Source: Patescibacteria group bacterium (lineage in GTDB: Bacteria > Patescibacteriota > UBA1384 > 2-12-FULL-50-11). Taken from it: a DNA stretch of 64,000 nucleotides. Within the stretch, counting starts at the first letter, position 1. Every line of letters starts with the position of its first letter. The stretch covers positions 551,006 through 615,005 of the forward strand of contig BOKZ01000001.1 of assembly GCA_016861245.1 (NCBI GenBank), in the 5' to 3' direction. The notes beneath the pieces were generated by a model. The model worked only from the letters and a program-made list of their open reading frames with translations. It did no database searches and was not told where the DNA came from. Positions 1 to 64,000 of this stretch are shown here, piece after piece. Made by a program: the position numbers and the translations under genes.

Positions 1-1
1 C

Positions 2-1966
2 TTTATCGAAACTCCGTACCGTAAAGTTGAAGTTAAAGATGGCAAAGCCAAAATCACTAGTAAAATTGATTATCTCGATGCCTATAACGAAGAGAAGTAC
101 ACGCTAGCGCCGTTCTCAACCAAAGTCGATAAAAACGGTTACATTACTGGCAATAAAATCGTCGCCCGACGCAACGGTGAGCCGGTTATCGAAGCTGTCA
201 CAAAAATTGATTACGTTGACATCTCACCGCAACAGGTCGTTTCGATCTCAACTGCCTTAATTCCGTTTGTCGAACACGACGAAGCTGTCCGAGCCTCGAT
301 GGGATCGAACATGCAACGCCAAGCCGTACCACTCGTTAAGCCGCAAGCTCCAATTATCGGAACAGGCTTAGAAGGCGCAGTTAAAGATTCTGGACAACTA
401 ATGGTAGCCGATGCTGATGGCGTGGTTACCTACGTTGACGGTGAGAAGATTACAATCAAAACCAAAAATGGCGATAAAACCTACGAACTCTTAAAGTTCG
501 TTCGCTCTAACCAAAGTACCTGTATTAACCAGCGACCAGCAGTGGCGCTCGGCGATAAAGTCAAGGCCGGTCAGGTGATCGCCGACTCAAGCGCATCTGA
601 CGACGGAGAATTAGCAATCGGTCAAAACGTCACCGTCGCTTACATGAGCTGGGGCGGTTACAACTACGAAGACGCTATTATTATTTCCGAACGCCTCGTT
701 AAAGAAGATCGCTTTACCTCGATTCACGTTGAGAAATACTCGTGTGAAGTCCGCGACACTAAACTCGGACCAGAGCTGGTAACGCGTGATATCCCGAACG
801 TCGGTGATGAAGCGCTGTCGAACCTTGACGAACAAGGCATTATCCGTATCGGCGCTGAAGTCGGTAGCGGTAGTATCTTAGTCGGAAAGATCACCCCACG
901 CGGTGAGACGGAACTAACTGCCGAAGAGAAACTACTTCGCGCGATTTTCGGCGAAAAAGCTAAAGATGTTAAAGACACTTCGCTTCGTTTGCCTCACGGT
1001 GAGCGCGGCAAAGTTGTCGAAGTAAAAGTTTTCTCCAAAGGTAACGGCGACGAACTACCAGCTGGTGTTTATCAGCAAATTGAAGTTTCGGTAGCACAGC
1101 TTCGAAAGATTACAGTTGGAGACAAGATGGCTGGCCGACACGGTAACAAAGGCGTTATCTCGCGAACTCTGCCGGAAGCCGACATGCCGTTCCTACCAGA
1201 CGGAACACCAGTTGATATTATCCTCAACCCGCTCGGTGTTATCTCGCGTATGAACCTTGGACAAATTCTTGAAACTCATCTCGGATGGGCTGCTGACAAG
1301 CTCAACTATAAGGTTGCTTCACCGGCGTTCTACGGAACACCTGTTACTGAAATTGAAAAAGAACTTAAAAAAGCCGAGCTACCCGATGACGGTAAGATTC
1401 AGCTTCGCGACGGACGTAACGGAACCGAGTACGATCAGCGAACAACGGTTGGAACTAAGTACGTTCTTAAGTTGATCCACCTAGTTGACGACAAGATGCA
1501 CGCTCGTTCAACTGGTCCGTACTCGATGGTTACGCAACAGCCGCTCGGTGGTAAGGCACAGTTCGGCGGTCAGCGATTCGGTGAAATGGAAGTGTGGGCG
1601 CTCGAAGCGTACGGCGCTGCTCACTCGCTCCAGGAAATCTTAACGATTAAATCCGACGACGTAATCGGACGCGCCAAAGCATACGAGGCGATTATTAAGG
1701 GCGAAGAAATTCAGAAACCTCAAATTCCAGCCTCGTTTGCAGTGTTAGTTCGCGAGCTTCAGAGCCTTTGCTTAAACGTCGAAGTAATCGAAACAGAAGA
1801 CAAATTGAAAGAAATAGAAACAACTCGTTCACTTCTACAGAGCCAGAGTACTCCAGCCCAGTCTATCGATGAGATCGTTAACGCTGAAGTATCTGAGGCT
1901 ACTGTTGAAACCGAAGAAGTTGAAGAACCAGCCGCTCAACCGGTTGCAGAGAAGGAGGACCAATAA
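2..1966 (+). CDS. rpoB: DNA-directed RNA polymerase beta subunit, C-terminal part (5' end lies outside the window)
   Basis: Frame open from window edge; ...[16 protein letters not shown]..., ...[32 protein letters not shown]... beta-subunit motifs; stop overlaps rpoC ATG (TAATG). Confidence 0.95.
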
Positions 1967-4900
1967 TGGCCGAGTTAAAGATGAGCACCCGGACCGACAA
2001 GCCAGAGTTTAGTCTTCTAAACTTTGAAGGATTGCGTGTTCGTGTTGCCAGCCCGCTTGATATCGAGAAATGGAGCTACGGCGAAGTTCTCAAACCTGAA
2101 ACAATCAACTACCGAACCCAGAAACCAGAACGCGACGGTCTTTTTGACGAGCGCATTTTTGGTCCAACCAAAGATTGGGAGTGTTACTGCGGTAAATATA
2201 AGCGAATTCGCTACAAAGGCGTTATCTGTGATAAATGCGGCGTTGAAGTTACTCGTTCCAGCGTTCGACGCGAACGAATGGGTCATATCGACTTAGCAGT
2301 GCCGGTAGCGCACATTTGGTACGTCCGTGGCGTTCCGTATTGTATCAGCACACTTCTGGACATCTCGGTAACGGATATCGAAAAAGTTGTCTACTTTGCC
2401 AGCTTTGTCATTCTCTCAGTTAATGAAGAGTTAAAAACAGAAGCGCTACAACAGTTGGATGGCGAATTTAAGAATGCTAAAGAGCAGCTTAAAGATTCTC
2501 CAGAACGCCTCGAGCAATTGGAAGCGAATTATAAAGCTACCAAATCTGAGTTAAACTCGCTCGAAGCTAACGCAGTTATTAGCGAAGGTAAGTATCACGA
2601 GCTATCGCTTCGCTTCGGTAATATTATTAAAGTTGGTATTGGCGCCGAGGCTATCCTCGAGTTATTGAAAAAAGTTGATCTCGACGAACAGATCTCGATT
2701 GTTAAGCAAGAACTATTAGTTGCCGCACCAAACGCAATTCGCCGCTTAACCAAGCGCTTGCGAATGTTAACCGATCTTAAACTCGCTGGTTTACGACCGG
2801 AGTGGTTTATCATCAACAAACTTCCAGTTCTGCCACCAGATCTTCGCCCGATGGTCCAGCTCGACGGCGGCCGATTTGCCTCGTCAGACTTAAACGATCT
2901 TTACCGACGAGTTATCAACCGAAACAATCGACTAAAGCGCCTGATGAACCAAAGTGCGCCGGACGTTATCGCTCGAAACGAAAAGCGGATGCTACAAGAA
3001 GCGGTAGACGCCTTAATCGACAACTCTGCACGAAAAACCCAAGCTACAACAGTTGGACGTCAGCCACGATCGCTCTCAGACATGCTTCGCGGTAAACAGG
3101 GACGATTCCGACAAAACCTCTTAGGTAAGCGCGTCGACTATTCCGGTCGATCGGTTATCGTTGTCGGTCCAAATCTTAAGCTCGATCAGTGCGGCCTGCC
3201 AAAAGTGATGGCGCTCGAGCTTTTCAAGCCGTTTGTTATCTCACGACTTATTAACGAGCAGTACGTGCACAACGTTAAAAACGCTGCTCGATTGATCGAA
3301 CGCGGTACTCCAGAAGTTTGGGAGATTCTCGAAGAAGTTACGAAAGATTCGTACGTGCTGTTAAACCGTGCTCCAACGCTCCACCGTTTAGGAATTCAAG
3401 CTTTTAAGCCAATTCTTATCGAAGGAAAAGCGATCCAGTTACACCCGCTTGTCTGTGCGGCTTACAACGCCGACTTCGACGGCGACCAAATGGCTGTTCA
3501 CGTTCCGCTCTCTGCGATGGCTCGTTACGAGGCGCGCGAGTTAATGAATGCTAAGAACAACCTACTTAAACCTTCTTCAGGAGAACCGCTCGTTTCGCCG
3601 CGACTTGATATTGTTTTTGGCCTCTTCTACCTTACTAACGCCAAAAAAGGTGTTGCTGGCGAAGGTAAATTCTTCGCATCGTTTGACGAAGTGGAGCAAG
3701 CGTACGCTCGAGGAGATCTTCACCCACAAGCCGAGATTAAAGTCCGTACCGCTAGCGGTGAGCGTCTTGAAACCACTGTCGGTCGGGTGATGGTCAATAA
3801 CGTCTTCCCAGAAGGCTATAAGTTTGTGAACGAACCGCTCGATACCAAGAAAATCAAATCTGTCATGCGTGAGATCTACAAACTTCACGGTCGCGACGCT
3901 ACCTCCAAATTAGCTGACGATTTAATGCAGCTCGGTTTCCGCTTCTCTGAGAAATCAGGTATGACGATGTCAATTTTCGACATCAACATCCCAGAAGTTA
4001 AAGAAGCGATGATCAAACAAGGTGAAGATGCGATCGAAGAGATTGCCAAGCGTTACCGACGTGGTCTTATTACCGACGAAGAGCGCAAAAAACTCTCGAT
4101 CGAGAAATGGACTGAAATCCGTAACAAGATGGAGAAGGAAGTTAAGGAGTCGTTCGACAAGAACTCGTCGATTTGGACGATGGTTACTTCCGGTGCCCGT
4201 GGCTCTTCCAACCAGTTAGTGCAGCTAGCTGGTATGAAAGGACTGGTGGTTAACCCATCTGGTTCGATTATCGATGTTCCGATTACTTCTAACTATAAAG
4301 AAGGTCTTTCTGTCCTTGAGTACTTCATCTCCACGCACGGCTCGCGTAAAGGTAAGTCCGACACCTCACTTAAAACTGCAGATGCTGGATATCTAACGCG
4401 TCGACTCGTTGATGTCTCGCAGGATCTAGTAATTACCACAGAAGATTGCGGTACTACCAATGGCATGACCGTTGTTGAGTCCGAGTCGGCCGAGTACGGC
4501 GAAACCTACGAGGAGCGTCTCGTTGGTCGAGTTACTTTGGAGGCAATTAAAGGTAAAAACGGCAAAGCGATCCTTAAAGCCGGAGAGCTCATTGCCGAAG
4601 ATCATATCGCCGAGATTATCGAAAACGGCGTTACTGAGGTTAAGGTCCGATCTGTACTTCACTGTAAAGCCGAGTGGGGCATCTGCCAGAAGTGTTACGG
4701 ACGCGATCTATCAACAGGCGAGCTCGTAGCCGAAGGCGCGGCCGTCGGTATTATGGCAGCGCAAGCGATCGGTGAGCCAGGTACACAGCTGACGATGAAA
4801 ACCTTCCACATGGGAGGCGTTTCTGTCGGTGACATTACCTCTGGTTTGCCACGCGTCGAAGAGATCTTCGAAGCACGACCGCCGCACGGCTCCGCTGTAT

Positions 4901-5817
4901 TGTCTGAAATCGCCGGTAAAGTCGTTATCCACGAAACCAAAGAGCGCTTGTATATCGACGTTGTCTCAGCCGATATTCCAACCGAGGAATTCGAGCTAAT
5001 CGAAGATTACACCGCTTCCGTAAAAGACAAAGATATCATCAAGGCCAAGCAAGCGATCGCAACCGCACCAGATAAAAAAGCGATGCGCGCTTCGATCGGC
5101 GGACGAGTCGATATTAAGGGTAAAAAGATTACTGTTACTTCGCTCGAACCAACCAAGGCGAGTTACCTGGTTTCAGGTGATGTTGGTCTTAAAGTTAAAA
5201 ACGGCGATACCGTTGAAGTCGGTCAGCAGCTCACCGAGGGTCACGTCGATCCGAACCAGTCGCTCGATCTGCGCGGCGTCAGCAAAACTCAGGACTACAT
5301 TATTAAAGAAGTCCAGAATATCTACTCGTCGCACGGCGCAGGCGTTAACGAAAAACACATCGAGATTATCGCTCGTTGTATGTTCTCGCGTGTTCGATTA
5401 ATCGACGGCGGCGACTCAACGCTTCTTCGCGGACAAGTTGTCAGCAAGCTCGAAATCGATCGAATGAACGAGAAACTTGCCAAAGAAGGCAAGCGACATA
5501 TTCAATACGAACAGATTATCTTGGGTATTACCCGCGCCTCGTTACAAACAAATAGCTTCCTATCAGCCGCTTCATTCCAAGAAACAACCCGCGTTTTGAT
5601 CGAAGCAGCTATTCAAGGCGCTGTCGATCCGCTTCGAGGTCTAAAAGAGAACGTTATCATCGGTAAACTTATCCCAGCCGGAACCGGATTTATGGATGAA
5701 GCCGATGTTCGTGTCATCAACGACGCTTACCAGGCCACAATTCCACAGCCGTTACCAGTTGGCATCGACACTACCGCCGAGGAGCAAACGGTTGAGCCAA
5801 AGAAGGAAAAAGAGTAA
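1966..5817 (+). CDS. rpoC: DNA-directed RNA polymerase beta' subunit
   Basis: 1283 aa; Zn-finger [37 protein letters not shown] catalytic motif. Confidence 0.96.
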
Positions 5818-5828
5818 ACTATCAACTA

Positions 5829-6242
5829 ATGCCAACAATCAATCAGTTAATTAGGCGCCCACGAAAACAGATTAAGGTGAAATCAAAATCACCAGCGATG
5901 CATCGTGGATTTAATAGTCTCAAAAACCGACCGGTCGAAATTACTAAAGGCCGGCCGTTTCTTCGTGGTGTTTGTACGAAAGTTACCACCACAACCCCTA
6001 AAAAACCGAACTCAGCCTTGCGAAAAATTGCTCGTGTTCGCTTAACCAGCGGCCAAGAAGTTACTGCTTACATTCCAGGAATCAAGCACAACCTTCAAGA
6101 GCACTCGTTGGTACTAATCCGTGGTGGTCGTGTTAAAGATTTGCCTGGTGTGAAATACCATATCGTTCGCGGTGTCTTAAACGCCGAAGGCGTTGAAAAC
6201 CGCAAACAAGGTCGCAGTAAGTACGGAGCTAAGAAAAAGTAA
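5829..6242 (+). CDS. rpsL: 30S ribosomal protein S12
   Basis: [13 protein letters not shown]... 137 aa; canonical position after rpoC. Confidence 0.95.
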
Positions 6243-6715
6243 TGCGTGGACGAAGTAAAATCAAAAAACCAGCCCTCGTTCTTGATCCAAAATATCAAGA
6301 TGTCTTGATCTCGAAACTCATAAATAAAGTGATGTGGGGCGGCAAAAAGACTACAGCTCAAGGTATTGTTTACAGCGCCCTAGAGCGATTAGCCGAAGAA
6401 CAGCAAACCGAACCACGCACTGTGCTGCGAGATATTATCGATAAAGCCGCTCCAATTTTGGAAGTTCGTTCTCGTCGTGTTGGCGGCGCAACCTACCAGG
6501 TTCCAGTTGAAGTTAAGCCAAGCCGTAAAAATGTGTTGGTAATCCGCTGGCTGTTAGAAGTTGCTCGCAAGCAGCAGGGAAAATCGATGGAAGAGCTGTT
6601 GTATCAAGAGATGAAAAACATTCTTGAGAATACTGGCTCAGTTATGAAAAAGCGCGAAGACTTACACAAAATGGCCGAAGCCAACCGAGCATTCGCTCAC
6701 TTCGCTCGCTACTAA
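6242..6715 (+). CDS. rpsG: 30S ribosomal protein S7
   Basis: 157 aa, S7 N-terminal signature; start overlaps rpsL stop. Confidence 0.95.
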   Translation: MRGRSKIKKPALVLDPKYQDVLISKLINKVMWGGKKTTAQGIVYSALERLAEEQQTEPRTVLRDIIDKAAPILEVRSRRVGGATYQVPVEVKPSRKNVLVIRWLLEVARKQQGKSMEELLYQEMKNILENTGSVMKKREDLHKMAEANRAFAHFARY

Positions 6716-6880
6716 ATGAAAATGAAAACGATCACAGCTATTCTATTGCTAGTAGTGGAGTTTATGCTCTTTTTTATCGCCGTTGAACCGCTTTGGGCAA
6801 AGGTAGTTGCAATAATCCTGCTCGGGATAGTCATCTTCCTAGCCGTCACCGACAAAAGCGAAAATAAGTTAAATCAGTAA
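6716..6880 (+). CDS. small hydrophobic protein (54 aa, two predicted TM helices) between rpsG and fusA
   Basis: ATG immediately after rpsG TAA; MKMKTITAILLLVVEFMLFFIAVEPLWAKVVAIILLGIVIFLAVTDKSENKLNQ; absent from ORF track because <60 aa; fusA RBS follows. Confidence 0.35.
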   Translation: MKMKTITAILLLVVEFMLFFIAVEPLWAKVVAIILLGIVIFLAVTDKSENKLNQ

Positions 6881-6889
6881 GGGAGATAC

Positions 6890-8980
6890 ATGGCACGACA
6901 ATATCCACTCGAGCGCGTCCGTAATATCGGCATTATCGCTCACATCGACGCCGGTAAAACTACTGTTTCAGAGCGTATTCTGTTTTACACCGGTAAAAAC
7001 TACAAAATCGGCGAAGTGCATGAGGGTGCGGCCACGATGGACTGGATGGAACAAGAGCAAGAGCGCGGTATCACTATTACCGCCGCGGCTACTACTTGTT
7101 TTTGGAAAGATAACTCAATCAACATTATCGACACGCCGGGTCACATCGATTTTACTATCGAAGTTCAGCGCTCACTACGCGTGCTAGACGGTGCTGTTAC
7201 CGTTTTCGACGGCGTTGCGGGTGTAGAAGCGCAAAGCGAAACTGTTTGGCGACAAGCCGACAAGTACAAAGTTCCGCGAATTTGCTTTGTTAATAAACTC
7301 GATCGTATCGGCGCCGATTTTAAATTTGTCGTTAAAACGATCCAAGATCGTTTAGGCGCTAAAACCGCTGTGATTCAACTACCGATCGGTCAAGAAGACC
7401 AACTTAAAGGGGTGGTAGATTTACTCGAAAATAAAGCCGTTGTCTGGAAAGATGATTTAGGTAAGGATCCGATCGTCGAAGACATCCCGGCGGATATGAA
7501 AGACGAAGTCGAGGAGTATCGAAGTAAGCTCATCGAGCAGATTGCTGAAACAGACGAAGTACTTCTCGAAAAGTATTTTGCCGGCGAAGAGCTAACGGTA
7601 GCCGAGTTAAAGGCGGCGCTGCGAAAAGCTGTGATAGCTGTTCAAGTTTTCCCAGTTTTAGCTGGTTCGGCGCTTAAAAACAAAGGCGTTCAAACGATGC
7701 TTGATGCGGTTATCGACTACCTACCGAGTCCGCTCGACGTCCCGGCGCCGCACGGTACCGATGTTAAAGACCCAGAGAAAGTTATTGAGCGAAAAGTCGA
7801 CGACTCCGAGCCGTTCACAGCCCTGGCGTTTAAAGTTGCAACCGACCCGTTTGTTGGCTCGCTAACATTCTTCCGCGTTTATGCCGGCAAAATTACTGCC
7901 GGTTCGTATGTATTAAATAGTTCCAAAGGCGAGAAAGAGCGCGTTGGTCGCATTGTTCGTCTTCACGCTAACTCACGCGAAGACGTTACCGAAGTTTACG
8001 CCGGCGAAATCGCCGCCGCGGTTGGCTTGAAGAACTCAACAACAGGAGACACGCTTTGCGCCGAGAACGCTCCGATTATTCTCGAGCGAATTAACGTTCC
8101 GGAACCAGTTATTAAAATGTCGATCGAGCCAAAAACCAAGGCCGATCAAGAAAAAATGGGCGTGGCGCTACAACGCTTAGCTGCCGAGGACCCGACTCTT
8201 CGCTTAAGCCAAGACGAGACAACTAACCAAACCTTGATCGAAGGTATGGGCGAGCTTCACTTGGATATTATTGTCGATCGCATGCGACGTGAGTTTGGTG
8301 TTGAAGCTACGAAAGGTCAGCCGCAGGTTGCCTTCAAAGAAGCGATTACCCGAGTCGTTAAACAAGAAGGTAAGTACGTTAAACAAACCGGTGGTCGCGG
8401 TCAGTACGGCCACGTCTGGCTCGAGATCGAACCGCAAGAGCGCGGTAAGGGCTTTGAGTTTGTGAATAAAGTTGTCGGTGGCGCGATCCCACGCGAGTTT
8501 ATTTCTTCTGTCGAAAAAGGCGTTAAAGACTCTGTTTCCAAAGGTGTTATCGCCGGGTATCCGCTCGTTGACGTTAAAGTTACCGTTTACGATGGTTCGT
8601 ACCACGACGTCGACTCTTCAGACGTCGCGTTCCAAATCGCTGCTTCGATGGCGATGAAAGACGGCGTCAAAGCCGCCGGCCCGGTTCTACTTGAGCCAGT
8701 TATGAAAGTCGAAGTTACAACTCCAGAAGAGTTCTTTGGCTCGATCGTCGGCGATCTTAATAGTCGCCGTGGCCGCATTATGGGCTCTGAAGACCGCGGC
8801 AACTCTCGAGTAGTTGATGCAATGATTCCGCTCGCTGAGATGTTTGGTTACATCACCGATCTACGCGGCATGAGCCAAGGCCGAGCCAGCTTCACAATGG
8901 AATTTGACCATTACGAAGAGGTTCCACGCAATATCGCCGAGGGAATAATTGGCAAATCTGGTGCTAAAGCCGCTGCGTAA
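6890..8980 (+). CDS. fusA: elongation factor G
   Basis: 696 aa; [10 protein letters not shown]1 motif; RBS GGGAGA upstream. Confidence 0.96.
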
Positions 8981-8989
8981 CCACTGCCC

Positions 8990-9019
8990 TTGACCGGGAT
9001 ATGGTTTAAGCAGTAAAAT
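8990..9019 (+). promoter_or_regulatory. candidate sigma70 promoter for tuf (TTGACC-18-TAAAAT)
   Basis: -35/-10 hexamers read directly in fusA-tuf spacer. Confidence 0.3.
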
Positions 9020-9079
9020 GTATCAGAAACTAACTAATAATAAAAACATAAATATAAGGTTTAAGTAAAAGGAGTACGC

Positions 9080-10261
9080 ATGGCAGCAACATTCGAACGC
9101 ACAAAGCCGCACGTCAACGTTGGTACCATCGGTCACGTCGACCACGGTAAAACTACGTTAACGGCAGCTATCACAAACACACTCGCCGACAAGGGTTGGG
9201 CAGAGAAGAAGGCAGTCGATCAGATCGACAACGCCCCAGAGGAAAAGCAGCGCGGTATTACTATCGCGACGTATCACGTTGAGTACGAGTCAGAGAAACG
9301 ACACTACGCTCACGTCGACTGTCCGGGACACGCCGACTACGTTAAGAACATGATTACCGGTGCCGCTCAAATGGACGCCGCTATTCTCGTGGTGTCTGCT
9401 CCAGACGGTCCGATGCCACAAACTCGTGAGCACATTCTGCTTGCGAAGCAGGTTGGCGTTCCGTACATTGTTGTTTTCTTAAACAAGTGCGACCAAGTTT
9501 CTGATCCAGATCTTCTCGAGCTCGTTGAAGAAGAAGTTCGCGATCTTTTAAACAAGTACGAGTACCCAGGCAAAGACACACCAATTATTAAGGGCTCAGC
9601 TCTTAAGGCTATCGAAGGCGACGCCGACGCTAAGAAAGCAATCTTCGATCTTATCGAAGCGCTCGACTCTTACGTTCCAGAGCCAGTTCGCGAAACCGAC
9701 AAACCTTTCTTAATGCCAGTTGAAGACGTCTTCTCAATCAAGGGACGCGGCACAGTTGTTACCGGTCGTGTTGAGCGCGGTACCGTTAAAGTTGGTGAAG
9801 AAGTTGAAGTTGTCGGATTGAATGACACTAAGAAAACAGTTGTTACCGGAGTAGAAATGTTCCGCAAGCAGCTCGATTCTGGTCAAGCTGGCGATAACGT
9901 TGGTCTTCTTGTTCGTGGCTTAGAGCGCACAGATGTTGAGCGCGGCCAGGTTCTTTGTAAGCCAGGTTCGATTACTCCACACACCGAGTTCGAAGCTGAG
10001 TGTTACATCCTTAAAAAGGAAGAAGGCGGACGACACACACCGTTCACCAAGGGTTACAAGCCTCAGTTCTACTTCCGAACCACTGATGTGACCGGAGAAG
10101 TTGAGCTTCCAGGCGACGCCGAGATGGTTGTCCCAGGCGACACCACAACCTTCAAAGTTAAACTCATCCAGCCAATCGCGATGGAAGAGAAGCTCCGCTT
10201 CGCTATCCGCGAAGGTGGTAAGACGGTTGGTGCCGGAATTGTCACCAAAATTATCAAATAA
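9080..10261 (+). CDS. tuf: elongation factor Tu
   Basis: 393 aa; [18 protein letters not shown]; RBS AAAGGAG. Confidence 0.97.
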
Positions 10262-10283
10262 GTAGGGAAGGAATTGTACTTTA

Positions 10284-10616
10284 ATGGCCCAAAAGACCGC
10301 TCGCGAAGCTGCCAAATCCAGTATCCGCATCAAGCTTAAAGCGTACGATTACAGAGTAATTGATCGTTCCGCCAAGAAAATTATCGAGGCGGCCGAGCGG
10401 ACCGGTGCCATTATCGCCGGACCTATTCCGTTACCAACCGAGAAATCGATGGTAACGGTCAATCGCTCCACGTTTGTTCACAAGGATGCTCGTGAACAGT
10501 TCGAAATCCGTATTCACAAACGCATCATCGACGTCTTGGATCCAAATCCAAAAACCCTTGATGCCTTGATGAACCTCGATCTTCCAGCTGGTGTCGACAT
10601 CGAAATCAAGACATAA
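10284..10616 (+). CDS. rpsJ: 30S ribosomal protein S10
   Basis: 110 aa; IRIKLKAYD... S10 signature. Confidence 0.95.
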
Positions 10617-10641
10617 CAAGATTGATCTGAAACGCAAAAAG

Positions 10642-10665
10642 TCCGCTCTGGTGAGCGGGCTTTTT
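10642..10665 (+). terminator. intrinsic terminator after rpsJ
   Basis: hairpin TCCGCTC-TGGT-GAGCGGG followed by CTTTTTGT. Confidence 0.55.
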
Positions 10666-10702
10666 GTAATATAAACCATAAAAGTAGTAAAATACTGAGG
10701 AA

Positions 10703-13213
10703 ATGAAGGAAGCAAAGTCGCGAATAAAAATAAACAAACTGCTTGAACAAGCGGGCTGGCGATTTTTTGATAATGAAAAAGGACAAGCAAACATTTTGCT
10801 TGAACCGAATGTAAAACTTACCCAAAAAGATATTGACGCTTTTGGCGAGGATTTTGAATGTACCAAAGGCGGATTTATTGATTTTCTACTGCTTGATGAG
10901 CGAGGATTTCCATTTGTCGTTTTGGAAGCGAAAAAAGAGGAAAAAGACCCGCTCGACGGCAAGGAACAAGCGCGCCGCTATGCTAAATCTCAAAATGCCC
11001 GCTTTGTTTTGCTTTCAAACGGCAATCTTCACTATTTTTGGGATTTAGAGCGAGGCAATCCGGAAATTATCACAGAATTTCCGACACAAGAATCACTCTT
11101 GCACCGCTTGGAATTTACGCCGGACAACAAACGCCTCGCCGACAACAAGGTTGAAGAGGATTACATTGCCACGACGCAAAATCCAAATTTCAAAGATGAT
11201 CCTCGTTACCAAGATGAAGCGAAAAGAGCGCAATTTCTCTACGACGAGGGTTTGCGCATTTTGCGTCCGTATCAGCTTAAAGCTATCCAAGCCCTGCAAA
11301 GAAGTGCGGAAGCCGGAAACGACCGTTTTCTTTTTGAAATGGCAACTGGCACAGGCAAAACACTTGTATCTGGTGCCGTCATCAAACTATTTTTACGAAC
11401 CGGAAGTGCAAAAAGGATTTTGTTTTTGGTGGATCGCTTGGAACTTGAAGATCAGGCATACAAAAATTTCGTCCGTTACCTTAAAAACGACTACACGGCT
11501 GTTGTCTACAAGCAAAATCGCGATGATTGGAAAAAAGCGGACATCGTTATTTCAACCGTTCAAAGTCTTGCCTCGCAAGCCAAATACAAGAAACTTTTTT
11601 CGCCGACAGATTTTGATCTTATTATTTCCGACGAAGCGCACCGCTCAATCAGCGGAAACAGCCGCGCTGTCTTTGAATATTTTGTTGGCTATAAACTCGG
11701 ACTTACTGCAACGCCAAAAGATTATCTAAAAAATGTTGATCCGCAAAAACTTTCGTCAAAAGACCCGCGAGCGTGGGAGCGCAGACAACTTTTGGACACT
11801 TACACAACCTTTGGCTGTCCGAGCGGCGAACCAACATTCAGATACACTCTGCTTGATGGAGTAAAAGATGGCTACCTCATCAATCCTATCGCTGTTGACG
11901 CGCGCACCGACATCACAACAGAGCTTCTTTCGGAAAAGGGTTATGCCGTTATGGTGGAAAACGAGGAAGGCGAAGAAACCGAAGAAACTTTTTTCCAACG
12001 CGATTTTGAGAAAAAATTCTTTTCAGACAAAACGAATCAGGTGTTTTGCAAATCCATTGTTGAAAACGCCTTGAAAGACCCGATAAGCGGCGAGATGGGT
12101 AAAACGCTTATTTTTTGCGTGAGCCAAAAACACGCTTCAAAAATTACACAAACCTTAAACCAGATGGCGCACCAAGTATGGCCAGACAAATATAATTCTG
12201 ATTTTGCCGTTCAAATTACCTCAAACATTCAGGATTCCCAGCAAATGACGATCAATTTCGCCAACAATAATCTCAACGGACACACGAAATTTTTACCCGG
12301 CTACAAATCAAGCAAAACAAGGGTATGCGTTACCGTCGGCATGATGACGACCGGCTATGATTGTGAAGATATTTTGAACCTTGCCCTACTGCGTCCCGTC
12401 TTTTCGCCAACGGATTTTGTTCAGATGAAAGGACGCGGCACTCGCAAGTTCTTTTTTGAATACAAAAATGGAGACGGCGAAGTGCGAAAAGTAAATAAAG
12501 ATAAATTTAAGTTTTTCGATTTCTTCGCCAACTTTGAATACTTTGAAGAAAAGTTTGATTACGACGAGGCACTTCGCCTGCCGATTATCAAAAAGGGTGG
12601 AACCGGCGAGGGCGAAGGAGTGGGCGTTAATATTGATGAATTTGAAATTTTCGATCCCGATAAAATCAAGCAGCTGACCGAGATACCAATCGGCACCGAA
12701 GGAATGAAGGTTGACCGCAAGTTGTTTGAAGAAGCGAGAAAGAAAATCCAGAATGACGAACAAGTAAAAGAAGCAGTTAATCAAGAGCAATGGGAAAAAG
12801 CGGTAAAAATCTTGCGTGACAAATACGAAGACAAACCGCAATTATTTCTGAATCTTGAAAAAATACGCAAAAGCGAAAACCTTGACCGCCGTTTGTCGTG
12901 GCGTGAATTTTTGGAGCGGGTATTCGGCTTGATTGACGCTTTCAAATCCAAAGATGAAAAACTAGAAGAAGAAGTTGAGAAGTTTATCTCAATCTACAAA
13001 CCCGAAAGTAAATATGTGCCGTATATCAGAAATTACTTGAAGGCGTATGTTGCAGATGATCGTTTCCGCGAGATTATAAACAGCAAACATTTTGCCGAGC
13101 TGAATGTGTATCCGGGATTTTCCATGCAGGAATTTAAGGCACTCAACGGCTGGCGCGATACCGTGCCGGAATATGTAAAAGATTATGTGCCAGTCAATCA
13201 ATACATGAAATAA
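10703..13213 (+). CDS. hsdR: type I restriction enzyme R subunit (N-terminal PD-(D/E)xK nuclease + SF2 DEAH helicase)
   Basis: 836 aa; FIDFLLLDERGFPFVVLEAKK nuclease core; helicase motifs EMATGTGKT (I), ISDEAHRS (II), LTATP (III), QMKGRGTR (VI); tightly followed by hsdM. Confidence 0.85.
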   Translation: MKEAKSRIKINKLLEQAGWRFFDNEKGQANILLEPNVKLTQKDIDAFGEDFECTKGGFIDFLLLDERGFPFVVLEAKKEEKDPLDGKEQARRYAKSQNARFVLLSNGNLHYFWDLERGNPEIITEFPTQESLLHRLEFTPDNKRLADNKVEEDYIATTQNPNFKDDPRYQDEAKRAQFLYDEGLRILRPYQLKAIQALQRSAEAGNDRFLFEMATGTGKTLVSGAVIKLFLRTGSAKRILFLVDRLELEDQAYKNFVRYLKNDYTAVVYKQNRDDWKKADIVISTVQSLASQAKYKKLFSPTDFDLIISDEAHRSISGNSRAVFEYFVGYKLGLTATPKDYLKNVDPQKLSSKDPRAWERRQLLDTYTTFGCPSGEPTFRYTLLDGVKDGYLINPIAVDARTDITTELLSEKGYAVMVENEEGEETEETFFQRDFEKKFFSDKTNQVFCKSIVENALKDPISGEMGKTLIFCVSQKHASKITQTLNQMAHQVWPDKYNSDFAVQITSNIQDSQQMTINFANNNLNGHTKFLPGYKSSKTRVCVTVGMMTTGYDCEDILNLALLRPVFSPTDFVQMKGRGTRKFFFEYKNGDGEVRKVNKDKFKFFDFFANFEYFEEKFDYDEALRLPIIKKGGTGEGEGVGVNIDEFEIFDPDKIKQLTEIPIGTEGMKVDRKLFEEARKKIQNDEQVKEAVNQEQWEKAVKILRDKYEDKPQLFLNLEKIRKSENLDRRLSWREFLERVFGLIDAFKSKDEKLEEEVEKFISIYKPESKYVPYIRNYLKAYVADDRFREIINSKHFAELNVYPGFSMQEFKALNGWRDTVPEYVKDYVPVNQYMK

Positions 13214-13215
13214 CT

Positions 13216-15111
13216 ATGCTTGATCAACTCACAAAACGAAAAATTGACTCGGCCCGGCAAATTCTTGTCGGCAAAGTGCCTGACCCAAAGGCGCAAGTGG
13301 AGCAGATCACCACCGCGCTGGTTTACAAGTTCATGGATGATATGGACAAGGAATCGCAGGAGCTTGGCGGACAAACGCGATTTTTTGCAAACGGTTTTGA
13401 AAAATACAGCTGGACCAAACTCTTGGACAAACGGCTTTCCGGTGCCGAACGGCTTGACCTGTATGTGCAGGCCATTACGAATATGTCCAAGAATCCGCAC
13501 ATCCCCCAGCTTTTCAAAGATATTTTTAAGGGCGCGGCGTTGCCCTATAACGACGCTCAAACATTAAATTTGTTTCTGAAAGAAATTGAAGGATTTACTT
13601 TTGACCACAGCGAGGATTTGGGCGACGCCTATGAATACCTGCTGAATGTCGTCGGCACATCGGGGGAAGCCGGACAATTTCGCACGCCGCGCCACATCAT
13701 TGATTTTATCGTGGAAGTTGTTGCGCCAAAGAAAAATGAAACTATTTTAGACCCTGCTTGTGGCACGGCCGGATTTTTGATTTCCGCTTACAAACATATT
13801 TTACGCCAGCACGACGGCAAGCACGACCAAACGGGCGAGCCGACGAGCGCGGAAAAACGCCTCTCACCGGAAGAAAAGCAAAAGATGATGAGCAATTTTG
13901 TGGGCTACGATATTGATCCGGGAATGATGAGAATTGCCATCGTGAATATGTATTTGCACCATTTCCCCAATCCGAAAATATACGAATACGACACGCTGAC
14001 GTATGAGGATCGCTGGGACGATACCTTTGACGTCATTCTCGCCAATCCGCCGTTTATGACACCAAAGGGCGGGATTCGTCCCCACAAGCGTTTTTCCGTG
14101 CAAGCCACGCGCAGTGAAGTGTTGTTCGTTGATTATATTTTGGAGCACCTCAACATCAAAGGACGAGCCGGTATTATTGTCCCCGAAGGAGTAATTTTCA
14201 GAAATGATTCGGCATATAAGGAATTGCGGAAGAAATTGGTTGAAGACGGTTTGTATGCCGTTGTTTCCTTGCCGCAAGGTGTTTTTGCCAAACCCGGCGG
14301 CAAAGGAAATGTAAAAACGAGTATTCTCTTTTTTGATAATCAGCTTGCCAAAAAGAGCAATGAAATCCTGTTCGTAAAAGTAGAGAACGACGGCTTTGAT
14401 CTCGGCGCACAACGGCGAAAGATTGATAAAGATGACCTGCCGGAAGCTTTGGCTGTTTTGGATGCGTGGAAGAATGGCAAGAAATACGAGAGCGGCCTCG
14501 CTCTTTGGATAAAAAAAGAAAAAATCTCTGAAAGTGGAAATTACAGATTATCAGGCGAGTTTTATCGGGAAAATGTCAAAAGATTGCACCAGAAATGGCC
14601 GATGGTGGAATTGGGACAAGTTTTGGATTACGAACAGCCGACAAAATATATTGTTGAATCAGTTGACTACGATGACAAATATACTATTCCAGTTTTGACG
14701 GCGGGCAAGACATTTATTTTGGGATATACGAACGAAAAAAACGGGATATTCCCCCAAGAAAAATTGCCGGTGATTATTTTTGACGATTTCACTACTGCCT
14801 CAAAGTTTGTTGATTTCCCGTTCAAAGTAAAATCGTCAGCAATGAAGATTTTACTTGCGGATAAAAGTAAGACAAATATCAAGTTCCTTTTTCACTCAAT
14901 GCAGAGAATTGCTTTTACCGTCAACGAACACAAACGATATTGGATTTCCGAATACTCCAAAATAAAAATCCCGCTTCCTCCTTTGGACGTTCAAAACGAA
15001 ATTGTGGAGCAAATTGAAACAAAGGAAAATTCCATCAAGCACGCCAAAGAAATTATCAAAAATCTAGAGAGAGAGAGAGACGCTATTTTGGTCAGTCGCT
15101 TAGAAAATTAA
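13216..15111 (+). CDS. hsdM: type I R-M N6-adenine methyltransferase fused in frame to a half specificity subunit (HsdM-TRD1-conserved region)
   Basis: 631 aa; res 1-452 HsdM (FRTPRHII, LDPACGTAGFL motif I, LANPPF motif IV, C-terminal ISESGNYRLSGEFY signature); res 460-631 typical HsdS TRD start WPMVELGQVL... and conserved helix LPPLDVQNEIVEQIE...LERER. Confidence 0.85.
   Translation: MLDQLTKRKIDSARQILVGKVPDPKAQVEQITTALVYKFMDDMDKESQELGGQTRFFANGFEKYSWTKLLDKRLSGAERLDLYVQAITNMSKNPHIPQLFKDIFKGAALPYNDAQTLNLFLKEIEGFTFDHSEDLGDAYEYLLNVVGTSGEAGQFRTPRHIIDFIVEVVAPKKNETILDPACGTAGFLISAYKHILRQHDGKHDQTGEPTSAEKRLSPEEKQKMMSNFVGYDIDPGMMRIAIVNMYLHHFPNPKIYEYDTLTYEDRWDDTFDVILANPPFMTPKGGIRPHKRFSVQATRSEVLFVDYILEHLNIKGRAGIIVPEGVIFRNDSAYKELRKKLVEDGLYAVVSLPQGVFAKPGGKGNVKTSILFFDNQLAKKSNEILFVKVENDGFDLGAQRRKIDKDDLPEALAVLDAWKNGKKYESGLALWIKKEKISESGNYRLSGEFYRENVKRLHQKWPMVELGQVLDYEQPTKYIVESVDYDDKYTIPVLTAGKTFILGYTNEKNGIFPQEKLPVIIFDDFTTASKFVDFPFKVKSSAMKILLADKSKTNIKFLFHSMQRIAFTVNEHKRYWISEYSKIKIPLPPLDVQNEIVEQIETKENSIKHAKEIIKNLERERDAILVSRLEN
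15066..15080 (+). repeat. (AG)7 dinucleotide simple-sequence repeat inside the 3' end of hsdM-S, at the TRD1/TRD2 junction
   Basis: agagagagagagaga read directly; encodes LERER in frame 1; downstream hsdS' frame opens immediately after it. Confidence 0.9.
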
Positions 15112-15140
15112 AAGATGTTGAATGGGTAAAACTTGGCGAC

Positions 15141-15671
15141 GTGTGCAAAACAACATCGGGCGGTACGCCTCTAAAGCACAAGCGAGAATATTACGAAAAT
15201 GGCACAATTCCGTGGCTAAAGAGTGGTGAGGTTGATCAAGGTTTGATCTACAAATCAGAAGAAATGATAACAGAAAAAGGACTAAAAAATTCATCAGCAA
15301 AGATTTTCCCCGTAAATACTGTTTTGGTGGCAATGTATGGAGCAACGGCAGGAAAGGTTGGATTACTTAAATTTGAATCAACAACCAATCAGGCGGTCTG
15401 TGGGATTTTGCCGAACGACAAATTTATTCCAGAATTTTTGTATATGTATTTGAGAACAAAGACAGGCGAAATGGTGAAATTAAGCGGTGGTGGCGCACAG
15501 CCAAATATTTCCCAAACAATTATAAAGGCACTTGAAATTCCACTACCATCGATTGAAATCCAAAAACAGCTCGTCGCCGAAGCGGAAAAGGAAGAAGAAA
15601 TCATCGCCTCTAACCGCCGCCTCGTTGACCTTATGCAGCAAAAAATTGACGAGGCCCTATCTGATATTTAG
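15141..15671 (+). CDS. hsdS: type I R-M specificity subunit, second half (TRD2 + distal conserved region)
   Basis: GTG-start ORF in track; frame is actually open from 15069 (..LRKLKDVEWVKLGDVCKTTSGGTP = canonical HsdS TRD start) with no in-frame ATG; C-terminal LPSIEIQKQLVAEAEKEEEII... conserved coiled coil. Confidence 0.7.
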   Translation: MCKTTSGGTPLKHKREYYENGTIPWLKSGEVDQGLIYKSEEMITEKGLKNSSAKIFPVNTVLVAMYGATAGKVGLLKFESTTNQAVCGILPNDKFIPEFLYMYLRTKTGEMVKLSGGGAQPNISQTIIKALEIPLPSIEIQKQLVAEAEKEEEIIASNRRLVDLMQQKIDEALSDI

Positions 15672-15673
15672 CT

Positions 15674-18004
15674 ATGTTTGAGAAAGTATCAAAACTTAAA
15701 AAATTCGGGATATTCCGCGATTTCTCTTGGGGCGCAGACACACCAGACCTCGCGCGCTTTAACTTGATTTACGGCTGGAATAAGAGCGGGAAAACAACTT
15801 TTTCGCGCGCTTTTGTCGCTTGCGAGAAGAAAACAACGGAATTTGTCCAGTATCCCAAGGACGGCGAATTTGAAATAAAAACGAACGGCGGTTCAGCAAT
15901 TAACCATTCAAATTGCCATGGATGCACTCGGCAAATAAAGGTTTTTAATAAAGATTTTATTGAGGACAATGTTTCTTTTGATCCCACGAATCCAAGCCAA
16001 CCAATCGTCTATGTCAGCGAAGAAGACATCGAAAGCAGTAAAAAGTTGAAAGAGTTACAGGGTAAGGTTACGCCTTTGTCAGAAAAATACGAATCGGCCC
16101 AAAAGGATCGTCAAAAAAGTGAAAAAGCAGAAGATGATTTTAGAAAATCAACCGCCCGCACAATAAAAGATATTGTTGGCAATTTGAAAGTTAATGACAA
16201 ATACCGAGATTACGACAAAGGAAGCGTTAAAACAACGATTGAAAACGTCGGGATTGATAAATTTTCCAAACTTTCAGATGAAGAATTTGAAAAGAAAAAG
16301 AAATTTATAGGCGGCGATCCCCTTAACAAGCAAACCTCACCCCAACAATATGGGTTCTCTTTTTCTTATGACGGGAAAAGTTTGAAAAGTTTTTCCGAAG
16401 TATCTAGCGAGATTTCAAATATCCTCAAACGAAAAATTGTTGCCGAGACCATTGACCGCTTCAAGGACGATCCGGAACTAAATAAGTGGGCGCAACATGG
16501 TTTTGAATTGCACAAAACAAAAGATGAAAAGAAAAAATGCCTGTTTTGCCAAAATGAGTTTTCGGCCGGTTTCCTTAATTCGTTGTCAAAGCATTTCAGT
16601 AATGATTATGAGAAGCTACAAGGCGAGATAAGCTCTTTTATATCGGGCCTAGAAAATTTGAAGCGGGAAAAAATTACGGAAAAGAATCAAGGGCTTTATT
16701 CAGATTTCCAAGACAAATATAAAAATAGTGCAAAGGAGCTGAACAAAATTATCAACGAATTGATTGCGTGGGTGGATGAAGCGGTAAAAAAGCTGAAAGA
16801 AAAGTACGACAATCCGCTCTCGGATGTAAGTGATCCCGAATCGCCAAATGATTTTCCCGCTCAATACGATAAGAAAATTGACGAAATAAACGCGGTAATA
16901 AAAGAACACAATACCAAAGTAGATAATCACGAGCAGGAAGTCGGAAAAGCAAAGGAAGAATTGGAAAAACACCTTATTGCGGTTGCAATAGACGAGCAGG
17001 AATATTCAAAGTTAAAATCAGAGTTTGATAAAAGTATTGAAGCGGAAAAAGAGGCGAAAAAAGCAGTTGATGATAATACTCAAGAGATTTCCAAGCTGGA
17101 AAAAGAAACCTCAAACATAGGAAAGGCGGTTCAGAAAATAAATAAGCACCTCGAGGAATTTTTTGGTAGAAAGGAAATTCTGCTTGAACTGGACGATTCG
17201 AAAAAGGGCTACATTATCAAGCGCGACGGAGATGTGGCGCACAATCTTAGCGAAGGCGAAAAGAACGCTATCGCCTTTTCATACTTTATCGTCAAGACAC
17301 AGGAAAAAGGATTTAAGATCAAGGAAGGAATAATCGTAATTGACGATCCGATTTCCAGCTTTGATTCAAACTTTATTTACCACTGCTTTTCTCTGATAAA
17401 AAATCATTTCAAAGACGCAAAGCAGTTAATCGTTTCCACGCATAACTTTGAATTTTTCAATCTCGTCAAAGATTGGTTTGAGCAGAAAAATCGTAAAGTT
17501 GAAAGCGATAATAAGAAAATCGCTAATGAAGCAGACAAGAAGCCGGTTCCATGCGAGTTTTTCATGGTTGAAAATATCATCGAAAATGATAAACGATGTG
17601 CTTCGATTGTTCCGCTTGAAGAAACTTTGCGAAAATTCAAATCAGAATATCACTTCTTGTTTTCAAGATTGAATAAGTTTATTACAGAAGGTACGCCGGA
17701 CTACGCCGATTTTTACACTATCGGAAATATTGCGCGACGGTTTTTAGAGATTTACATAAATTTCAAAATACCGACAACAGGTGATTTGAAAAGTAGGGTT
17801 GACCAGCTTGATACAAAAACCGTCAGCGAAACTGAAAAAGATAAGGTGTATAAACTTATTCAAGAATTTTCGCACGGACTAGATCCCGCAAGCACAATCG
17901 AGCACAAAGATAAAAGTGAGATTCAAAATGCGATTAAAGTTTTAATGAAAATGGTTGAGGAATCAGACAAGAAGCATTTTGAATCTTTGCAAAGCAATCT
18001 ATGA
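15674..18004 (+). CDS. RloC-like ABC/Rad50-type ATPase with coiled-coil zinc hook and C-terminal putative anticodon-nuclease domain
   Basis: 776 aa; Walker A GWNKSGKTT, signature LSEGEK, Walker B IIVIDDPISSFD, H-loop VSTHN; about 400-aa K/E-rich coiled-coil insert with CxxC at res 81-84 and 289-292; after H-loop a 190-aa domain with ARRFLE (R-x3-E) and downstream SHG; 2 bp after hsdS'. Confidence 0.5.
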   Translation: MFEKVSKLKKFGIFRDFSWGADTPDLARFNLIYGWNKSGKTTFSRAFVACEKKTTEFVQYPKDGEFEIKTNGGSAINHSNCHGCTRQIKVFNKDFIEDNVSFDPTNPSQPIVYVSEEDIESSKKLKELQGKVTPLSEKYESAQKDRQKSEKAEDDFRKSTARTIKDIVGNLKVNDKYRDYDKGSVKTTIENVGIDKFSKLSDEEFEKKKKFIGGDPLNKQTSPQQYGFSFSYDGKSLKSFSEVSSEISNILKRKIVAETIDRFKDDPELNKWAQHGFELHKTKDEKKKCLFCQNEFSAGFLNSLSKHFSNDYEKLQGEISSFISGLENLKREKITEKNQGLYSDFQDKYKNSAKELNKIINELIAWVDEAVKKLKEKYDNPLSDVSDPESPNDFPAQYDKKIDEINAVIKEHNTKVDNHEQEVGKAKEELEKHLIAVAIDEQEYSKLKSEFDKSIEAEKEAKKAVDDNTQEISKLEKETSNIGKAVQKINKHLEEFFGRKEILLELDDSKKGYIIKRDGDVAHNLSEGEKNAIAFSYFIVKTQEKGFKIKEGIIVIDDPISSFDSNFIYHCFSLIKNHFKDAKQLIVSTHNFEFFNLVKDWFEQKNRKVESDNKKIANEADKKPVPCEFFMVENIIENDKRCASIVPLEETLRKFKSEYHFLFSRLNKFITEGTPDYADFYTIGNIARRFLEIYINFKIPTTGDLKSRVDQLDTKTVSETEKDKVYKLIQEFSHGLDPASTIEHKDKSEIQNAIKVLMKMVEESDKKHFESLQSNL

Positions 18005-18068
18005 CCTCCACCACCCAATTTGAGGTCCCGCCGTCCGAAAAAATCGCTAGTTTTGCTAGACTGAAACA

Positions 18069-18224
18069 ATGAATTGGGGTTGGTTTACCTCGAGCGGAGT
18101 CGAGTGGATGATAGTATTTGCAATTCTGGCTGTCGGGTTAGGAATAATTCTGGCCATGGCGATGAAAAATCCCGCACCAAATCTCTTTTCACCCAACCAA
18201 CCAAAGTACCTACCGTTTAGATAC
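18069..18224 (+). CDS. possible small membrane protein (51 aa)
   Basis: MNWGWFTSSGVEWMIVFAILAVGLGIILAMAM...; one TM helix; no strong RBS. Confidence 0.2.
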
Positions 18225-18324
18225 ATCAACCCTCAACACATCTAAGGCACCATATACGCTATAACTCATATTCTGTTTTTAACTAATTAGCATATGCTTT
18301 TTATTTACTGGTACAATAAGCCAA

Positions 18325-19008
18325 ATGTTCAAACTCTCCCCATCGGATTTTGCGTATATGTACCAGGACTGCAAGCTTTGCTATTGCCTGAAAATTAAGC
18401 ACAAGGTCAAACACCCAAGCATGCCGATGCCGGGGGTATTTTCGACGATGAACTCGATTATGCAAGGGGATATCGTCGGTAAAGATCTGCGCGACATCTC
18501 CCCAGATCTGCCGGTAGGGAAAGTGGTTAAACAAGAGGGTTTTGTAAAATCCAAGATGATCGACGGCACGTCGGTGTATATCGGCGGCAAATACGATCTT
18601 CTAGTGGAATTGCCGGATGGGAGCTATATGATTGTGGATTTGAAGATCTCCAAGCCCAGCGACGAAAAGAGCGATATGTACAAAAGCCAGCTTTGGAGCT
18701 ACAAATACGCCCTGGAAAATCCGGAGAGCGGCGAGCCGGTAAATATCTCAAAATTAGCCTTGCTAATTTTTTATCCGGAGTCTGTGGTATTCGAAAACGG
18801 TGTGGCGAAACTTGCTTTTCCGCCACAATGGATAGAAGTAGAATATAATCACAACGAATTTTTAGAATTTATGAAAGAAGTGGATACGTTGCTGGCCGGC
18901 CCGTTACCTGCCGAAAACGAGAATTGCCAGTGGTGTAAGTATCGTCACACCGGCGAACTGCTTACACATAGCACTTCAGAAAACGTGGCTGAAACAAGCC
19001 CATTTTAA
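18325..19008 (+). CDS. PD-(D/E)xK nuclease of the RecB/Cas4-like family with a 4-Cys (Fe-S-type) cluster
   Basis: 227 aa; N-terminal CKLCYC, motif II GKYDLLVEL, motif III IVDLKISK, QxxxY (KSQLWSYKY), C-terminal CQWCKY. Confidence 0.45.
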   Translation: MFKLSPSDFAYMYQDCKLCYCLKIKHKVKHPSMPMPGVFSTMNSIMQGDIVGKDLRDISPDLPVGKVVKQEGFVKSKMIDGTSVYIGGKYDLLVELPDGSYMIVDLKISKPSDEKSDMYKSQLWSYKYALENPESGEPVNISKLALLIFYPESVVFENGVAKLAFPPQWIEVEYNHNEFLEFMKEVDTLLAGPLPAENENCQWCKYRHTGELLTHSTSENVAETSPF

Positions 19009-19032
19009 AAATTATGTTATAAAAACACGGAA

Positions 19033-19434
19033 ATGAGTAAGCCATCTAGTCCAGTAAGTAGTGTAACAGAGGAAATTCAAAGTCGGCTTCACAGGTTACT
19101 ACACGAAGCAGCGCAACAAAGTTCAGACAGTAGCTTCCAACAGTGCGTGAATAATCACTTAATTAATTACATTCAAAGTCGAAGCGGTTGGAAATCAATT
19201 GGAGAAAACGGTTTTTCCTACAAAAATGGGATCAAAGTTTTTGTTGATTCTTATCGATCTTCAAACGCTTTCGAGAATGTAGTGAATATAGGGAAAGAGA
19301 TACTGCGCGCTGAGCTTGAGGATTTGATTAAAGAATCGGCCAACAAAGGTGATGAAATAAGACGTGCGCTAAAAGAATTCGAGAGTAAAGATTGGGATTT
19401 TGCGTTTATTAGGCGGAAAATAAGCGAAGAATGA
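19033..19434 (+). CDS. hypothetical protein (133 aa)
   Basis: ORF with no recognisable motif, same strand and close spacing to neighbours. Confidence 0.45.
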   Translation: MSKPSSPVSSVTEEIQSRLHRLLHEAAQQSSDSSFQQCVNNHLINYIQSRSGWKSIGENGFSYKNGIKVFVDSYRSSNAFENVVNIGKEILRAELEDLIKESANKGDEIRRALKEFESKDWDFAFIRRKISEE

Positions 19435-19464
19435 GTCGTTCGGGTATGTTCCTGTAAGCAGACG

Positions 19465-20718
19465 ATGAAAATACTTCCAAACCGTAAACAATTATTATCA
19501 ACGGTGGTGAAAACTCTGTTAGCGCTGTCTGCCGTAGTTGCTGTGTTAATTTCTTTTACGTATTCGATAGTTTATACCGTTATCGGTGCGCTAATAGTTG
19601 TTGGATATATTGTGTATCGAAATTTCAACTTTAAACCCATCCAGTTCAATTTTTATAAAGTAAACGGTTGGTTTGCTAGAAACTTATTGTTTGTAATCCC
19701 GATAATCGTAGTGTTACTACTGGCTAACATCTCGTTGTTTGTGTTTGGGTACCTGAAATCGAATAAAGAGGTTGTAGTTTGTACTGAAGCAGACGTAAAA
19801 AACGCCGCTAAATCCGTTGTACTAATTGAGGGAGAAGACGGGACAGGGTCGGGATTTTTTGTTGATAGTAATTACATTGTAACTAATAACCATGTAATTG
19901 ATCACAATACGATTACAAAAATTCAGTCTGATAACGGCGATATAACTGTCGGCTCAAGGGTGGTCGCTACTGATTCGTTGAGAGACATCGCCTTAATTGA
20001 GGTTGTGAACTTTTTGGAAGTACCGAAACTAACACAATCTGAAAAACCAGCTGACGTTCTAAACGAGGTCTACGCGATTGGCTATCCGTTTGGTCGAAAT
20101 TTAACTATTTCAAGAGGTATAGTATCGGCAATAACTAAAGATGATTACGACGATCGCCAGTACATTCAAACAGATGCCGCCATAATCCCAGGCAATTCAG
20201 GCGGACCGCTCGTGAATAAATGCGGGGAGGTGATTGGTATGAATACTCAAACACTACGAGGTCAAGAAAATCTAGGATACGCAATTGAGTACTCGCAGTT
20301 AAGTACAAGAATTGCCAGCATGTTAGATGCTGCAAAATCGGCAACAATTCAGGAAATCGAGCAGAATTACCCATCTGAGCAAGCTGAGGTTGTAGCGAAA
20401 TACTACTCAACACTGAGCGCCGGCCAGCTAGAAACTGCATACGACTACTATTCTTTTGCACGGAAAGCAAAGCTGCCGTTTGAGAACTGGAAAACTGGGC
20501 TGGAACGGACGATATTTATCCGGTTGGTATCTGTTGAGCAGACGCAGAAAAATAACACTATAAGAGTACATTTTTACGCAACCGAGACTTCTAAAGAAGA
20601 TGCCTGGGAATGGAAAACGGGAGAATTTGAGGGAACTTGGACGTTACTGCGTGAAGACGGGTTGTGGAAAATGAACGAATCCAATATTAAGGATATAACG
20701 AAACCAAACGCGACGTAA
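19465..20718 (+). CDS. membrane-anchored trypsin-like (S1/DegP-family) serine protease with C-terminal NTF2/SnoaL-like domain
   Basis: 417 aa; 3 N-terminal TM helices; catalytic triad contexts TNNHVIDH (His), DIALIEV (Asp), GNSGGPL (Ser). Confidence 0.75.
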   Translation: MKILPNRKQLLSTVVKTLLALSAVVAVLISFTYSIVYTVIGALIVVGYIVYRNFNFKPIQFNFYKVNGWFARNLLFVIPIIVVLLLANISLFVFGYLKSNKEVVVCTEADVKNAAKSVVLIEGEDGTGSGFFVDSNYIVTNNHVIDHNTITKIQSDNGDITVGSRVVATDSLRDIALIEVVNFLEVPKLTQSEKPADVLNEVYAIGYPFGRNLTISRGIVSAITKDDYDDRQYIQTDAAIIPGNSGGPLVNKCGEVIGMNTQTLRGQENLGYAIEYSQLSTRIASMLDAAKSATIQEIEQNYPSEQAEVVAKYYSTLSAGQLETAYDYYSFARKAKLPFENWKTGLERTIFIRLVSVEQTQKNNTIRVHFYATETSKEDAWEWKTGEFEGTWTLLREDGLWKMNESNIKDITKPNAT

Positions 20719-20719
20719 T

Positions 20720-21357
20720 TCTTTAATATCTTGCCTGAAGATACTTCAAAGAGTATTATTTCCGTGTCCTGGCTTCGGTCAGGCGAATCCTACATGGAGG
20801 CACAAAAGATGAATGGTTCGAACGTTCTTGAACGCACTCACGCTGAGCCTAGCTCTTCGTTGGTGCGAGACATCTATTCGATTCAACCCGGGTCGACGGA
20901 ACTGCTCAACGAGGGGCAGGCCCGAAAGCGACTCACCGACACCCATACGATGCGAGCCCGAGAGCTCTGCCCTGCCCAGGGCAAGAGAGCGGCCGGTGGA
21001 TTCCTCCAGCGAATCTTCGGCTAACGGGCGACCAACGACGTGGGAGTTGTTCGTCGCTTTGAAGCGACAGTTCGAGAGACCGAAGAAACGTTTCCCGATG
21101 AATTTTCCGTGGGTTTGTGGATGTGGCAAAGCCGGCTTCCCCGGCTGTAAAGACCGCGAGCACTTCTGCGAGCGCGTCTATCTAGCACTACTCGACTACC
21201 ACCAACATCAGGAAACGAAATCCCGGAATCTCTGCTACTTCGTTGACGGCGGCGAACAGCTTCTGCGTGTCGACCAATTCAGTGCCAGGCGTATGCAGCT
21301 TCTCGAGGCAGACCTCGAGAAAGCTGAAACGATCTTGCGCCGAATGCTATCCGACAA
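20720..21357 (+). other. GC-rich, hairpin-dense block without a convincing ORF (candidate structured RNA or degraded foreign DNA); possible 89-aa Cys-rich ORF 21098..21367
   Basis: GC clearly higher than flanks; ORFs open in several frames on both strands with R/S-rich low-complexity translations; many local palindromes (GTTCGAAC, GAACGTTC, GCCCT-GCCC-AGGGC, AGCCGG-CTTCC-CCGGCT). Confidence 0.3.
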
Positions 21358-21385
21358 CCCCGCTTAACCACAGCGGGGCTTTTCT
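21358..21385 (+). terminator. intrinsic terminator
   Basis: CCCCGCT-TAACCAC-AGCGGGG followed by CTTTTCTT. Confidence 0.55.
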
Positions 21386-21421
21386 TGACAATAGAGCCTA
21401 AAGCACGTTGACTGTATAAAA

Positions 21422-22270
21422 ATGGGTGGAGGGAGAATGCACGAACAAATTAGGCCGCAGGCACACGTAGCGACGTGGGCGATCTCAGTATTAATGGTGA
21501 TATTAGCTGCGACGCTTGGCACAACTAACGATATTACCAATGCAACAGAAGTCTATACGGCTCCGGACGGTACGAAGAAATACTTTACGTACGAGGGGAG
21601 CGGCGGATTTAAGGCGCCAGACGCTTGTTTAAAACCGACGGCAGAGCAGCAGGTGCAAATTGATCAAATTACAGTACTCAAAAAAGAGTTATTGGTGTTA
21701 CAAGAGAAAGATACTTCGCAATTTACTACTGAAGAGAAAGCCGCTCACGAAGCCAAGATTCAGGAATTACTAACTAAAATTAAAACAGCGGCTGGTACCG
21801 TGTCGACAGTAAAACCAGGGCCGACCGCAGAATGTAAGGCAGCGGTGGTGGCCGGCAATATTAAACTAATGACTGCACAGCTAGAGCAAACAAAATCAAA
21901 ACTAATTGTGAGCGTGGACAATGTGAGCGCCAAAATAATAAAAGTTGAAGAAGCGATCGCAAAAATTAAGCCGACAACCGAGAATCAACCGATTCTAACT
22001 GCAATTACTGCTGATATTAACGCCGCAAAGCTTAACCTAGTCATCCTTTCCGATTTTCTAACCAAAACACAATCTCAAATGGAATCGTTTTTAACGCTTT
22101 CAAAAACCGATCCTAACAAAGCGTACGATTCAATTAGAACCTTTAGGGTTGGCGGAGATAATCTGAAGGCTACAAAGGCAAGCGAAGGAATAATTAGCGC
22201 GTTTACGAGCCTGAAAGCCAATATCGAGCGCTTAATCGAACTTACGGAGGGTAGTAATGGAAATATCTAA
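21422..22270 (+). CDS. hypothetical secreted/membrane-anchored coiled-coil protein
   Basis: 282 aa; N-terminal TM/signal segment VATWAISVLMVILAATLG; alternative ATG at 21437; GGAGGG nearby. Confidence 0.5.
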   Translation: MGGGRMHEQIRPQAHVATWAISVLMVILAATLGTTNDITNATEVYTAPDGTKKYFTYEGSGGFKAPDACLKPTAEQQVQIDQITVLKKELLVLQEKDTSQFTTEEKAAHEAKIQELLTKIKTAAGTVSTVKPGPTAECKAAVVAGNIKLMTAQLEQTKSKLIVSVDNVSAKIIKVEEAIAKIKPTTENQPILTAITADINAAKLNLVILSDFLTKTQSQMESFLTLSKTDPNKAYDSIRTFRVGGDNLKATKASEGIISAFTSLKANIERLIELTEGSNGNI

Positions 22271-22538
22271 TTCACCAGTACCGGCATCGCAGCCGCACTC
22301 AAAAGTCTGGTTAGTGGTGACGCTCGTAGTGTCAGTAGTTGCAGCAGGTTTAATTTGGTACTTCTTGTATCCGAAAGCAGAGGAGTTAAATACGCAGACG
22401 CCAGAGTCCCAAAAAACCGTCAAAAATGCTGTTGATGAGACGCTAGTTGCAGCAAAAAACGATCTGAATACCGTTAATGTCGAGGAGTTAAAAGTTGCGG
22501 TCGACGAGTTAAAATCCACCCTTGACGCTTTTGAATAA
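22257..22538 (+). CDS. small single-pass membrane protein (93 aa)
   Basis: RBS GGAGGG 6 nt upstream; TM LVVTLVVSVVAAGLIWYFL. Confidence 0.5.
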   Translation: MEISNSPVPASQPHSKVWLVVTLVVSVVAAGLIWYFLYPKAEELNTQTPESQKTVKNAVDETLVAAKNDLNTVNVEELKVAVDELKSTLDAFE

Positions 22539-22676
22539 TAAAATGCCCCGACGGTGCGGGGCTTAGAGATCGGCGTAGATCTCGGGTGGGACAACGAGGT
22601 CGAGCTTGTTTCGTTCGATCGCTTCGGCGATAATTTGCTCTCGGGTCATTCTGTAAACAACCATTCTTGTTGCGAT

Positions 22677-23024
22677 TCAGCGGCAGATCGTCATGGCCGG
22701 TGAGAGACCGAGACTCATCATTACAACGGCGCTAGCTGCAAGGAGTTTTACGATCTCACCGTGGTTAATCGAACGTAGCTCGATTAAAAGATCGTCTACT
22801 GTTCTATACAGAGCCATCGCCTCGTGCTCGATACAAAACCGGCAAGCAGTGCGCCCGTGTGGCTGAAAGATCATATGCGGTTGCGAATGAATGGGGCAAT
22901 AGATTCCTTGTTCGAGCGCGCATGATACACACGAGAACGGCGACTGCGAGAGATCAACTTGCTCGCAGATTTCGGGAATAGCAACGACGATATCTGGTTC
23001 TTTCTGACAATACCGACAAACCAT
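22677..23024 (-). CDS. Cys-rich putative zinc-binding protein with hydrophobic C-terminus
   Basis: 115 aa; CRYCQ...CVSC...C...CRFC; RBS GGAG 7 nt before ATG on minus strand; a further 28-codon ORF (22563..22649, minus) follows its stop. Confidence 0.45.
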   Translation of the reverse strand: MVCRYCQKEPDIVVAIPEICEQVDLSQSPFSCVSCALEQGIYCPIHSQPHMIFQPHGRTACRFCIEHEAMALYRTVDDLLIELRSINHGEIVKLLAASAVVMMSLGLSPAMTICR

Positions 23025-23086
23025 AATGTAACTCCAAGGTGCTGATGCGCATTTTATCGAAAAATAGTTGATTTACAATTTCGTCA

Positions 23087-23115
23087 TTGACCAGCACTTG
23101 GTACGAGGGTATGGT
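23087..23115 (+). promoter_or_regulatory. candidate promoter (TTGACC-17-TATGGT) for the repeat protein gene
   Basis: hexamers read in the divergent intergenic region. Confidence 0.25.
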
Positions 23116-23142
23116 CTATAAAAGTGTAGAAGAGGAGGTAAT

Positions 23143-23700
23143 ATGACATCTATAGCAGAAGATATGAAGAACGCTGTCGTAGCAACAGTGAAGGGAACGG
23201 GGGAAATTGGAGAAGCGTTAGTCGAGGCTGTTAGTGGTGTTGCAACAGCAGTTCTAGGCGGCGTAAAGGACGTTAGTCAAGAGGCGATTGCCCTACCTGC
23301 TGAGCTAGTAAAGTCAGCACTAACTGCAGTATCCGATGCGGGCGTGGCTGGAGTTAAGGCAACAGAACACGTTGTAAACGGTGTTGTCTCTTCTGTCTCA
23401 AACAGCGTTGTAAGTACAGAAGAAGGTGTGGGAGCTGTTGCTCAAACTTCTATTAAAGTTGCCCATGATACCGGTGCAGACTTGGGTGAGAGCGCTGTTA
23501 GTATCGTTAGAGGAGCAATCGAAGGAGTAAAGCGAACTGGCGGCGATGTAGGCTCAGCTACCAAGGCTGCTGTCACTGGTGTGATAGACGGTGCAGGCGA
23601 AATCGGCGAGACCGCAGTGGAAACTGTTTCAGGTGCCGTTTCAAGTGGCGTAGATGGTACTAAAGATATTGTTGAAAGCGTATTGTCTTCAAAAAAGTAA
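23143..23700 (+). CDS. Ala/Gly/Val-rich repetitive protein (phasin/LEA-like, internal duplication)
   Basis: 185 aa; RBS GAGGAGG; N-terminal VKGTGEIGEALVEAVSGVATAVLGGVKDV repeated at C-terminus as IDGAGEIGETAVETVSGAVSSGVDGTKDIV. Confidence 0.6.
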   Translation: MTSIAEDMKNAVVATVKGTGEIGEALVEAVSGVATAVLGGVKDVSQEAIALPAELVKSALTAVSDAGVAGVKATEHVVNGVVSSVSNSVVSTEEGVGAVAQTSIKVAHDTGADLGESAVSIVRGAIEGVKRTGGDVGSATKAAVTGVIDGAGEIGETAVETVSGAVSSGVDGTKDIVESVLSSKK

Positions 23701-23717
23701 TTCGTTCTTAAAATTAT

Positions 23718-24116
23718 ATGAACGGTTACGTAGAGAATATCGAACTTGAGACACAACAGAATACCAACTTTCGCAAAGTTGTTTATACCGGCAAGCATTC
23801 TCAGTTGGTGCTGATGAGTCTGTTACCTGGTGAGGAAATCGGAGAAGAAGTTCACGAGGACGGCGATCAATTTTTCCGGGTTGATGACGGCGTCGGCAAG
23901 GTTGTAATTGATGGTGTAGAAACAGAACTGACTGACGGGAGCGCTGTGGTTGTTCCGGCTGGTGCTACTCATAACGTTATCAACACTTCGGAAACCGAGC
24001 CATTGAAACTGTATACGATATATAGCCCTCCGCACCACCGCGAAGGAGTTGTCCACGTGACCAAAAACGACTCCGAAAACGATAACGAAGAGTTCGACGG
24101 CATAACTACGGAATAA
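23718..24116 (+). CDS. cupin-domain protein
   Basis: 132 aa; HEDGDQFFRV...VVVPAGATHNVIN two-motif cupin pattern. Confidence 0.65.
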   Translation: MNGYVENIELETQQNTNFRKVVYTGKHSQLVLMSLLPGEEIGEEVHEDGDQFFRVDDGVGKVVIDGVETELTDGSAVVVPAGATHNVINTSETEPLKLYTIYSPPHHREGVVHVTKNDSENDNEEFDGITTE

Positions 24117-24124
24117 AAATTGCA

Positions 24125-24646
24125 ATGAAGATCGAAACAATCGTCTTTGGAGGCGGCTGTTTCTGGTGCACTGAAGCAATTTTTAAACAGCTCCAAGGCG
24201 TACAATCGATTGAGTCAGGATACGCCGGTGGAACTACGTTAGATCCTTCGTACGAAAATATCGGCGATCACGCCGAGGTGATAAAAATAGAATACGATCC
24301 AAAAGAGATAAAGTTCGAAGATCTACTAACTGTATTTTTTGCAACACATGACCCGACAACTTTAAATCGGCAGGGCGCTGATGTGGGGACGCAGTACCGA
24401 TCGGTTGTCTTGTGTTCAAACGAAAAGCAAAGAGATATTGCGATAAAATTTATCGATAACTTAAATAATCAAACTGAGTTTGGCGACCCGATCGTAACAG
24501 AGGTTGAGATGTTAAAGAAATTTTTTCTAGCCGAAGTGTATCACCAAAATTATTACTCTAATAATCCAAATTCCGTGTATTGCCAAGTTGTGATCAACCC
24601 AAAACTTAAAAAAGTAAAAGAAAAATTTGCAAAATTGCTGTTATAA
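24125..24646 (+). CDS. msrA: peptide methionine sulfoxide reductase A
   Basis: 173 aa; GGGCFWCTEAIF active-site motif. Confidence 0.9.
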   Translation: MKIETIVFGGGCFWCTEAIFKQLQGVQSIESGYAGGTTLDPSYENIGDHAEVIKIEYDPKEIKFEDLLTVFFATHDPTTLNRQGADVGTQYRSVVLCSNEKQRDIAIKFIDNLNNQTEFGDPIVTEVEMLKKFFLAEVYHQNYYSNNPNSVYCQVVINPKLKKVKEKFAKLLL

Positions 24647-24668
24647 AAAAGCGGCCCTTACGGGCCGG
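24645..24668 (-). terminator. hairpin terminator between convergent genes (T-run on minus strand)
   Basis: AAAAAA-GCGGCCC-TTAC-GGGCCG; reads as CGGCCCGTAAGGGCCGCTTTTTT on minus strand. Confidence 0.45.
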
Positions 24669-25104
24669 GATCGAGAAACGAGATCAAGAAGATTTCGAAC
24701 GGATCGGAAGCGCTGCGAGCGTTCGGTCGAACATAGCTCGCGTACCCGAGTGCCAGAAGCGTCGCTCGGATGTTATGTGAGAGCTTCCAGTTCTCCAGCG
24801 GTTTGTTGAAAACAGTGTCGAGCGAGCGACCGACTGCTTCGTCGTCGATCTCATGGTCATCAACCTGCCTGAACAATAGTTTAACGTCGTCGCTGTCGCA
24901 CTTTTCGATGTACGGCGCCGCCGCATCACGGTAGAGTTCTGGGTCGTAATCCAGAAATCTGCCAAGCATCGGCACAAATCGAGGTCCGGTCAGGTGTCCG
25001 CAGCGTTCCATGGCGCGTTCGAACATAATGAGTCGGTCGACGTCCGAAAAGCACGGACCAAGTGTCGAGGTGAATAAATCGATGTCGTGTTGTGTAAGGT
25101 CCAT
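24658..25104 (-). CDS. hypothetical protein (148 aa) downstream of the KAS-III-like gene
   Basis: ATG with GGAGGG RBS on minus strand (start at internal Met MDLTQHDIDLF of the 182-aa track ORF). Confidence 0.5.
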   Translation of the reverse strand: MDLTQHDIDLFTSTLGPCFSDVDRLIMFERAMERCGHLTGPRFVPMLGRFLDYDPELYRDAAAPYIEKCDSDDVKLLFRQVDDHEIDDEAVGRSLDTVFNKPLENWKLSHNIRATLLALGYASYVRPNARSASDPFEIFLISFLDPGP

Positions 25105-25196
25105 TGTTACCCTCCGCGTGCAAGAGAATATACTCGATTTTACCAAGAAAATCAACGATTTTACTACAAAAAAACCCGCCGTGAGGCGGGGAGGTC

Positions 25197-26297
25197 TTAC
25201 GGCCAACGATAGGCGATGAAGTTGTAAACGACACCGCCACCGAATGTGGCGAAAATCAGCTGGTCGTTTCGCTGGAAGTAACCAAGCTCGGCGTAGTGTG
25301 CAAGCGTACTAAACACCGAGGCAGAAGATTGGTTGCCGCGCTCAGCGATCCGATTAAGCACCCGCTCGGGCGGTATGCCAATAACTTCGCCGAGTCGTCG
25401 AACCATTCTCCAATTGCCGTTGTGTGGCAGTAGGAACGTTCGTTCGTCGACAGAAATACGCGAGTCAATTAGGAATTGTTTGAGTTTTTGAGCGATCGGT
25501 CCGATCACCCACTGGTAGATCTCCGTACCCCTACCTTCCATAGAAGCATTCAATGCCGGAAAACGACGGTGGTCTGGGTGAACGCCGATCCCGCGACTGC
25601 GAGTGGTGCCAGATAGGCTGCCATCAGCTCTAGAGATGAAATCTTGTACACCGAAGTTTCTGTTATCAGAGAAGCTGGCATATACAACAACTGCGCTACC
25701 GCCATCGCCCCAAAGCAAAGCGTTCTCGTCCATATGGTCGTTGCAACGCGAACCGATGGTCTCGCCTACTGCAACCAAAGCGTACATATCGCAGCCAGTT
25801 TGGAGTGCTCGGACTGTTTCGATGAACGCTTGTGTGCCAGAACAGCAGGCTGCTGAAACATCGAACGCTTCAGCATCAGGGATGTTAAGCAAGTACTGCA
25901 ACTTGGCAGCGCAGCTCGGGTAGAGATCGTCTGGTGTAGAACCGCCACTAACGATGAGGTGGATTTTCTCTCTCGAGAAATTCGGGTTATTACGCTCGGC
26001 TACAGCGATCGCTCGTTCAGCTGCTTGTCGTGCTAGTTGTGTTGAATCGGCTTCAGGGATGTATTGTCTGGTGACGATCCCGAGTTTTTTGGTAACGGAT
26101 TCGGTAGTATGAGCCCGAACTTTTTCAAGCTCAAGCCTGTACCTCTCGCGCTCGTGCTCGGATTGTTGAGAACCGACAACTAACGGTTCGAGCTTGCGCT
26201 CGATTGCCCGCAAAACGGTCGGGTTGTCGACTGAAAAACGATCTTCGGTTGGAGTATCGCCCCAGCCGATGATCTGGATTGGGTGGGAAAGTCGCAT
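25197..26297 (-). CDS. 3-oxoacyl-ACP synthase III (FabH/KAS III)-family condensing enzyme
   Basis: 366 aa; Cys-His-Asn triad contexts DVSAACCSG, LLPHNGN, ERGNQSSASVF; RBS AAGGAG. Confidence 0.7.
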   Translation of the reverse strand: MRLSHPIQIIGWGDTPTEDRFSVDNPTVLRAIERKLEPLVVGSQQSEHERERYRLELEKVRAHTTESVTKKLGIVTRQYIPEADSTQLARQAAERAIAVAERNNPNFSREKIHLIVSGGSTPDDLYPSCAAKLQYLLNIPDAEAFDVSAACCSGTQAFIETVRALQTGCDMYALVAVGETIGSRCNDHMDENALLWGDGGSAVVVYASFSDNRNFGVQDFISRADGSLSGTTRSRGIGVHPDHRRFPALNASMEGRGTEIYQWVIGPIAQKLKQFLIDSRISVDERTFLLPHNGNWRMVRRLGEVIGIPPERVLNRIAERGNQSSASVFSTLAHYAELGYFQRNDQLIFATFGGGVVYNFIAYRWP

Positions 26298-26508
26298 GAG
26301 GCTTCTCCTTATTGTTCAGGTTCGAACCTGTAGTGCAATTTTGGCACGATCTTCAAAAGATATCCAGGTATTGCAACAGATAAAAAAATTCAGTATTTTT
26401 CCAAAACGGTCGCCAGGACCGTCAAGTGGGCCAAGAGCGGCTGCTTGGCATAGTTGCCACTTGCTCCGGCGGGTTGCGGCGCCGCAATCGCCGCGCCCGC
26501 TTATTTTC

Positions 26509-26537
26509 TTGACTTACTCTCGAAAAGGCCTCATAAT
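26509..26537 (+). promoter_or_regulatory. candidate sigma70 promoter for the rplC operon (TTGACT-17-CATAAT)
   Basis: hexamers read directly about 55 nt upstream of rplC ATG. Confidence 0.35.
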
Positions 26538-26589
26538 TGGTAAGCATATTCAACCTGTTACGAGTTGAGTGTTAAATATTTATTTCTAA

Positions 26590-27171
26590 ATGAAAATTCT
26601 TTTAGGACAGAAAATTGGTATGACACAGCTTTGGGATAACAAGGGCAAGCTTGTTGCGGCCACTGTTATTCAGGCACAGCCAAATAAAGTTCTACGACAC
26701 GGCGAAAGCCGCGTTTTTGTTGCGGCTAACGTTCGTGGCAAAGTTAATAAACCACAACAAAAATTAGCTAAAGAAGCCGGCATCACCGACGGCATGTGGT
26801 TAAAAAGCGTTACTGATATTGAAGGCGAAACGCTCGATGTAACACAGTTTGAAATTGGTGACGTCGTGACAGTTAGTGGTACCACTAAAGGTAAGGGTTT
26901 TAGCGGTACGATTAAACGTCATAACTTCCACCGTGGACCGATGACTCACGGTGGTGATAACCATCGCGGACCGGGTTCGATCGGTGCACAACGACCGCAG
27001 CGCGTACCGAAAGGTCAGAAAATGGCCGGTCATCTCGGTAACGTTCAGTTTACTTCTCGCGGAAACAAGGTTATCGCCGTCGAGCCAGCTGAGAACTTAT
27101 TAGTGATCGCTGGTGCAGTGCCAGGACCAAAAAAATCTAACGTTATCGTCCGATTACAGGAGAATAAATAA
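26590..27171 (+). CDS. rplC: 50S ribosomal protein L3
   Basis: 193 aa L3 signature MKILLGQKIGMTQ. Confidence 0.95.
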   Translation: MKILLGQKIGMTQLWDNKGKLVAATVIQAQPNKVLRHGESRVFVAANVRGKVNKPQQKLAKEAGITDGMWLKSVTDIEGETLDVTQFEIGDVVTVSGTTKGKGFSGTIKRHNFHRGPMTHGGDNHRGPGSIGAQRPQRVPKGQKMAGHLGNVQFTSRGNKVIAVEPAENLLVIAGAVPGPKKSNVIVRLQENK

Positions 27172-27782
27172 TGGCCAAGGCAAAATTAAACGTATCGCTA
27201 ATTAAACAAGCCTTGCGCACCAAGCAAGCGAATACTCGGCAGGCAACGTCGCACGTTAAAACACGCGGCGAGGTTTCTGGTGGCGGTAAAAAGCCATGGA
27301 AGCAGAAAGGTACTGGTCGCGCCCGTGCTGGTTCAAGCCGAAGCCCGATTTGGGTTGGCGGCGGAATTGTGTTCGGCCCAAGCCGAGAGCGCAATTACAA
27401 ACTCAATTTACCGAAAAAAATGAATCGAGCAGCGATTACTCAGTTACTTCGGTACCAATTGGAAAACGGTGCACTAAAAATCGTTGACAAACTAGCACTC
27501 AAAGAGCCAAAAACCAAATTAGCGCTCAAATTACTAGAAGAGCATGGCGCCCAGAGCACGGTAACAATTATTACAAAAGAAGTGCAGCCAGAGTTACTAG
27601 CCGGCACTAACAATTTAAAAACTGTTTCAGTTATTTTAGCAGATAACGTATCGGTATTAGATATCGCCCACGCAAAGACCATCCTTGTCGACAAAGCCTC
27701 GGCCGAGCAGTTCGGATTAGTCGAGAAGGTAGCTGAATCGAAACCAAAACCAAAAAGCAAAATAACAGCTAAAAAGAAATAA
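27171..27782 (+). CDS. rplD: 50S ribosomal protein L4
   Basis: 203 aa; conserved order. Confidence 0.93.
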   Translation: MAKAKLNVSLIKQALRTKQANTRQATSHVKTRGEVSGGGKKPWKQKGTGRARAGSSRSPIWVGGGIVFGPSRERNYKLNLPKKMNRAAITQLLRYQLENGALKIVDKLALKEPKTKLALKLLEEHGAQSTVTIITKEVQPELLAGTNNLKTVSVILADNVSVLDIAHAKTILVDKASAEQFGLVEKVAESKPKPKSKITAKKK

Positions 27783-28099
27783 TGAGCTCAATTATCGCCC
27801 CAGTTTTAACAGAAAAATCGGCAAGCAATTTTGATAACGGCTTGTACGTGTTTGCTGTAGCTAAATACGCGACAAAAAACTCGATCGCGGCAGAGCTAAA
27901 ACACCTCTACGATGTTGATGTAACGTCGGTTCGAATTGTTAATTTACCAGCTAAAACAGTTAATTTTAAACGAAAACCCGGGGTACGCAGCGTTCGACGC
28001 AAAGCTTATATCCAACTTGCTCCGAAGCAAAAAATCGCTGGCTTTGAAGTTCAAAAAGAAGCAAAAGAAAAGGAAGAGAAAGTAGAGGAGACTAAGTAA
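27782..28099 (+). CDS. rplW: 50S ribosomal protein L23
   Basis: 105 aa. Confidence 0.93.
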   Translation: MSSIIAPVLTEKSASNFDNGLYVFAVAKYATKNSIAAELKHLYDVDVTSVRIVNLPAKTVNFKRKPGVRSVRRKAYIQLAPKQKIAGFEVQKEAKEKEEKVEETK

Positions 28100-28932
28100 T
28101 GCCACGCGCTATTAAACCGACCAGTCCGGCGATTCGCCACATGAGTTACGGCGATTTTAGTACCCTAACTAAAAAACGACCAGAAAAGTCGCTAACGTTT
28201 CGTTTGAAAAAGCACGGCGGACGCGACAATAAAGGCACAATTTCCGTCCGTCACCAGGGCGGTGGCTCAAAAAAGCTTTATCGAGCTGTAGATTTTAAGT
28301 TTTTACCGTTTGAAGGTAAGGCAGTTGTAACAGCAATCGAGTACGACCCAAACCGTTCAGCGTTTATCGCGTTAATCGAAGTCGGTGAGGCGAAGACAAA
28401 AAATTACATCATAGCTGCAGAAGGTTTGAAAGTTGGCGATACCGTTACCTCAGGACCGGCTAAGAAGTTTACAGTCGGATCTCGTATGAAACTAGCTGAT
28501 TTACCGGTCGGTACGGTTATTCATAATATCGAGCTTAACCCGGGACAAGGCGGTAAAATCGTGCGTTCAGCCGGTTCTAGCTCGGTGCTAGCTGCCAAGG
28601 AAGGCAAGTTTGCGTATATCAAGATGCCTTCTTCAGAAATGCGTAAAGTCCTGTTAGAATGTATGGCGTCAGTCGGTGCGGTTTCTAATCCAACTCATAA
28701 CCGCGTTCGCATTGCAAAAGCCGGTCGTATGCGCCATATGGGCGTTCGTCCATCTGTTCGTGGTAAGGCGATGTCGCCGAACTCTCACCCACACGGTGGA
28801 GGAGAAGGTTTGAGCCCGATTGGTATGAAACATCCGAAAACTCCATGGGGTAAACCGGCGCTCGGGTACCGAACCCGTCGTAACAAACGAACCCAGAAGT
28901 TTATTATTAGCCGCCGAAAGGCCAAGAGGTAA
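28099..28932 (+). CDS. rplB: 50S ribosomal protein L2
   Basis: 277 aa; SPNSHPHGGGEG motif. Confidence 0.95.
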   Translation: MPRAIKPTSPAIRHMSYGDFSTLTKKRPEKSLTFRLKKHGGRDNKGTISVRHQGGGSKKLYRAVDFKFLPFEGKAVVTAIEYDPNRSAFIALIEVGEAKTKNYIIAAEGLKVGDTVTSGPAKKFTVGSRMKLADLPVGTVIHNIELNPGQGGKIVRSAGSSSVLAAKEGKFAYIKMPSSEMRKVLLECMASVGAVSNPTHNRVRIAKAGRMRHMGVRPSVRGKAMSPNSHPHGGGEGLSPIGMKHPKTPWGKPALGYRTRRNKRTQKFIISRRKAKR

Positions 28933-28937
28933 AGTAG

Positions 28938-29237
28938 ATGAGTCGATCACTGAAAAAGGGTCCGTACTGCGATCCAAAATTACTCAAAAAAATTCAGAAT
29001 ATGCCAGCTGGCTCACGCACGGTAATTAAAACGTGGTCGCGTTCGTCGACGATCTTTCCAGAGATGGTTGGTTTTACGTTTGGTGTTCATAACGGCAAGA
29101 CTCATCAAGCAGTAACTGTTGTGGAAGAGATGGTCGGTCATAAACTCGGTGAGTTTGCGCCAACTCGGAAATTCCGTAGTCACGGCGGTAAAATGGCAAA
29201 AGAGCAAGGCGCCGCTCCAGCCGGAGGTAAGAAATAA
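28938..29237 (+). CDS. rpsS: 30S ribosomal protein S19
   Basis: 99 aa [10 protein letters not shown]. Confidence 0.95.
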
Positions 29238-29239
29238 CC

Positions 29240-29644
29240 ATGGCTGTAACTATTAAATTACGCTACATCAGACATTCTGCTAAAAAATTGCGTCCGTACG
29301 CACGCCTTTTTGTTGGTAAGCCTCTTCAGGGTTCGATTAACAAAAGTATGCTGATGCCACAGGATTCCGCTCAATTTATTTATAAAGCACTACTAATGGC
29401 GCGCGCAGCAGCAGAGTCTAAAGAGTTTAAACCAGAAGAGATGATCGTCTCGATGATTATGGCCGACGAAGGTCCACGGATTAAGCGAATGCGACCGAAC
29501 GCTCGTGGTCGCTCGAACCGCTACCAAAAACACTTGGCTCACCTAACCCTTAGTGTTGATGTGCCAAAAATTGAACCGAAGAAAATCGAAGAAAAACCAA
29601 AGACTGCTAAAAAAGCCGTCGCCAAGAAAGGTGAGAAAAAGTAA
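29240..29644 (+). CDS. rplV: 50S ribosomal protein L22
   Basis: 134 aa. Confidence 0.93.
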   Translation: MAVTIKLRYIRHSAKKLRPYARLFVGKPLQGSINKSMLMPQDSAQFIYKALLMARAAAESKEFKPEEMIVSMIMADEGPRIKRMRPNARGRSNRYQKHLAHLTLSVDVPKIEPKKIEEKPKTAKKAVAKKGEKK

Positions 29645-29646
29645 TC

Positions 29647-30309
29647 ATGGGTCAGAAAATTAATCCTATCAGCAATCGACTTCCGATCACCGCTAACTGG
29701 CAGAGTAAGTGGTTCGCTAAGGGTGACTTTAAAAAATACTTAGTCGCCGATTTTAAAATTCGTGATTACATTAAAGCTAAGCTCTCAAACGCAGGCTTAC
29801 GCCGAGTTGAAATTATTCGCTCACGAGATCGACTAACAATTCAATTGGCGACGAGTAAACCTGGTCTGGTGATCGGTCGCGGCGGCCAAGGTATTTCTAC
29901 TCTTAAAGACGAACTTCAGAAAAAGTTTTACCCTGAAAACTTACCAGTAATTCGGTTAGAGATTGTTGAAGATCGTCATCCCGAACTATCAGCGACGTTG
30001 ATCGGTCAGAATATTGGTAATCAGATCGAACGTCGAATTCCGTATCGAAGAGCCTGTAAGCAAGCGATCGAGCGAACGATGAGTAACAAGGTTGCTAAAG
30101 GCATTAAGATTATTGTTTCCGGTCGTTTGAACGGCGCCGAAATCGCGCGGGACGAAAAATTCCAAGACGGATCGATCCCACTTTCGCGTTACGAGTACGA
30201 TATCGACTACGACGTTTACCACGCTCGTACCACTTATGGGGTAATTGGCGTTAAAGTTTGGGTTAATCGCGGTAAATTTGTCGACCAAGAGCAGGAGGAG
30301 AAGAACTAA
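29647..30309 (+). CDS. rpsC: 30S ribosomal protein S3
   Basis: 220 aa, KH domain. Confidence 0.95.
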
Positions 30310-30722
30310 TGCTTTTACCAAAGAAGCTCAAGCACCGAAAAGTCTTTAAGGGAACCTACGCTGGCCCAGCCACGCGTGGCTTTACTGTAAGCTTCGGAAC
30401 TTACGGCTTAAAGGCTATGGATCGTGCCTGGTTATCTTCAAGACAGCTTGAAGCCGGTCGTCGAGCGATGACTCGCTATATTAAGCGTGGTGGTAAAATC
30501 TGGATTCGTGTTTTTCCTCACAAACCTGTTACATCAAAGCCAGCCGAAGTCGGCATGGGCGGCGGTAAAGGCGCGCTTGATCATTTTGTTGCTGTAGTTA
30601 AGCCCGGTACTATCCTATACGAAATGTCAGGTGTTGATGAAGCGACTGCAGCTGAGGCGATGCGTTTGGCGGCCAATAAACTACCAGTTAAAACTAAATT
30701 CATTAAGGCGGACTCCAAATGA
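30309..30722 (+). CDS. rplP: 50S ribosomal protein L16
   Basis: 137 aa [11 protein letters not shown]. Confidence 0.95.
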
Positions 30723-30934
30723 AGCGAAGAGATTTATTATCAGATATCAGAGGCTTATCAACAGAGAAGCTATCTGGTAAAATAGCCGAGAGCCAGAAAA
30801 AGTTAGTGCTCTTACAGCAGGATAAATTATTAGGAAAGCTCAAAAACGTCCGAGAGCTCTCTGTATTAAAAACCGATATCGCTCGGATGAAGACCGTTCT
30901 CGACGAAAAGATTACCGAAGGATTAAGTAAATAA
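30719..30934 (+). CDS. rpmC: 50S ribosomal protein L29
   Basis: 71 aa, position. Confidence 0.85.
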
Positions 30935-30935
30935 A

Positions 30936-31175
30936 ATGAAAAAAACCCAGGTTGGCACCGTTGTTTCCGACAAAATGCAGAATACTGCTGTTGTTGAGGT
31001 TGCTCTCTGGAAGATTCATCGGATCATCAAAAAACGCTATAAGCGTCATCAACGATTTATGGCCCATAACCCGGAAAACACGTACAAGGTGGGGGATAAA
31101 GTAGAGATCGTTGAGACCAAACCGCTGAGCAAGAATAAGCGTTGGGAGATCACCCGAAAGGTTGAGGTTAAGTAA
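30936..31175 (+). CDS. rpsQ: 30S ribosomal protein S17
   Basis: 79 aa. Confidence 0.93.
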
Positions 31176-31543
31176 TGTTACAGCTTATGAGTCGCGTAAA
31201 AGTTGCGGACAATTCCGGTGCTAAGTGGGTCGGAGTAATTAAAGTTGTCGGTCAGGGTATCCACGACGGCGCCGAGCTCGGTGATATCGTTGTTGCCTCT
31301 GTTAAATCGGCGATGCCGCGCGGTAACGTTAAAGCTAAAGAAGTTGTTCGAGCGGTGATCGTTCGACAGAGTAAACCGTATCGCCGCAAAGACGGTTCGA
31401 CGATTCGCTTTGACGACAACGCCGTCGTAATTATTAACCCCGACGGAACGCCGCGAGGAACCCGAATTTTTGGTCCGATTGCCAGAGAGATTCGTGATCG
31501 TGGATACGCGAAGATCGTTTCGCTAGCGCCGGAGGTACTCTAA
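31175..31543 (+). CDS. rplN: 50S ribosomal protein L14
   Basis: 122 aa. Confidence 0.95.
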
Positions 31544-31872
31544 TGGCTAGAATTCTAAAAGGCGACAAAGTACTAATTATTGCCGGCAAGGACCGAAACA
31601 AGGTTGGCGTGGTTGAAAATGTTTTCCCTACCGAGCAAAAAGTTGTTGTGGCAGGAATAAATATTGTTAAAAAACACTTAAAAAAGTCGATGCAAAATCC
31701 GCAAGGCGGCGTTATTGAGAAAACTGCACCGATACATATCTCAAACGTTATGTTGCTCGATCCGGCAAAGAATAAACCAACCCGAATTGGTTATATCGTA
31801 ACGCCAAAAGATAAAAACCGCGTCACAAAGCTTAGCAACGAAGTTGTTCGGCAGAACAAAGAGAAGAAATAA
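31543..31872 (+). CDS. rplX: 50S ribosomal protein L24
   Basis: 109 aa. Confidence 0.93.
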   Translation: MARILKGDKVLIIAGKDRNKVGVVENVFPTEQKVVVAGINIVKKHLKKSMQNPQGGVIEKTAPIHISNVMLLDPAKNKPTRIGYIVTPKDKNRVTKLSNEVVRQNKEKK

Positions 31873-32417
31873 TGTCTATTATTAACGTCAAAGAAAATTA
31901 TCAGGCAAACGTCAAAGAACTCCAGCAGAAGCTAGATGTACCGAACGTTTGGGCGCTACCTAGAATTACGAAGGTTAGCGTCAATGTCGGGCTTGGTCAG
32001 CACCGGGCTAATAAAGAGATGGTTAGCTATATCCAAGATACGCTGACAATCATCACCGGGCAGAAAGCTGTACCAACAAAAGCCAAGAAAGCGATCGCTG
32101 GATTTAAGATCCGTGAGGGTGACGTCGTTGGTATGCGAGTAACGCTTCGAGGAGCTAAGATGAACGATTTTCTTAATCGTTTAATTAATATTAGTCTTCC
32201 ACGAATTCGTGATTTTAAAGGAATTGAAAAGAAATGTTTGGATAAACAAGGCAATCTAACGATCGGTCTACGTGATCAAGTTCCGTTTGCCGAACTCGGT
32301 CACGACGCAATGGAGAAGCAGTTCGGTTTAACAATCACTGTCTCGATAAAAAATTCGGATCCAGAAAAGAGTTTCGTTATGCTTCAGACTCTTGGTTTTC
32401 CGATGAGAATCCAGTAA
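31872..32417 (+). CDS. rplE: 50S ribosomal protein L5
   Basis: 181 aa. Confidence 0.95.
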
Positions 32418-32430
32418 AATTGAATCTGTT

Positions 32431-32610
32431 ATGGCAAGTAAACGATACACCACTGGCAAAGTTCCAAAATTCAAAACCCGCATCGTCAATCGTTGCGCAC
32501 TTTGTGGACGTAACCGCGGCTATCTGCGTAAGTTTGGGATTTGCCGAATTTGTTTTCGTGAGCGTGCCAGTAGCGGTGAAATTCCAGGTATCAGAAAGGC
32601 ATCGTGGTAA
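32431..32610 (+). CDS. rpsZ: 30S ribosomal protein S14 type Z (zinc-binding)
   Basis: 59 aa [44 protein letters not shown]...; below ORF-track cutoff; the 64-aa track ORF 32420..32614 is a wrong frame. Confidence 0.9.
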
Positions 32611-32677
32611 ATAAATATGTATCATTACTTCGCTCAGAAACCTTTGCAGAAATCCATGAATATTTTTAGAGGCGCTC

Positions 32678-33049
32678 ATGTATAACGACACTGTTAGCGA
32701 TTTTTTAACCCGACTCCGCAACAGCTCACTCTCCGGCAAGAAAGTGGCGAAAGTTCGTTATAGTAAAATGGTTACTGATATCGCTGAGATTCTTAAAAAA
32801 GAAGGTTTTATTATTTCGATCGATCGCGACGGTAACGAGATGGATATCGTATTAAATAGCGAGACTCCGTTTACACACATTAAGCGTATCAGCAAGCCTG
32901 GCATCCGACGTTACGTTAAATCAAGCGAAATACCAACACCACGTAGCGGTTTTGGTATGGTAATCATTTCAACGCCAAAAGGTGTCTTAACTGGTCAGCA
33001 AGCAAAAAAACAAAAAGTCGGCGGCGAATTAGTTTGTGAGGTCTGGTAA
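32678..33049 (+). CDS. rpsH: 30S ribosomal protein S8
   Basis: 123 aa. Confidence 0.95.
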   Translation: MYNDTVSDFLTRLRNSSLSGKKVAKVRYSKMVTDIAEILKKEGFIISIDRDGNEMDIVLNSETPFTHIKRISKPGIRRYVKSSEIPTPRSGFGMVIISTPKGVLTGQQAKKQKVGGELVCEVW

Positions 33050-33591
33050 TGTCACGAATCGGAATTAAACCAGTTGTAGTTAATGACGGCGTCACTGTTA
33101 CGGTTGAGCCAACGAGTATTACCGCAAAGGGCCCACTTGGCGAACTTTCGATCGCGTTGCCGCACGGAATTTCCGTAACTCAGAAAGATAACAAAATGAC
33201 CGTTGCTCGTTTGAGCGATGCAAAGCAGTATCGGGCATTGCACGGTACGGTTCGTAACCTTCTTCACAACATTATTACAGGTGTCTCAACTGGGTTTACT
33301 AAAAAATTAGAATTAGTTGGTATCGGCTATAGAGCAGCGATCGAAGGGAACGACTTAGTATTACAAGTCGGGTATACTCACCCAGTCCGAATGACGATTC
33401 CCGAAGGACTTCAAGCTAAAGTTGAGAAGAACGTGATTACAGTTACAGGCGCCGATAAACAACGTCTCGGTCAGTTCTGCGCAGAGGTCCGTCAAGTCCG
33501 CAAGCCTGAACCGTACAAGGGCAAGGGTATCCGCTACCAAGGTGAGCACGTTCGTATGAAACAAGGTAAGGCGATGAAGGCAGCGGCGTAA
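33049..33591 (+). CDS. rplF: 50S ribosomal protein L6
   Basis: 180 aa. Confidence 0.95.
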   Translation: MSRIGIKPVVVNDGVTVTVEPTSITAKGPLGELSIALPHGISVTQKDNKMTVARLSDAKQYRALHGTVRNLLHNIITGVSTGFTKKLELVGIGYRAAIEGNDLVLQVGYTHPVRMTIPEGLQAKVEKNVITVTGADKQRLGQFCAEVRQVRKPEPYKGKGIRYQGEHVRMKQGKAMKAAA

Positions 33592-33593
33592 AA

Positions 33594-33920
33594 ATGATAA
33601 ACAGAAATAAAATTCACACTAAATTGCGGTTCAAAGTTTCTGGCACAGCCAGCCGGCCTCGTTTAGCAGTCTATCGAAGCTTGCAAAATGTTTTTGCGCA
33701 GTTGATCGACGACGAGAATGGTGTCACACTTGCCAGTGCTTCTTCACTTAAAGAAAAAGGATCACTAACACAGAAAGCCAAGATCGTCGGTGGAGCAATC
33801 GCTAAGGCTGCGGCTGAGAAAAAGATAAAGACGGCTGTATACGATCGCGGCGGATTTGCGTACAAAGGCGCGGTTAAGACGCTTTGCGAAGCAGCACGAG
33901 AGAACGGATTAACGATATAA
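33594..33920 (+). CDS. rplR: 50S ribosomal protein L18
   Basis: 108 aa. Confidence 0.93.
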   Translation: MINRNKIHTKLRFKVSGTASRPRLAVYRSLQNVFAQLIDDENGVTLASASSLKEKGSLTQKAKIVGGAIAKAAAEKKIKTAVYDRGGFAYKGAVKTLCEAARENGLTI

Positions 33921-33921
33921 A

Positions 33922-34422
33922 ATGGTACGAGATAAAAACGATATCAGCGAAGAGATAATTATCACCGAAGCACCAGAGATGTTGGAGCGCGTAGTTGGAG
34001 TTGATCGAATTTCGCGAACCGTTAAAGGTGGTCGTCGGATCCGTTTCAGAGCGCTGATCATTATCGGCGATCGTAACGGTAAGGTTGGTATGGGAGTTGC
34101 GAAGGCAAACGACGTACAGACCGCAATCGCTAAAGCTAAAAACAAAGCAAATAAATCGATGATCGAAGTGCCGATCGTTAACGACAGTATTGCTCACGAG
34201 GTGATGCAAGTATTCGGAACTACCCGCGTGATCTTAAAACCAGCACCGAAGGGTCACTCAATTATCGCTGGTGGAGCTGTTCGCTCGGTCGTTGAGCTTT
34301 GCGGAATTAAAAATATTGTTAGTAAATCACTTGGTAGCTCCAACGCGATCAATAACGCAACAGCAACGTTTCTAGCACTACAACAGCTAAAAATTAACCC
34401 TGTTAAGCGAGGTCAAAAATGA
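33922..34422 (+). CDS. rpsE: 30S ribosomal protein S5
   Basis: 166 aa; no L30 gene follows. Confidence 0.95.
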
Positions 34423-34832
34423 GCGTAACGAAGCTATTTAAAGACATGCGCGACACTAAATCTCGACGACTTGGTCGTGGTATCGGCTCGACTAAAGGTA
34501 AAACCGCCGGTCGCGGTACGAAGGGTCAGAAATCTCGAGCTGGAGCTAGTCGAAAAATTAAGCCGTGGTTTGAAGGTGGACAGACCCCGCTATTTCGAAA
34601 GTTAGCTAAAAAGCGCGGATTTTCTCTCGATAAAGTTGAGAAAGTAACTATTACAACTACAGTTCTTAACGCTTTTTATAAATCGGGTGAGACTGTTTCG
34701 CCACAAACCCTGCTTGAGAAAAAGCTAATTCGCGCTAACAAACTTAAGTCACGAATAAAAATTGTTGTTCGGGCACCGCTGGCGCACAAGCTCACATTTG
34801 AAGGTGTACAAACCTCAGCAGCCCTAAAATAA
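34419..34832 (+). CDS. rplO: 50S ribosomal protein L15
   Basis: 137 aa. Confidence 0.93.
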
Positions 34833-34835
34833 CTG

Positions 34836-36104
34836 ATGTGGTCTTATTTGCTCCAAGTTTGGCAGTCAAAAGACCTCAGAACAAAGATTCTCTTCACAGT
34901 AGGGATTCTCTTGTTTGTTCGTATCGTTGCCCATATTCCGTTGCCAGCGATCGATCGAGATCAACTTGCAGCGTTTCTTGGACAACAAGAGAACCAAGTA
35001 TTCGGTTTTCTTAGTTTATTTACCGGAGGCTCGCTTAGCCGTCTTTCTATCGATTTACTCGGTGTCGGACCGTACATTACGGCTTCTATCATCGTCCAAA
35101 TTCTCACTAAAGCAATTCCGAAATGGGATGAGATTAGTAAAGAAGGTAACAGCGGTCGCGAGAAGCTCAACCAATACACACGATACCTCAGCGTGCCGCT
35201 TGCTTTAATTCAGGGTTACGCCACAATTACCCTCCTAAAGAGTCAGAATATTCTAACCCTATTAACTACTGAAGATATTATTAAGATTCTTATTACTATC
35301 ACAGCATCAAGTATCTTCGTGATGTGGCTCGGCGAGCTTATCTCGGAGAAAGGTATCGGTAACGGAATCTCGTTAATTATTGCTCTTGGTATCGTCGCAG
35401 GCTTACCGCAACAAATTAGCAACACCGCCAATATTATTGAGTCGGGTAATCTAATAAGTCTTCTAATATTCGGCGCGATCGGATTATTGGTTATTGCGGT
35501 AATAATTATGGTTAATGAGGCGGAGCGAAAAGTACCGATTCAGTATGCACGTCGAACGATCGGTTCCGGTCGAGCCGTTGATAGTCACTTGCCGCTCCGG
35601 GTAAATACCGCCGGAGTTGTTCCGATTATTTTCGCGTTAAGTTTCTTAACGTTTCCGACGCTAATTGCTCGATTTCTTTCTACGGCAAAATCAGACAAGA
35701 TCGTCGAATTTGCTAATAAAGTTACCGAGCTATCCTCGAATAATTTGTACTACGGACTATCGTACTTCCTTTTGGTATTTGGATTTACATATTTTTATAC
35801 TTACATCGTTTTTCAACCAAATCAGGTAGCAGAGAATTTGCAGAAGCAGGGTAGTTTTATTCCAGGTATTCGTCCGGGCAGCGAAACGGCGGCGTTTTTA
35901 AAGTATACAATCGGTCGTATCACCTTTATCGGTGCCACTTTCTTATCGGCGATCGCTGTTTTACCGATTGTCGTTCAGTCGATAACCGATATCTCAACGC
36001 TGGTACTCGGCGGCACAAGCTTGCTAATCGTTGTGTCGGTAGTAATAGAAACCAGCCGACAGCTCTCCAGCCAGCTGATAATGAGAAAGTACGATACTGT
36101 TTAG
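34836..36104 (+). CDS. secY: preprotein translocase subunit SecY
   Basis: 422 aa, 10 TM. Confidence 0.95.
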   Translation: MWSYLLQVWQSKDLRTKILFTVGILLFVRIVAHIPLPAIDRDQLAAFLGQQENQVFGFLSLFTGGSLSRLSIDLLGVGPYITASIIVQILTKAIPKWDEISKEGNSGREKLNQYTRYLSVPLALIQGYATITLLKSQNILTLLTTEDIIKILITITASSIFVMWLGELISEKGIGNGISLIIALGIVAGLPQQISNTANIIESGNLISLLIFGAIGLLVIAVIIMVNEAERKVPIQYARRTIGSGRAVDSHLPLRVNTAGVVPIIFALSFLTFPTLIARFLSTAKSDKIVEFANKVTELSSNNLYYGLSYFLLVFGFTYFYTYIVFQPNQVAENLQKQGSFIPGIRPGSETAAFLKYTIGRITFIGATFLSAIAVLPIVVQSITDISTLVLGGTSLLIVVSVVIETSRQLSSQLIMRKYDTV

Positions 36105-36141
36105 CAAGCGTCGGTTGTAAAAGCGTGTTAGGATTTAGTAT

Positions 36142-36831
36142 ATGAATATTCCAACAAGTGCGTTAATCGTTACCGTTTTACTTTTTGGCTTTTTAACTGG
36201 ATCAACGTTGTTTTTCTACAACAAAACCAGGGTGGAGAAAACTCAGAAAACTGAGCAAGTTAACTCGTTTAACGCTGAGCTACCGAAAAGTGTCGACGCT
36301 AACACTCCTGACGAAGTTGATGCCGCTACCAAACCGGCTGAGCCAAAGGGGCGACCGTCGTACCCAGCTAATGTCTACACCGTTAGTCCGAAAGAAACGC
36401 TCTTTGCAATCGGCAATAAATTTAATATGCCCTGGACGCTAATTGTCGAGGCTAACGGCTTAAGCGACGCCAACGTTATTCAAGCTAACTTTCCGTTAGT
36501 CATTCCAAAATACAACAAGAATACTGATTATTTTCGGGTTAACTTCGTTTTGAATGAAGATAAATTAACAGAAATGAATCGCGAACTCCGTGACGCTAAA
36601 GAGAGTGAGTATTTTGATCCGATCAAAGTCGCTAAAAAGCACGCCGTGCCGTACTTTGCCGTTAACGAGCATGATAGTTTCTCGCTGATTGAAGAGGATA
36701 GAAGTAAAGGAACGGCATTAGTTGAGGCAAAATCTGAGCGCCAAACCAATGTCATTGGGCTGATACAGCCGAAAACCAAAGGCGAAAAAGGTCTCTGGGT
36801 AGTTTTATACGTTGAAAGACATGAACAGTAA
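36142..36831 (+). CDS. membrane-anchored LysM-domain protein
   Basis: 229 aa; N-terminal TM; LysM-like VYTVSPKETLFAIGNKFNMPWTLIVEANGL. Confidence 0.55.
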   Translation: MNIPTSALIVTVLLFGFLTGSTLFFYNKTRVEKTQKTEQVNSFNAELPKSVDANTPDEVDAATKPAEPKGRPSYPANVYTVSPKETLFAIGNKFNMPWTLIVEANGLSDANVIQANFPLVIPKYNKNTDYFRVNFVLNEDKLTEMNRELRDAKESEYFDPIKVAKKHAVPYFAVNEHDSFSLIEEDRSKGTALVEAKSERQTNVIGLIQPKTKGEKGLWVVLYVERHEQ

Positions 36832-37411
36832 TATTCCAGTGTATCTTGTCTTTGGTCCGCAAGGTTCGGGCAAAAGTACTCAAGCCGAGTTATTGAGCGA
36901 GAAACTCTCTATCCCGTATTTCGACGCTGGTAACGAATTGCGACGCTTTGTTGAAACAGATTCAGACGAGGCAAATATTGTTCGCTCCAAGATGCAAAAC
37001 GGTCAGTTAGTCAGTAATGATATACTGCGTCGGCTATTTTCTCAGTTTATGGAAACGCATAACTGTAGTAACGGGATAGTGGCAGACGGATTTCCAAGAA
37101 ATATCACCCAGGTTGAGTTACTCACGGAATTGGCCGAGCAACACCGATGGCAGGTAATTGGCCTATTTATTGATATTTCTGATGAGATCGCTAAGGAACG
37201 ACTTTCGAAGCGCTTTTCAGTTGTTGACGGCAAGAAGGTAGTTCGAAGCGATGATCAGCCCGCTATTGTTGAAAAGCGTTTACAAGTATTCAAGCGAGAG
37301 ACTTTGCCGGTTTTAGAATATCTTAAACAGCATTTTACCCTGCATGTTATCGACGGTACGCCGTCTATTGAAGAAGTACATAAGCAAGTGCTAACTGCTA
37401 TTAATGGATAA
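36821..37411 (+). CDS. adk: adenylate kinase
   Basis: P-loop GPQGSGKSTQ; ATG at 36821 (track ORF begins at upstream TTG 36812). Confidence 0.9.
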   Translation: MNSNIPVYLVFGPQGSGKSTQAELLSEKLSIPYFDAGNELRRFVETDSDEANIVRSKMQNGQLVSNDILRRLFSQFMETHNCSNGIVADGFPRNITQVELLTELAEQHRWQVIGLFIDISDEIAKERLSKRFSVVDGKKVVRSDDQPAIVEKRLQVFKRETLPVLEYLKQHFTLHVIDGTPSIEEVHKQVLTAING

Positions 37412-38135
37412 ATTTAAACGAGACTCGCTGACGCAAGCCGGCAAACTAGCTGCCGCCATCCATCGCGAAGTCGCAAAAAAAATTAAGCCCGGCTTGAATC
37501 TTCTGGAGATAGAGCAGTATGTGGATGAACGAATTAGAAAAAGTGGGATGTTGCCCGCTTTTTACGGGTATAAAGGCTACAAATTCGCGACGTGTTTATC
37601 GGTAAACGAAGAGATTGTCCACGGGCTACCGCACGACTACACCTTAGCAGCGGGTGACATTATTTCCGTTGATCTAGGGGTTAGCTGCAACGGTTGGATG
37701 GTTGATACAGCTCGAACGCACGCGGTTGGTAAAATTACGCCAAAGCTACAACAGTTGTTGGCTAGTACAAACCAAGCACTCTCGGTAGCAATTAATGAAG
37801 CAAAAGTCGGTAATACTGTCGGTGATATCGGCGCAGTTGTTGAGAAAACTGTTAAAGATGCCGGATTTTTCGTGGTTAAGGAATTGACTGGTCACGGTGT
37901 CGGGAAAACGCTCCAGGAACCGCCGACGGTGCCAAATTTCGGTCGCAAGGGGAGCGGAACGCAATTAAAGGTAGGTATGGTGATCGCAATTGAACCCATT
38001 ACCTCTGTTGATCAAACTGATATCGCTGTCTTGTCAGACGGTTGGACAATCATCGCTCGCAACGGTTCGCCGTGCGCTCATTTTGAAGATACGGTTCTAA
38101 TTACCGAAGACGGACCCGTTGTCTTGACTGCATAA
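37404..38135 (+). CDS. map: type I methionine aminopeptidase
   Basis: 243 aa pita-bread fold motifs. Confidence 0.9.
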   Translation: MDKFKRDSLTQAGKLAAAIHREVAKKIKPGLNLLEIEQYVDERIRKSGMLPAFYGYKGYKFATCLSVNEEIVHGLPHDYTLAAGDIISVDLGVSCNGWMVDTARTHAVGKITPKLQQLLASTNQALSVAINEAKVGNTVGDIGAVVEKTVKDAGFFVVKELTGHGVGKTLQEPPTVPNFGRKGSGTQLKVGMVIAIEPITSVDQTDIAVLSDGWTIIARNGSPCAHFEDTVLITEDGPVVLTA

Positions 38136-38162
38136 GGGTAAATTAGGTATAATTTTTCCCAG

Positions 38163-38384
38163 ATGTCGGAAAAAGAAGGAGTAATTGCGCTTGATGGTCT
38201 CGTTGACGAGGCGCTGCCAAATACTCAGTTTCGCATCATACTCGATAACGGGCAGACCGTTACTGGTTACGTCTCGGGGAAAATTCGAAAACACAGGATT
38301 AAAATTTTACCCGGCGACAGAGTAACCGTAGAGTTAAGCCCGTACGATTTAGAAAAAGGAAGGATCACCAAGCGACTTACCTAA
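38163..38384 (+). CDS. infA: translation initiation factor IF-1
   Basis: 73 aa S1-like. Confidence 0.93.
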
Positions 38385-38406
38385 CCGGTAAATCGCAGAC
38401 AATATC

Positions 38407-38520
38407 ATGAAAGTGCACGCAGGTGCGAAAAAGAGATGTCTCAAGTGTCGAATTGTCCGCCGCAAGGGGGTCGTTCGGGTGATCTGCGAAAATCCACGAC
38501 ATAAACAACGACAAGGATAA
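38407..38520 (+). CDS. rpmJ: 50S ribosomal protein L36
   Basis: 37 aa [37 protein letters not shown]; below ORF-track cutoff. Confidence 0.9.
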
Positions 38521-38521
38521 T

Positions 38522-38908
38522 ATGCCAAGAATTGCCGGAGTAAACATACCAGACCATAAACGAGTCGAGATTGGCTTGACGTATGTTTTTGGAGTTGGTC
38601 CGAGTAATGTGATGAATATTCTTGCGAAAGTTAAGGTAACTGGTAACCCGAAGTTTTCTGAACTTTCTCAAGAAACCGTCGATGCGATTCGTAATATTGT
38701 CGAGAAAGAAATGACAGTCGAGGGTGACTTACGTCAGGTTGTTAATCAGAACATCCGTCGCTTAAAAGAAATCGCTTCGTATCGTGGCACCCGCCACGCT
38801 CGTAACTTACCGGTACGTGGTCAGCGAACTAAAACTAACAGCCGTACCAAACGCGGTAAACGCGTTACTGTCGGATCTGGTCGTAAGAAATCAGCAGCAA
38901 AGACATAA
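38522..38908 (+). CDS. rpsM: 30S ribosomal protein S13
   Basis: 128 aa. Confidence 0.95.
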   Translation: MPRIAGVNIPDHKRVEIGLTYVFGVGPSNVMNILAKVKVTGNPKFSELSQETVDAIRNIVEKEMTVEGDLRQVVNQNIRRLKEIASYRGTRHARNLPVRGQRTKTNSRTKRGKRVTVGSGRKKSAAKT

Positions 38909-38913
38909 ACTAA

Positions 38914-39309
38914 ATGGCAAAATCAACCAACAAAGCAGTTAAGAGCAAGCAAATTCAGCCAGTATCAGATATTCGTATCTCGATTTACTCTTCATTTAAT
39001 AACACAATAATTACCGCTAGTGCTTACCACACCGGAGAAGTACTATCTTGGACATCTTCAGGCAAGGTTGGGTTTAAGGGTACGAAAAAAGGAACGCCGT
39101 ACGCTGCTACTACAGCCATGAAACAACTTCTTGAGCAATTAGCCCCTTACAAGCCCGAAAACGCGTATATGTTTGTTTCTGGCGCAGGTAACGGCCGCGA
39201 CGCAGCGCTACGAGCTCTCTCAGGCTCAGGTTTAAAAGTTAGTAAGATACAAGACGTAACACCGTTACCACATAACGGTTGCCGACCTAAAAAAGCGAGG
39301 AGAGTATGA
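38914..39309 (+). CDS. rpsK: 30S ribosomal protein S11
   Basis: 131 aa. Confidence 0.95.
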   Translation: MAKSTNKAVKSKQIQPVSDIRISIYSSFNNTIITASAYHTGEVLSWTSSGKVGFKGTKKGTPYAATTAMKQLLEQLAPYKPENAYMFVSGAGNGRDAALRALSGSGLKVSKIQDVTPLPHNGCRPKKARRV

Positions 39310-39809
39310 GTACAGCCGCAAAACCAACCCAACAAAAAGCCCGACAGAAAAAAATCACAGAGTACGGTCAACAGCTCATTGAAAAGCAGAAAACCCGACG
39401 CGCTTACGGTTTGCGTGAAGCGCAGTTTCGTCGCTACTTTACAGCTGCCACTAAATTCCGCGGGCAAACTGGTGTTGTTTTACTACAAAGTTTAGAGCGA
39501 CGACTTGATAACGTGTTATTCCGAGCTGGTTTAACAAAATCTCGAGCTCAGGCTCGTCAAACTGTTAGCCACCGTCATGTATTACTTAATCGTCATCGCG
39601 TTAGCGTCCCATCACAACAGGTAAACGTTGGCGATGTAATCGAATTTTACAAAAAAGGCGAGGTTACGTTTTACCCAGAAATCCCACAAGCCGATTGGCT
39701 TAAAGTTGACAAGAAAACTGGTCGAATCACAGTTGAGCGTCTACCAGAAGCTGCCGACTTACCGATTGAGTTTGATACCCAGAAAATTATTGAGTTCTAC
39801 TCACGATAA
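39306..39809 (+). CDS. rpsD: 30S ribosomal protein S4
   Basis: 167 aa. Confidence 0.93.
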   Translation: MSTAAKPTQQKARQKKITEYGQQLIEKQKTRRAYGLREAQFRRYFTAATKFRGQTGVVLLQSLERRLDNVLFRAGLTKSRAQARQTVSHRHVLLNRHRVSVPSQQVNVGDVIEFYKKGEVTFYPEIPQADWLKVDKKTGRITVERLPEAADLPIEFDTQKIIEFYSR

Positions 39810-39878
39810 TAGGGTGTAGGGATTTGAACCATAAGATAAAAAACGATATAATAACTAGGCAAAATATTTGGAGGACGT

Positions 39879-40670
39879 ATGTCATATAAACTACCAGAAG
39901 TATCATTAATGCAGGTTAAACAAGAGCGCTCTGAAGGTAATTCAGCAACTTTTGTGATCGAACCGCTTTCCCCAGGCTTTGGCCTAACAATGGGTAACGC
40001 GCTTCGTCGTGTCTTGCTTTCGTCTCTCGAAGGCGCAGCAATCACTTCGATTCGGATTGACGGTGTAAGCCATGAATTCTCAACGATTAAAGGCGTTCGA
40101 CAAGATGTAGTCGACATTATTCTTAATCTTAAGCAAATCCGTTTACAGCTTGACGGTGACGAACCTCAAGTTATTATTCTCGATGCCAAAGGATCCAAAA
40201 AAGTAAAAGCCGGCGATTTCAAATGCCCAACTGGCGTCAAAATCGTTAACAAAGATCTTGAAATTGCAGAGCTCACAGAAGGCGGCAAGATTTTACTTGA
40301 AGCAACTGTTGAACGAGGTCGCGGATATCTCCCAACCGAACTTCGCAAGGAAGAAAAACTACCGATCGGCGTCATCGCCATCGATGCCGCGTTTTCTCCA
40401 GTTACACGAGTTAACTTCCAAACAGAAAATACACGTGTTGGTAAAATGACGAACTTCGACAAACTCGTACTTGAGATTGATACTGACGGTACGATTACAC
40501 CGCACCAAGCGCTCGAAAGCTCCTCAGCGATTTTAGTTGAGCATTTCTCAGTGGTTTCTGGTATTCCAGCTGCCGCTGTCGAACAAGCAGAGATCCCTGC
40601 AGAAGAAGTTAGCGCTGAGGAAGAAGAAAAACCAAAGGCGAAGCGCGCAACCAAAAAAGCCGCTAAGTAA
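39879..40670 (+). CDS. rpoA: DNA-directed RNA polymerase alpha subunit, N-terminal domain only (no alpha-CTD)
   Basis: 263 aa vs about 330 typical; ends in acidic/Lys-rich tail ...AEEVSAEEEEKPKAKRATKKAAK right before rplQ. Confidence 0.85.
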   Translation: MSYKLPEVSLMQVKQERSEGNSATFVIEPLSPGFGLTMGNALRRVLLSSLEGAAITSIRIDGVSHEFSTIKGVRQDVVDIILNLKQIRLQLDGDEPQVIILDAKGSKKVKAGDFKCPTGVKIVNKDLEIAELTEGGKILLEATVERGRGYLPTELRKEEKLPIGVIAIDAAFSPVTRVNFQTENTRVGKMTNFDKLVLEIDTDGTITPHQALESSSAILVEHFSVVSGIPAAAVEQAEIPAEEVSAEEEEKPKAKRATKKAAK

Positions 40671-40672
40671 CT

Positions 40673-41086
40673 ATGAAACGAACGATCCGAGCACAAGCTG
40701 ATTTCAAAAACACACTGATGCGAAATCAGCTAACTTCGCTCGTATTGTTCGAATCCATTACCACCACAAAGGCCAAAGCCAAGGCAGTTCTACCGTTTAT
40801 CAACTCTTTCTTCAATAAGGTTCGTGTAGCTGATCTAACGGCTAAACGCCTGGCACATCAAACATTGTTTGACAAAAATGCTGTTAAAAAAACTTTCGAG
40901 GAGATTTTACCTCGATACAAGAAAGAAGAGACCACATTTGTTCGACCGTTCCGAATGATGCCACGTAAAGGTGACGCAGCTGAGATGGTTATGATCTCCT
41001 TAATCCGACCACTGGAAGTAAGGGCTGAGAAAGTAACAGCCACAAAAGCTAAAACAGCGAAGGTAGCAACAAAGGAAGCTAAGTAA
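40673..41086 (+). CDS. rplQ: 50S ribosomal protein L17
   Basis: 137 aa. Confidence 0.93.
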   Translation: MKRTIRAQADFKNTLMRNQLTSLVLFESITTTKAKAKAVLPFINSFFNKVRVADLTAKRLAHQTLFDKNAVKKTFEEILPRYKKEETTFVRPFRMMPRKGDAAEMVMISLIRPLEVRAEKVTATKAKTAKVATKEAK

Positions 41087-41457
41087 TGCAAAAAGTTGAA
41101 CGAACAACACATCAGATCGACGCTTCAGGAAAAATTCTCGGTCGCTTAGCAACAGAAATTGCTACATTGCTGCGCGGAAAAAACAAAGTTGGCTTCACAT
41201 TTCACCAAGATCACGGCGATCGTGTGGTTGTAGTTAACGCAGAGAAAATTCGCGTAACTGGTCGGAAAGAACAGCAAAAGATGTATTACCGTCACTCGAC
41301 CTATCCGGGTGGACTGCGAGAGATGAACTACGCCGAACTCAAGAAAACACACCCAGAGCGCATCATCGAATTGGCTGTAAAAACCATGCTACCAGATAAT
41401 CGACTACGCGATCAGTGGATAAAGCGTTTAACAGTAATTGTGGGAGAAAAGAAATAA
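41086..41457 (+). CDS. rplM: 50S ribosomal protein L13
   Basis: 123 aa. Confidence 0.93.
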   Translation: MQKVERTTHQIDASGKILGRLATEIATLLRGKNKVGFTFHQDHGDRVVVVNAEKIRVTGRKEQQKMYYRHSTYPGGLREMNYAELKKTHPERIIELAVKTMLPDNRLRDQWIKRLTVIVGEKK

Positions 41458-41834
41458 TGGCAACAAAAACTAACTTTTTCGCCGGTGTTGGTCGCCGCAA
41501 GACCGCGGTTGCTCAAACTCGCTTAACTTCTGGTAACGGCACGTTTACTGTTAACGGTGTTGAGAAACCAGTTTTTCCGCAATTAGAGCGGTTACTCGAA
41601 ACAGTTGATCGTAAGGGTAAAGTAAATATTTCGATCGTTGTTCGGGGTGGTGGTACCAGCGGCCAAACAGACGCGATCCTTCTAGGTGTCGCTCGAGCCT
41701 TGGTAGACCTTAACGAAGACTTCCGATCTGGTCTACGAAAAGCTGGTTATCTAACCAGAGACGGCCGAATTAAAGAACGAAAGAAACCAGGCTTGAAGAA
41801 AGCACGTCGAGCTCCTCAGTGGGCAAAACGGTAA
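41457..41834 (+). CDS. rpsI: 30S ribosomal protein S9
   Basis: ATG overlapping rplM stop (TAATG); MATKTNFFAGVGRRK...; track ORF starts further upstream. Confidence 0.9.
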   Translation: MATKTNFFAGVGRRKTAVAQTRLTSGNGTFTVNGVEKPVFPQLERLLETVDRKGKVNISIVVRGGGTSGQTDAILLGVARALVDLNEDFRSGLRKAGYLTRDGRIKERKKPGLKKARRAPQWAKR

Positions 41835-41838
41835 GAAA

Positions 41839-41868
41839 CTGCCCTTCGGGGCGGTTTTTTTTGTCTAA
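41839..41868 (+). terminator. intrinsic terminator ending the r-protein superoperon
   Basis: GCCC-TTCG-GGGC hairpin then G TTTTTTTT. Confidence 0.6.
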
Positions 41869-41889
41869 AAACTCAGATAGGATACAGGT

Positions 41890-42591
41890 ATGAGCGCACT
41901 AGTAATTGATATCGAAACAGCCGGTGAGCCTTGGGAGAACATCGACGAACAAACTAAGAAAATTTTAATTAAACGAGCTGAGTACCAGCTGCCAAACTCT
42001 GAGACATCTGCAGAGGAGTACGCTGAAGAAATGCTCGGCATCTCGCCGTTGACCGGTGAGATCGTTGCCTTAGGTCTGATCGATACGTCAACCAGTAAAG
42101 GCGCTGTTTACTACCAAACGCCCGGCAAAAAAGTACCTGATGGTGAATATAAAGGATTAAAGCTTCACAGCTGTACCGAGAAAGAGATGTTGGAGCGATT
42201 TTGGGAGTTGAGCGATCGTTACACTCATTTTGTTACATATAGCGGTCGTTCTTTTGATATCCCGTATTTAATGATTCGCTCTGCGATTCACGGAATTAAA
42301 CCGAAAAAAGATTTGATGCGTGGCCGTTATATTTATCAACAGTCACCGAGCGCGATTCACGTCGACTTATACGATCAGCTCACTTTCTACGGAGCAATGC
42401 GACTCGGAGGGTTACACACGGTTTGCCGAGCCTTCGGTATTGAAAGTCCAAAATCCGACGAGATTGACGGCTCAAAAGTCAGCGAGTACTTCCGCAGCGG
42501 AAAGTATAAGGAAATTGCTGAGTATAACGCCGGTGATCTGTTTGCAACTAAGGATTTGTATAACAAGTGGAAAGAGTTATTGGTGTTTTAA
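41890..42591 (+). CDS. RNase H-like 3'-5' exonuclease (PolB-exo/YprB-like)
   Basis: 233 aa; Exo I motif VIDIETAG, later YNAGD. Confidence 0.5.
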   Translation: MSALVIDIETAGEPWENIDEQTKKILIKRAEYQLPNSETSAEEYAEEMLGISPLTGEIVALGLIDTSTSKGAVYYQTPGKKVPDGEYKGLKLHSCTEKEMLERFWELSDRYTHFVTYSGRSFDIPYLMIRSAIHGIKPKKDLMRGRYIYQQSPSAIHVDLYDQLTFYGAMRLGGLHTVCRAFGIESPKSDEIDGSKVSEYFRSGKYKEIAEYNAGDLFATKDLYNKWKELLVF

Positions 42592-42902
42592 TGAAACGTG
42601 ATATCGAACAGAAAAATCAGTCATATAAAAAAGCCCTCGGCAAAGTACTATTAAAAGTTTTTCCCGGGGAGTCGTTAATTGTCACAGATGTTTTACTGGA
42701 TCCGTCGATGAAACACGGCAAAGTGTGGATAAAGGGTTCAACAGAGGGGATCGAACAAATTAATAAGAAAAAAGGTGATATCTCACAGGAGTTAAAGCGC
42801 TACGTTAATACCCGTTATATGCCAAGTCTTGAGTTTGTTCTCGACGACCGTTATCTCGATCATATCGACGAATTGTTTTCGGAGGTAATAGATGAAAAGT
42901 AA
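42591..42902 (+). CDS. hypothetical small protein, possibly RbfA-like
   Basis: ATG overlapping previous stop; weak resemblance only. Confidence 0.3.
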   Translation: MKRDIEQKNQSYKKALGKVLLKVFPGESLIVTDVLLDPSMKHGKVWIKGSTEGIEQINKKKGDISQELKRYVNTRYMPSLEFVLDDRYLDHIDELFSEVIDEK

Positions 42903-43266
42903 AATACTACTTTTTAGTCTGTTTTCGGTGACGTTGTTCGCTTTAGCGACAACGATTACTTTAGTATTCAACACCGCACCCGATTCACCGAAACTAATCG
43001 TCGGATTCTTTGCTTCGGTATTAGTAACAGTTTTTGGGCTTATTTACTTACTTATTTACGGTTTGCAGTACTGGCGGTATCGTTCTGTCGCGCCGTGGCA
43101 AGCGACGCTACTAAATCTCAGATTATCGTTTATTGGTGCGATGACGTTCGTTGCCTTGTTACTAATGAGTGCCTATGAGATAGTAACGCCGGCAACAGCA
43201 ATAATCGTGTTAATTATTGCTGTGCTAACAGAACTAGTTTGGCGAAGGAGAACTGCAAAGATATGA
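42892..43266 (+). CDS. small integral membrane protein (4 TM)
   Basis: 124 aa hydrophobic. Confidence 0.5.
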   Translation: MKSKILLFSLFSVTLFALATTITLVFNTAPDSPKLIVGFFASVLVTVFGLIYLLIYGLQYWRYRSVAPWQATLLNLRLSFIGAMTFVALLLMSAYEIVTPATAIIVLIIAVLTELVWRRRTAKI

Positions 43267-43946
43267 CTGGGCATCTACATCCGCTAACCGTTGTAACCGA
43301 AAAGATTGTTGAGTACTTTAGGCCGTACGGATTTGAGGTGATAACTGGTCCTGAGATAGTAACAACCGAAGAAAACTTCGATAGTTTGAATATCCCTGCC
43401 GACCATCCTGCTCGAGCAGAGTTCGACACATTCTATTTAAACGACGGTCGTAGCCTACGAGCGCATATGACATCTTTATACTTACGTACGATGAAGGATC
43501 GCCAGCCGCCAGTCCGTTTTCTATTTCCTGGGCGCTGCTTTCGTAACGAAGCTACCGATGCTACACATAATCACACGTTTCACCAAATTGACGGGTTAGT
43601 AATTGATACAGAAATAAATTTAGGCAACCTCATCGCTTCGTTAGAGGGACTACTGAAAAACTTAGTAGGGGAGTCGATCGAATTTCGGGTTCGAAATAGC
43701 TACTTCCCGTTTACCGAGCCAAGTATCGAATTAGATATTAAACGGTCCGGTGGCGATTGGTTAGAGATGTTGGGTGCCGGCATGGTTAACCCGAACGTTA
43801 TACGATATTACGGACTCGACCCGGCCGTCTATCAAGGTTACGCTTTCGGGATTGGTCTAGAAAGAATGTTGAATGTTGCCGGTGGTGTTGACGATGTAAG
43901 AAATAACCTTAGCGGCGATTATCGTTATATTGGGCAAGTGAAATGA
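43263..43946 (+). CDS. pheS: phenylalanine-tRNA ligase alpha subunit (short, catalytic core only)
   Basis: class II core; ATGA overlap start at 43263 (alt. ATG 43239); about 227 aa, lacks N-terminal extension. Confidence 0.8.
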   Translation: MTGHLHPLTVVTEKIVEYFRPYGFEVITGPEIVTTEENFDSLNIPADHPARAEFDTFYLNDGRSLRAHMTSLYLRTMKDRQPPVRFLFPGRCFRNEATDATHNHTFHQIDGLVIDTEINLGNLIASLEGLLKNLVGESIEFRVRNSYFPFTEPSIELDIKRSGGDWLEMLGAGMVNPNVIRYYGLDPAVYQGYAFGIGLERMLNVAGGVDDVRNNLSGDYRYIGQVK

Positions 43947-45130
43947 AGTACAACTACTCTGAATTTCAACAAGCAATTAAGAATTTACAGTGGAGCAAAC
44001 AAGAGCTAGCTGACCGCCTGAGTGTTATTGGACACGAAGCAGTAGTAACGGGTGAAGAACTGGATGTTACCGTAACCAGCAACAGAAAAGATTGTCAGAA
44101 TTTTCAGTATTTAGTTTTTGATTTATGCGGCGTTACGGAAGAGCTAGAGCAATCTAATCCGCCGAGTGGCTACTCTCACTCCAACGTAATCCCAGTCTCG
44201 ATCGAACAGGTAAATAGATTACTAGGATCCAACTTAGAACCGTCGGTACTTAAGAAGCTCGAAAAACTTGGCTTTATTGTCGAAGCAAACGGCGTTCGAC
44301 CGCCAAATTTTAGAACTGGTATCGAAACGGTTGCTGATATTGCTGAGGAGGTTCTACGAGTTGTCGGTTTTGAGGCTATCTCGATTAAGGAATTGTCAAA
44401 GGCCGATATCAAAGTATCGCCAGACTATGAAAAGCAGTTAGCGATTAAGCAAAAATTAGCTGGTATCGGTCTATTTGAGACTCGAACGTATTCGTTTGAA
44501 TCGAACGGGGATGTAGAATTGAAAAATCCGTTTAGCGCCACTATGCCGTATTTGCGCACATCGTTGCTACAGGGTTTACTCGTTACTGCGAGCAAAAATC
44601 CGTATATGAAACGAGTTAGTTGTTTTGAGATTGGTAACATCTTTAACCCAGATGAGCAGACTGTTTTAGAAATACTCTTAACCGGGCAAAAAAACTACGA
44701 CCATGTAACACAGCAAATAATCAAAGTGCTCGGAGTTACTATTACTTTTCAGCCGGTTGAAGACACTCTGCTGACGGCTTCAGGCGTCAAACAACCCAAC
44801 CCAGTATCGGCTCAGCTGCCGATCGACAAAATTACAGAAGTAAAACCAACTAACAGGCCGGTGGATCTGCCGCAATTTCAGCCTGTAAGCAAGTTTCCGC
44901 CGCTCGTTCGTGACGTTACGCTTATCGACACAGAATTCGACTCATCAACGGCAGCGAAAATTTTTCCTGAGCTACTTTTTGTTGAGGAAATTGACAACTA
45001 CGTAAGCCCCGAAACAAACAAACAATCTGTTACGTACCGATTTCTCTTTCAGAAGTTTGAAAGCAGTTTCGTAGATGAGGAGATTCGATCGATCGATCAA
45101 AGACTACTTAAGCATTTCAACAACGAGTAA
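43943..45130 (+). CDS. pheT: phenylalanine-tRNA ligase beta subunit, minimal form (B5-B8 only)
   Basis: 395 aa vs about 800 typical; B5 (VIPVSIEQVNRLLG), core and C-terminal FDX-ACB-like domain present; no B1-B4. Confidence 0.6.
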   Translation: MKYNYSEFQQAIKNLQWSKQELADRLSVIGHEAVVTGEELDVTVTSNRKDCQNFQYLVFDLCGVTEELEQSNPPSGYSHSNVIPVSIEQVNRLLGSNLEPSVLKKLEKLGFIVEANGVRPPNFRTGIETVADIAEEVLRVVGFEAISIKELSKADIKVSPDYEKQLAIKQKLAGIGLFETRTYSFESNGDVELKNPFSATMPYLRTSLLQGLLVTASKNPYMKRVSCFEIGNIFNPDEQTVLEILLTGQKNYDHVTQQIIKVLGVTITFQPVEDTLLTASGVKQPNPVSAQLPIDKITEVKPTNRPVDLPQFQPVSKFPPLVRDVTLIDTEFDSSTAAKIFPELLFVEEIDNYVSPETNKQSVTYRFLFQKFESSFVDEEIRSIDQRLLKHFNNE

Positions 45131-45149
45131 TAACAGGTAAAATTTAGAC

Positions 45150-46523
45150 ATGGAACGAGCTCTAAGTAATCAAGTTAAAGACAAAATCGGTCAAACTGTA
45201 ACGATTCGTGGCTGGGCAGAAACTGTGCGCAAACACGCAAAAGTTGTATTTATCGACGTTCGCGATCGAACTGGGTTAGTTCAGGTAGTTTGCACGGAAA
45301 AACTACTTGAGGTTGCGAACTCCATCTCTCCTGAATCGGTGGTTACGATTACCGGCACTGTTACCGAGCGCCCGCAATCACTGGTTAATGTTAACATCGT
45401 CAGCGGTACTGTCGAGCTTCAGGCAGACTCTATCACGGTTGAATCAGTCGCTAAAACGCTCCCGATGCCGTTAAACGATCGGGCTGTCAGCGAAGAAACA
45501 CGATTAAAATACCGGTATTTAGACTTGCGTTCGAAGAAAATGGCCGAAAATATCCGAATGCGACATCAAATGAATCAGTTTTTACGCGAGGAACTCACAA
45601 AACTTGATTTCGTTGAAGTTGAGACTCCGTATATCTCTAAATCTACTCCAGAAGGAGCACGAGACTATCTTGTTCCGAGCCGGATTCAGCCAGGTAATTT
45701 TTACGCGCTTCCGCAGTCGCCACAGCAGTATAAACAGCTATTAATGGTCGCTGGGCTCGAGCGTTATTTCCAGATTGCTCGCTGTTTTCGTGACGAGGAT
45801 GCACGTGGCGATCGCCAACCAGAATTCTCACAGTTAGATCTTGAGCTAAGTTTTACTTCGCAAGAAGAAATTCTCCAGGTTACAGAAAGCTTATTCTTAG
45901 GGCTAGTGAAAAAATTCTTTCCGGAGAAAACCTTAACGTTCAATACGATTCCGCGACTAACGTATAAAGAAGTAATGGAGCAGTACGGCACCGATAAGCC
46001 GGATTTGCGTCAAGACAAAACAAACGACGACGAGCTAGCTTTCGCGTTTATTATTGATTTTCCGATGTTTGAGTGGAAGGAATCCGAAAAACGTTTTGAC
46101 GCAACGCACCACCCGTTCACAGCGCCAAAACCAGAATGGGAAGATAACTTTGAAAAACACCCAGAAGAGGCTTTAGCGCTCCAACACGACTTTGTTCTTA
46201 ACGGATCAGAGATTGCTGGCGGAAGCGTCCGAATTCACCGTGCTGACGTTCTGGAGCGTGTCTTCGAGTTTCTAGGACACAACAAAGAAAAGATTCGAGC
46301 TGATTTCGGGCATTTACTAGAAGCCTTCGAGTATGGAGTGCCGCCGCACGGCGGTATCGCTCCCGGACTCGACCGAATTTACACAATCTTACTTAAAGAG
46401 AACTCTATCCGCGACGTCATTGCATTTGCTAAAGCCGGCGATGGTCGCGATCTGATGATGAACGCACCGAGCCCAGTAGATGACGCACAACTAAAGGAAC
46501 TTGGTCTAAAGAAAATCGGTTAG
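45150..46523 (+). CDS. aspS: aspartate-tRNA ligase, short archaeal-type (no GAD insertion)
   Basis: 457 aa; QSPQQYKQLLMVAGLERYFQIARCFRDED motif 2. Confidence 0.8.
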   Translation: MERALSNQVKDKIGQTVTIRGWAETVRKHAKVVFIDVRDRTGLVQVVCTEKLLEVANSISPESVVTITGTVTERPQSLVNVNIVSGTVELQADSITVESVAKTLPMPLNDRAVSEETRLKYRYLDLRSKKMAENIRMRHQMNQFLREELTKLDFVEVETPYISKSTPEGARDYLVPSRIQPGNFYALPQSPQQYKQLLMVAGLERYFQIARCFRDEDARGDRQPEFSQLDLELSFTSQEEILQVTESLFLGLVKKFFPEKTLTFNTIPRLTYKEVMEQYGTDKPDLRQDKTNDDELAFAFIIDFPMFEWKESEKRFDATHHPFTAPKPEWEDNFEKHPEEALALQHDFVLNGSEIAGGSVRIHRADVLERVFEFLGHNKEKIRADFGHLLEAFEYGVPPHGGIAPGLDRIYTILLKENSIRDVIAFAKAGDGRDLMMNAPSPVDDAQLKELGLKKIG

Positions 46524-46525
46524 CG

Positions 46526-47509
46526 ATGCTAACACCGGAAACGCAGTTCGGTCCAAAGAGAAAAAAGCGCTTACCACTCGTGCTCATTATTCTTATATCT
46601 CTATTTTTGGTGCCAGCAGCTACCAATAATATCGAAGCTACCACCGACACTATTACGTTGCCAGACATTTCTGTACAACTCTCCGATACAACTAGCTATC
46701 TCTCAGTTAAGGATGGTACTCGTAGGCCACTTGTTTACGCGAAATCGGTGTTACTAATGAACGCTGAAACTGGAGAAGAATTATGGTCTGATAACGCCGA
46801 CGAAGTGGTGGCAGTCGCCTCAACAACCAAAATGACAACCGCATTAACTGCTCGCAAATTACTTAAACTAGATGAAGTTGTTACCGTCACACGATCGTCT
46901 GTGTTAGTCGCAGGATCAAAAATACAACTCGCAGTTGGCGAACAAATTACGGTGGAGAACTTACTAAAAGGATTATTAATACAATCCGGAAACGACACAG
47001 CGTTTGCGTTGGCCGAGCATTACGGCCAGAAGCACGGCGGTGATTATAAACTGTTTGTCAGCGAAATGAATAAGTTTTCAGAACAAAATAATCTGATGCT
47101 CTCTAAGTACAACGACCCAGCAGGACTAGACGATGAGGTCGGCCGCTCGACTGCTCGGACACTTGCTCACACCGCTAGATTATTACTACGTGATCCGGTC
47201 TTATCTGAAATCGTGCGGACACCGACTGAGATAATCTATTCAGTCGATAATAAGTACTCACACGAGCTAAAAAACTCTAACCGCTTACTATTAGCCGACA
47301 CTCCATACTACATGCCTGGTGCCATTGGTATAAAAACTGGGTTCACTCACGGCGCCGGTCACTGCTTGGTGGCTGGGTATAAAACATCGGTCGGTACCGT
47401 GATCGGCGTAGTATTAAATACGAACGAATACACTATTACTGCCTCTGCGGCAGAGATGAAGAAACTCTTCCAATGGGCTGAGAACAATGTTCTTGAGAAA
47501 AGCTACTAA
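46526..47509 (+). CDS. serine-type D-Ala-D-Ala carboxypeptidase (PBP5/6-like)
   Basis: SxxK (ASTTKMT), SxN (QSGND), KTG (IGIKTGFT); N-terminal signal/TM. Confidence 0.75.
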   Translation: MLTPETQFGPKRKKRLPLVLIILISLFLVPAATNNIEATTDTITLPDISVQLSDTTSYLSVKDGTRRPLVYAKSVLLMNAETGEELWSDNADEVVAVASTTKMTTALTARKLLKLDEVVTVTRSSVLVAGSKIQLAVGEQITVENLLKGLLIQSGNDTAFALAEHYGQKHGGDYKLFVSEMNKFSEQNNLMLSKYNDPAGLDDEVGRSTARTLAHTARLLLRDPVLSEIVRTPTEIIYSVDNKYSHELKNSNRLLLADTPYYMPGAIGIKTGFTHGAGHCLVAGYKTSVGTVIGVVLNTNEYTITASAAEMKKLFQWAENNVLEKSY

Positions 47510-47584
47510 TCAACCAGGGTATTGACAATACTTAGAATGAGTATAGTAATAAGTGATTAGAAGTAATTACAAAAGTGTTAATAA

Positions 47585-48292
<708 letters not shown>

Positions 48293-48309
48293 ATAACTTA
48301 AAACTCAAC

Positions 48310-48337
48310 AAAAAAAGACCCAACCGGGTCTTTTTTT
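48310..48337. terminator. bidirectional intrinsic terminator between convergent genes
   Basis: AAAAAAA-GACCC-AACC-GGGTC-TTTTTTT. Confidence 0.7.
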
Positions 48338-48338
48338 G

Positions 48339-49052
48339 TTATTTATCAGCAATAAATTTTTGCCAAGCCGCGAGCGCGTTGGCGGCAGCGATCTGTTCGG
48401 CTCGTTGTTTTGAGGAGCCCTGTCCCTCAGCGATTAGTTTTGCCTTGGCGTATACGCCGACGGTGAACGTTTTATTATGGTCAGGACCTTCGTCTTTGAT
48501 AACTCTATATTCGGGCGTAACGCTTAGTGCTTCCTGTGAAAGTTCCTGTAAATGCGACTTTGGATCGATGTATAATTTCTTCTCAATAATCTCTGGTAAT
48601 AGACTTATGAGATGCTCTTGAATGAACGTAGTAGCAGCTGTGTAGCCCCGGTCGAGGTAAATCGCTCCAATAATAGCTTCAACAGCGTTTGCGAGTATTA
48701 AATTACGCGCCCTGCCGCCGCTTTTTTCTTCGCCCTTGCTCATCCGCAGTATCGAACCAACACCGAGATCAATCGCAACTTTCGCCAGGACTTCGCCCTT
48801 AACGATTGCGCTACGCCAGTTTGTTAGCTCACCTTCAGGATTTGGAAAGTTCTTGTAAAGGTATTCTGTTACAACCAATTCAAGCACAGCGTCGCCAAGA
48901 AATTCCAGCCGCTCGTTATGTTCTTGCGATTTATCGTTCGTTTCGTTTAAAAACGAACGGTGCGTCAGCGCAATTTGGAGTAACTGCGGGCTTTTAAAGC
49001 TGACGCCGATTTTCTTCTCAAATTCGGTGAGGTCACTTAGCTTCGGGTTCAT
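48339..49052 (-). CDS. rnc: ribonuclease III
   Basis: ERLEFLGDAVLELVVTEYL signature; dsRBD C-terminus. Confidence 0.92.
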   Translation of the reverse strand: MNPKLSDLTEFEKKIGVSFKSPQLLQIALTHRSFLNETNDKSQEHNERLEFLGDAVLELVVTEYLYKNFPNPEGELTNWRSAIVKGEVLAKVAIDLGVGSILRMSKGEEKSGGRARNLILANAVEAIIGAIYLDRGYTAATTFIQEHLISLLPEIIEKKLYIDPKSHLQELSQEALSVTPEYRVIKDEGPDHNKTFTVGVYAKAKLIAEGQGSSKQRAEQIAAANALAAWQKFIADK

Positions 49053-49488
49053 CAGTGGGTTTTATTTCTTCTTCGACGTAGCGGTCGCTGTTGCGATAAA
49101 GTGTTCCCAGTACGCCGTTAATAAACTTCGACGAGTTCTCGCCACCAAACGTCTTTGCAATCTCAACTGCCTCGTTAATAGCAACTTTTGGCGGAATGTC
49201 CTCGTCTTTTAGTAGCTCGTAGGCCGCTAAACGCAAAATACTTTTATCGATAATTGAAATTTGATCGAGCGGCCATTCCGGCGCTGCATCGGCAATAAGT
49301 TGATCGATCTCTTCTTTAAATTCAACCGTTCCTTCTACAACACGGTGAACGTAATCTACGTCCACATCTTTTTTTACCGGCTCCATCACACGATCAGCGA
49401 TTTCAACGATAGTTTGATTCTGATGGAAGTCCCACTCGTAGAGCGACTGCATGGCAATCGTTCGCGATAGGTGGCGGTTTACCGACAT
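49033..49488 (-). CDS. nusB: transcription antitermination factor NusB
   Basis: 151 aa NusB-like. Confidence 0.85.
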   Translation of the reverse strand: MSVNRHLSRTIAMQSLYEWDFHQNQTIVEIADRVMEPVKKDVDVDYVHRVVEGTVEFKEEIDQLIADAAPEWPLDQISIIDKSILRLAAYELLKDEDIPPKVAINEAVEIAKTFGGENSSKFINGVLGTLYRNSDRYVEEEIKPTDEPEAK

Positions 49489-49490
49489 CG

Positions 49491-49703
49491 TTATTTAGAT
49501 TCTTGATCTAAGACGATTCGTTTGGTTGGCGCGCTCTGAGTAACTGACTTACCGTTATAAAAACCGCAATGCGGGCAAACAACGTGAGGAAGCGCAGGTT
49601 TCTTGCAGTTAGTGCAAGTTGTTACTTCCAAATCAGTTGCCTTGTACTGGGCTCGACGTAAATTTGTTCGAGTTTTGGATAACTTTTTCTTTGGCTCTGC
49701 CAT
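49491..49703 (-). CDS. rpmF: 50S ribosomal protein L32
   Basis: MAEPKKKLSKTRTNLRRAQ...CTNCKKPALPHVVCPHCG zinc ribbon. Confidence 0.85.
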   Translation of the reverse strand: MAEPKKKLSKTRTNLRRAQYKATDLEVTTCTNCKKPALPHVVCPHCGFYNGKSVTQSAPTKRIVLDQESK

Positions 49704-49727
49704 TGTTTATATAGTATACAGCAGTTT

Positions 49728-52547
49728 CTACCCTGAAACAATGAGATTAAGCACTTCACCGGGCTTATAAATACGCTTAATAATGGGGCGATTGAGTAGC
49801 GTTTTCTCAACTTGAGGATCTTGTAGCGCGGCAGAAACTGCTGACTCTTCGTCATTAGCGGTAAGTTCAACAGTGGCAATAAACTTCTGGTTTATGAGCA
49901 CTTTAATTGTTTTTAAGCGCTCAATAGTCGTTGCCTTTGGCCAGCTTGCCGCAAACACCGACCCCGGATAATTAGAACTAAACGATTTCTCCCAAAGTTC
50001 CTCCGCCAGAAACGGGTAGATAGGGGAGAGAGTAATAATAAATTTCTGGAAATCGCCGCGAGAAATAGTTTCAAACTTCTCCCAATTATTTATTAATTTC
50101 ATCGCCTCGGCGACTACTGTATTAAGCCTGAATTCAGCGATCATCGGTTCGATAGATGCTAAATAATTATTCAACTCATCGCTCGGCTTGGCTGAATCGG
50201 ATACTTTTTCTACAAGTTTATACAGCCGAATCAGGAAACGATGAATGCCGCTGATGCCGCGCGGATTCCATTCGACGTCAATCTCCATCGGACCCATAAA
50301 CAGCTCGTAACCACGCAGTGCGTCGGTACCGTAATGCTCAATAAGCGGATCTGGTGATACAACGTTCCCCTTGCTCTTACTCATCTTACTGCCGTGTAGG
50401 TTAACCATGCCGATGTTGTAGAGCTGCATGAACGGCTCGGTTATCTTTGCGTCAATGTAACCGTGCTTAGCCAAAAAACGAGTAACAAATCGCGCGTACA
50501 ATAAATGAAGCGTCGCGTGCTCGATACCGCCGATATACAAATCAACTGGCAACCAATCATTAACTGTTTTTTTATCAAACGCTTGCTTTTCGTCGGTAGG
50601 GGATAGGTATCGCAAAAAGTACCACGACGAGTCGACAAAGGTGTCTAGAGTGTCGGTGTCGAAGTACCACCCCTTGCCGTAGAGCGTTTCGGCGCGTTCT
50701 TTATATTCTGCCGAGCGAGCAATCGGACTTTCGCCGCCTGGCAGAAAGTCGACGTCTTCAGGAAGTCTAAGCGGTAAATGCTCGTCTTTAACAGGGTGTG
50801 GCTGTCCCTGTGGATCGTAAACGATCGGAATCGGCGCACCCCAATATCGCTGACGACTTACTAACCAGTCCCTCAGACGATACGTTGTAACGGCTTTCCC
50901 AAGTTTTTTCTTTTCAAGATCGTTCGTTATTTTTTCTGATGCTTCGTCGCTGCTTAATCCGGAGTACGAACCAGAATCAGTCAAACGACCTTTGTCGGTG
51001 TAAATTTGCTTATTAACCAGGAAGTGAAATGAGAGAATGTGCGACTCGTCTACAATTAAACGCTCGACCTCAGATTTAGTTAGCCACTCGATCTTAAATT
51101 TATCGATCTCGTTGTCTTCTAATTTTGTTGGGTCTTGCTTTTTACTTTTTAACCTAAAGTGAAGCCCCGTAACGTCAATAATCCGATTAACACCCTTTGA
51201 GTAAGCGCGGTAATGGTGGTGTAGCGTGCCGGTCTGCCCGATTAGCTCTAAGTCAGTGTAACCAGTTTCTTCAGCAATTTCGCGTCGAGCTGTTATTTCC
51301 GCATCTTCATTATTATCTCTACCACCCCCGATAAAAAGTCGACCTCCAAGCTCTTTTCCCCAATTAAGCGTTAAGAATTTGCCGGTAGTAGGGTCTTCAA
51401 CGATCGCGATAATGCTTTCACGAAATTCCTCGTTATCTAATACTTCACCGGTTTCAGGCTCGATTACTGGTTTAATCGGTAGTTTGTGTGTAATTGCGAA
51501 TTGGTAATCACGCTCATCGTGAGCCGGCACGCACATCACCGCCCCAGTGCCGTATTCTAATAACACGTAATCAGCTACGTAAATTGGAATTTCTTTATTG
51601 GTTAGCGGGTGGATTGCGAAACTACCGGTTTCGTAGGCTGTTTTTTCCGACTCTTTAGCTTGGGCGCGATCGACATTAGTTTTAGCAGATACCGTTTGTA
51701 GATACTCCTGAAAGCCGTCGCTACGCTCTGGTACTACTAACTCTTTTGCCAGCTGGTGTTCAGGCGCTAACACAATCGCGGTTACGCCAAAAATCGTATC
51801 GATCCGAGTAGTGAATACCGGTATCTCGCTTGCTGAATCTTTAATTTTAAAGGCGAGCTCAACACCGACTGATTTACCGATCCAATTGCGTTGCAGGCTT
51901 TTTACTCGCTCCGGCCATTTCACCTGCTCCAACCCGTCGATTAGTTCTTGTGCGTACTCGGAAGTTTTTAAGTACCACTGCGAGAGCTCTTTCTTGGTTA
52001 CTTTGGCGCCACAGCGATCACAACAACCGTTAACTACTTGCTCGTTTGCTAATACAGTCTGATCGTTCGGACACCAGTTCACGAGCGATTTTCGCTTTTC
52101 GGCCATACCGTGTTTGAAAAACTGCAAAAATAGCCATTGCGTCCAGCGGTAATACTCTGGATCAGACGTAACTACGCGCTTTGACCAGTCGAAACATGCA
52201 CCGAGCTGATTAAGTTGTTTTGTAAACGATTCTATTGCGTTGTCGGTAAACTTTTTCGGGTGTGACTTATGTTTGATGGCCGCATTTTCAGCCGGCAAAC
52301 CGAAGGCATCGAAACCCATCGGATGAAGTACGGTCTTTCCCAGTAACATCTGGTAGCGTGCATAAAAATCGCTCATAACGTATCCTCGCCAGTGACCGAC
52401 GTGCAAACCGTCACCAGAAGGATACGGGAACATGTCTAGGCAATAATATTTGTCTTTGCTCGATAAATCGGCAGTGGAAAGTTTATTTTTTTCCCAAACA
52501 TCTCGCCATTTCTGCTCTATTTTTTGATGATTATAGTGACGATCCAT
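49728..52547 (-). CDS. leuS: leucine-tRNA ligase carrying an inserted Nudix hydrolase domain
   Basis: 939 aa; HIGH (HVGHWRGY), KMSKS, CP1 editing domain ...GTGAVMCVPAHDERD; extra about 130 aa with perfect Nudix box between CP1 and YRLRDW. Confidence 0.93.
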   Translation of the reverse strand: MDRHYNHQKIEQKWRDVWEKNKLSTADLSSKDKYYCLDMFPYPSGDGLHVGHWRGYVMSDFYARYQMLLGKTVLHPMGFDAFGLPAENAAIKHKSHPKKFTDNAIESFTKQLNQLGACFDWSKRVVTSDPEYYRWTQWLFLQFFKHGMAEKRKSLVNWCPNDQTVLANEQVVNGCCDRCGAKVTKKELSQWYLKTSEYAQELIDGLEQVKWPERVKSLQRNWIGKSVGVELAFKIKDSASEIPVFTTRIDTIFGVTAIVLAPEHQLAKELVVPERSDGFQEYLQTVSAKTNVDRAQAKESEKTAYETGSFAIHPLTNKEIPIYVADYVLLEYGTGAVMCVPAHDERDYQFAITHKLPIKPVIEPETGEVLDNEEFRESIIAIVEDPTTGKFLTLNWGKELGGRLFIGGGRDNNEDAEITARREIAEETGYTDLELIGQTGTLHHHYRAYSKGVNRIIDVTGLHFRLKSKKQDPTKLEDNEIDKFKIEWLTKSEVERLIVDESHILSFHFLVNKQIYTDKGRLTDSGSYSGLSSDEASEKITNDLEKKKLGKAVTTYRLRDWLVSRQRYWGAPIPIVYDPQGQPHPVKDEHLPLRLPEDVDFLPGGESPIARSAEYKERAETLYGKGWYFDTDTLDTFVDSSWYFLRYLSPTDEKQAFDKKTVNDWLPVDLYIGGIEHATLHLLYARFVTRFLAKHGYIDAKITEPFMQLYNIGMVNLHGSKMSKSKGNVVSPDPLIEHYGTDALRGYELFMGPMEIDVEWNPRGISGIHRFLIRLYKLVEKVSDSAKPSDELNNYLASIEPMIAEFRLNTVVAEAMKLINNWEKFETISRGDFQKFIITLSPIYPFLAEELWEKSFSSNYPGSVFAASWPKATTIERLKTIKVLINQKFIATVELTANDEESAVSAALQDPQVEKTLLNRPIIKRIYKPGEVLNLIVSG

Positions 52548-52630
52548 TACCTGTAAGTATATCTGTAACTAAAAAAACTGCCTAGCAGTTGCGAAGTTTT
52601 TAAACGAGGTTAAAGTAGGGGAGAGGAGTA

Positions 52631-52798
52631 ATGGAAAATATTAATCAATTTCTCGATTCACCGATGTTACGCTCAATAGCGGGTGGGGCGATAATTTTTA
52701 TTGTCGGATTAATTTTTCTTAAAAATCAAATTGTTAAGTTACTTATTCTTACAGTGTTAGTTGCCGCTGCGATCTTCTTCTACAACAACTATCGATGA
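52631..52798 (+). CDS. small membrane protein (55 aa, 2 TM)
   Basis: strong RBS GGGGAGAGGAG; stop overlaps next ATG (ATGA). Confidence 0.5.
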   Translation: MENINQFLDSPMLRSIAGGAIIFIVGLIFLKNQIVKLLILTVLVAAAIFFYNNYR

Positions 52799-54087
52799 GG
52801 AAAAATTGGGGTTGGGTTCTCGTAATTGTTACGGCGCTTTTTCCGATAGTTCTCTGGATGTTGGCGGCTCCGATAAACACTAGATTCACCTCAGCGAGCG
52901 TTAGTATACTAAGCCTCTCTCAAATTTGTGCGCTTACCGGCGCGTCATTCTTTGCCTGGAACTTTATTTTAGCTGCGCGGTTACGGTGGTTGGAAAGTGG
53001 TTTCGGTGGATTAAATAAAGTCTTTGTCGCTCACCACACGTTTGGCGGGGTTGCGTTTGTTCTACTGCTTCTGCACGCAATTCTTGTTATGGCGCAATAT
53101 CTGCCGATTTCGATCTCGCTCACGGGAGAAATGTTAATTGACGTCTCCGATTTGTCGAAAAACCTCGGTCGCTTGACGCTTGGCATTATTATGACGGTTC
53201 TTATTATCACTTATTACTTTCCGCTCAAACACAACATCTGGAAGTGGACGCATCAGATTATCGGAGCAGCGTTATTTACCGGTTTTGCGCATGTTTTTAT
53301 CGTCCCGAGCGACGTCGCGAACTACTTGCCGTTACGATACTGGATGTTGGGAATACTGCTCTGTGGAATCATTGCTTATTGCTACCGGGTACTATTTGGT
53401 AAGTATCTTGTGTCGCGCTACAAATACACAGTTACCGATATTAAAAAGTTCCCAAACAATATTATGGAGATTGTACTAACGCCGACCGCCGGCTCTATGC
53501 AGTACAGACCAGGGCAATTTGTTTTTATTAGTTTTATCCAAAACGGAATCACTACCGAATTCCACCCATTTTCCATTACCTCCGATAGCAGCTCAAAACA
53601 ACTCTCAATAGGAATTAAGCGGCTCGGCGACTACACTGAAACACTTTCTAGTTTGGAACGGGGCACAGAAGCAAAAATTGAAGGTCCGTTCGGTCGTTTT
53701 TACATACAAAAAAATCATCACGCCGACCAAATCTGGGTCGCGGGCGGAATCGGTATTACGCCGTTTTTGAGTATGATTCGCAGTCAAAAAGTAATCGATG
53801 GCGGTAAAGTTTGGTTATTCTACTCAGTTAACACCATCGACGAAGCGGTCTTTCTTCCAGAACTTATTGCCTACGCAAAAGAAAATGAAGATTTTATATT
53901 AATCCTTCACGAAACTAAGCGAAACGGTTACATTAGCGCCGAAATTATTTCTAAAAAAGTGGGGGAACTGACGAATAAAGAGATCTTCCTCTGCGGTCCG
54001 CCACCGATGATGAAGTCGCTTCGTGAACAATTTGTTTCAATTGGCGTTAACAACAATGTAATTCATTCAGAGGAGTTTACGCTCTAA
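52795..54087 (+). CDS. ferric reductase/NOX-family membrane flavocytochrome (FRD TM domain + FAD + NAD(P)-binding)
   Basis: 430 aa; TM His pairs (HHTFGGVAFVLLLLH), HPFSITS FAD motif, GGIGITPF NAD motif. Confidence 0.7.
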   Translation: MRKNWGWVLVIVTALFPIVLWMLAAPINTRFTSASVSILSLSQICALTGASFFAWNFILAARLRWLESGFGGLNKVFVAHHTFGGVAFVLLLLHAILVMAQYLPISISLTGEMLIDVSDLSKNLGRLTLGIIMTVLIITYYFPLKHNIWKWTHQIIGAALFTGFAHVFIVPSDVANYLPLRYWMLGILLCGIIAYCYRVLFGKYLVSRYKYTVTDIKKFPNNIMEIVLTPTAGSMQYRPGQFVFISFIQNGITTEFHPFSITSDSSSKQLSIGIKRLGDYTETLSSLERGTEAKIEGPFGRFYIQKNHHADQIWVAGGIGITPFLSMIRSQKVIDGGKVWLFYSVNTIDEAVFLPELIAYAKENEDFILILHETKRNGYISAEIISKKVGELTNKEIFLCGPPPMMKSLREQFVSIGVNNNVIHSEEFTL

Positions 54088-54172
54088 TGTTACAACGAAT
54101 TATCGATATTACCTTAGCAATCTATATATTGTTTACAATAATATTTATTTTAATCGCAGTGCTGTAAATCTG

Positions 54173-54245
54173 TGGACCGTACCGGGTTCGAACCGGTGAC
54201 CTCTTCCATGCCATGGAAGCGCGCTACCAGCTGCGCCAACGGCCC
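54173..54245 (-). tRNA. tRNA-Ala (anticodon GGC)
   Basis: cloverleaf derived by hand; G3:U70 Ala identity pair; anticodon loop ATGGCAT; T-arm GGTTCGAAC; CCA not encoded. Confidence 0.85.
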
Positions 54246-54272
54246 GATGTTGGAAATTATACCAGAGAAAGC

Positions 54273-55871
54273 TTACAGATTCACCGCTGCGGCCGGTTGT
54301 TGGACTGGAACAAGCAAAGTTTTTCCTGTCATCTCCGGCGATGGCGGTAACCCAAGAATATTTAGAATAGTCGGCGCAACATCAGCCAAAGTACCGCCGT
54401 CACGTACTTGCAGACCAAGCGCCTCCTGACCGGTAATAAGAAACGGGACGGGGTTACTGGAATGCTCGGTGTCTGGTTCACCAGTTTTGGGATTAACCAT
54501 CTGTTCGGCGTTGCCGTGATCGGCCGTAACGATAAGTAGGCCGTTAGTTTTTCTAATTTCCTCGTAAATTCTGGTAAGTCCGGCATCAACTGCTTCGCAT
54601 GCTTTTATCGCTGCACGTAAATTGCCAGTGTGGCCAACCATATCTGGGCAAGCGTAATTAAGAATAATAAAGTCGTAGTTATTGAGATTTTTCAGTACTG
54701 TGTCTGTAACCTCGACGCTTGCCATCTGCGGAATTTGGTCGTAACTGGGTACTTTCGGCGACGGAACAACGATCCGATCCTCGTTTTTATACGCTTCTTC
54801 GTGCCCGCCGTTAAAGAAGTAGGTAACGTGGGCGTATTTTTCCGACTCGGCGACGTGAAGCTGTTTCAAGTTAGCAGTTGAGAGAATATGCGAAAGCGGC
54901 TGGCTGACGTTTCGCGGTTTAAACGCGACTTCCATCGGTAGTCCTTCTTGATAATACGTAAAACCAACGAAATAGAGGTTCTTACGCACAACTTTGCGGT
55001 TAAAGCCATCGAAATCTGGCTTAACAAATGTTTGGGTCAGCTCACGTGCTCGGTCGCCGCGGAAATTAAAGAAGATAATTGAATCACCGTCTTGTATCGG
55101 CCGATAGCTGTTATTTGCGCCTTGGACAACCGTTGGTGGGATAAACTCGTCCGAATAACCATCGCGATAAGCAGCAGCCACCGCCGCTTCGGCCGTTGGC
55201 GCAACCGGACCAACACCCTCTGTCATTGCTCGGTAGGTTTTCTCGATGCGCTCCCAACGGTGATCGCGATCCATCGCATAGTACCGCCCAGAGACCGTAC
55301 AGATAGCCCCAAACCCGAGTTTAGATAAATACTCGTTAACTCTCGATAAATGACTCTCTGCATCAAAGGGAGGGGTATCGCGACCGTCGGTAATCGCGTG
55401 GATACAGACGTTTGGCATTTCCAGCGTCTTTGCCATATCTAATAATGCATAGAGATGGTCGACATGGCTATGAATACCGCCATCGCTCACTAAACCAACT
55501 ATATGAACGTTTTTACCGTTCTTTTTTGCTTGGTTGAAAGCTGTAACAAGCGGCTCGCTTTTCAGAAACGAACCGTCTTTAATTGCTGCTGTAATTACTG
55601 GTAACGATTCTAGAACGATCTGTCCTGAACCTATATTCAAATGCCCAACCTCGGAGTTACCGCGCTCATTAACTGGTAGGCCTACCGCTTCACCAGAAGC
55701 CTGTAAGATTGTGTGAGGGTAAGATTTGGTTGCCATATTGAAGAACGGCGTCTTCGCTAACGAAACCGCGTTGCCGCCCCAATTTGGAGCAACGCCCCAT
55801 CCGTCGATAACGGCTAGTACGACTGGTTTCGGCCTACTGCTTTGCGGCATTGCCAGACAATTCTCGTTCAA
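54273..55871 (-). CDS. gpmI: 2,3-bisphosphoglycerate-independent phosphoglycerate mutase
   Basis: 532 aa iPGM. Confidence 0.9.
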   Translation of the reverse strand: MNENCLAMPQSSRPKPVVLAVIDGWGVAPNWGGNAVSLAKTPFFNMATKSYPHTILQASGEAVGLPVNERGNSEVGHLNIGSGQIVLESLPVITAAIKDGSFLKSEPLVTAFNQAKKNGKNVHIVGLVSDGGIHSHVDHLYALLDMAKTLEMPNVCIHAITDGRDTPPFDAESHLSRVNEYLSKLGFGAICTVSGRYYAMDRDHRWERIEKTYRAMTEGVGPVAPTAEAAVAAAYRDGYSDEFIPPTVVQGANNSYRPIQDGDSIIFFNFRGDRARELTQTFVKPDFDGFNRKVVRKNLYFVGFTYYQEGLPMEVAFKPRNVSQPLSHILSTANLKQLHVAESEKYAHVTYFFNGGHEEAYKNEDRIVVPSPKVPSYDQIPQMASVEVTDTVLKNLNNYDFIILNYACPDMVGHTGNLRAAIKACEAVDAGLTRIYEEIRKTNGLLIVTADHGNAEQMVNPKTGEPDTEHSSNPVPFLITGQEALGLQVRDGGTLADVAPTILNILGLPPSPEMTGKTLLVPVQQPAAAVNL

Positions 55872-57051
55872 TCACCAATAACCTGCGGTATTTGCTCATT
55901 CGCTCCGGGTGAGAATCGTTCGGCGCCCCTGTTTTTATAAATTGAGCCCCAACTCCAACGGCAAAATCTGCAATAAAATCATCGAGCGTCTCGCCGGAGC
56001 GGTGAGAGATAATATTGATGTAGCCGGCTTGGCGGGCGATATCAACAACTTCCATCGTCTCGGTGACACTACCAATTTGATTAAGCTTAACTAATATAGC
56101 GTTAGCTGCGTTGGACTCGATACCTTTTTTGAGTCGATCCGGATTGGTAGCAAATACGTCGTCGCCAACAAGCATTAGTTTTTTCGTGCTCGGGTTTGAT
56201 TGCTCCATCTCTTTATAAAACTCAGCCCACGAAGCCCAGTCGTCCTCCGGAAACGGATCTTCGATCGATAGAACTGGAAAATCTCTCAAAATGCCCAAGT
56301 ACCGTTTTGGAGAAATCTCAAAAGTTGGCGGCAAACTCGAAGCAGCTACATCAAGCGCTAGCGATACCTCATCCCAAGGCTTATACCCAGATTCTTTAAT
56401 GGCTTTAACTAAGTAATCAAATGCCATCTCGTTTGTGTCTAAATTCGGTGCGTAACCGCCTTCGTCACCAGTTGGCAGAAAAACTGACTCCTGTTTCAAC
56501 AACTGTCCGAGCGTACTAAAAACCAACTTTCCAGCGGAAAGCTGGTTGTGATACCCATCTACACGGTCGGGGATAACCATGAACTCTTGAATGTCTAAGT
56601 TGTTGTCGGCGTGTTTACCGCCGTTAATGAGGTTGAACATCGGGACTGGAATCGTAAAACCAGTTCGATTATCTAATTCTCCAATATATCGGTAGAGCGG
56701 CACACCTTTTTCCATAGCTGCAGTTCGAGCCACAGCCATCGACACGGCTAATATCGCGTTAGCACCGAGATTTGATTTGTCAGGAGTACCGTCGAGCTTA
56801 ATCATTATCTGGTCGAGACCGCGTTGATCGAAGACTTCTTTTCCGAGTAACGCTGGAGCAATTTTTTGTTTAATATTCTCCACGGCCTGCGCCGGCTCTA
56901 CTACTTTAGCTTCGAACGCAGATTTTGAGGCGCCGGCCGGAACCGCTGCTGAACCGACTTTGCCGGTATCAGTCTTAACGGTAGCTTGAACGGTATCGTC
57001 GCCGCGTGAATCGTGAATAACTTCGCCGATAACTTCTACAATTTTTGCCAT
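55834..57051 (-). CDS. eno: enolase
   Basis: 405 aa; enolase signature region. Confidence 0.95.
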   Translation of the reverse strand: MAKIVEVIGEVIHDSRGDDTVQATVKTDTGKVGSAAVPAGASKSAFEAKVVEPAQAVENIKQKIAPALLGKEVFDQRGLDQIMIKLDGTPDKSNLGANAILAVSMAVARTAAMEKGVPLYRYIGELDNRTGFTIPVPMFNLINGGKHADNNLDIQEFMVIPDRVDGYHNQLSAGKLVFSTLGQLLKQESVFLPTGDEGGYAPNLDTNEMAFDYLVKAIKESGYKPWDEVSLALDVAASSLPPTFEISPKRYLGILRDFPVLSIEDPFPEDDWASWAEFYKEMEQSNPSTKKLMLVGDDVFATNPDRLKKGIESNAANAILVKLNQIGSVTETMEVVDIARQAGYINIISHRSGETLDDFIADFAVGVGAQFIKTGAPNDSHPERMSKYRRLLVIERELSGNAAKQ

Positions 57052-58067
57052 TATATTTTCTTTAACCCCTCTTTTAACACATTGATCGATTCCACCGGCG
57101 ACGGATCGACGCCGTAAACACCCGCTAAGTAATAGCTTAACAGGTCGCCAAAATAAATGAGTAGTAGTTGCTCGCTTAACAGGTTTTCTGAACGAACCGA
57201 CAAGGGGATAAACGGTACTTCGTTTTTATTAAATAACTTTTCAATTAGGTTTTTTCGGGCGTTATTTCGTGAGAAGGCAAAATTTGACTCTAGATACACG
57301 ACCGTTAGTTTCTCGGGGATTGGAAAATCGATTCCAACCAACGTGTTATGACAAAGCTCCGGAACCATCGCACCAAACGCGAAGACCTTACTATTTTCAT
57401 TAAACTGATTCACCCAGCGGCGCATCACCGACCCCAACGGCGCAGATGTAAGTACCATCGGGACTTTATTACTCAGCGTCATCGCTAGTTCCTCGGCTTT
57501 CGGCGGAAAAATCTGCTTACTGACGGTGTTTTTTAGTTCCGTGATCGAAGCGAAATACTGCTTCTCGGTTAACGCCGCGACCTGTAGTTTTGTTAAAAGC
57601 GTTAGCAATAGCCCATATAACCAGCCAACAGCTGCCCTGGGTGCGCTCTCGTATTCGATCGGAATTAAGAAAAAATCGTGGATTTTAGCTAATTCAGCGA
57701 GTTTACCGCCGCTGGTGATAGCGACAACTGGCGATTTGAGCTCTAAAGCAGTTTTTACGGCATCAAGTGTCTCTTCAGTATCACCCGAATGGCTAACAGC
57801 AATTACCAATGTTTTGTCTGTTACCCAGCCTGGCAACCCGTAATCAGCCCAAGTATCAATCGAGATTTTACTACTTCGAAGAAGATCTTGCGCGAGCATT
57901 CCTGCAATCCCCGAACCGCCCATGCCACAGATCACAATTCGATCAAACTCTAGTTTCGGAACATCCTTAATCCAAAGACTCGTCCAGGCTTTTTCAAGCT
58001 GAATTGGTAAGTCGTGGATTTTTTCGAGCATCTTCTGCTCATCGAGGACAACAATCTGTTCCGCCAT
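57051..58067 (-). CDS. pgi: bifunctional phosphoglucose/phosphomannose isomerase (SIS domain, archaeal-type)
   Basis: 338 aa; SIS motif ICGMGGSGIAG. Confidence 0.65.
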   Translation of the reverse strand: MAEQIVVLDEQKMLEKIHDLPIQLEKAWTSLWIKDVPKLEFDRIVICGMGGSGIAGMLAQDLLRSSKISIDTWADYGLPGWVTDKTLVIAVSHSGDTEETLDAVKTALELKSPVVAITSGGKLAELAKIHDFFLIPIEYESAPRAAVGWLYGLLLTLLTKLQVAALTEKQYFASITELKNTVSKQIFPPKAEELAMTLSNKVPMVLTSAPLGSVMRRWVNQFNENSKVFAFGAMVPELCHNTLVGIDFPIPEKLTVVYLESNFAFSRNNARKNLIEKLFNKNEVPFIPLSVRSENLLSEQLLLIYFGDLLSYYLAGVYGVDPSPVESINVLKEGLKKI

Positions 58068-58105
58068 AGTTCTACAGTACTATGTGTCTCGGGAGTAGGG
58101 AAGTG

Positions 58106-58178
58106 TGGACCGTATCGGAGTCGAACCGACGACCTCTACAATGCGAATGTAGCGCTCTACCAGCTGAGCTAACGGCCC
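58106..58178 (-). tRNA. tRNA-Ala (anticodon CGC)
   Basis: hand-folded; G3:U70; anticodon loop TTCGCAT. Confidence 0.85.
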
Positions 58179-58224
58179 TTAATGGTGTTATTCTACCAAG
58201 AATTACGGTAAAATTAACCCACTA

Positions 58225-58307
58225 GCCCGCGTGGCGGAACGGTAGACGCGGTGGACTCAAAATCCACTAATCGCAAGATTGTAGAGGTTCAAGTCCTCTC
58301 GCGGGCA
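58225..58307 (+). tRNA. tRNA-Leu (anticodon CAA), class II with long variable arm
   Basis: anticodon loop CTCAAAA; variable arm TAATCGCAAGATTGTA; T-arm GAGGTTCAAGTCCTC. Confidence 0.85.
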
Positions 58308-58309
58308 CG

Positions 58310-59044
58310 ATGCAAGAAATCCGCTTTGACGAAAGAGACATTAAAAAGATTTTTAGAGCCGACACTCCTACGTTGCGCTTAATGCGTTTTGTTCGACGAA
58401 CAGTCTTAAGTTTAATTTATATTGGTTTATTGTTTGGCGTATTCTTTTACGGCTTAAACTTTTCTGCCTTTTTAAAAAGATTTCAGTACGAAACTAGGGC
58501 AAATACTAACAATATCGCGGTAATCGATGAGCCGAAACCAGAGCCGGTGGTTGAGATACCGGATTACGCGCCGCTCGTTGAGATCCCAAAAATTAGTGTC
58601 TCTGCGCCGCTTCTACTAAATGTTGCGCCGGATTTAATTGTTGATCAGCTTCGCGTTGGGGTGACGCATTACGAGGCAACGGCGTTACCGGGCGAGATCG
58701 GCAATAGCGTAATCGTTGGTCACTCTTCGGATTTACCGTGGAGCGATGGTCAGTATAAAACAGTGTTTGCCCTACTCGATAAGTTAGTACTCGGCGACAA
58801 AGTGGTAGTCTATTACAAAAAACAGCGCCTTGTTTACTCCGTAACCTCTAGTAAGGTTGTCGCTCCGACCGACTTATCGGTACTGCGACGCTCAACTACT
58901 CCGCAGATTACTTTACTTACTTGTTACCCAGTGGGCACCACCCGTAATCGTCTAATTGTTACGGCGGAGTTAATCGAAGGGGTGCCAACCGGAACTCAAG
59001 TTAGCGAGCCAGCTATTGGCTCGGCTCTGCCACGACCTCGGTAG
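58310..59044 (+). CDS. sortase (transpeptidase) with N-terminal membrane anchor
   Basis: His (VIVGHSSD), TLxTC (ITLLTCYP), Arg (TTRNRLIVTAE). Confidence 0.8.
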   Translation: MQEIRFDERDIKKIFRADTPTLRLMRFVRRTVLSLIYIGLLFGVFFYGLNFSAFLKRFQYETRANTNNIAVIDEPKPEPVVEIPDYAPLVEIPKISVSAPLLLNVAPDLIVDQLRVGVTHYEATALPGEIGNSVIVGHSSDLPWSDGQYKTVFALLDKLVLGDKVVVYYKKQRLVYSVTSSKVVAPTDLSVLRRSTTPQITLLTCYPVGTTRNRLIVTAELIEGVPTGTQVSEPAIGSALPRPR

Positions 59045-59744
59045 GAATTGTTAGGTTAATTAATTTCTTCACACCGTTTTCGTTTATAACGAACGCGTAC
59101 GAACTCGGCTGAGAGTTAATCGGCACGTATTCGGTTGTAGCAAGGGAGTAAATAACGAAATCTTGATTCGTGTCGGGGATAAAAACGTGGAAATTACTAC
59201 CGAGCTGATAGAGATATAAAGAGTTATAGCGGTGTATTTGAAGGGGCTCGGAAGAGAAGCGGGTAATAAACTCGTTTCCGTCAAACAACTCCCCGTTTTG
59301 CAGTGTTAAGCCGTTGGAGAGTTTTGAGGGTGTAATAAATCGAGCGTTCGGTTCGAGCGTCGAAACAAGTGGTTGCTTGGCAATTAATACCACATCTCGT
59401 GCGATGCCGACTTCGCCGCGATCTAAGTGGAATACCCTAATGTAGGGTAGGTATCCCTCTTTAGTAATCGATAAGTCGTATCGCCCAGGTTGTAAGCCAC
59501 GCTGTTGAAACGGACCTTTTGTAGCGATAGTTTTACCGTTTAGCTGGATCTCAACGTCAGATAGTTTCGTCTCAATAGAAACTACCGACGTCTGCTCGAA
59601 CGTTCGTGCTTTCGTATCGAACGTTAACCCGTTCGCCCAAAGAAACGTAATTATGGCCATCACAATAAAAACTAATACCCCAACGGTAGAAAAAATAGTT
59701 CCCTGAACCTGCCTGCGGCGATGAGTCATAGTAGTAGTATACAA
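59013..59744 (-). CDS. hypothetical membrane-anchored extracellular protein
   Basis: 243 aa; N-terminal TM; overlaps sortase 3' end convergently by 32 bp. Confidence 0.45.
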   Translation of the reverse strand: MYTTTMTHRRRQVQGTIFSTVGVLVFIVMAIITFLWANGLTFDTKARTFEQTSVVSIETKLSDVEIQLNGKTIATKGPFQQRGLQPGRYDLSITKEGYLPYIRVFHLDRGEVGIARDVVLIAKQPLVSTLEPNARFITPSKLSNGLTLQNGELFDGNEFITRFSSEPLQIHRYNSLYLYQLGSNFHVFIPDTNQDFVIYSLATTEYVPINSQPSSYAFVINENGVKKLINLTIPTEVVAEPSQ

Positions 59745-59805
59745 GAATATGAAACACAGATTAGCTAGTTGTTAGATAAGCGATACCTGATAGAATGGCA
59801 ACAAT

Positions 59806-60813
59806 ATGTTACGACGGATCGGGGTAGATTTAGGCACGGCCAACATCCTTATTAACGTCCCTGGCAAAGGGATTGTTATCGACGAGCCTGCTGTTGCGGC
59901 GATCGACGCCTTTGATAATAAAATCGTCGCCTTTGGCGAGGAAGCTAAAAAGATGCTCGGTAAAACCCCCGGCAGTATTATCGCTGCTCGACCGTTAAAA
60001 GACGGCGTTATCGCTAACTTTAAAGTTACCGAAGCGATGCTGCGTTATTTTATTAACCGCGTAAGTGGCCGAATTCGTCTATTACGACCTGATGTTATGG
60101 TGGCGGTACCCGTCGGCGCTACTTCAACCGAGCGTCGAGCAGTTATCGACGCGTGCGTCGCCGCCGGCGCTAAAAAAGCGTTTCTCATTAAAGAACCAGT
60201 AGCAGCGGCGTTAGGCGCAAACGTGCCGATTGCGGCAGCTGAGGGACACCTTATTATCGACATAGGCGGCGGCACAACCGAGGTTGCGGTGATATCGCTC
60301 GGCGACGTGGTAGCAGCAACATCGGTTCGAGTTGGCGGCGCCAAGATGGATCAAGCGATCGCTAATTATATTCGTAAAAAATACTCTCTGATTATCGGCG
60401 AGCCAACAGCCGAATCGCTTAAAATTAAAATAGGTGCGGTAGTTCCTCAGAAAAAAGAACAAACAATGGAGCTCTCTGGTGCTAACTCAATTACTGGTTT
60501 GCCTGAGAGTATTATCGTTAACTCCAGCGACGTCATGAACGCCGTCCAAGAAGAGTTAAAAGAAATTATCGGCGCCGTTAAGTCGGTGCTACAAAAAACC
60601 CCACCCGAGTTAGCGGCAGATATTATGGATAAGGGGATGATCATGACTGGCGGCGGGTCGATGCTTCGCGGCCTTGATCAGTTATTTACCAAGGTTACCG
60701 GCGTACCTTGCCAGTTAGCAGAGGATCCGAGACTATGTGTCGCCAAAGGCACCGGTATCGCCGCAGAACATTTAGACGAATACGTTCGGTCTGTCCTGTG
60801 GTCGAAGCGCTAA
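59806..60813 (+). CDS. mreB: rod-shape determining actin homologue MreB
   Basis: 335 aa; GIDLGTANI, DIGGGTTE. Confidence 0.93.
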   Translation: MLRRIGVDLGTANILINVPGKGIVIDEPAVAAIDAFDNKIVAFGEEAKKMLGKTPGSIIAARPLKDGVIANFKVTEAMLRYFINRVSGRIRLLRPDVMVAVPVGATSTERRAVIDACVAAGAKKAFLIKEPVAAALGANVPIAAAEGHLIIDIGGGTTEVAVISLGDVVAATSVRVGGAKMDQAIANYIRKKYSLIIGEPTAESLKIKIGAVVPQKKEQTMELSGANSITGLPESIIVNSSDVMNAVQEELKEIIGAVKSVLQKTPPELAADIMDKGMIMTGGGSMLRGLDQLFTKVTGVPCQLAEDPRLCVAKGTGIAAEHLDEYVRSVLWSKR

Positions 60814-60852
60814 CAGGTTCACATTTTCCGAAAACTCAAGTATGGTTGTTGC

Positions 60853-61938
60853 ATGATAATCGGCGTTGACGCATCGAGAGCCGTTAAAGTAGCGAAAACC
60901 GGAACTGAACACTACTCGTGGGAGCTATTAAAGGAACTTGTTCAGCTTCCAAGTGAACATACGTTTCGTCTTTACGCGCCGCATCTTCCCAAAAACCCGT
61001 TTCCCGAAGAACGGTGCGAGTGGAGAGTTATTCCGGAGCGCCGGCTCTGGTCGCAGATCGCGCTGGCAAAGGAGATAAAATCTGATCCGCCAGACGTCTT
61101 ATTTGTCCCGTCGCACGTTATTCCGTTACTAACAAACGTGCCATCGGTTGTAACAATCCACGACGTTGCTTATAAGTATTACCCGAAAGCATATTCGTCG
61201 TTTGACCGTCGCTACCTCGAATTCACGACCGGTATATCGATCTCAAAGGCAAAAAAAGTAATTGTTCCGACTCAAGCAACAGCTAACGATATTCAAAAGT
61301 ACTACAAAGCCGAGACAGAAAAAATTACCGTTATACCGCACGGGTATAACTCTGATGTTTTTAAGCCGCTACCGAAAAGCGGATCGCCGTACCAATATCC
61401 GTATATATTTTTCGTCGGGCGGATCGAAACCAAAAAGAACGTGTTGCGCTTAATCGAGGCGTTTGCGTTACTCTCAAAACAAGAAAAAACTCTTCATCTG
61501 GTGTTGGCTGGTAAGCCTGGGTTGGGTAGCGAAGATGTTACCGCTAGAATCCAATCTTTAGCCGAAGAAGTTAAACAAAAGATTCATCTTATTGGCTACA
61601 TCGACGATCACGACGTTGCACGTCATCTTGCACACGCTAAGGCCTTTGTTTTCCCGAGTTTATACGAAGGTTTCGGCATTCCGATTCTTGAAGCGATGGC
61701 GGTCGGCTGTCCGGTTGTTTGTAGTAGCACACCCGCACTTGTTGAGATCGCAAAAGACGTGGCTACTGTACTACCGCCAGATAACTCGCTCAGTTGGGCC
61801 GCTGCCGTACAACGAATAATCGACAACCCAGAGCTCGCTGCCAATATGAGTGAGAAGGGGATTAAACGAGCAAGCGAGTATTCTTGGAAAAAGTCGGCCG
61901 AAAAAACGTTAGAAATTTTGAATAATGTGGCAGCCTAA
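60853..61938 (+). CDS. GT-B family 1 (GT4) glycosyltransferase
   Basis: E-x7-E region EGFGIPILEAMAVGCPVV. Confidence 0.8.
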   Translation: MIIGVDASRAVKVAKTGTEHYSWELLKELVQLPSEHTFRLYAPHLPKNPFPEERCEWRVIPERRLWSQIALAKEIKSDPPDVLFVPSHVIPLLTNVPSVVTIHDVAYKYYPKAYSSFDRRYLEFTTGISISKAKKVIVPTQATANDIQKYYKAETEKITVIPHGYNSDVFKPLPKSGSPYQYPYIFFVGRIETKKNVLRLIEAFALLSKQEKTLHLVLAGKPGLGSEDVTARIQSLAEEVKQKIHLIGYIDDHDVARHLAHAKAFVFPSLYEGFGIPILEAMAVGCPVVCSSTPALVEIAKDVATVLPPDNSLSWAAAVQRIIDNPELAANMSEKGIKRASEYSWKKSAEKTLEILNNVAA

Positions 61939-62644
61939 TTACATCAAAATTCTCGGTGTGCGTGTTGATTCGTTAACGTGGAACGACGTAGATAGTTTTG
62001 CAAAAGATGCGCTTTCGGGTAGTAAACCGAATCAAGTTGTAACCGTTAACGGAGAGCACATTCTTGCTGCGGAACGTAACCCTAAGCACCGTAACGTTAT
62101 CAATAACGCCGAACTCGTCGTACCAGATACTACAAACGTACTTTGGGTTAGTAAATTAAAAGGAAGGGGATTAGCGCAGACGATTCCCGGTGTCGATTTA
62201 TCGTTGCGATTAGCTCGGATCGCTGCTGAAACTAATAACTCTTTGTTCTTGTTAGGTAGTAAAATTGGTGTCGCCGAAAAAGCCGCTCGAAAGTTGCAAA
62301 CGATGTATCCGGGACTGGTAATTGCCGGGTTTAGTAGCGCCGATCCAGGCAAGAATAGGGTGGTGGAAGAGATTCGTAATTCGGGCGCTGATATCGTGTT
62401 AGTCGCGTACGGTGCACCAACCCAAGAGTACTGGATCGCAGAGCACAAAGTAGCAACCGGCGCAAAAATATTAGTTGGCGTCGGCGGGACTTTCGATATG
62501 ATCGCCGGCATTTTGCCTCGTGCCCCAAGGTTTGTACGAACCCTCCACCTAGAATGGCTTTGGCGATTAATCCTTCAGCCGTCACGAATCGGTCGAATTT
62601 GGAAAGCGGTAGTAGTATTTCCTCTAAGAGCGCTTTTCCATTGA
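61925..62644 (+). CDS. WecB/TagA/CpsF-family glycosyltransferase
   Basis: 239 aa, family-typical N-terminus ILGVRVD and size. Confidence 0.7.
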   Translation: MWQPNYIKILGVRVDSLTWNDVDSFAKDALSGSKPNQVVTVNGEHILAAERNPKHRNVINNAELVVPDTTNVLWVSKLKGRGLAQTIPGVDLSLRLARIAAETNNSLFLLGSKIGVAEKAARKLQTMYPGLVIAGFSSADPGKNRVVEEIRNSGADIVLVAYGAPTQEYWIAEHKVATGAKILVGVGGTFDMIAGILPRAPRFVRTLHLEWLWRLILQPSRIGRIWKAVVVFPLRALFH

Positions 62645-62737
62645 AAATTCGGAGAAAGTACGCTACTATTGCGAATGTAGTCCAGGATTTAATCCTGGCA
62701 CTTTTTAAATTACACTTACCTAAAAGGAGATATTTTA

Positions 62738-63889
62738 ATGGCCATCAGCGCATTTGCAGCAGCAATTAACCAACTAGCCGACGAACGCGGATTACCGCAC
62801 GACGTTATTATTGAAGCGATTGAATCGGCGGTAGCGGCTGCGTACCGTAAAGATTACGGCGACCCAGACCAAAACATTCGAGCGAAACTCGACGAAGAGA
62901 CCGGCGAATTTAAAATTTGGCAGGTCTTTGAGGTTGTTGAAGAGCCCGAAAACACTCACGCACAACTCACTGTTGAAGAGGCAAAAGAACTTAAGAAAAC
63001 CGCAAAACTTGGCGATGAGGTTACTGTCGAGCTAGAGCCGCACGCAGATTTCGGACGGATCGCCGCTCAAACTGCAAAACAGGTTATCTCACAACGGTTA
63101 CGCGAAGCAGAGAAAGAAATTCTCTACGCCGAGTACAAAGAGAAACAAGGCCAGTTAATTAACGGATACGTTCAGCAGGTTGAAGGTCCGAACGTTATTA
63201 TGAACATCGGCAAACTCAACGGATTAATGATCGCCTCCGATCAAATTCCTGGTCAAACGTATTATCCTGGACAACGCCTAAAAATCTTGGTTTATAACGT
63301 TGAAGAGACGCCACGTGGTCCTCGCGTTCTCGTTACGCGCTCTAGCGCCGATTTTATCGCTAAACTGTTCGAGCTCGAAGTTCCTGAGATCGCATCAGGT
63401 TCAGTTGAAGTTAAAACTATCGCTCGTGAAGCTGGCACTAGAACTAAAATGGCCGTCGCTTCAACTCAACCGGGGCTTGACCCTGTCGGTTCGTGCGTCG
63501 GTCAACGTGGAACCCGTGTCCAATCTGTTTTGAGTGAGATTGGCGACGAAAAAATCGATATTATTCTTTGGAGCGAGTCGATCGAACAGATGATCACCAA
63601 CGCCTTGGCTCCAGCTAAAATCGAAAAAATTTCACTTCGTAAGAAAGATTCAACAGCATTGGTAACAGTGCCGGAAGACCAACTCTCGTTGGCGATCGGT
63701 AAGAACGGCCAAAACGTTCGCCTTGCCAGTAAGCTTACTGGCTGGGAGATCGATATTCTAAAAACAGGGGAGAGCGCTCGACAAAAAGCCGAGGAGAAAG
63801 CCGTCCCGTCTGATTCAGAGATCCTCGAGCAAACACCTGAAGATATCGCATCTGAGCAAGAACAAGTAGCCGACGAAGCAACTCAATAA
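62738..63889 (+). CDS. nusA: transcription termination/antitermination factor NusA
   Basis: 383 aa; N-terminal domain, S1, 2xKH; acidic tail. Confidence 0.92.
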
Positions 63890-64000
63890 CAGTGTTAATG
63901 TAAAGCACGCTTTACATTGTCAAGACGTATTTTATAAGGAAATAACAGGGAGAATTGGCAATTATCCTCCTGACATAGAAAAATCCTCTGTTATACTAGC

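Follow-up and report, generated by a model that had tools for sequence, protein, structure and literature searches.

Genes and features between rpsJ and rplC

The window, a stretch of 64,000 nucleotides from a Patescibacteria group bacterium, contains an rpsL-rpsG-fusA-tuf-rpsJ operon that ends with rpsJ and, further downstream, an operon led by rplC (Table 1). The original prediction placed the end of rpsJ at 10616 and the start of rplC at 26590, about 16 kb apart, and both the coordinates and the gene calls were borne out. So were the terminator directly after rpsJ, a hairpin with a dG of -24.7 kcal/mol, a z of -6.9, and a U5 tail, and the promoter-like sequence TTGACT-17-CATAAT before rplC, which has 10 of 12 consensus matches and is among the two best promoter-like matches that a promoter scan gave within 10200-27000.

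The terminator is followed by a co-oriented unit of four open reading frames (10703-18004), packed as tightly as had been described, with gaps of 2, 29, and 2 nt. The promoter-like site before its first gene is common to L001 and L002, two relatives that carry the same cassette (relatives and comparison loci are given here by L numbers). The GC content is 41.1% in 10617-18004, against 48.3% in 1-10616 and 45.2% in 26590-64000, and drops to 37.7% in rloC alone; the contrast previously estimated at 40 versus 50% had the right direction, but was too large. Similarly, AGA and AGG account for 17-26% of Arg codons in cassette genes, compared with 0-11% in translation genes, which agrees with the AGA bias reported earlier. 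However, codon usage is weak evidence here because ordinary genes of the window (secY, 52795-54087) also reach 12-20%.

Past the nuclease gene, the genes of 19033-23716 differ in presence or absence among L001-L009, and profile searches of this region gave no match to defence or mobility families. Many small open reading frames of the variable segment have no assignable function.

Table 1. Features of the rpsJ-rplC interval, with positions counted from the first nucleotide of the window
Feature	Position	Strand	Evidence or remark
rpsJ (S10)	10284..10616	+	Pfam Ribosomal_S10, E 1e-35
Intrinsic terminator hairpin, bidirectional-type, 3' of rpsJ	10634..10667	+	A-tract, 15-bp stem, U5
Promoter-like site TTGTAA-18-TAAAAT before hsdR	10664..10693	+	Consensus scan, 9/12 matches
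hsdR, 836 aa	10703..13213	+	Pfam ResIII, HSDR_N_2 (HSDR_N)
Fused hsdM-hsdS, short form, 631 aa	13216..15111	+	Pfam N6_Mtase 4e-52 and Methylase_S
(AG)7 simple-sequence repeat between TRD1 and TRD2, frame-setting	15066..15079	+	Sequence
TRD2 and distal conserved helix, 176-aa GTG ORF	15141..15671	+	Pfam Methylase_S 2e-25; PADLOC Specificity_I 9e-42
rloC, 776 aa	15674..18004	+	AAA_13, E 1.6e-133; PADLOC PDC-S06 1.4e-174
Spacer 3' of rloC	18005..18324	+	98% shared with L001/L002, there after a different module
Cas4-like PD-(D/E)xK nuclease gene, 227 aa	18325..19008	+	Pfam PDDEXK_1; cas4 models match weakly
Second strain-variable tier: ORFs of 133 aa, membrane-anchored trypsin/HtrA-like protease (19465-20718), 184, 282, 93, 115 (-), and 185 aa	19033..23716		
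Ancestral gap core: cupin (+), msrA (+), 182-aa ORF (-), FabH-like (-)	23717..26297		Pfam
Intergenic region before rplC with TTGACT-17-CATAAT (26509-26537)	26298..26589	+	99% identity in L006, L008
rplC	26590..27171	+	Pfam Ribosomal_L3; leads rplC-rplD-rplW-rplB... operon

Age of the separation between rpsJ and rplC

In other lineages, the two genes are usually adjacent, as had been supposed: over 146 loci the median distance between rpsJ and rplC is about 95 nt, only two loci (L029 and L103) exceed 1 kb, and in L129 no rplC lies within 5.9 kb of rpsJ. This adjacency in nearly all other sampled lineages, together with the higher AT content of the cassette relative to its surroundings, the terminator that follows rpsJ, and the promoter-like site ahead of rplC, would fit a recent insertion of the R-M/RloC cassette into an intact rpsJ-rplC junction, uncoupling rpsJ from the S10 operon. 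However, the relatives make this explanation extremely improbable. The S10 protein is identical on more than 23 contigs, and rpsJ and rplC are separated in 10/10 of the contig classes that encode it, including L006 and L008, which have no R-M genes in the gap. In L008 the gap measures 3.7 kb and runs rpsJ, 184-aa ORF, cupin, msrA, a gene on the opposite strand, FabH (also on the opposite strand), rplC; L006 has other small genes. The gap core of the window is kept in both at 89-96% nucleotide identity.

The terminator after rpsJ was found in all five relatives read, the two R-M-free ones included; those of L001, L003, L006, and L008 are equivalent hairpins with differing stem sequences, and DNA homology to L005 and L008 stops at 10667/8. 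The nearest S10, at 94% identity, is in a Patescibacteria MAG, and the sister species L011, likewise at 94% in S10, shows the same split. Because L006 and L008 have the split, the terminator, and a 99%-identical region upstream of rplC in the absence of R-M genes, the separation, as judged from these contigs, already existed in the ancestor of the clade, and the cargo alone is recent. The cassette is not its cause, which contradicts the original prediction that its insertion had uncoupled the two genes.

The insertion had also been held responsible for a loss of L4/S10-leader feedback, a claim that does not apply. An E. coli-type S10 leader, structured and longer than 100 nt, is not found before rpsJ: the gene starts 22 nt after tuf, which leaves no space for one, Rfam gave no leader match, and the spacing is equally tight in other Patescibacteria.

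In cyanobacteria and plastids, rps10 follows tufA in the str operon and lies apart from the rplC-led cluster. The locus described here resembles that arrangement in that rpsJ is terminal in rpsL-rpsG-fusA-tuf-rpsJ and the rplC operon would be transcribed separately. Unlike in those groups, both blocks lie on the same strand, 16 kb apart, and the split is restricted to a single small clade, whereas the phylum normally has the genes side by side.

The type I R-M genes and RloC

HsdR combines an N-terminal PD-(D/E)xK nuclease (D..EAK) with an SF2 motor (GTGKT 216, DEAH 310), the pairing of HSDR_N_2 with ResIII/DEAD that is expected of a type I enzyme, and matches PADLOC REase_I (7e-57). Its score against the NCBIfam EcoAI/FtnUII model is 240 bits, below the cut-off of 550, so no subfamily is assigned and the protein is called EcoAI-like by resemblance. 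The other type I components are a gamma-class N6-adenine HsdM (N6_Mtase 4e-52; DPACGTAG, NPPF277) and two TRDs with conserved helices, TRD1 at residues 455-622 of the fusion and TRD2 in the ORF that follows; in PADLOC, the fusion matches MTase_I (3e-91) and Specificity_I (1e-34). Separate R, M, and S subunits are not present, since M and S form one polypeptide, of 790-840 aa in most homologues. The unit is predicted to work like a type I system, in which translocation depends on ATP and cuts fall far from a bipartite site, but with a fused M-S architecture.

The locus had been described as hsdM::S followed by a separate hsdS'. Both ORFs are there, but they are pieces of one M-S gene broken by a dinucleotide-repeat frameshift. 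The short form contains the methyltransferase, TRD1, and the central helix, and ends in an alternative frame after the AG tract; the TRD2 ORF is in frame with it only if the number of AG units is 6, or 6 plus or minus a multiple of three. The window, L002, and L179 have (AG)7 and a split gene; L001 has (AG)6 and a single 820-aa protein. Besides this one AG unit, L001 and L002 have no mismatch over 7300 nt, and deletion in silico of one AG from the window yields a continuous ORF of 817 aa. The TRD2 of the window has no DNA homology to that of L001/L002. A gene of a different organism, 77% identical, has the AG tract and the frameshift as well, about one quarter of the best 120 homologues measure about 625-650 aa, most of them with the alternative-frame tail, and homologues show other tract lengths and all three frames. 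L177 has a stable short form with no TRD2 downstream.

Simple-sequence repeats (SSRs) of the kind that switches hsdS genes have a unit whose length cannot be divided by 3, comprise five or more units in the case of dinucleotides, and lie between the two TRDs (PMC7383803). The (AG)7 tract lies between TRD1 and TRD2, and its length varies between the otherwise identical alleles of L001 and L002. By this pattern, the fused hsdM-hsdS and the ORF at 15141 are one gene, an SSR-switched hsdS of a known kind, whose switching is predicted. SSRs are found in NgoAV and other hsdS genes, and Mycoplasmataceae have some with AG[n] tracts (Atack et al. 2019, PMC7383803). As in NgoAV-type genes, the repeat lies between the TRDs and its length sets a full-length or a truncated S, with an expected difference in specificity. 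Unlike in these, the switch would alter the whole M-S polypeptide because S is fused to M, the tract encodes the conserved ERER of the central helix, and it recurs across a widely diverged family, mostly from uncultivated lineages.

The AG7 state could also be a plain loss-of-function allele. The cassette would then be decaying, the frameshift inactivating, and the R-M system, perhaps RloC as well, non-functional in this genome. The interrupted M-S gene, the lack of a strong ribosome-binding site before the GTG at 15141, and the ease of gene loss in small genomes agree with such decay. It is nonetheless unlikely. No catalytic motif is missing from hsdR, the 631-aa M-TRD1 ORF, or rloC, and all three have their full length. 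Many diverged homologues also have short forms ending in this tail, one lineage retains a short form that lacks any TRD2, and truncated HsdS is active in the NgoAV precedent (PMC7383803).

The AAA_13 protein encoded by the last gene of the unit, which starts 2 nt past the stop codon of the S domain, had been regarded as RloC-like, an identity upheld by every published sequence criterion. Published RloC proteins measure 658-897 aa, roughly double PrrC's size (PMC2610378), a range that includes the one found here as well as its homologues (757-803 aa). The ATPase motifs (G34..GK40T, LSEGE 525-529, DDP 557-559, S562/D564, and TH 589-590) are present, and invariant or nearly so in 40 homologues with 51-90% identity. 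The zinc-hook CX2C appears as C289-L-F-C292 and is invariant in 40/40 homologues, zinc binding being predicted. In the AlphaFold model (pLDDT 80), the hook occupies a loop of low confidence that separates helix 267-282 from helix 300-327, within a helical region spanning 116-497, and the fold is matched best by SMC/Rad50/LmuB heads with coiled coil. The triad Arg-X3-Glu-X36-52-His, often with Ser before the His, reads R688-X3-E692-X41-S733-H734; R and SH are conserved in 40/40 homologues, and the second position is E in 34 and D in 6 of the 40. From motifs and fold together, the protein is assigned as a Rad50-like ABC ATPase that has a zinc-hook loop (CLFC) and, at its C-terminus, an anticodon-nuclease domain; JGI labels the homologues 'wobble nucleotide-excising tRNase'. 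The protein is RloC as defined by these features, and a predicted tRNase; the activity expected of RloC excises the wobble nucleotide and responds to Zn2+ and DNA. PrrC was rejected as an identity, as it has 341-416 aa and no coiled-coil insert, versus 776 aa with the insert here, and the match to the PADLOC PrrC model (E 3e-9) is confined to the ABC signature region, residues 522-615.

RloC is known from Geobacillus kaustophilus, and the type I hsd loci of Campylobacter jejuni contain rlo ('restriction-linked ORF') genes (Davidov & Kaufmann 2008, PMC2610378); RloC is seldom linked to R-M, with 8 cases out of 72 (PMC2610378). The protein described here shares with them its size class, the motifs of an ABC ATPase, a helical insert that carries a CX2C hook, the R-X3-E-X41-(S)H triad, and linkage to a type I R-M locus. 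It differs in its patescibacterial host, in a partner R-M system with fused M and S, and in being known here from sequence. An analogy can also be drawn with EcoprrI-PrrC (type Ic), where an anticodon nuclease within or beside a type I R-M system acts as a back-up once restriction is neutralised. However, PrrC lacks the coiled coil and zinc hook, has a PrrC box, and is embedded in the type Ic hsd locus, whereas rloC lies at the 3' end of its unit and not between hsdS and hsdR.

Exchange of the cargo 3' of rpsJ

Ten arrangements were found behind the identical S10, eight of which carry R-M and/or toxin-antitoxin genes, while the core DNA is 94-98% identical among strains with different cargo. 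All relatives are metagenome contigs, in which assembly chimeras are possible; independent samples give the same junction classes. Across relatives the slot holds type I systems of three families, type II, type III-like, or toxin-antitoxin systems, or nothing. L001 and L002 have the same R-M genes with an HNH/SocA_Panacea module replacing RloC, L003 an EcoEI-type type I system and an SduA_C gene, L004 EcoO109I, Dcm, and a 1301-aa helicase, L005 and L007 a HindI-type type I system and a DpnI-like gene, and L009 N6_N4_Mtase and ResIII. In the sister species L011, the same place is taken by hsdM-NYN-hsdS-OLD-hsdR. Phd-type toxin-antitoxin pairs are present in four relatives (L003, L004, L007, and L009).

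Core-flanked defence hotspots have been described in the E. coli pan-genome (PMC10121019), and a type I R-M system on a genomic island in Patescibacteria (PMC12455944). With varied, defence-rich cargo in the same slot of conspecific genomes, the position just 3' of rpsJ is, by comparison of the contigs, a population-level defence hotspot. It shares with known ones a fixed slot, differing defence systems in conspecifics, atypical composition, and nested module swaps. Unlike these, it sits in the str/S10 ribosomal block of a genome that measures about 0.7 Mb, has no recognisable mobility genes, and ends distally at one nuclease gene's start codon. The island is ordinary in kind and unusual in place: defence hotspots, restriction-linked RloC, and SSR-switched hsdS are all known kinds.

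The breakpoints of the cargo fall at the rpsJ stop codon or terminator on one side and at the ATG of the PDDEXK gene on the other. Most arrangements end distally at this Cas4-like nuclease gene, which is widespread in Patescibacteria, and homology with L003, L004, L007, and L009 begins at its ATG. The hotspot might be anchored on, or functionally tied to, the nuclease rather than rpsJ, with R-M modules travelling with it or being selected beside it. The nuclease might then, for instance, break down DNA that has been restricted, serving repair or the salvage of nucleotides, and the link to rpsJ would be an accident of the clade. Four different kinds of cargo ending exactly at the nuclease ATG, with overlapping stop codons, agree with this, and two of six distant homologues (57-60% identity, other Patescibacteria) have a complete R-M system ending 8 nt (L183) and 31 nt (L182) upstream, two more having defence-like or mobile-like neighbours (L180 and L181). 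However, this sample is small and non-random, its remaining two members (L184 and L185) show nothing similar, the copy in L005 is highly diverged, and the gene is absent from the locus in L006, L008, and L011, the last of which has an R-M system there. Such an anchor is conceivable, if somewhat unlikely. It seems quite unlikely that, across Patescibacteria, the nuclease is the constant 3' partner of interchangeable R-M cassettes, joined at its start codon, and either aids their capture and exchange without a dedicated recombinase or degrades cut DNA. If so, this degradation would perhaps feed nucleotide salvage in hosts unable to make nucleotides, and the platform would here happen to sit in the ribosomal block, beside a very highly transcribed operon.

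Integrase, resolvase, and transposase Pfam domains were found neither in the variable segment of the window nor in the ten loci. The window has no tRNA gene within 27 kb and no rpsJ repeat or remnant, and so shows none of the marks of an integrative island or mobile element (integrase or transposase, direct repeats, tRNA target). In L003, L004, L007, and L009, however, a decayed duplicate of rpsJ nt 205-333 comes after a cassette of Phd and an 80-aa ORF, joined by a copy of the terminator in L007 and L009, and L004, L006, and L007 hold stacked remnants of rpsJ stop-codon regions. The duplications beside Phd cassettes point to at least some targeted insertion events. The cargo could arrive as integrative elements with the 3' part of rpsJ as the target of site-specific recombination, each bringing a replacement 3' end as tRNA-targeting islands do, an explanation that the missing recombinase domains and the remnant-free window make unlikely. 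The R-M cargos of the relatives lie distal to the remnant, so the rpsJ duplication may concern only the toxin-antitoxin cassette. The simplest route for cargo turnover would be uptake of DNA followed by homologous recombination within the conserved flanks, the one ground being the lack of any recognisable recombinase gene. Recombination in the flanks would not by itself lead one to expect that four unrelated cargos have their right-hand junction precisely at the nuclease ATG.

Taken together, the locus is quite probably an ancestral split with a strain-variable hotspot after rpsJ, occupied in the window by a phase-variable type I R-M and RloC module. In this patescibacterial (CPR) genome of about 685 kb, the str operon would stop at rpsJ with its own terminator, and the rplC-led operon would restart from its own promoter past the ancestral gap (cupin, msrA, and two opposite-strand genes). 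Members of one species-level population hold differing R-M or toxin modules, or none, right 3' of the rpsJ terminator. The occupant here is an operon-like module of an EcoAI-like HsdR motor-nuclease, a fused HsdM-HsdS, and RloC, in which an R2M2S-type enzyme is expected to methylate host DNA and cut unmodified incoming DNA. Slippage of the (AG)n tract between the TRDs would give either a two-TRD form reading an asymmetric bipartite site (AG6) or, in the state of the window (AG7), a one-TRD form that should dimerise and read a symmetric site; specificity would therefore vary within the population. RloC, presumably coupled in translation to the R-M genes and regulated as an ATPase by its zinc hook, may provide a second line of defence, its nuclease excising the wobble nucleotide of tRNA upon failure of restriction or DNA breaks, and thereby stopping translation.

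The idea of a horizontally mobile type I R-M and RloC-like unit between rpsJ and rplC finds support. The segment has a lower GC content than its flanks. The HsdR cluster (at least 90% identity) includes MAGs labelled Bacteroidales, Anaerolineaceae, and Parcubacteria; cross-phylum labels on short MAG contigs may be binning errors. RloC homologues with 70-80% identity are found in genomes of 1.5-4.9 Mb, and the M-S and RloC pair is also adjacent in L092-L094.

Separation of rpsJ and rplC

The ribosomal-protein genes of the window are interrupted behind rpsJ by a segment that opens with a cassette of four ORFs, all in the same orientation and 2, 29, and 2 nt apart (see the table). Gene calls, folding, GC content, and a motif scan confirmed the cassette, the terminator, and the promoter-like site before rplC reported in the original prediction, whose gene identifications were essentially right. 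The cassette (10617-18004) is also AT-richer than its surroundings, with 41.1% GC against 48.3% in the left and 45.2% in the right flank, although this contrast is smaller than had been claimed. The additional argument from AGA codons is weaker than stated, since AGA/AGG account for 12-20% of the Arg codons in ordinary genes of the window too.

Contrary to the original prediction, it was not the insertion that broke the operon. Among the ten arrangements (L001-L010) found on contigs that encode an S10 protein identical to that of the window, and whose core DNA is 94-98% identical to it, none has rplC directly behind rpsJ. Both L008 and L006, which has other small genes in its gap, are already split in the absence of R-M genes, and the sister species L011 (S10 94%), with an R-M system of its own, is split too, which refutes the idea that the cassette uncoupled rpsJ from the S10 operon. 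A terminator follows rpsJ in all five relatives read (L001, L003, L005, L006, and L008), with four different stem sequences seen, and both L006 and L008 share window positions 23717-26589. Together with the conserved region upstream of rplC, these comparisons argue that the separation of both genes, the termination after rpsJ, and the separate start before rplC are ancestral to the clade, and that only the cargo differs. A broken rpsJ-rplC junction, then, need not stem from its present occupant.

The suggested loss of feedback through an S10 leader is moot: rpsJ follows tuf so closely, as it does in other Patescibacteria, that there is no E. coli-type leader to lose. Rfam searches, covering the complete window at gathering thresholds and 26200-26700 in E-value mode, returned three distant tRNAs only and no ribosomal leader. 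The rpsJ hairpin was also considered as integron-attC-like, an idea given up since only its A and U tracts are conserved, as a bidirectional terminator would require.

The spacer between the FabH-like gene and rplC is better conserved than the flanking coding DNA, which is 89-96% identical in L006 and 96-99% in L008. Of the GC-rich hairpins within it, one (around 26461-26505, followed by TTATTTT) is terminator-like and located just 5' of the -35 hexamer. The folding z-score of the spacer is only -2.0 and this region has no Rfam match; it might act as an attenuator or encode a small RNA.

In a set of species-representative genomes, the closest S10 belongs to a Patescibacteria MAG (94%), and the next matches to Berkelbacteria and Saccharibacteria (76-77%). 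Proteins exactly matching those of the window were found on an NCBI contig of 685,065 bp, and a scan of metagenome contigs for S10 yielded only one clade member, L097. The median distance between rpsJ and rplC is about 95 nt in 146 loci from other lineages, where only L029 and L103 have a gap above 1 kb; in a further locus, L129, rplC is absent within 5.9 kb of rpsJ. The split is therefore rare, yet not unique, and the gaps of these three loci hold no recognisable defence genes.

Features of the window and of related loci (coordinates of each locus are its own)
Locus	Feature	Coordinates	Strand	Description
Window	rpoB'(partial)-rpoC-rpsL-rpsG-fusA-tuf-rpsJ		+	left block, ends with rpsJ
Window	rpsJ	10284-10616	+	starts 22 nt past tuf
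Window	hairpin with U5 tail	10634-10667		directly 3' of rpsJ; dG -24.7 kcal/mol, z -6.9
Window	HsdR-like protein		+	836 aa; ResIII, HSDR_N_2; PADLOC REase_I 7e-57
Window	N6_Mtase + Methylase_S fusion		+	631 aa
Window	(AG)7 tract	15066-15079		TRD1/TRD2 junction; encodes ERER, shifts frame
Window	Methylase_S ORF		+	176 aa
Window	AAA_13 protein		+	776 aa
Window	Cas4-like PD-(D/E)xK nuclease gene	18325-19008		Cys16/19/21 and Cys201/204
Window	FabH-like (minus)/rplC intergenic region	26298-26589		292 nt; 99% identical in L006 and L008
Window	TTGACT-17-CATAAT	26509-26537		promoter-like site before rplC
Window	rplC-rplD-rplW-rplB and onward		+	resumes 16 kb after rpsJ
L001, L002 (L010 cut)	cargo	L001 15477-17186; L002 15479-17188 (rloC position)		window-type HsdR/M-S, then, instead of RloC, 100-aa ORF, small HNH-like ORF (70 aa), HTH-SocA_Panacea protein (263 aa), 133-aa ORF
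L003	cargo			Phd and 80-aa partner; EcoEI-type type I system with SduA_C gene inside
L004	cargo			Phd and partner; EcoO109I; Dcm methylase; 1301-aa AAA_11/12 helicase
L005, L007	cargo			HindI-type type I systems, extra genes, DpnI-like ORF
L006	cargo			no R-M
L008	cargo			no R-M; smallest gap, 3.7 kb: rpsJ, 184-aa ORF, cupin, msrA, minus-strand ORF, minus-strand FabH-like gene, rplC
L009	cargo			Phd and partner; N6_N4 methylase; ResIII protein
L011	cargo	4825-12528 (NYN and OLD genes between hsd genes)		hsdM-NYN-hsdS-OLD-hsdR at the same place; OLD-type gene AAA_15-TOPRIM
L003	Phd cassette/rpsJ duplicate	10883-10968		
L004	Phd cassette/rpsJ duplicate	10989-11074		
L007	Phd cassette/rpsJ duplicate	7655-7871		
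L009	Phd cassette/rpsJ duplicate	3045-3258		
L029	rpsJ-rplC gap	10334-15071		RNase H ... MgsA
L103	rpsJ-rplC gap	10337-19850		Ig-domain surface proteins, IS200-like transposase
L129	region behind rpsJ	5228-11095		NUDIX

Exchange of defence cargo

The contents of the gap differ from strain to strain, and the segment 10617-23716 of the window is a nested mosaic; its first 7.4 kb represent one among several defence modules that replace each other. PHROGs and PADLOC gave no convincing match for the window ORFs of 133, 184, 282, 93, 115, and 185 aa nor for a protease, and no defence role is claimed for them. In the two strains that carry the SocA_Panacea module, the 320-nt spacer behind it is 98% identical to the window.

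The locus combines elements of known kinds: a hotspot of defence genes between core genes, a type I-like R-M system whose specificity would be switched by a repeat, and an RloC linked to restriction. Islands with type I R-M have already been described for Patescibacteria (PMC12455944); the searched literature mentions no such hotspot at rpsJ/rplC. What makes the case moderately interesting is its location, together with the turnover across the population of so small a genome (about 0.7 Mb). Even Candidate Phyla Radiation genomes of this size keep a slot reserved for restriction systems, whose cargo turns over quickly, amid the most conserved gene block of bacteria. The locus offers a natural allele series, including R-M types, RloC versus other back-up modules, and six versus seven AG units, which could be used to study the balance between DNA uptake and defence in ultra-small, probably naturally competent episymbionts.

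The homology of the relatives to the window breaks off on the left side either with the stop codon of rpsJ (10616/7) or shortly past the terminator (10667/8). To the right, it resumes at 18323-18331 in L003, L004, L007, and L009, coinciding with the ATG of the PD-(D/E)xK nuclease gene, at 18008 in L001 and L002, at 20750 in L008, and at 21385 in L005; in L006 there is a first stretch at 22478-23063 and continuous homology from 23717. Neither the window nor the ten loci hold integrase or transposase domains in the variable segment, and ARAGORN finds no tRNA gene near the island, which rules out a tRNA-targeting island. Both absences favour an exchange of cargo by recombination in the conserved flanks, an inference rather than a demonstration. 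Repeated insertions directed at the 3' end of rpsJ are suggested in some cases by the Phd cassette of four relatives, which precedes a decayed copy of rpsJ nt 205-333, accompanied in L007 and L009 by a copy of the terminator, and by the stacked remnants of rpsJ stop-codon regions in L004, L006, and L007; the window has no such remnant. Flank recombination, favoured overall, leaves the exact junction at the nuclease ATG unexplained.

On their distal side, four unrelated R-M cargos end exactly at this nuclease gene, with the stop codon of the last cargo gene overlapping its ATG. The family is widespread in Patescibacteria, and the protein has no match in viral contigs. Of six distant homologues in Patescibacteria (L180-L185), two start 8 and 31 nt past the end of a complete R-M system, two others are next to defence-like or mobile-like genes, and the last two show neither; the possible association of the nuclease with R-M systems is a lead, the sample of six being too small to conclude. 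Elsewhere in the window, a segment of about 154 nt (6716-6868) in the rpsG/fusA spacer is missing in most relatives and shared only by L004, where a 52-aa ORF was called.

Probable repeat switch in the R-M module

The HsdR protein of the window has the D..EAK nuclease motif, GTGKT, and DEAH, and resembles subunits of the EcoAI family while scoring under the NCBIfam cut-off; the methyltransferase carries DPACGTAG and NPPF. What had been described as a fused hsdM-hsdS gene followed by a separate hsdS is one gene, in which (AG)7 shifts the frame. The removal in silico of one AG restores an uninterrupted protein of 817 aa with an M-TRD1-helix-TRD2-helix architecture (TRD, target-recognition domain). 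L001, with (AG)6, encodes a single protein of 820 aa, and L002, with (AG)7, is split; these loci come from different samples and show no mismatch in 7300 nt except for that one AG unit, a difference that bears the signature of a hypermutable repeat.

The fused HsdM-HsdS family has a conserved (AG)n tract coding for ERER where TRD1 meets TRD2. A gene with 77% identity to that of the window and the same (AG)7 frameshift is found in another organism (L179), and three further homologue loci (L092-L094) have a shorter tract that keeps the frame. About one quarter of the 120 best M-S homologues (P0163-P0282, 54-100% identity) are short forms of 614-657 aa, mostly ending in the alternative-frame tail ...LERER-DAILxxRLEx, while the remaining ones read ...LERER-RYFGQ... 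and run to about 790-840 aa; other tract lengths and the third frame are also present. The short form in L177, from a 2.8-Mb genome, lacks both the repeat and the downstream TRD2, suggesting that a one-TRD architecture is viable in its own right. For annotation, this means that "split" M-S and S genes of this widespread family are usually one repeat-switched gene.

The arrangement matches the NgoAV-type switch, in which full-length and truncated HsdS have different specificities (PMC7383803), except that here S is fused to M. M-S fusions have no usable description in the searched literature. In addition, the TRD2 of the window is unrelated to that of L001 and L002, so that domain swapping would be a second layer of specificity change. 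Membership in MADS was rejected: MAD2 and MAD5 are the top NCBIfam matches, but with 115 and 33 bits against cut-offs of 720 and 400.

RloC and its spread

The features that define RloC proteins (Davidov & Kaufmann 2008, PMC2610378) are their length (658-897 aa), the motifs of an ABC ATPase, a CX2C loop within a helical insert, and the triad R-X3-E-X36-52-H, whose His is often preceded by Ser. The AAA_13 protein falls within this size range and holds GK40T, LSEGE525-529, DDP557-559, TH589-590, C289-LF-C292, and R688-X3-E692-X41-S733-H734. In 40 homologues (51-90% identity), K40, CLFC, DDP, TH, R688, and SH are invariant and T41 and LSEGE almost invariant; 34 of the homologues have E at position 692, against six with D. 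Its AlphaFold model (pLDDT 80) comprises an ABC head, a region of long helices (116-497) in which the CX2C occupies a loop, and a C-terminal domain that is also helical. The best structural matches are the heads, with their coiled coils, of SMC, Rad50, and Lamassu LmuB; a sequence search found no solved relative in the PDB. PADLOC assigns it to the candidate family PDC-S06 (1.4e-174), its PrrC model matching the signature region only, and JGI names the homologues "wobble nucleotide-excising tRNase". By its sequence features the protein is an RloC, with a predicted tRNase activity.

Only 2 nt separate the stop of the S domain from the start of rloC, and M-S and RloC are also adjacent in L092-L094. 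RloC homologues with 70-80% identity occur in other lineages with genomes of 1.5-4.9 Mb, and the HsdR cluster (at least 90% identity) includes contigs labelled as several phyla; both would fit horizontal mobility, bearing in mind the risk of mis-binning for short MAG contigs.

In L011 and in a distant Patescibacteria, L183 (2235-8992), additional nuclease or ATPase genes lie inside the type I locus, among the hsd genes, with an AAA_15/AAA_21 gene in L183; this layout resembles that of prrC/rlo. In L179 (1-5335), from another Patescibacteria lineage, hsdR, the AG7-split hsdM-S, and an AAA_15/AAA_21 ATPase lie immediately upstream of tuf-rpsJ-rplC; the R-M family of the window thus adjoins the ribosomal gene block in a second lineage too.

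Follow-up and report, generated by a model that had tools for sequence, protein, structure and literature searches.

A Type I restriction-modification operon with a fused hsdM-hsdS gene

The window, by which we mean the whole 64-kb stretch of DNA that was analysed, contains a Type I restriction-modification operon with the gene order hsdR - hsdMS - rloC-like, all on the forward strand. The first gene, hsdR (10703-13213), encodes an 836-aa restriction/translocase subunit that is EcoAI-like (type IB-like). It has ResIII (E=4e-39), DEAD and HSDR_N_2 domains and a PADLOC REase_I match (E=7e-57), and its similarity to the R subunit of the EcoAI/FtnUII family (E=4e-71) falls below the family (equivalog) cutoff. 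The TAA of hsdR ends 2 nt before the ATG of hsdMS, the junction being TAActATG. The second gene, ORF1 (13216-15111), encodes 631 aa. Its HsdM part was recognised by N6_Mtase (residues 133-452, E=4e-52), by HsdM_N and by PADLOC MTase_I (E=3e-91), which was accompanied by Specificity_I, and it carries an NPPF motif in ILANPPFM. A Methylase_S match follows at residues 460-619. This part includes TRD1 (14593-14970, about residues 460-585), in which 75 of 125 aligned positions (60%) are identical to the N-terminal TRD of EcoR124 HsdS (7bst_A), and a central conserved helix. In its present frame ORF1 joins TRD1 and one helix only. No separate (free) hsdM gene was found in the locus. With HsdM and HsdS in one gene and HsdR separate, the arrangement fits the 'Type IMS' of Roberts et al. 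2012 (PMC3510504).

The third gene (15674-18004) encodes a 776-aa protein with matches to AAA_13 (E=1.6e-133) and PADLOC PDC-S06 (E=1e-174) and a weak match to PrrC. RloC proteins are recognised by ABC-ATPase motifs with a CXXC zinc hook in a coiled-coil insert, and by a C-terminal triad, Arg-X3-Glu-X36-52-His, in which Ser often precedes the His (PMC2610378). The protein encoded here has a Walker A motif at 34-41, CLFC at 289-292, LSEGE at 525 and R688-X3-E692-X41-S733-H734, which makes it a candidate RloC-like anticodon nuclease. Its ATG lies 2 nt past the stop codon of the TRD2 frame (TAGctATG) and has no Shine-Dalgarno sequence, so its translation may be coupled to that of the TRD2 frame. 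A promoter and terminator scan of 10200-19500 returned sites no more numerous than in shuffled sequence.

An AG repeat lies between TRD1 and TRD2

Just past the coiled-coil region, between the TRD1 and TRD2 coding regions, a run search located AGAGAGAGAGAGAG, which is (AG)7 at 15066-15079 on the forward strand, followed by an A at 15080. A previous sequence-only reading of this DNA had described it as the only dinucleotide tract of such length in the window. This was confirmed: it is the sole dinucleotide run of more than 4 units, the three others having 4 units each, and 100 dinucleotide-preserving shuffles gave no match to it. The tract codes for L-E-R-E-R (CTA GAG AGA GAG AGA) within ORF 13216-15111, and the ORF translation agrees with the earlier placing of these residues near the stop of the fusion ORF. 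On its 3' side ORF1 continues for ten sense codons (DAILVSRLEN) and ends with TAA at 15109-15111; this tail (15079-15111, forward strand) is read only in the (AG)7/(AG)4 frame. Viral contigs were scanned for the tract plus flank (GAGAGAGACGNTATTTTGG) with 0 hits.

TRD2 and the distal conserved helix (15081-15671, forward strand) are encoded out of frame with ORF1, in 196 stop-free codons ending with TAG. The encoded region matches Methylase_S (E=6e-30) and aligns to TRD2 of EcoR124II HsdS and to the M. jannaschii S protein (1yf2). The ORFs and domain matches thus uphold the proposal that an HsdM-TRD1 fusion is followed by a TRD2 half in another frame. The same reading held that the TRD2 frame has no in-frame ATG and only the GTG at 15141 as a start, which is correct, as 15018-15140 contains no ATG, GTG or TTG in this frame. 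However, the frame is open from 15018 and not from 15069, and the GTG does not lie downstream of the EWVKLGDV motif but is its last codon.

We altered the unit number in silico. With (AG)6, (AG)3 or (AG)9, a single ORF of 815-819 aa was obtained, reading ...IIKNLERERRYFGQSLRKLKDVEWVKLGDVCKTTSGG... across the junction. One AG unit fewer than in the window gives an HsdM-HsdS fusion of 817 aa, in line with the earlier statement that deletion of one AG restores a continuous TRD1-TRD2 fusion, and the junction is as then written. In the fusion frame, nucleotides 15079-15111 encode RYFGQSLRKLK. Over its whole length the restored S part aligns to EcoR124II HsdS (type IC, E=5e-74), residues 464-794 of the fusion corresponding to residues 19-366 and comprising two TRDs and two conserved helices. 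The window is therefore in the half-S state, its ORF1 product being an M-half-S protein with the frameshifted tail DAILVSRLEN at its end. TRD2 would be silent or poorly expressed in the (AG)7 state, because it has no conserved start codon. A bypass by programmed ribosomal frameshifting or transcriptional slippage was considered and set aside, as inspection of the site showed neither a canonical slippery heptamer nor a long run of A or T.

The half-S state could also be one part of a split but complete specificity subunit. TRD2 and the distal helix would then be made by reinitiation at GTG 15141 and would pair with M-TRD1, rebuilding the asymmetric specificity, so that the frameshift would alter the subunit organisation and not the target. 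The TRD2 frame is indeed intact, the GTG lies 30 nt past the ORF1 stop, and the spacing of the operon genes by 2 nt without Shine-Dalgarno sequences suggests reinitiation. A protein started at this GTG, however, would lack the conserved N-terminal EWVKLGD, and the Pfam match begins upstream of the GTG. The out-of-frame alleles described below have no start in common, their called starts lying 18-57 nt past the stop and yielding 147-186 aa; the equivalent hsdS2 of NgoAV yields no active protein (PMC9577141); and the complex would hold one M per S. We consider a split subunit of this kind quite improbable.

Reading frame follows AG unit number in related genes

The best matches to the restored protein were mostly fusions of 800-860 aa with 100% coverage, mainly from Patescibacteria MAGs, and of 121 closed ORFs from tract-less relatives, 98 were at least 780 aa long. 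Judged from these sequences, the full fusion is the normal state of this M-S family. We compared 30 alleles that share this junction type, the window included, at the DNA level. Of these, 23 were in frame: 18 carried (AG)6, two had an interrupted tract and three a variant junction. The other seven (23%) were out of frame, each by AG unit number alone: five had (AG)7 (the window, L012, L163, L165 and L166), one had (AG)5 (L164) and one had (AG)4 (L167), and between them they occupied both alternative frames. Each of the seven gave exactly two tblastn segments, joined at the tract, and in all of them M, TRD1 and TRD2 were otherwise intact. TRD2 was stop-free for 176-200 aa, or for 145 aa up to the contig end in L165. 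Alleles L163, with (AG)7, and L169, with (AG)6, come from different populations; they agree in TRD1 and TRD2 and show 89.8% identity across 2.49 kb. L171 is an example of an (AG)6 relative that has the TRDs of the window.

A split at the junction was found in 0 of 121 tract-less relatives versus 7 of 30 tract-bearing alleles (Fisher p = 6.6e-6; p = 1.8e-4 with two doubtful cases counted against), and 8 of the 121 were broken elsewhere than at the junction. One further gene, L098, is one unit shorter than L006/L093 and was a candidate eighth out-of-frame allele. It was left out of the count because tblastn showed a second frameshift inside its TRD1, which makes it probably a decayed gene.

The sequence-only reading had proposed slippage at this repeat and had pointed to the same locus in related assemblies, where the unit number does differ, from 4 to 7. 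These related loci support the proposal, with 4, 5, 6 and 7 units at the same position and a frame that tracks the units exactly. The sequences thus indicate that, across populations, unit number differs among conserved copies of the gene. Given the spread from 4 to 7 units at this position in related genomes, we regard a slippage-driven switch at the AG run of the HsdM-HsdS fusion gene as the most likely explanation, and a probable one, and the locus as a well-supported candidate contingency locus.

Repeats can be miscalled and the in-frame state is the family norm, both of which would favour a true sequence of (AG)6 with a single uninterrupted ORF, the window's (AG)7 being a sequencing or assembly artefact. 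We see very little chance of this. The Logan assemblies DRR258782 and DRR258780, from separate sequencing runs, match the window with 100% identity across 4988 and 4956 bases, (AG)7 included, and each contig runs continuously across the tract with no break. Assembly error had been named earlier as something that would undo the slippage proposal; on this point the window and the two Logan assemblies agree exactly. In addition, four unrelated projects have (AG)7 in different alleles, others have (AG)4 and (AG)5, and a 14-nt dinucleotide run is well inside short-read accuracy.

Codon usage suggests selection on the repeat

Codons at the junction were counted in 27 alleles, with background usage taken from the same genes. 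ERER was encoded by GAG AGA GAG AGA in 25 of the 27; there was no synonymous change, both exceptions being non-synonymous. Gene-wide, only 28% of Glu residues are encoded by GAG and 17% of Arg residues by AGA, giving a joint expectation of 0.0023. The Leu codon before the tract was CTA or TTA in 24 of the 27 alleles, which lengthens the tract, although CTA accounts for only 2.8% of Leu codons. Synonymous variation was present in flanking Leu, Arg, Gly, Gln, Lys and Glu codons, and the M domains of the tract-keeping alleles are only 57-95% identical to that of the window. The AG repeat itself appears to be selected, because it is made of minority codons without synonymous variation while neighbouring codons vary synonymously. 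Conservation of the tract could in part reflect a junction module spread by recombination and not selection for mutability. Other codons beside the tract are also invariant (TAT, TTT, CTT, AGA, GAT and GTT).

Of the 27 alleles, 26 could encode a 10-codon tail that stops at the position seen in the window. The stop-forming codon, xTA in the fusion frame, is likewise present in 26 of the 27, and the stop is kept through changes among TTA, CTA and ATA. In the M-domain part of the 27 genes, by contrast, the xTA background is only 20% of Leu and 11% of Ile codons.

The truncated form appears viable

In the 631-aa form, 43 residues follow the IPLP motif, compared with a median of 44 for the terminal helix in the family. 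Natural single-TRD M-S fusions occur in the family; L172, which has hsdR alongside and neither the tract nor TRD2, is a fixed half-S form. From these comparisons, the truncated 631-aa form looks viable. An AlphaFold2 model of ORF1 (20-sequence alignment) has a continuous helix at 590-630, but with a mean pLDDT of 54.6, a pTM of 0.33 and values under 50 in the tail it is too weak to serve as evidence. The tail of P0114/L172 (ERDNILTKRLET, then a stop) was examined as proof of amino-acid-level selection on the +1 frame and was rejected: its nucleotides still resemble the fusion frame (YFNQKIRNL after the stop), so the two frames are not separated by it.

Non-adaptive decay would account for the out-of-frame alleles differently. 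The AG run would be mutation-prone ERER coding sequence and the +1-unit allele an ordinary inactivating frameshift, in a defence gene that is on its way to loss or whose loss is tolerated, with no used reversible switching and no functional half-S. Restriction-modification genes are often disrupted, as are the eight tract-less relatives broken elsewhere and L098 with its two frameshifts. The shortness of the tract and the lack of within-population variation in the two Logan run assemblies also fit decay. Moreover, no 817-aa, fused version of this strain's protein was found in the protein collection, and nothing thus points to an 'on' subpopulation big enough to be assembled. We nevertheless judge decay unlikely. 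Seven clean out-of-frame alleles keep M, TRD1 and TRD2 intact, they represent nearly a quarter of the tract-bearing alleles and are spread over both alternative frames, and a minority-codon tract is free of synonymous change across M domains as divergent as those above. The +1 tail restores the normal helix length and its stop survives codon changes, and engineered M½S fusions are active (PMC6158711).

Comparison with known systems

In EcoR124, the copy number of the TAEL repeat sets the length of the spacer, and the ERER tract lies a few residues past the position of this repeat. The EcoR124 repeat differs in being a 12-bp in-frame unit; unequal crossing-over there converts an N6 spacer into N7 without truncation of the protein.

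A close likeness is to NgoAV of Neisseria gonorrhoeae, in which a poly-G tract in hsdS toggles between truncated and fused HsdS (Adamczyk-Poplawska et al. 2011; PMC9577141). The truncated one-TRD protein dimerises and reads the (quasi)palindromic GCAN8TGC, loss of one repeat unit gives the fused protein with the asymmetric target GCAN7STCA, and the downstream half, hsdS2, is inactive alone (PMC9577141). Both loci have a simple repeat at the TRD1/TRD2 boundary. NgoAV, however, has a mononucleotide G tract in a separate hsdS with a free HsdM, whereas here an AG dinucleotide tract lies within a fused hsdM-hsdS gene; because of this position, the truncated product here carries its own methylase. 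Switching and specificities were demonstrated experimentally for NgoAV, whereas here they are deduced.

Simple sequence repeats between TRDs are present in 7.8% of hsdS genes in REBASE (Atack et al., FASEB J 2020; PMC7383803). The survey counted repeats in an ORF with a unit that is not a multiple of 3, and for dinucleotides with at least 5 units (PMC7383803); the window tract is a dinucleotide of seven units, in an ORF and between TRD regions. As in those hsdS genes, the tract is predicted to toggle HsdS between a full-length and a truncated form and not on and off. The survey treats hsdS, hsdM and hsdR as separate genes, its examples are mostly from host-adapted pathogens, and the word 'fusion' occurs 0 times in it (PMC7383803), whereas the present family consists of M-S fusions mainly from uncultivated Patescibacteria in environmental metagenomes. 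At six or seven dinucleotide units, the tract is short.

The two predicted products correspond to the engineered Type IMS architectures MSfus (two TRDs) and M½Sfus (one TRD, dimerising). Built from S. aureus CC398-1, both were active methyltransferases, and endonucleases with a separate HsdR (Bower et al. 2018, PMC6158711); M½Sfus reads the palindrome ACCN5GGT and MSfus reads ACCN5RTGA (PMC6158711). Each of those constructs was made in the laboratory and is fixed in one state, whereas the two states here both occur naturally, with a mutable repeat linking them. An engineered EcoKI MS fusion (Roberts et al. 2012, PMC3510504) had to be supplemented with free HsdM in vitro, and the locus here has no free hsdM. 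In an M-S fusion that has two TRDs, one M is present per S, a point against the proposed switch.

A model for switching at the AG tract

We propose that slipped-strand mispairing would alter the number of AG units and so set the frame 3' of the tract, with three possible states. When the number of units is divisible by 3, as in the common (AG)6, the product would be an M-TRD1-helix-TRD2-helix protein of ~817 aa, for which an asymmetric bipartite site is expected. With one unit more ((AG)7 or (AG)4), a 631-aa M-TRD1-helix protein would be made, in which the 10-residue tail would give the terminal helix its normal length. This half-S form would dimerise via the helix into an M2S1-equivalent enzyme and recognise a palindromic site of two TRD1 half-sites, as expected by analogy with engineered and natural half-S proteins. 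With (AG)5 or (AG)8, a third state with a shorter, 7-residue tail would result. The half-S site is probably of the GAA-N(x)-TTC type, given the 60% identity of TRD1 to the GAA-reading TRD of EcoR124. The target of EcoR124I is GAAN6RTCG, and we take the TRD in 7bst_A to be the reader of its GAA half-site. By precedent from NgoAV and the engineered fusions, we infer two specificities for the two states; both forms are predicted to be active, and switching between them to be reversible in a population.

A broader reading, which we offer tentatively and consider rather unlikely, is that the AG tract is a selected three-state contingency element of a natural M-S fusion clade (Patescibacteria and gene-transfer partners), possibly gating the RloC-like gene. 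Selection would be read from the rare codons and then from the dual-coded stretch, which gives, in the fusion frame, RYFGQSLRKL and, in the +1 frame, a tail that completes the helix and has a fixed stop. The RloC-like gene, its ATG being 2 nt past the TRD2 stop with no ribosome-binding site, would be coupled only on read-through in the fusion frame. If so, a single slippage event would switch both the restriction specificity and a tRNase of abortive infection.

A simple sequence repeat between two TRDs is an already known mechanism; what is unusual is its setting in a fused gene. Literature searches on phase variation of M-S fusions and on phase variation in Patescibacteria returned nothing specific. 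Phase-variable Type I specificity genes have been studied almost wholly in host-adapted pathogens, and here the same logic would operate in natural HsdM-HsdS fusions, a family common among the uncultivated, ultra-small Patescibacteria. Its two states match architectures (MSfus and M½Sfus) that our literature search found only as laboratory constructs. The family offers natural material for asking how M-S fusions solve the problem of two methylases per site, and whether slippage serves environmental symbionts to diversify their defence or their epigenetic state. If the proposed switch operates, populations with (AG)7 should show a palindromic motif of GAA type, and those with (AG)6 an asymmetric one.

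An AG tract separates two frames of a Type I hsdMS gene

The hsdMS gene of the window is read as ORF1 (13216-15111, + strand, 631 aa), which encodes an HsdM N-terminal domain, an N6_Mtase domain (residues 133-452) and one Methylase_S domain (460-619; TRD1). The frame downstream of ORF1 encodes a second Methylase_S domain (TRD2), and an hsdR gene of the EcoAI-like kind is located 5' of hsdMS (10703-13213, + strand). In the 817-aa fusion restored by removing one AG unit, the specificity part aligned end to end with the solved HsdS of EcoR124II (7bst_A, E=5e-74), and the window's ERERRYFGQSL was aligned with RKKQYNYYRDQL, just past the TAEL repeats of the central helix. Fused M and S domains, an EcoR124II-like S part and a neighbouring HsdR therefore identify the locus as a Type I system with an M-S fusion, an arrangement for which 'Type IMS' was suggested as a name by Roberts et al. 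2012 (PMC3510504).

The AG tract (15066-15079, followed by A at 15080, + strand; AGAGAGAGAGAGAG) was confirmed by a simple-repeat scan as the only dinucleotide run of more than four units in the 64-kb window, and no such run arose in 100 dinucleotide-preserving shuffles. Within ORF1 it is read as CTA GAG AGA GAG AGA (LERER), followed by ten codons (DAILVSRLEN) and TAA. The TRD2 frame, which reads RYFGQSLRKLKDVEWVKLGDVCKTTSGG..., is open past the tract, as the sequence-only reading had described, and stop-free to 15671, but it opens at 15018 and not at 15069. When the gene was rebuilt in silico, 3, 6 or 9 units gave a single ORF of 815-819 aa, 4, 7 or 10 units gave the DAILVSRLEN tail, and 5, 8 or 11 units gave a TLFWSVA tail.

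The first ATG, GTG or TTG of the TRD2 frame is indeed the GTG at 15141, with none upstream in that frame. Separate translation of TRD2 from this codon is possible, but the codon is not a conserved start, and initiation there would cut the first conserved TRD segment. An assembly error at the tract, which would undo the idea of a switch, was not borne out: Logan assemblies of two separate runs (DRR258782 and DRR258780) matched the window exactly over the tract. With three assemblies in agreement and four unrelated projects giving the same tract state, such an artefact is unlikely.

Tract length and reading frame vary together among relatives

With the restored protein as query, matches were mostly of 800-860 aa at 100% coverage, many from Patescibacteria MAGs, and a minority of 627-650 aa covered 76%. 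Genome and metagenome collections provided 160 related loci for comparison, and exact protein look-up another 11. The family has two junction types, NLERERRYFGQSLRKL..EWV with an AG run and DGARQVVENYKP.I.IDPEW without one. Junction peptides of the relatives represent three frames: LERERRYFGQ, which is fused; LERERDAIL or LERDAIL, leading to a stop; and LERETLFWPVT, ending at a stop.

Comparison of the locus in related assemblies, as proposed from the sequence alone, revealed that the unit number differs (4, 5, 6 or 7) and that the frame changes accordingly. All 18 alleles with (AG)6 are fused, and five further alleles are in frame with an interrupted tract (L004, L013) or a variant junction (L006, L093, L127). 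Seven alleles are out of frame: (AG)7 in the window, L012, L163, L165 and L166, (AG)5 in L164 and (AG)4 in L167. For each of these, the tblastn alignment consisted of just two segments that abut at the tract, without other disruption, and TRD2 was stop-free over 176-200 aa (145 aa up to the contig end in L165). L098 was dropped from this group because of a second frameshift. The alleles differ in their TRD1/TRD2 combinations and are therefore separate events; L163 (AG7) and L169 (AG6) have both TRDs in common, with 89.8% identity over 2.49 kb.

As a control we used 121 closed ORFs of tract-less relatives, comprising 98 of full length, 15 of ~620-660 aa and 8 broken at scattered positions. None of the 121 was split at the junction with TRD2 in another frame, compared to 7 of 30 tract-bearing alleles (Fisher p = 6.6e-6).

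Codon usage at the repeat and the out-of-frame stop

Across 27 alleles, the tract codons GAG AGA GAG AGA showed no synonymous change; the two exceptions, GGG in L004 and AAA in L013, are both non-synonymous. Flanking codons in the same alleles vary, including the preceding Leu (CTA, TTA, CTT, CTC), the following Arg (CGC, CGA, CGT, CGG), Gly (GGC/GGT), Gln (CAA/CAG) and later Lys and Glu. In the M-domain part of these 27 genes GAG accounts for 28% of Glu codons and AGA for 17% of Arg codons, giving a joint expectation of 0.0023 for the tract string. The preceding Leu is CTA, which lengthens the run by one A, in 18/27 alleles compared to 2.8% of Leu codons gene-wide. A 10-codon tail is available in the +1 frame of 26/27 alleles, with its stop at the same position. 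The stop-forming codon is TTA, CTA or ATA, likewise in 26/27, although among Leu and Ile codons xTA makes up only 20% and 11%, respectively. Together, these data suggest that both the nucleotide repeat and the out-of-frame stop are under selection. They fall short of proof because the alleles are related, the junction may spread by recombination and several codons near the tract are also invariant in the 27 alleles.

The half-S product and the proposed switch

Past the IPLP motif, 43 residues follow in the (AG)7 frame and 39 in the (AG)5 frame; the window's own distal helix has 40 residues, and 115 full-length relatives have a median of 44. Decay of the gene at codons that mutate readily is a possible but less likely explanation: it sits poorly with the helix-length tail, the intact TRD2 in every clean out-of-frame case and the conserved rare codons of the tract. 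An AlphaFold model of ORF1 was of too poor quality to carry weight.

Natural single-TRD M-S fusions of 618-664 aa occur in 13 fetched loci (L008, L023, L034, L039, L088, L094, L110, L124, L133, L137, L142, L144 and L157), with a normal distal helix, often ending ..VWGE, and unrelated genes downstream. Judged by these loci, 'Type IMS' proteins with one TRD form a regular minority within the M-S fusion family. In L172 (5001-6884; also L173), on a 2.77-Mb contig that is circular by its name, the M-TRD1 gene ends in ERDNILTKRLET and a stop, its AG run has degenerated (GAGGGAGAAAGG), no TRD2 follows and an intact hsdR adjoins. This looks like a lineage fixed in the half-S state (HsdM, one TRD and helix).

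Its reading frame places the window in the half-S state. The best reading is that slipped-strand mispairing at the AG run would alter the frame past the tract, yielding either a two-TRD fusion with an asymmetric target or an M-half-S protein that would dimerise on a palindromic target; the third frame could also be reached through slippage. The toggle first put forward in the sequence-only reading stands as the best reading, with seven alleles out of frame by unit number against 0/121 tract-less ORFs, and the accompanying change of target is argued by precedent. The N-terminal TRD of EcoR124 is 60% identical to TRD1, and its C-terminal TRD is 31% identical to TRD2. EcoR124I recognises GAAN6RTCG, and the GAA half is read by the TRD that resembles TRD1. 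The 60% identity suggests a current-state site of the predicted type GAA-N(x)-TTC.

Bower et al. 2018 constructed the two forms with an S. aureus system as parent: MSfus reads the parental ACCN5RTGA, M½Sfus dimerises and reads the palindrome ACCN5GGT, and both are active methylases that become endonucleases with HsdR (PMC6158711). The two-TRD fusion would have to obtain a second methylase; an EcoKI M-S fusion required added HsdM in vitro (PMC3510504). In NgoAV, whose downstream half has no activity by itself, a tract switches the target between GCAN8TGC and GCAN7STCA (PMC9577141); the same mechanism was shown there, with a poly-G repeat rather than AG. Atack et al. predicted such switching for many hsdS genes with repeats between the TRDs, using a threshold of five units for dinucleotide repeats (PMC7383803). 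The mechanism is already known and common, and the finding is therefore not categorically new. Searches of a limited literature collection gave no prior description of such a switch in an M-S fusion or in Patescibacteria. New relative to the published work found are the repeat within a natural M-S fusion, where slippage would turn one natural enzyme architecture into another, a family centred on uncultivated Patescibacteria, and codon evidence that suggests upkeep of the repeat and alternative stop.

The downstream RloC-like gene and the surrounding block

The gene at 15674-18004 (+ strand) encodes a 776-aa AAA_13 protein with Walker A (34-41), CLFC (289-292, a zinc-hook candidate), an LSEGE signature at 525 and a C-terminal R688-X3-E692-X41-S733-H734 motif. 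It has the published motif set of RloC and is a candidate anticodon nuclease. RloC linkage to Type I loci is described as rare (PMC2610378); here the gene is directly linked to one, and the same gene follows fused hsdMS in L170 and L171. Both operon junctions have the form stop, CT, ATG (TAActATG, 13211-13218; TAGctATG, 15669-15676) and neither has a Shine-Dalgarno-like sequence, which suggests termination-reinitiation coupling along hsdR-hsdMS-rloC. Since the RloC-like ATG is 2 nt past the TRD2 stop and has no ribosome-binding site, its translation might depend on the frame set by the AG tract.

A 227-aa PD-(D/E)XK nuclease gene (18325-19008, + strand), with weak Cas4-like matches (PADLOC E=2e-6), lies directly past the RloC-like gene; the next ORF, of 133 aa, matches no family. 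The S10 operon, normally contiguous, is interrupted in the window by a ~16-kb block (10617-26589) between rpsJ/S10 (10284-10616) and rplC/L3 (26590-27171). The block holds hsdR, hsdMS, the RloC-like and PD-(D/E)XK/Cas4-like genes, a trypsin-like protease, a cupin, MsrA, a FabH-like gene and several ORFs without assignment. In L166 the R-M locus is 5' of tuf-rpsJ-rplC, which stay contiguous. L149 has an in-frame stop within TRD2 (~2938-2943; ..NWIEG*YPIVGSNG..) with the frame intact beyond, and in L038, a Gracilibacteria MAG, 'stops' occur very early in hsdM. In both, the cause may be UGA recoding (genetic code 25) and not a disrupted gene.

Follow-up and report, generated by a model that had tools for sequence, protein, structure and literature searches.

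The window, that is, the whole stretch of 64,000 nucleotides analyzed here, contains a gene in which the methyltransferase subunit of a Type I system, HsdM, continues without interruption into one half of a specificity subunit, HsdS. An earlier note on this DNA had taken the resulting 631 aa protein for a possibly under-described architectural variant. Does this protein represent a stable architecture of its own, or one state of a larger gene? The first view was not borne out. The 631 aa product results when a repeat tract has seven AG units, the in-frame form of the gene in this lineage possesses two target recognition domains (TRDs), and the related loci L180 and L181 differ by a single AG unit. 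We consider it probable that the locus encodes a two-gene Type I-like R-M system composed of hsdR and a fused hsdMS gene, the specificity region of which is phase-variable by slippage of the (AG)n tract, as in systems of the NgoAV type.

Gene Organization of the Locus

The hsdR gene (10703–13213, plus strand) encodes a restriction/translocase subunit of 836 aa, and the hsdMS start codon is located 2 nt after its end. The R subunit is thus a separate protein, as the earlier note had described it. The Pfam profiles ResIII (E 4e-39), HSDR_N_2 and DEAD and the PADLOC profile REase_I (E 7e-57) were found in HsdR, and the D..EAK nuclease, GTGKT and DEAH motifs were visible in its translation. Together they correspond to the N-terminal nuclease and the SF2 (DEAD/ResIII) translocase of Type I R subunits. 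The matches to the NCBIfam model of EcoAI/FtnUII-type R subunits were partial and below the cutoff. An R subunit of 836–839 aa was also present upstream of the fused gene in the related loci L162–L166, L180 and L181.

The hsdMS ORF covers positions 13216–15111 on the plus strand. It is followed on the same strand by the gene of an AAA_13/PDC-S06 ATPase (15674–18004; Pfam AAA_13 E 2e-133, PADLOC PDC-S06 E 1e-174, with a weak match to PrrC), which is a candidate accessory defense gene judging from these profiles. The same gene follows the long-form hsdMS gene of L164, and an AAA_13 gene follows that of L166. No free hsdM or hsdS gene was found within the 64 kb window. The restriction island occupies a hotspot with rapid gene turnover.

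The Methyltransferase and Specificity Domains Form a Single Chain

Internal stops are absent from the 631 aa ORF. Its HsdM part, residues 1–452 (13216–14571), is a gamma-class N6-adenine methyltransferase of the HsdM type characteristic of Type I systems. The domain search suggested in the earlier note recovered Pfam N6_Mtase at residues 133–452 (E 4e-52) and Methylase_S at residues 460–619 (E 4e-8), with HsdM_N (residues 7–105) below the threshold. The PADLOC Type I MTase profile covered residues 3–473 (MTase_I, E 3e-91), and the Type I specificity profiles residues 455–622. The best PDB matches of the HsdM part, in sequence and in fold, were the Type I M subunits 5YBB, 2OKC and EcoKI. The SAM motif DPACGTAGFL and the NPPF motif were invariant in the alignment of MS proteins, and the consensus at the M/S junction was KIAESGDYNLSGERY, then KWPMVELG. 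The motifs quoted in the earlier note are present and conserved.

TRD1 (residues ~460–586, 14593–14973) is followed by the central conserved coiled-coil helix, CR1 (residues 590–630, 14983–15105), in which the segment IPLPPL..Q.EIV was conserved in the alignment. In the AlphaFold2 (AF2) model of the 631 aa protein (pLDDT 81.8), the M body was connected by a short linker of low confidence (453–455) to a beta-rich TRD (463–586) and a single long helix (590–630), which ran on through the frameshift-encoded tail. The continuation of the chain, without a stop, into a TRD and a coiled coil is confirmed. Only short helices (434–439 and 447–450) were visible ahead of the TRD, and no long M-tail helix was modeled between M and TRD1.

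In Type I systems M and S are separate polypeptides, whereas in the window, as in the best 120 homologs, a single frame encodes both. Homologous fusions, which the earlier note had proposed to look for, were indeed numerous: the frame was continuous from M to S in essentially all of these 120 homologs and in approximately 160 related loci, and M-S fusions are widespread. As the junction is conserved across more than 100 homologs and these ~160 loci, the fusion is not a sequencing artifact at the M/S junction. A missed stop between M and S had been named as the error to be feared, but the variable junction is situated elsewhere, between the two halves of S.

An AG Tract Between the Specificity Halves Sets the Reading Frame

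Both halves of a Type I specificity module, with its two TRDs and coiled-coil CRs, are encoded in the window: one Methylase_S match was in frame, and a second one lay in the −1 frame. The switch point is an (AG)7A simple-sequence repeat on the plus strand (15066–15080, the (AG)7 itself occupying 15066–15079), which encodes ERER and changes the frame, so that the 631 aa ORF reaches its stop 10 codons later. The tail of the short state, DAILVSRLEN, and the stop codon extend from 15079 to 15111 (plus strand). Downstream, a silent linker-TRD2-CR2 cassette (15081–15671, plus strand; Methylase_S E 2e-25) lies out of frame. Its PDB matches were 1YF2 and the C-terminal TRD of EcoR124, and its 3′ part corresponds to a listed ORF of 176 aa (15141–15671, plus strand). 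With one AG fewer, the frame opens into the intact TRD2, giving an 817 aa protein composed of M and two TRDs. The frame open from the tract onward reads RYFGQSLRKLKDVEWVKLGDVCKTTSGGTP.

Long homologs read ERER-RYFGQSLRKLKDVEW right after the tract, which is equivalent to the loss of one AG unit. A lost A in the A-run at 15104–15107, producing ...SRLEKLKDVEW, was considered as another way of repairing the frame and was rejected, as the long homologs enter the TRD2 frame directly after the tract. The AF2 model of a long homolog showed the order TRD1-CR1-TRD2-CR2. In the long homologs the cassette is part of the main reading frame. The same is true of P0048, the M backbone of which is 98% identical and which carries the TRD2 type of the window.

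The tract is the sole dinucleotide repeat of at least five units in the 64 kb window. The REBASE survey of R-M repeats set a minimum of five units for dinucleotides (PMC7383803); the (AG)7 tract is above this limit, is situated inside an ORF and has a unit which is not a multiple of three.

Tract Length Varies Among Related Loci

All the sequences compared were metagenome assemblies, and the closest match in the scan of species-representative genomes was 70% identical; the organism was assigned to its lineage by means of EF-Tu. In an unbiased set of 27 tract-bearing loci, 22 were in frame with a purine tract of 12–13 nt, exactly (AG)6A in 18 of them. The other five, including the window, possessed two extra nucleotides and all stopped 10 codons later. 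Among the tract-bearing genes, no disruption was seen elsewhere in the ~2.4 kb gene. The in-frame form in this lineage encodes M and TRD1-CR1-TRD2-CR2 in about 800–830 aa. In relatives, (AG)6 was in frame, (AG)7 gave the short form A and (AG)5 the short form B, in the third frame. Close relatives at approximately 88% nucleotide identity displayed the three states, with products of 627 aa for (AG)5, 815 aa for (AG)6 and 639 aa for (AG)7. Three more short forms each had an intact TRD2 in another frame, one of them from a second linker lineage ((AG)8 versus (AG)7). Bare counts of AG units are misleading because different flanks (L003, L031, L009, L092) move the in-frame number, and tract states were scored by flank anchoring.

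Over 10,182 bp, the loci L180 and L181, two assemblies of a sister strain from different sequencing runs, had 0 mismatches, and the only gap between them corresponded to one AG unit. The products were 820 aa for one and 631 + 183 aa for the other. Such tract-length variation among otherwise identical sequences is expected of an NgoAV-type system, as is the location of the repeat between TRD1 and TRD2, where its length toggles between full-length and truncated S.

The short-state ending seen in the window was shared by 13 of the 120 best protein matches. A stop exactly 10 codons past the tract, with the same tail pattern, was observed in 30/30 loci examined. Dual-coding selection on this tail (D-x-I-L...L-E-x followed by the stop) was considered and rejected, the pattern being mostly a by-product of the constraint on the long frame: the wobble positions of the long frame are the second positions of the short frame, and IL follows from a conserved YF. 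For this reason the conservation of the tail is not independent evidence for selection on the short protein. The invariant position of the stop is the only remaining hint of such selection, and is suggestive.

Conservation of the Tract and of the Silent Cassette

The tract could be simply a mutable spot and the (AG)7 allele a broken one, its 631 aa product being inactive or poorly methylating and the whole system dying. Early pseudogenization looks like a frameshift in the specificity region, and other disruptions were seen in a few related loci (L047, L057/L059, L065, L066, L077). The rapid gene turnover of the hotspot also fits such a decay, which we nevertheless regard as improbable. No damage was seen in hsdR, the M domain, TRD1 or TRD2, either in the window or in any locus with one extra unit. 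In addition, the perfect tract was kept against codon bias. The third-codon-position diversity was 0 in the three codons before CGN, compared to 0.43 and 0.27 in the flanks, and GAG and AGA represented 26% of the Glu codons and 24% of the Arg codons, respectively, in tract-bearing genes. Since these are minority codons, the expected probability of the codon string of the tract is ~0.004. Nucleotide-invariant despite these minority codons, the tract is conserved beyond the coding need. The silent TRD2 gave a dN/dS of 0.06 in the comparison of L165 (short) with L002/L084 (long), the sole source of this value, as the synonymous sites of the window's own TRD2 are saturated relative to every available relative (pS 0.73–0.88). 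By this comparison, the silent TRD2 is under purifying selection. Loci with one extra unit outnumbered those with one unit fewer by 10 to 1, and the tail of the former extended the helix in the AF2 model. Finally, natural stable single-TRD fusions exist, and the engineered equivalent is active (PMC6158711).

Slightly less probable still is a fixed split, an extension of the model in the earlier note. Here TRD2-CR2 would be translated on its own (176 aa, starting at a GTG at 15141) and join M-TRD1-CR1 in a heteromer with the full asymmetric specificity. Half-S fragments of EcoDXXI restore wild-type activity when expressed together (reviewed in PMC3874165), the downstream piece is annotated as a gene by gene callers in several loci, and in L162 an ATG in the TRD2 frame lies close to where this domain begins. 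In the window, however, the first and sole possible start of the cassette is this GTG, without an obvious ribosome-binding site, inside the TRD and after the conserved N-terminal strand EWVKLGDV. Moreover, most relatives have one continuous ORF, the isogenic pair L180/L181 shows that the split is a mere tract state, and such a heteromer would contain only one M.

An error of sequencing or assembly that added one unit to a real (AG)6 is very unlikely. Repeats are error-prone on some platforms and every sequence is an assembly, but the same (AG)7 was present in the separately assembled L161 (Logan DRR258782), 100% identical over 4,988 bp although it may share reads with the window. The state with one extra unit was found in 10 loci from the JGI, ENA, NCBI and Logan pipelines, and at least 13 independent protein clusters end identically. 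The least probable explanation is recoding, whereby one allele would give both proteins because the ribosome undergoes programmed frameshifting, or the RNA polymerase slips, at the tract: two protein-like frames do overlap just past the repeat and extra M domains would be provided for the long form, but a slippery heptamer or stimulatory structure is absent, dinucleotide tracts are not known to be RNA polymerase slippage sites, and the DNA-level variation of L180/L181 is sufficient to account for both forms.

A Model of Specificity Switching

We propose that hsdMS is a phase-variable gene, in which slipped-strand changes in the (AG)n tract at the end of CR1 would set the reading frame. With (AG)6, a single polypeptide M-TRD1-CR1-TRD2-CR2 would be made, of 817 aa for the window allele. 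With (AG)7, the product would be M-TRD1-CR1, of 631 aa, TRD2-CR2 remaining intact but silent. By analogy with engineered and natural fusions, two short-state molecules would pair via CR1. The resulting (M-half S)2 methyltransferase core would be equivalent to M2S1 and would recruit HsdR. The short state would then read a symmetric bipartite site made of two TRD1 half-sites, and the long state an asymmetric site made of one TRD1 and one TRD2 half-site. TRD1 and the N-terminal TRD of EcoR124 HsdS share 59% identity (E 1e-43). As this TRD of EcoR124I reads GAA, the site predicted for the short state is GAA(N~7)TTC, in which the length of the spacer is a guess.

Because the two states would read different sites, switching would change which sequences are methylated and restricted. 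As M and S are fused in the switching gene, the M:TRD ratio would change as well, from 1:2 to 1:1. The 1:1 stoichiometry put forward in the earlier note finds support, by analogy, in the natural fusion 7EEW and in engineered M-half-S fusions. In the long form a single M is joined to two TRDs, and the window offers no free hsdM gene, although in engineered MS fusions the methylation of both strands does not depend on free M. It is possible that the tract switch uncouples the translation of the PDC-S06 gene, which starts 2 nt after the long-frame stop. Switching would presumably be reversible in a population and could have an adaptive role. A wider reading, in which the tract is a selected contingency locus, its nucleotides conserved across distant fused-hsdMS lineages, and, in Patescibacteria, stochastically switches between asymmetric and palindromic specificity with the M:TRD ratio going from 1:2 to 1:1, is one that we hold tentatively, the balance lying slightly against it.

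Patescibacteria are ultra-small and probably episymbiotic. If the switch operates as proposed, these uncultivated bacteria with reduced genomes would diversify defense and methylation specificity by a 2 bp slippage, and extra hsdS cassettes or recombinases would be unnecessary. If the tract is truly a contingency locus, the candidate phyla radiation would have its first documented case of an R-M system whose phase variation is driven by a repeat (“phasevarion”). In a literature search with thin coverage of subscription papers, no account of SSR phase variation of R-M in Patescibacteria was found, which is weak evidence. Annotation pipelines split or mislabel hsdMS genes, as an “N-6 DNA methylase” and a small “S” gene, so that current annotation shows neither the two-gene R + MS family nor its phase states.

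Comparison with Known Systems

The type of switch is known, and the fused gene which carries it is less familiar. In NgoAV and in the REBASE survey of Atack et al., SSRs between the TRDs lead to full-length or truncated HsdS with different specificities (PMC7383803). As in the window, a non-triplet repeat is located between TRD1-CR1 and TRD2, and its length picks the two-TRD form or the truncated one-TRD form. The truncated form of NgoAV, from Neisseria gonorrhoeae, dimerizes and reads a palindrome-like site, and the short state of the window is predicted to behave alike. The repeat is poly-G or a tetranucleotide in these systems, whereas here it is (AG)n, in a gene that fuses hsdM to hsdS. 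The hosts also differ, being uncultivated Patescibacteria and other environmental lineages.

The top full-length Foldseek match of the AF2 model was 7EEW_A, at ~20% identity and with a sequence match covering the M core. Both are single chains with HsdM, one TRD and one CR helix, all present in the AF2 model, and both belong to a Type I operon. In the 7EEW dimer, an M-tail helix is reported to contribute to the pivot. The window protein appears to have no long M-tail helix in its AF2 model, so its mode of dimerization could be different. The structure 7EEW (Seo et al. 2022, PMID 35337914) is that of the natural M1S1/2 fusion of Vibrio vulnificus YJ016, a “minimal intact methyltransferase” whose dimer recapitulates M2S1 (as cited in PMC12429846). 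The Vibrio protein is not reported as a repeat-switch state with a hidden second TRD.

[quoted passage not shown] The likeness lies in TRD1; the M, R and CR regions of the window fall outside the IC family, and its HsdR resembles EcoAI-type R only partially. BcgI, BsaXI, MmeI and LlaGI (Types IIB, IIG and ISP) also combine a gamma-MTase with TRD blocks, M being covalently linked to specificity, and BsaXI and BpuSI were weaker fold matches of the AF2 model. In these enzymes the chain of M also includes a nuclease and, in some cases, a motor. In the present system, in contrast, the N-terminus of MS is of the HsdM type, and the nuclease and motor are encoded by the separate upstream gene, as an R subunit with an SF2 translocase.

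The remaining comparison is with laboratory constructs. An EcoKI MS fusion with hsdR is sufficient in vivo, although the purified MSFusion needed added free M in vitro (PMC3510504). In Staphylococcus aureus CC398-1, MSfus recognizes ACCN5RTGA and M-half-Sfus ACCN5GGT, and both restrict with HsdR; engineered M-half-S fusions dimerize and methylate a palindrome (PMC6158711). In the passages retrieved from these two papers, the natural intermediates named are Types ISP, IIB and IIG alone, with no natural counterpart with a separate R. Our literature search, with subscription papers thinly covered and REBASE outside its scope, found no natural fusion of M and a two-TRD S with a separate R, which is again weak evidence. 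MSfus and M-half-Sfus have served in an argument about how Type II-like forms arise from Type I systems. These constructs and the EcoKI MSFusion were derived from systems with separate M and S, and the two S. aureus architectures are the same as those toggled by the tract, the full fusion reading an asymmetric site and the half fusion a palindrome. If the switch operates as proposed, one gene would encode natural counterparts of both.

Fused hsdMS Gene and Its hsdR Neighbor

The ORF at 13216–15111 (+) is a genuine reading frame of 631 aa. Pfam placed an N6_Mtase domain at residues 133–452 (E 4e-52), a Methylase_S (HsdS) domain at residues 460–619 (E 4e-8) and a weak HsdM_N match at residues 7–105, and the PADLOC profiles of Type I methyltransferases and specificity subunits covered residues 3–473 and 455–622, respectively. 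In the AlphaFold2 model (60 homologs as input, mean pLDDT 81.8), the methyltransferase body is followed by a low-confidence linker of three residues (453–455), a beta-rich target-recognition domain (TRD1, residues 463–586) and a single long helix (residues 590–630), the M-tail helix being apparently absent. This layout bears out the translational fusion of HsdM to an HsdS TRD which the earlier note had read from the sequence. A sequencing error splitting M and S was looked for and ruled out: the M-to-S frame ran unbroken through practically every one of the 120 best homologs and through approximately 160 related loci, and therefore the junction is not an artifact. An HsdR-like gene (836 aa, 10703–13213) lies 2 nt before the hsdMS start. 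Its product contains ResIII/DEAD and HSDR_N_2 domains, with visible D..EAK, GTGKT and DEAH motifs. No free hsdM gene was found within the 64-kb window.

The (AG)n Tract and the Second Recognition Domain

The 631-aa form is probably one setting of a repeat-driven phase switch in the hsdMS gene. Directly ahead of the stop, an (AG)7A tract, ctAGAGAGAGAGAGAGAcgc, at position 15066–15080 encodes "ERER". A 176-aa ORF with a GTG start (15141–15671) carries a second Methylase_S domain (Pfam, E 2e-25). The frame of this ORF is open back to the tract, reading "...RYFGQSLRKLKDVEWVKLGDVCKTTSGGTP", and the N-terminus of this second domain, TRD2, is complete upstream of the ORF, without a start codon of its own. 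With one AG unit removed, the two frames become a single one encoding 817 aa. The lengths of the homologous fused proteins were bimodal, approximately 800–830 aa versus 625–650 aa. In the alignment, the long homologs run from "LERER-RYFGQSLRKLKDVEW..." into the second TRD and then into CR2, a further coiled-coil region. The short ones exit the tract in either of two other frames, both soon closed by a stop: the window and no fewer than 12 others end in "ERER-DAILVSRLE[NSK]*", and one case ends in "ERE-TLFWPVT*". The model of the long homolog P0005 (815 aa, 96% identical; pLDDT 81.8) showed M, TRD1, the CR1 helix, TRD2 and the CR2 helix.

Repeat Number and Gene Form

Among 160 fetched loci and the window, 27 had the tract and linker in common. 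The purine tract was 12–13 nt long and in frame in 22 of the 27, with exactly (AG)6A in 18 of these 22. The other five (the window, L020, L056, L092 and L101) had 2 extra nt; in all five the stop lay exactly 10 codons past the tract, and TRD2 remained open for 153–196 codons in all but L056, which lies at a contig end. No other disruptions were found over the approximately 2.4 kb of the tract-bearing genes. Three close relatives (approximately 88% nt identity) showed three repeat numbers: (AG)6 with 815 aa in L164, (AG)7 with 639 aa in L162 and (AG)5 with 627 aa in L163. A surplus of 2 nt, together with an intact TRD2-CR2 in the other frame, was likewise found for all of three further short proteins picked from the match list. 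These include L165, from a second linker lineage; it has (AG)8, and L003, its in-frame relative, has (AG)7. The +1-unit state outnumbered the −1-unit state by 10 to 1 among the loci.

The EF-Tu of the source falls within Patescibacteria, the nearest named relatives being Candidatus Berkelbacteria (approximately 92% identity), and dozens of contigs carry an identical or near-identical EF-Tu. Two contigs retrieved among them, L180 (run SRR8466082) and L181 (run SRR13871838), each match the window at approximately 95% identity through hsdMS. Over 10,182 aligned bp they had 0 mismatches, and their sole gap amounted to one AG unit of the tract. The (AG)6 contig, L180, has a single 820-aa gene; the (AG)7 contig, L181, has genes of 631 and 183 aa. 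This is a tract-length polymorphism in an otherwise identical background. The (AG)7 of the window was also present in L161, a separately assembled contig 100% identical over 4988 bp, which may originate from the same reads. In L189 (Logan DRR335824, same species), the EF-G gene at 7811–9901 is split into ORFs of 454 and 232 aa, probably by an assembly or sequencing error, so that single frameshifts in these assemblies require independent support.

Conservation of the Tract and of the Silent TRD2

The three codons ahead of CGN were identical in 28 of 30 loci, with a third-position diversity of 0, compared to 0.43 upstream and 0.27 downstream of the tract. In the same genes Glu is encoded by GAG in only 26% of cases and Arg by AGA in 24%, so that "GAG AGA GAG AGA" is expected for "ERER" about 0.4% of the time. 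The (AG)7 tract was the sole dinucleotide repeat of at least 5 units in the 64-kb window, in which no long homopolymers were found. The +1-unit frame ended at the same codon in 30/30 loci, by TAA, TAG or TGA, and in the AlphaFold2 model its tail prolongs the CR1 helix. The amino-acid pattern of this tail is not independent evidence of selection, because it is largely set by the long-frame constraint. Between the TRD2 of L165 (short) and those of L002 and L084 (long), dS was 0.35, dN 0.02 and dN/dS 0.06. The comparisons of the window TRD2 were saturated at synonymous sites, with pN/pS of about 0.2–0.27. The homolog P0048, with an M backbone 98% identical, reads the TRD2 type of the window in frame.

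Genomic Island and Neighboring Genes

The restriction–modification (R-M) locus lies within an island of approximately 10 kb (10669–20749), right after the terminator hairpin of rpsJ (10284–10616) and followed by conserved genes ahead of rplC at 26590. The island separates rpsJ from the remaining S10 ribosomal operon. Among other assemblies of the species, the exact insertion site was empty in L171, L172 and L187 and held different cargo in the rest: L170 and L176 have an Eco47II-type Type II R-M system, L183 has an EcoO109I-type R-M system with SduA, L182, L184 and L186 have classical three-gene Type I systems, and L185 and L188 have other genes. The site is a defense-island hotspot inside a ribosomal-protein gene cluster. 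In another relative, L167 (ENA k141_774944, 1–6025), a short-state hsdMS and the AAA_15/AAA_21 ATPase after it lie immediately upstream of tuf, a second case of this R-M module beside the str/S10 translation-gene cluster, with a different insertion point.

An AAA_13 protein of 776 aa (15674–18004, +) matched the PADLOC defense candidate PDC-S06 very strongly (E 1e-174) and PrrC weakly, and has a CLFC (CxxC) motif; we take it to be reminiscent of the RloC/PrrC anticodon nucleases riding with Type I systems. Its ATG lies 2 nt past the long-frame hsdMS stop. Consequently, in the short state the upstream translation ends about 560 nt sooner, which could affect expression of the AAA_13 gene. L164 also has this gene directly behind its MS gene, which is there in the long form. 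On the right-hand side of the hotspot, a PD-(D/E)XK (Cas4-like) nuclease (18325–19008, +) and a 133-aa protein without family match (19033–19434, +) recur whatever the cargo (L170, L176, L180–L184, L186), and may be part of the hotspot rather than of any one system. A trypsin-like protease of 417 aa (19465–20718, +), also found in L180 and L181, has an apparently hydrophobic N-terminal region (translation read by eye) and a protease domain matching those of the defense proteins RT-Protease_XI and LmuA (PADLOC).

Distribution of the Fusion and TRD Shuffling

M-S fusions are very common. The search for homologous fusion proteins gave at least 8000 matches, the top ones almost all N6_Mtase plus Methylase_S, and each DNA collection gave more than 560 confirmed matches; the taxa among the DNA matches listed included Patescibacteria, Proteobacteria, Planctomycetota, Bacteroidota, Chloroflexota and archaea. 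In L004, L014, L016, L018, L042, L069 and L071 the fusion is stably of the single-TRD kind, and nothing follows it downstream. A full-length match was present in 56 plasmid records. The same R + MS module exists on plasmids of cultured organisms, where a "DEAD/DEAH box helicase family protein" gene (approximately 849 aa) precedes an "N-6 DNA methylase" of 677 aa with one TRD (L168, E. coli IncF plasmid NZ_CP116482.1) or 858 aa with two (L169, Paracoccus plasmid NZ_CP025432.1). These modules carry no Type I label in the pipeline annotation. A TrlF-family ATPase comes next after the methylase in the E. coli plasmid.

TRDs were shuffled across lineages (L165, L002, L084, L008, L031, L037, L077). 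Genes of a different linker lineage contained the TRD2 type of the window at 67–75% identity, and L037 carried it as its first TRD. In L077 a CR2 remnant alone directly followed the stop, as if CR1/CR2 recombination had deleted TRD2.

Proposed Mechanism and Comparison with Known Systems

The earlier note had suggested a possibly under-described variant, a reading that is partly supported. The architecture exists, yet earlier work had both described and engineered it, and in this gene it is probably one phase of a repeat switch. What appears to be undescribed in the literature searched is the combination: an (AG)n switch in a fused hsdMS, conserved at the nucleotide level across lineages, with both states present in isogenic loci, in a host of the candidate phyla radiation.

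Simple sequence repeats between the TRDs of hsdS yield full-length or truncated HsdS of different specificities; they occur in 7.8% of REBASE hsdS genes, and NgoAV switching was shown by experiment (PMC7383803). An engineered full M-S fusion of S. aureus CC398-1 methylated ACCN5RTGA, the M-half-S fusion forms a dimer methylating the palindrome ACCN5GGT, and both restrict phage once HsdR is supplied (PMC6158711). An EcoKI M-S fusion plus hsdR suffices for restriction in vivo (PMC3510504). The top full-length structural match of the window protein was 7EEW, the natural V. vulnificus M1S1/2 fusion, of which two copies are described as pairing and so recapitulating M2S1 (PMC12429846, citing Seo et al. 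2022). Because these published analogues cover each step, we infer two functional states: the (AG)7 allele of the window would give an (M-half S)2 core acting with HsdR on a symmetric site, and the (AG)6 allele would give an enzyme for an asymmetric site.

The N-terminal TRD of E. coli EcoR124, with which TRD1 shares 59% identity (E 1e-43), reads GAA; in the form of a half-S dimer it reads GAAN7TTC (PMC2877798). By this likeness the short-state site is predicted to be GAA(N~7)TTC, with an uncertain spacer length. TRD2 of the window is similar to the TRDs in 1YF2 and to the C-terminal TRD of EcoR124.

Follow-up and report, generated by a model that had tools for sequence, protein, structure and literature searches.

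Within the window, by which we mean the whole 64,000-nucleotide stretch of DNA analysed here, a type I restriction-modification (R-M) operon of compact build is closed by a gene of the RloC type. The genes and the repeat that interrupts one of them are as follows:

10703..13213, plus strand: hsdR, which opens the cassette and encodes a type I restriction subunit of 836 aa (Pfam ResIII, 3.7e-39, and HSDR_N_2)
13216..15111, plus strand: 5' part of an hsdM-hsdS fusion, methyltransferase and first target-recognition domain, 631 aa
15066..15080, plus strand: (AG)7 dinucleotide repeat, site of the +2 frameshift that splits hsdM-hsdS (tblastn, DNA alignment)
15141..15671, plus strand: hsdM-hsdS fusion, 3' part, carrying the second target-recognition domain; 176 aa counted from a GTG (Methylase_S, 1.8e-25)
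15674..18004, plus strand: rloC-type gene, encoding a 776-aa AAA_13/PDC-S06 protein (ATG start, family matches, motifs)

HsdR also resembles the EcoAI/FtnUII-type R subunit of NCBIfam, with a value (4.4e-71) that lies under the cutoff of that model. The 5' part of the fusion gene contains a Pfam N6_Mtase domain (3.9e-52, residues 133–452) followed by Methylase_S (residues 460–619), and the 3' part aligns, in a shifted frame, to residues ~620–825 of intact fusions. These intact fusions, single M-S proteins of ~825 aa with two target-recognition domains, are found in the related loci L019, L021, L033, and L056. Searching with them by tblastn places the change of frame at ~15072–15078, and DNA alignment shows that the tract in the window is 2 nt longer than in L019, L033, and L056. 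The identical 15-nt tract, with the frameshift, is present in L012, and L023 and L033 have a 13-nt in-frame version.

An earlier note on this DNA placed the rloC-type gene 2 bp after an hsdS' gene. The spacing is correct, since the rloC ATG lies at 15674 and the upstream ORF ends at 15671, but the presumed hsdS' is no separate gene: it is the 3' portion of the hsdM-hsdS fusion, put out of frame by the frameshift. Gaps of 2 nt separate the cassette genes, an operon-like spacing, and the order hsdR-hsdMS-rloC is repeated in L012, L019, L021, L023, L033, L037, and L056, which come from different phyla. HsdR is 79–85% identical in six of these cassettes and 65% identical in L021, and the identity of the nuclease protein ranges from 47 to 77%. 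The physical coupling of the gene to an R-M operon that the earlier note had described is therefore borne out by the 2-nt gaps and by the conservation of the cassette across phyla.

A PD-(D/E)XK/Cas4-like gene and orf133, both downstream, were considered as partners and rejected, as they co-occur only on an identical contig (L001) and in 0/78 related loci. Promoter and terminator scans returned counts at chance level, and the only Rfam matches in the window are three tRNAs a long way from the locus.

Family assignment of the 776-aa protein

Motifs and homology place the 776-aa protein in the known RloC family, an assignment that is well supported at the level of sequence. Residues 11–759 align with positions 2–710 of the 713-position Pfam model AAA_13 (PF13166; E=1.6e-133, 447.4 bits against a gathering cutoff of 36), and residues 1–773 align with positions 1–735 of 740 in PDLC04894, a sub-model of the PADLOC candidate system PDC-S06 (E=1.4e-174). 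RloC was defined by ABC motifs, a CXXC, an R-X3-E-X36-52-H array in which Ser often precedes the His, and a length of 658–897 aa (Davidov and Kaufmann, 2008, PMC2610378). All of these sequence features are found in the protein, including a length within that range, and they are conserved in its homologues, for which conservation was counted in alignments of 41 and of 67 sequences.

Comparison with individual RloC proteins leads to the same assignment. The plasmid-encoded RloC of Shewanella sp. ANA-3 (746 aa), which is on the original list of the family (Table S1), is collinear with the 776-aa protein over residues 20–665 (BLASTP, E=4e-15). It was included in the 67-sequence alignment, where its K37, C260, C263, R651, E655, S693, and H694 occupy the same invariant columns. 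The two proteins are only ~23% identical, prefer different PDC-S06 sub-models (PDLC04890 for the Shewanella protein, PDLC04894 here), and differ around the CxxC, where the Shewanella member is without counterparts of both H280 and H307. In GkaRloC from Geobacillus kaustophilus, the zinc-hook Cys is at 291 and the Walker A Lys is K44 (PMC2610378, PMC3458546). Its K44/C291/D572/R692/E696/H737 compare with K40/C289/D557/R688/E692/H734 here, all within 2–15 residues and nearly collinear. A GkaRloC text machine-read from Fig. S1, which is not a faithful copy of the sequence and itself recovered nothing real among proteins at E<=1e-10, aligned with the CxxC in register in BLASTP (E=4e-9), a result to be taken as indicative and no more. 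With GkaRloC and Acinetobacter baylyi RloC the protein shares its size class, a split ABC ATPase, a CxxC insert, the R-x3-E...S-H array, and a mobile, patchy distribution; it differs from them in closing a type I R-M operon, a linkage that is rare for RloC in the literature. The RloC features, the collinearity with an originally listed RloC, and the conservation of the catalytic columns agree with the earlier note, which had called the protein an RloC-type Rad50-like ABC ATPase.

General annotation resources are less specific. The NCBIfam profile search gave no model at its cutoff for the protein, its sole match in PHROGs is the unannotated family phrog_2801, and sequence searches of the PDB with the single protein, a full-length profile, and a C-terminal profile returned nothing significant, so that no solved RloC or PrrC is at hand for comparison. 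Homologues are labelled 'AAA family ATPase' in RefSeq; several of those that are 50–78% identical bear the JGI name 'wobble nucleotide-excising tRNase', which is an annotation only. PDC-S06 and AAA_13 are groupings made by bioinformatics, to which no mechanism is assigned, and are broader than experimentally characterised RloC. One preprint reports an E. coli PDC-S06 protein that DefenseFinder did not call, so that the RloC model of DefenseFinder, which is narrow, may cover a different set from the wider AAA_13/PDC-S06 family.

ATPase head, helical insert, and nuclease-type domain

Four features, all on the plus strand, describe the anatomy of the protein:

15773..15799, plus strand: Walker A/P-loop GWNKSGKTT, residues 34–42, with K40 (motif position)
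16511..16597, plus strand: zinc-hook-type unit of the helical insert, H280-K-x7-C289-L-F-C292-x14-H307-F308 (conservation)
17246..17443, plus strand: second half of the ABC head, with LSEGE at 525–529, Walker B IIVIDD at 553–558, and the H-loop H590
17621..18001, plus strand: all-alpha nuclease-type domain, residues ~650–776, with N685/R688/E692/S733/H734 (model, alignment)

The open reading frame at 15674–18004 and the positions of all motifs listed in the earlier note were confirmed. In the ABC head, which the note had described as split, LSEGEK begins at 525, IIVIDDP at 553 (D557, D558), and VSTHN at 587 (H590), so that Walker A, signature, Walker B, and H-loop are all where they had been placed, and the fold of the head is SMC/Rad50/LmuB-like. 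K40 is invariant in 41/41 homologues and present in 66/67, the remaining sequence having a gap; S526, E527, E529, D557, D558, and H590 are invariant in both alignments.

Between the two ABC halves lies an insert of ~400 aa. The AlphaFold model makes it largely helical, with flanking helices at residues 118–168 and 343–497, which supports the coiled-coil-like region predicted there. Two CxxC pairs had been proposed as zinc hooks, and only the second withstands comparison among homologues: C289 and C292 occur in every sequence of both alignments (41/41 and 67/67), but the first pair (81–84) is unconserved (C81 in 22/41, C84 in 16/41). F291 and F308 are also invariant among the aligned homologues, both H280 and H307 are His in 62/67, and the C292-to-H307 spacing is 15 in 66/67. 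Model confidence is low around the CxxC (pLDDT ~48–56, residues 257–308), which leaves a Rad50-like intermolecular hook at C289/C292 putative rather than demonstrated. The H280...C289-x2-C292...H307 array might instead, although we regard this as very doubtful, form an intramolecular Cys2His2 zinc knuckle. An ABC head with an emerging helical insert is likewise found in Rad50/SbcC and in Lamassu LmuB, and the CxxC recalls the Rad50 zinc hook. In contrast to these proteins, the insert here is much shorter and interrupted, a nuclease-type domain is present in cis, and neither Mre11/SbcD nor LmuA/LmuC accompanies it as a partner.

The R-x3-E...H domain that the earlier note had assigned to the C-terminus was verified at R688, E692, S733, and H734. 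These residues, within ARRFLE and SHG, are arranged as R688-x3-E692-x41-S733-H734, which puts H734 42 residues past E692. All 67/67 homologues have N685, R688, S733, and H734, and 66/67 have E or D at position 692. In its model, the domain is all-alpha with a pLDDT of 83, and its top Foldseek matches in the PDB are HEPN toxins, at weak and non-significant levels (E=0.34–0.8; best probability 0.69). The nuclease domains contained in PrrC and RloC have been placed in the HEPN superfamily and called divergent (Anantharaman et al., 2013). The HEPN motif R-x4-6-H is absent before H734, where K727-L-I-Q-E-F-S-H has no Arg 5–7 positions upstream of the His. Profile and fold searches found no HNH, TOPRIM, or PD-(D/E)XK identity for the domain; an HNH- or TOPRIM-type C-terminal domain is what the earlier note had named as evidence against its reading, and the weak resemblance to HEPN toxins is the sole fold resemblance.

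On its own, the C-terminal domain matches AAA_13 positions 588–710 (E=1.5e-19) and gives no match to the PADLOC PrrC model. A profile built from it found 1383 cluster representatives, and nearly all full-length matches among the best 150 of them have the domain at the C-terminus of ~730–800-aa proteins. Matches of 330–460 aa were considered as PrrC-sized intermediates linking the domain to PrrC and were rejected, as they are fragments of the long family and not PrrC.

The relation to PrrC is one of shared plan. PrrC, from the E. coli prr locus, also consists of an ABC-type NTPase followed by an Arg/Glu/His RNase domain and also lies beside hsdS in a type I R-M locus. However, PrrC is ~340–416 aa long and has no coiled-coil/CxxC insert of the kind that takes up ~400 aa here. 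The PADLOC PrrC model covers residues 522–615 only (profile 139–239 of 372, E=3e-9), leaving the N-terminus and the nuclease domain of the 776-aa protein uncovered; in related members, it aligns across the nuclease domain as far as the catalytic His. Linkage to type Ic R-M is invariable in PrrC; close relatives of the 776-aa protein, in contrast, often stand alone.

Proposed mechanism and its alternatives

We propose, with a probability of about 0.72, that the protein is an autonomous abortive-infection effector of the RloC family whose C-terminal HEPN-like RNase cuts tRNA. An SMC/Rad50-like ATPase, its halves parted by the helical CxxC insert, would be fused to a HEPN-like, metal-independent Arg-x3-Glu...Ser-His RNase, and the ATPase together with the zinc-hook region would hold this nuclease silent. 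Phage attack would produce DNA damage or DNA ends that stimulate ATP hydrolysis and release the nuclease, which would then cut tRNA anticodon loops and shut down translation. Characterised RloC excises the wobble nucleotide from the anticodon loop of tRNA (PMC2610378, PMC3458546), and the nuclease activity, tRNA target, zinc binding, and trigger of the 776-aa protein are predicted. The gene closes a mobile cassette of four ORFs (hsdR, the hsdM-hsdS fusion, then rloC) and would probably be co-transcribed with the R-M genes, two layers of defence being inherited together.

A first alternative is that the R-M complex itself controls the nuclease. In PrrC-style gating, the nuclease would be inactive while bound to the type I R-M complex and would be freed only once that complex is inhibited by an anti-restriction protein of a phage. 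Inhibition of the R-M complex is the trigger that the earlier note had predicted, and it is the mechanism of PrrC. The arrangement of the cassette is compatible with such control: the gene ends the R-M operon, behind a 2-nt spacer, as PrrC likewise sits after hsdS; it has kept this position in seven loci in spite of the divergence of the nuclease alleles; and at other loci its immediate upstream neighbour is hsdS or a large methyltransferase gene. An HsdM-type methyltransferase is encoded within <=5 kb of the gene in 17/64 informative family loci, which exceeds the 8/72 reported in 2008. That report described RloC as rarely linked to R-M (Davidov and Kaufmann, 2008, PMC2610378), contrary to the earlier note, for which RloC genes were characteristically embedded in type I/III R-M loci. 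Two relatives, L009 (65% identical) and L011 (73%), stand alone amid housekeeping genes with no R-M nearby, and others are beside unrelated systems, the family loci lying in defence contexts that include R-M, toxin-antitoxin, TIR, and Qat. R-M linkage in the family is thus frequent and not obligatory, and an external silencer cannot be obligatory for this clade. Against gating there is also the frameshift that splits hsdM-hsdS in the window next to an intact nuclease ORF, a risky combination if an intact R-M system were the only silencer, and the length of 776 aa with an insert, which is not the PrrC architecture. Published RloC, rarely R-M-linked, has an internal switch made of zinc hook and ATPase (PMC2610378, PMC3458546), and the solitary L009 and L011 agree with such a switch. 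We therefore consider PrrC-style gating unlikely and an autonomous, DNA-damage-sensing RloC mechanism more likely.

A different possibility is that the protein is a generic AAA_13/PDC-S06 abortive-infection effector, with a HEPN-like RNase or another activity, which acts not on tRNA anticodon loops but on another target, such as mRNA or rRNA. The family is both large and varied, with 1383 C-terminal clusters and 13 PADLOC sub-models, across which the protein and Shewanella RloC, at 23% identity, are divided; no specific NCBIfam model exists, the RefSeq name is generic, and a substrate is not readable from sequence. However, the Arg, Glu, and His found essential by mutagenesis in GkaRloC and PrrC are invariant or conservatively substituted at the published spacing, and the fact that in related members the PrrC model extends through the nuclease domain to the catalytic His also argues for a tRNA nuclease. 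A target of another kind is, in our estimate, quite unlikely. That the protein is a non-defence, Rad50/SbcC-like ATPase of DNA repair or conjugative transfer, as the Pfam description of AAA_13 suggests, is highly improbable: the SMC/Rad50-like head and the many plasmid homologues on conjugative plasmids (180/274 records) would fit, but no Mre11/SbcD gene is among the neighbours (hsdR, hsdMS, and the PD-(D/E)XK gene), the gene occurs in defence contexts, Rad50/SbcC lacks the conserved C-terminal nuclease-type domain, and low GC with a patchy spread across phyla is what mobile defence genes typically show.

A separate idea, which we regard as very doubtful, concerns the (AG)n tract, which might act as a slipped-strand switch that co-regulates restriction and abortive infection stochastically through one repeat. 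If so, the R-M system would toggle between a two-domain fusion and a truncated M-TRD1 enzyme whose specificity would be altered or lost. With the rloC start 2 nt past the end of the hsdM-hsdS gene, translational coupling, and hence the dose of the suicide tRNase, would change as well.

Implications for the RloC family

The assignment to RloC gives a name and a testable mechanism to a protein otherwise labelled 'AAA family ATPase' or listed as the uncharacterised defence candidate PDC-S06, and shows that PDC-S06 overlaps the RloC group defined in 2008. On good support, the rloC-type gene is an anti-phage defence gene of a fairly ordinary sort. It adds new lineages and a new operon setting to a known family and leaves the current understanding of defence systems unchanged. 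The compact, horizontally mobile cassette of hsdR, hsdM-hsdS fusion, and rloC is common to distant phyla and provides a natural setting in which to ask if RloC, in contrast to PrrC, works without dependence on the adjacent restriction enzyme.

Family membership of the RloC-type protein

All sequence criteria open to testing support an RloC-type identity for the protein encoded by the last gene of the type I restriction-modification (R-M) cassette. This gene and its neighbours occupy the following window positions:

10703-13213: hsdR, first gene of the cassette
13216-15111: ORF with N6_Mtase and one Methylase_S domain (Pfam)
15141-15671: second Methylase_S ORF (Pfam), hsdS'
15674-18004, + strand: RloC-type ORF, ATG start, 776 aa
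18325-19008: PD-(D/E)XK / Cas4-like nuclease gene just downstream of the RloC-type gene (Pfam PDDEXK_1, 1.2e-9)
19033-19434: 133-aa ORF, also downstream, without family match

A direct motif scan recovered all the motifs listed in the earlier note: Walker A GWNKSGKTT at residues 34-42 with K40, CxxC pairs at 81-84 and 289-292, the second half of the ABC head (LSEGEK at 525, IIVIDDP at 553 with D557 and D558, VSTHN at 587 with H590) and the C-terminal ARRFLE (R688, E692) and SHG (S733, H734), which give a spacing of R-x3-E-x41-H with a Ser preceding the His. These motifs are no chance assembly, because Pfam AAA_13 matches residues 11-759 over nearly the full model (positions 2-710 of 713, E=1.6e-133). 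The best PADLOC match, over the full length, was the phage defence candidate PDC-S06 (E=1.4e-174), with weaker matches to LmuB, PrrC, mad8 and AriA; the profile of PrrC, an R-M-linked anticodon nuclease, covered only residues 522-615, from the signature to the H-loop of the ABC head (E=3e-9). No NCBIfam model scored above cutoff, and the sole PHROGs match was an unannotated family. Among 8000 scored candidates from 5.8 billion clustered proteins, 329 matched at E<=1e-5, and all 120 among the matches listed were at least 50% identical to the RloC-type protein. Several homologues of 50-78% identity carry the JGI label 'wobble nucleotide-excising tRNase', which stems from automated naming.

RloC proteins were defined by four features, among them PrrC-like ABC ATPase motifs, a largely alpha-helical insert with CX2C at its centre, and sizes of 658-897 aa (Davidov & Kaufmann, 2008; PMC2610378). 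The functional residues of the characterised Geobacillus kaustophilus protein GkaRloC (K44, C291, D572, R692, E696 and H737) are almost collinear with K40, C289, D557, R688, E692 and H734 of the RloC-type protein. An alignment to the machine-read text of GkaRloC Fig. S1, which is corrupted and retrieves no real protein from the database, had the zinc-hook region in register (E=4e-9) and is indicative only. Table S1 lists one plasmid-borne RloC, from Shewanella sp. ANA-3 plasmid 1 (YP_863754, 746 aa, between IS605/IS200 transposases), which was found in the plasmid collection as a 746-aa 'AAA family ATPase' at 20259-22496 (-) of its locus L083, adjoining IS200/IS605 tnpA. BLASTP aligned our protein to it at E=4e-15 and 23% identity, collinearly over residues 20-665 and with the CxxC in register. 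Since PADLOC assigns the Shewanella RloC to PDC-S06 (E=2.9e-266), the PDC-S06 candidate and the 2008 RloC group overlap; on this protein the alignment of the PrrC profile runs as far as the putative catalytic His at residue 694. A 67-sequence MAFFT alignment, in which intermediates from 65 genomes bridge the two proteins, placed Shewanella K37, C260, C263, S505 and E506 in the columns of K40, C289, C292, S526 and E527, D539, D540 and H580 in those of D557, D558 and H590, and N648, R651, E655, S693 and H694 in those of N685, R688, E692, S733 and H734. All these columns are invariant (K40 with one gap) except the acidic column 692, which is Glu in 42 sequences, Asp in 24 and Lys in one. Anatomy and homology thus support a predicted RloC-type enzyme.

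Conserved residues, the zinc site and the C-terminal domain

In 41 homologues 51-87% identical to the RloC-type protein, the invariant residues are K40, C289, C292, S526, E527, E529, D557, D558 and H590 in the ATPase and insert, and N685, R688, R689, S733, H734, H744, E749 and H768 in the C-terminal part; position 692 is E in 35/41 and D in 6/41. The earlier note had read both CxxC pairs as zinc-hook motifs. The pair at 289-292 is invariant and remains a putative zinc hook, whereas the pair at 81-84 is not conserved across these homologues (C81 in 22/41, C84 in 16/41) and is no family feature. The invariant pair lies within a larger conserved unit, residues 280-308 (16511-16597), with the pattern W272-x3-G276-x3-H280-K-x(5-8)-C-x-F-C-x14-H307-F308. 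His occupies both position 280 and position 307 in 62 of the 67 aligned sequences, and the C292-to-H307 spacing is fixed at 15 residues in 66; Shewanella RloC, in contrast, lacks the two flanking His. With this pattern, H280, H307 and the CxxC might form an intramolecular Cys2His2 zinc site instead of a Rad50-type intermolecular hook.

An AlphaFold model of the protein from the 41-sequence alignment (mean pLDDT 80) has an N-terminal ABC lobe, long helices that span 118-168 and 343-497, a second ABC lobe at 502-614, a beta-hairpin at 627-647 and then an all-alpha domain at 650-775; residues 169-342, including the CxxC, are its lower-confidence part. The PDB structures that Foldseek matched to it, from E=3e-6, were heads of cohesin, condensin and Rad50, as well as Lamassu LmuB. 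When residues 600-776 were modelled on their own (pLDDT 83), four of the five best PDB matches were HEPN toxins (7ae6, 8xeh, 8yuf and 1wwp) at non-significant scores (E=0.34-0.81, TM 0.31-0.43). The C-terminal domain lacks the canonical HEPN R-x4-6-H motif, and the HEPN superfamily paper describes PrrC/RloC domains as divergent. A different nuclease family at the C-terminus was what the earlier note had named as evidence against its reading, and no similarity of this domain to HNH, TOPRIM or PD-(D/E)XK was seen by fold or Pfam.

A profile search with the C-terminal domain returned 1383 cluster representatives among 1.84 billion, and among the best 150 matches nearly all full-length ones were ~730-800-aa proteins carrying the domain at the C-terminus. 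Shorter matches were considered as PrrC and rejected, those checked being fragments of the RloC-type family. The isolated domain did not match the PrrC profile, which fits the statement that the RloC triad was found by 'manual adjustment' (PMC2610378).

The cassette, its frameshift and the surrounding island

The intergenic distance is 2 nt both between hsdR and hsdM and between hsdS' and the RloC-type gene (upstream ORF end 15671, ATG 15674), and a scan for consensus promoters and terminators gave chance-level results. In the loci of four relatives (L019, L021, L033 and L056), HsdM and HsdS are encoded upstream as one fused protein of ~825 aa that has two target-recognition domains. In the window, tblastn placed a frame switch at ~15072-15078, and the tract at 15066-15080 is (AG)7 as against (AG)6 in L033, with L019 and L056 likewise 2 nt shorter: a +2 frameshift from (AG)7 splits hsdM-hsdS (13216-15671) into two ORFs. 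An independently assembled contig from run DRR258780 (L001) is identical to the window over 4956 nt. The same 15-nt tract (4925-4939) and the same frameshift occur in L012, from an unrelated member of the Caldisericales in another phylum, and an in-frame 13-nt, 6-unit tract is found in L023 (9455) and L033 (9440). Repeat-driven switching is known for type I hsdM/hsdS genes (PMC7383803), and the 7-unit and in-frame 6-unit tracts across genomes suggest that the R-M system may be subject to slipped-strand phase variation.

The Cas4-like gene and the 133-aa ORF are no conserved partners, because the identical contig L001 is the only other place where they co-occur, and they do so in 0/78 related loci. 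The genes rpsJ (S10), which ends at 10616, and rplC (L3), which starts at 26590, are neighbours as a rule, and the ~16 kb between them (10617-26589) therefore interrupts the S10 operon with a stretch that includes the cassette. This stretch also holds the PD-(D/E)XK gene, trypsin-like protease, cupin, MsrA and FabH-like genes and several ORFs without family match, with lower GC at 12-20 kb; GC is 0.37 at 16-18 kb against ~0.44-0.50 across most of the window. Within the island, a short stretch at 20731-21367 holds three overlapping ORFs (97-184 aa) on both strands, and neither an Rfam family nor a tmRNA was detected in it.

Genomic context of relatives and probable mode of activation

Species-representative genomes hold at least 474 relatives of the RloC-type protein, and the loci of the best 78 of these span many bacterial phyla and some archaea. 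R-M neighbours were sought with iterated profiles from the window HsdM, HsdS and HsdR in the 64 loci whose flanks reach at least 3 kb. An HsdM-type methyltransferase lies within 5 kb in 17/64, a lower bound as these profiles miss other methyltransferase types, and 12 of these loci have an S domain too. The same cassette of hsdR, hsdM-hsdS fusion and RloC-type gene recurs in seven loci (L012, L019, L021, L023, L033, L037 and L056); L023 and L037 show further splits in hsdM/S or hsdR. Identity to the window's proteins is 79-85% for HsdR in six of these loci (65% in L021) and 47-77% for the RloC-type protein in the five where it is comparable, so that the alleles at this one position have diverged on an R-M backbone that is itself conserved. 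The difference reflects either much faster evolution of the nuclease gene or an exchange of alleles in an otherwise stable R-M backbone.

Elsewhere, a 76%-identical relative adjoins a PLD-helicase and an Eco57I-type methyltransferase, a 72%-identical one adjoins DUF1156/DUF499 genes, and in L009 (65%) and L011 (73%) the RloC-type gene stands alone among housekeeping genes. RloC has been described in the literature as 'rarely' R-M-linked (8/72; PMC2610378) and as often travelling as single cargo. The 17/64 loci, the solitary genes and the published count do not bear out R-M linkage as characteristic of RloC, as had been proposed.

RloC-type genes are also plasmid-borne. The Shewanella RloC, only transposase-flanked in the 2008 list, here belongs to a defence island of a conjugative plasmid (NC_008573, 110-127 kb), ~750 bp from a divergent type I R-M system (M, S and R at 113-120 kb) and with Qat defence genes within ~10 kb. 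A ~29%-identical full-length homologue, annotated simply as 'AAA family ATPase', is near-identical on many large plasmids (plasmid collection H2-H60) of Enterobacter, Klebsiella, Citrobacter, Salmonella, E. coli and Pseudomonas aeruginosa. Plasmid records matching the RloC-type protein number 274, of which 180 are predicted conjugative.

In the published RloC model (PMC3874168), the nuclease is silenced by the ATPase and zinc-hook region until DNA breaks elicit DNA-dependent ATP hydrolysis, whereupon it is activated and excises the tRNA wobble nucleotide. By analogy, this autonomous mode is the most likely one for the window protein, because close relatives persist without any R-M neighbour: its ATPase and zinc-hook region would keep the nuclease silent, DNA breaks would activate it through DNA-dependent ATP hydrolysis, and the activated nuclease would excise a tRNA wobble nucleotide. 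We infer nuclease activity, tRNA as the target, zinc binding and the trigger for this protein. A PrrC-like masking of the nuclease by the R-M complex in the window's cassette lineage appears unlikely; the nuclease gene is intact in a genome that carries a frameshifted R-M gene, which is awkward for such masking. The trigger on R-M inhibition, put forward in the earlier note, is not supported. We give the overall explanation, an RloC-type enzyme with an autonomous mode, a probability of roughly 70%. The gene product is a new member of the known RloC family, and its operon context is recurrent but non-obligatory.
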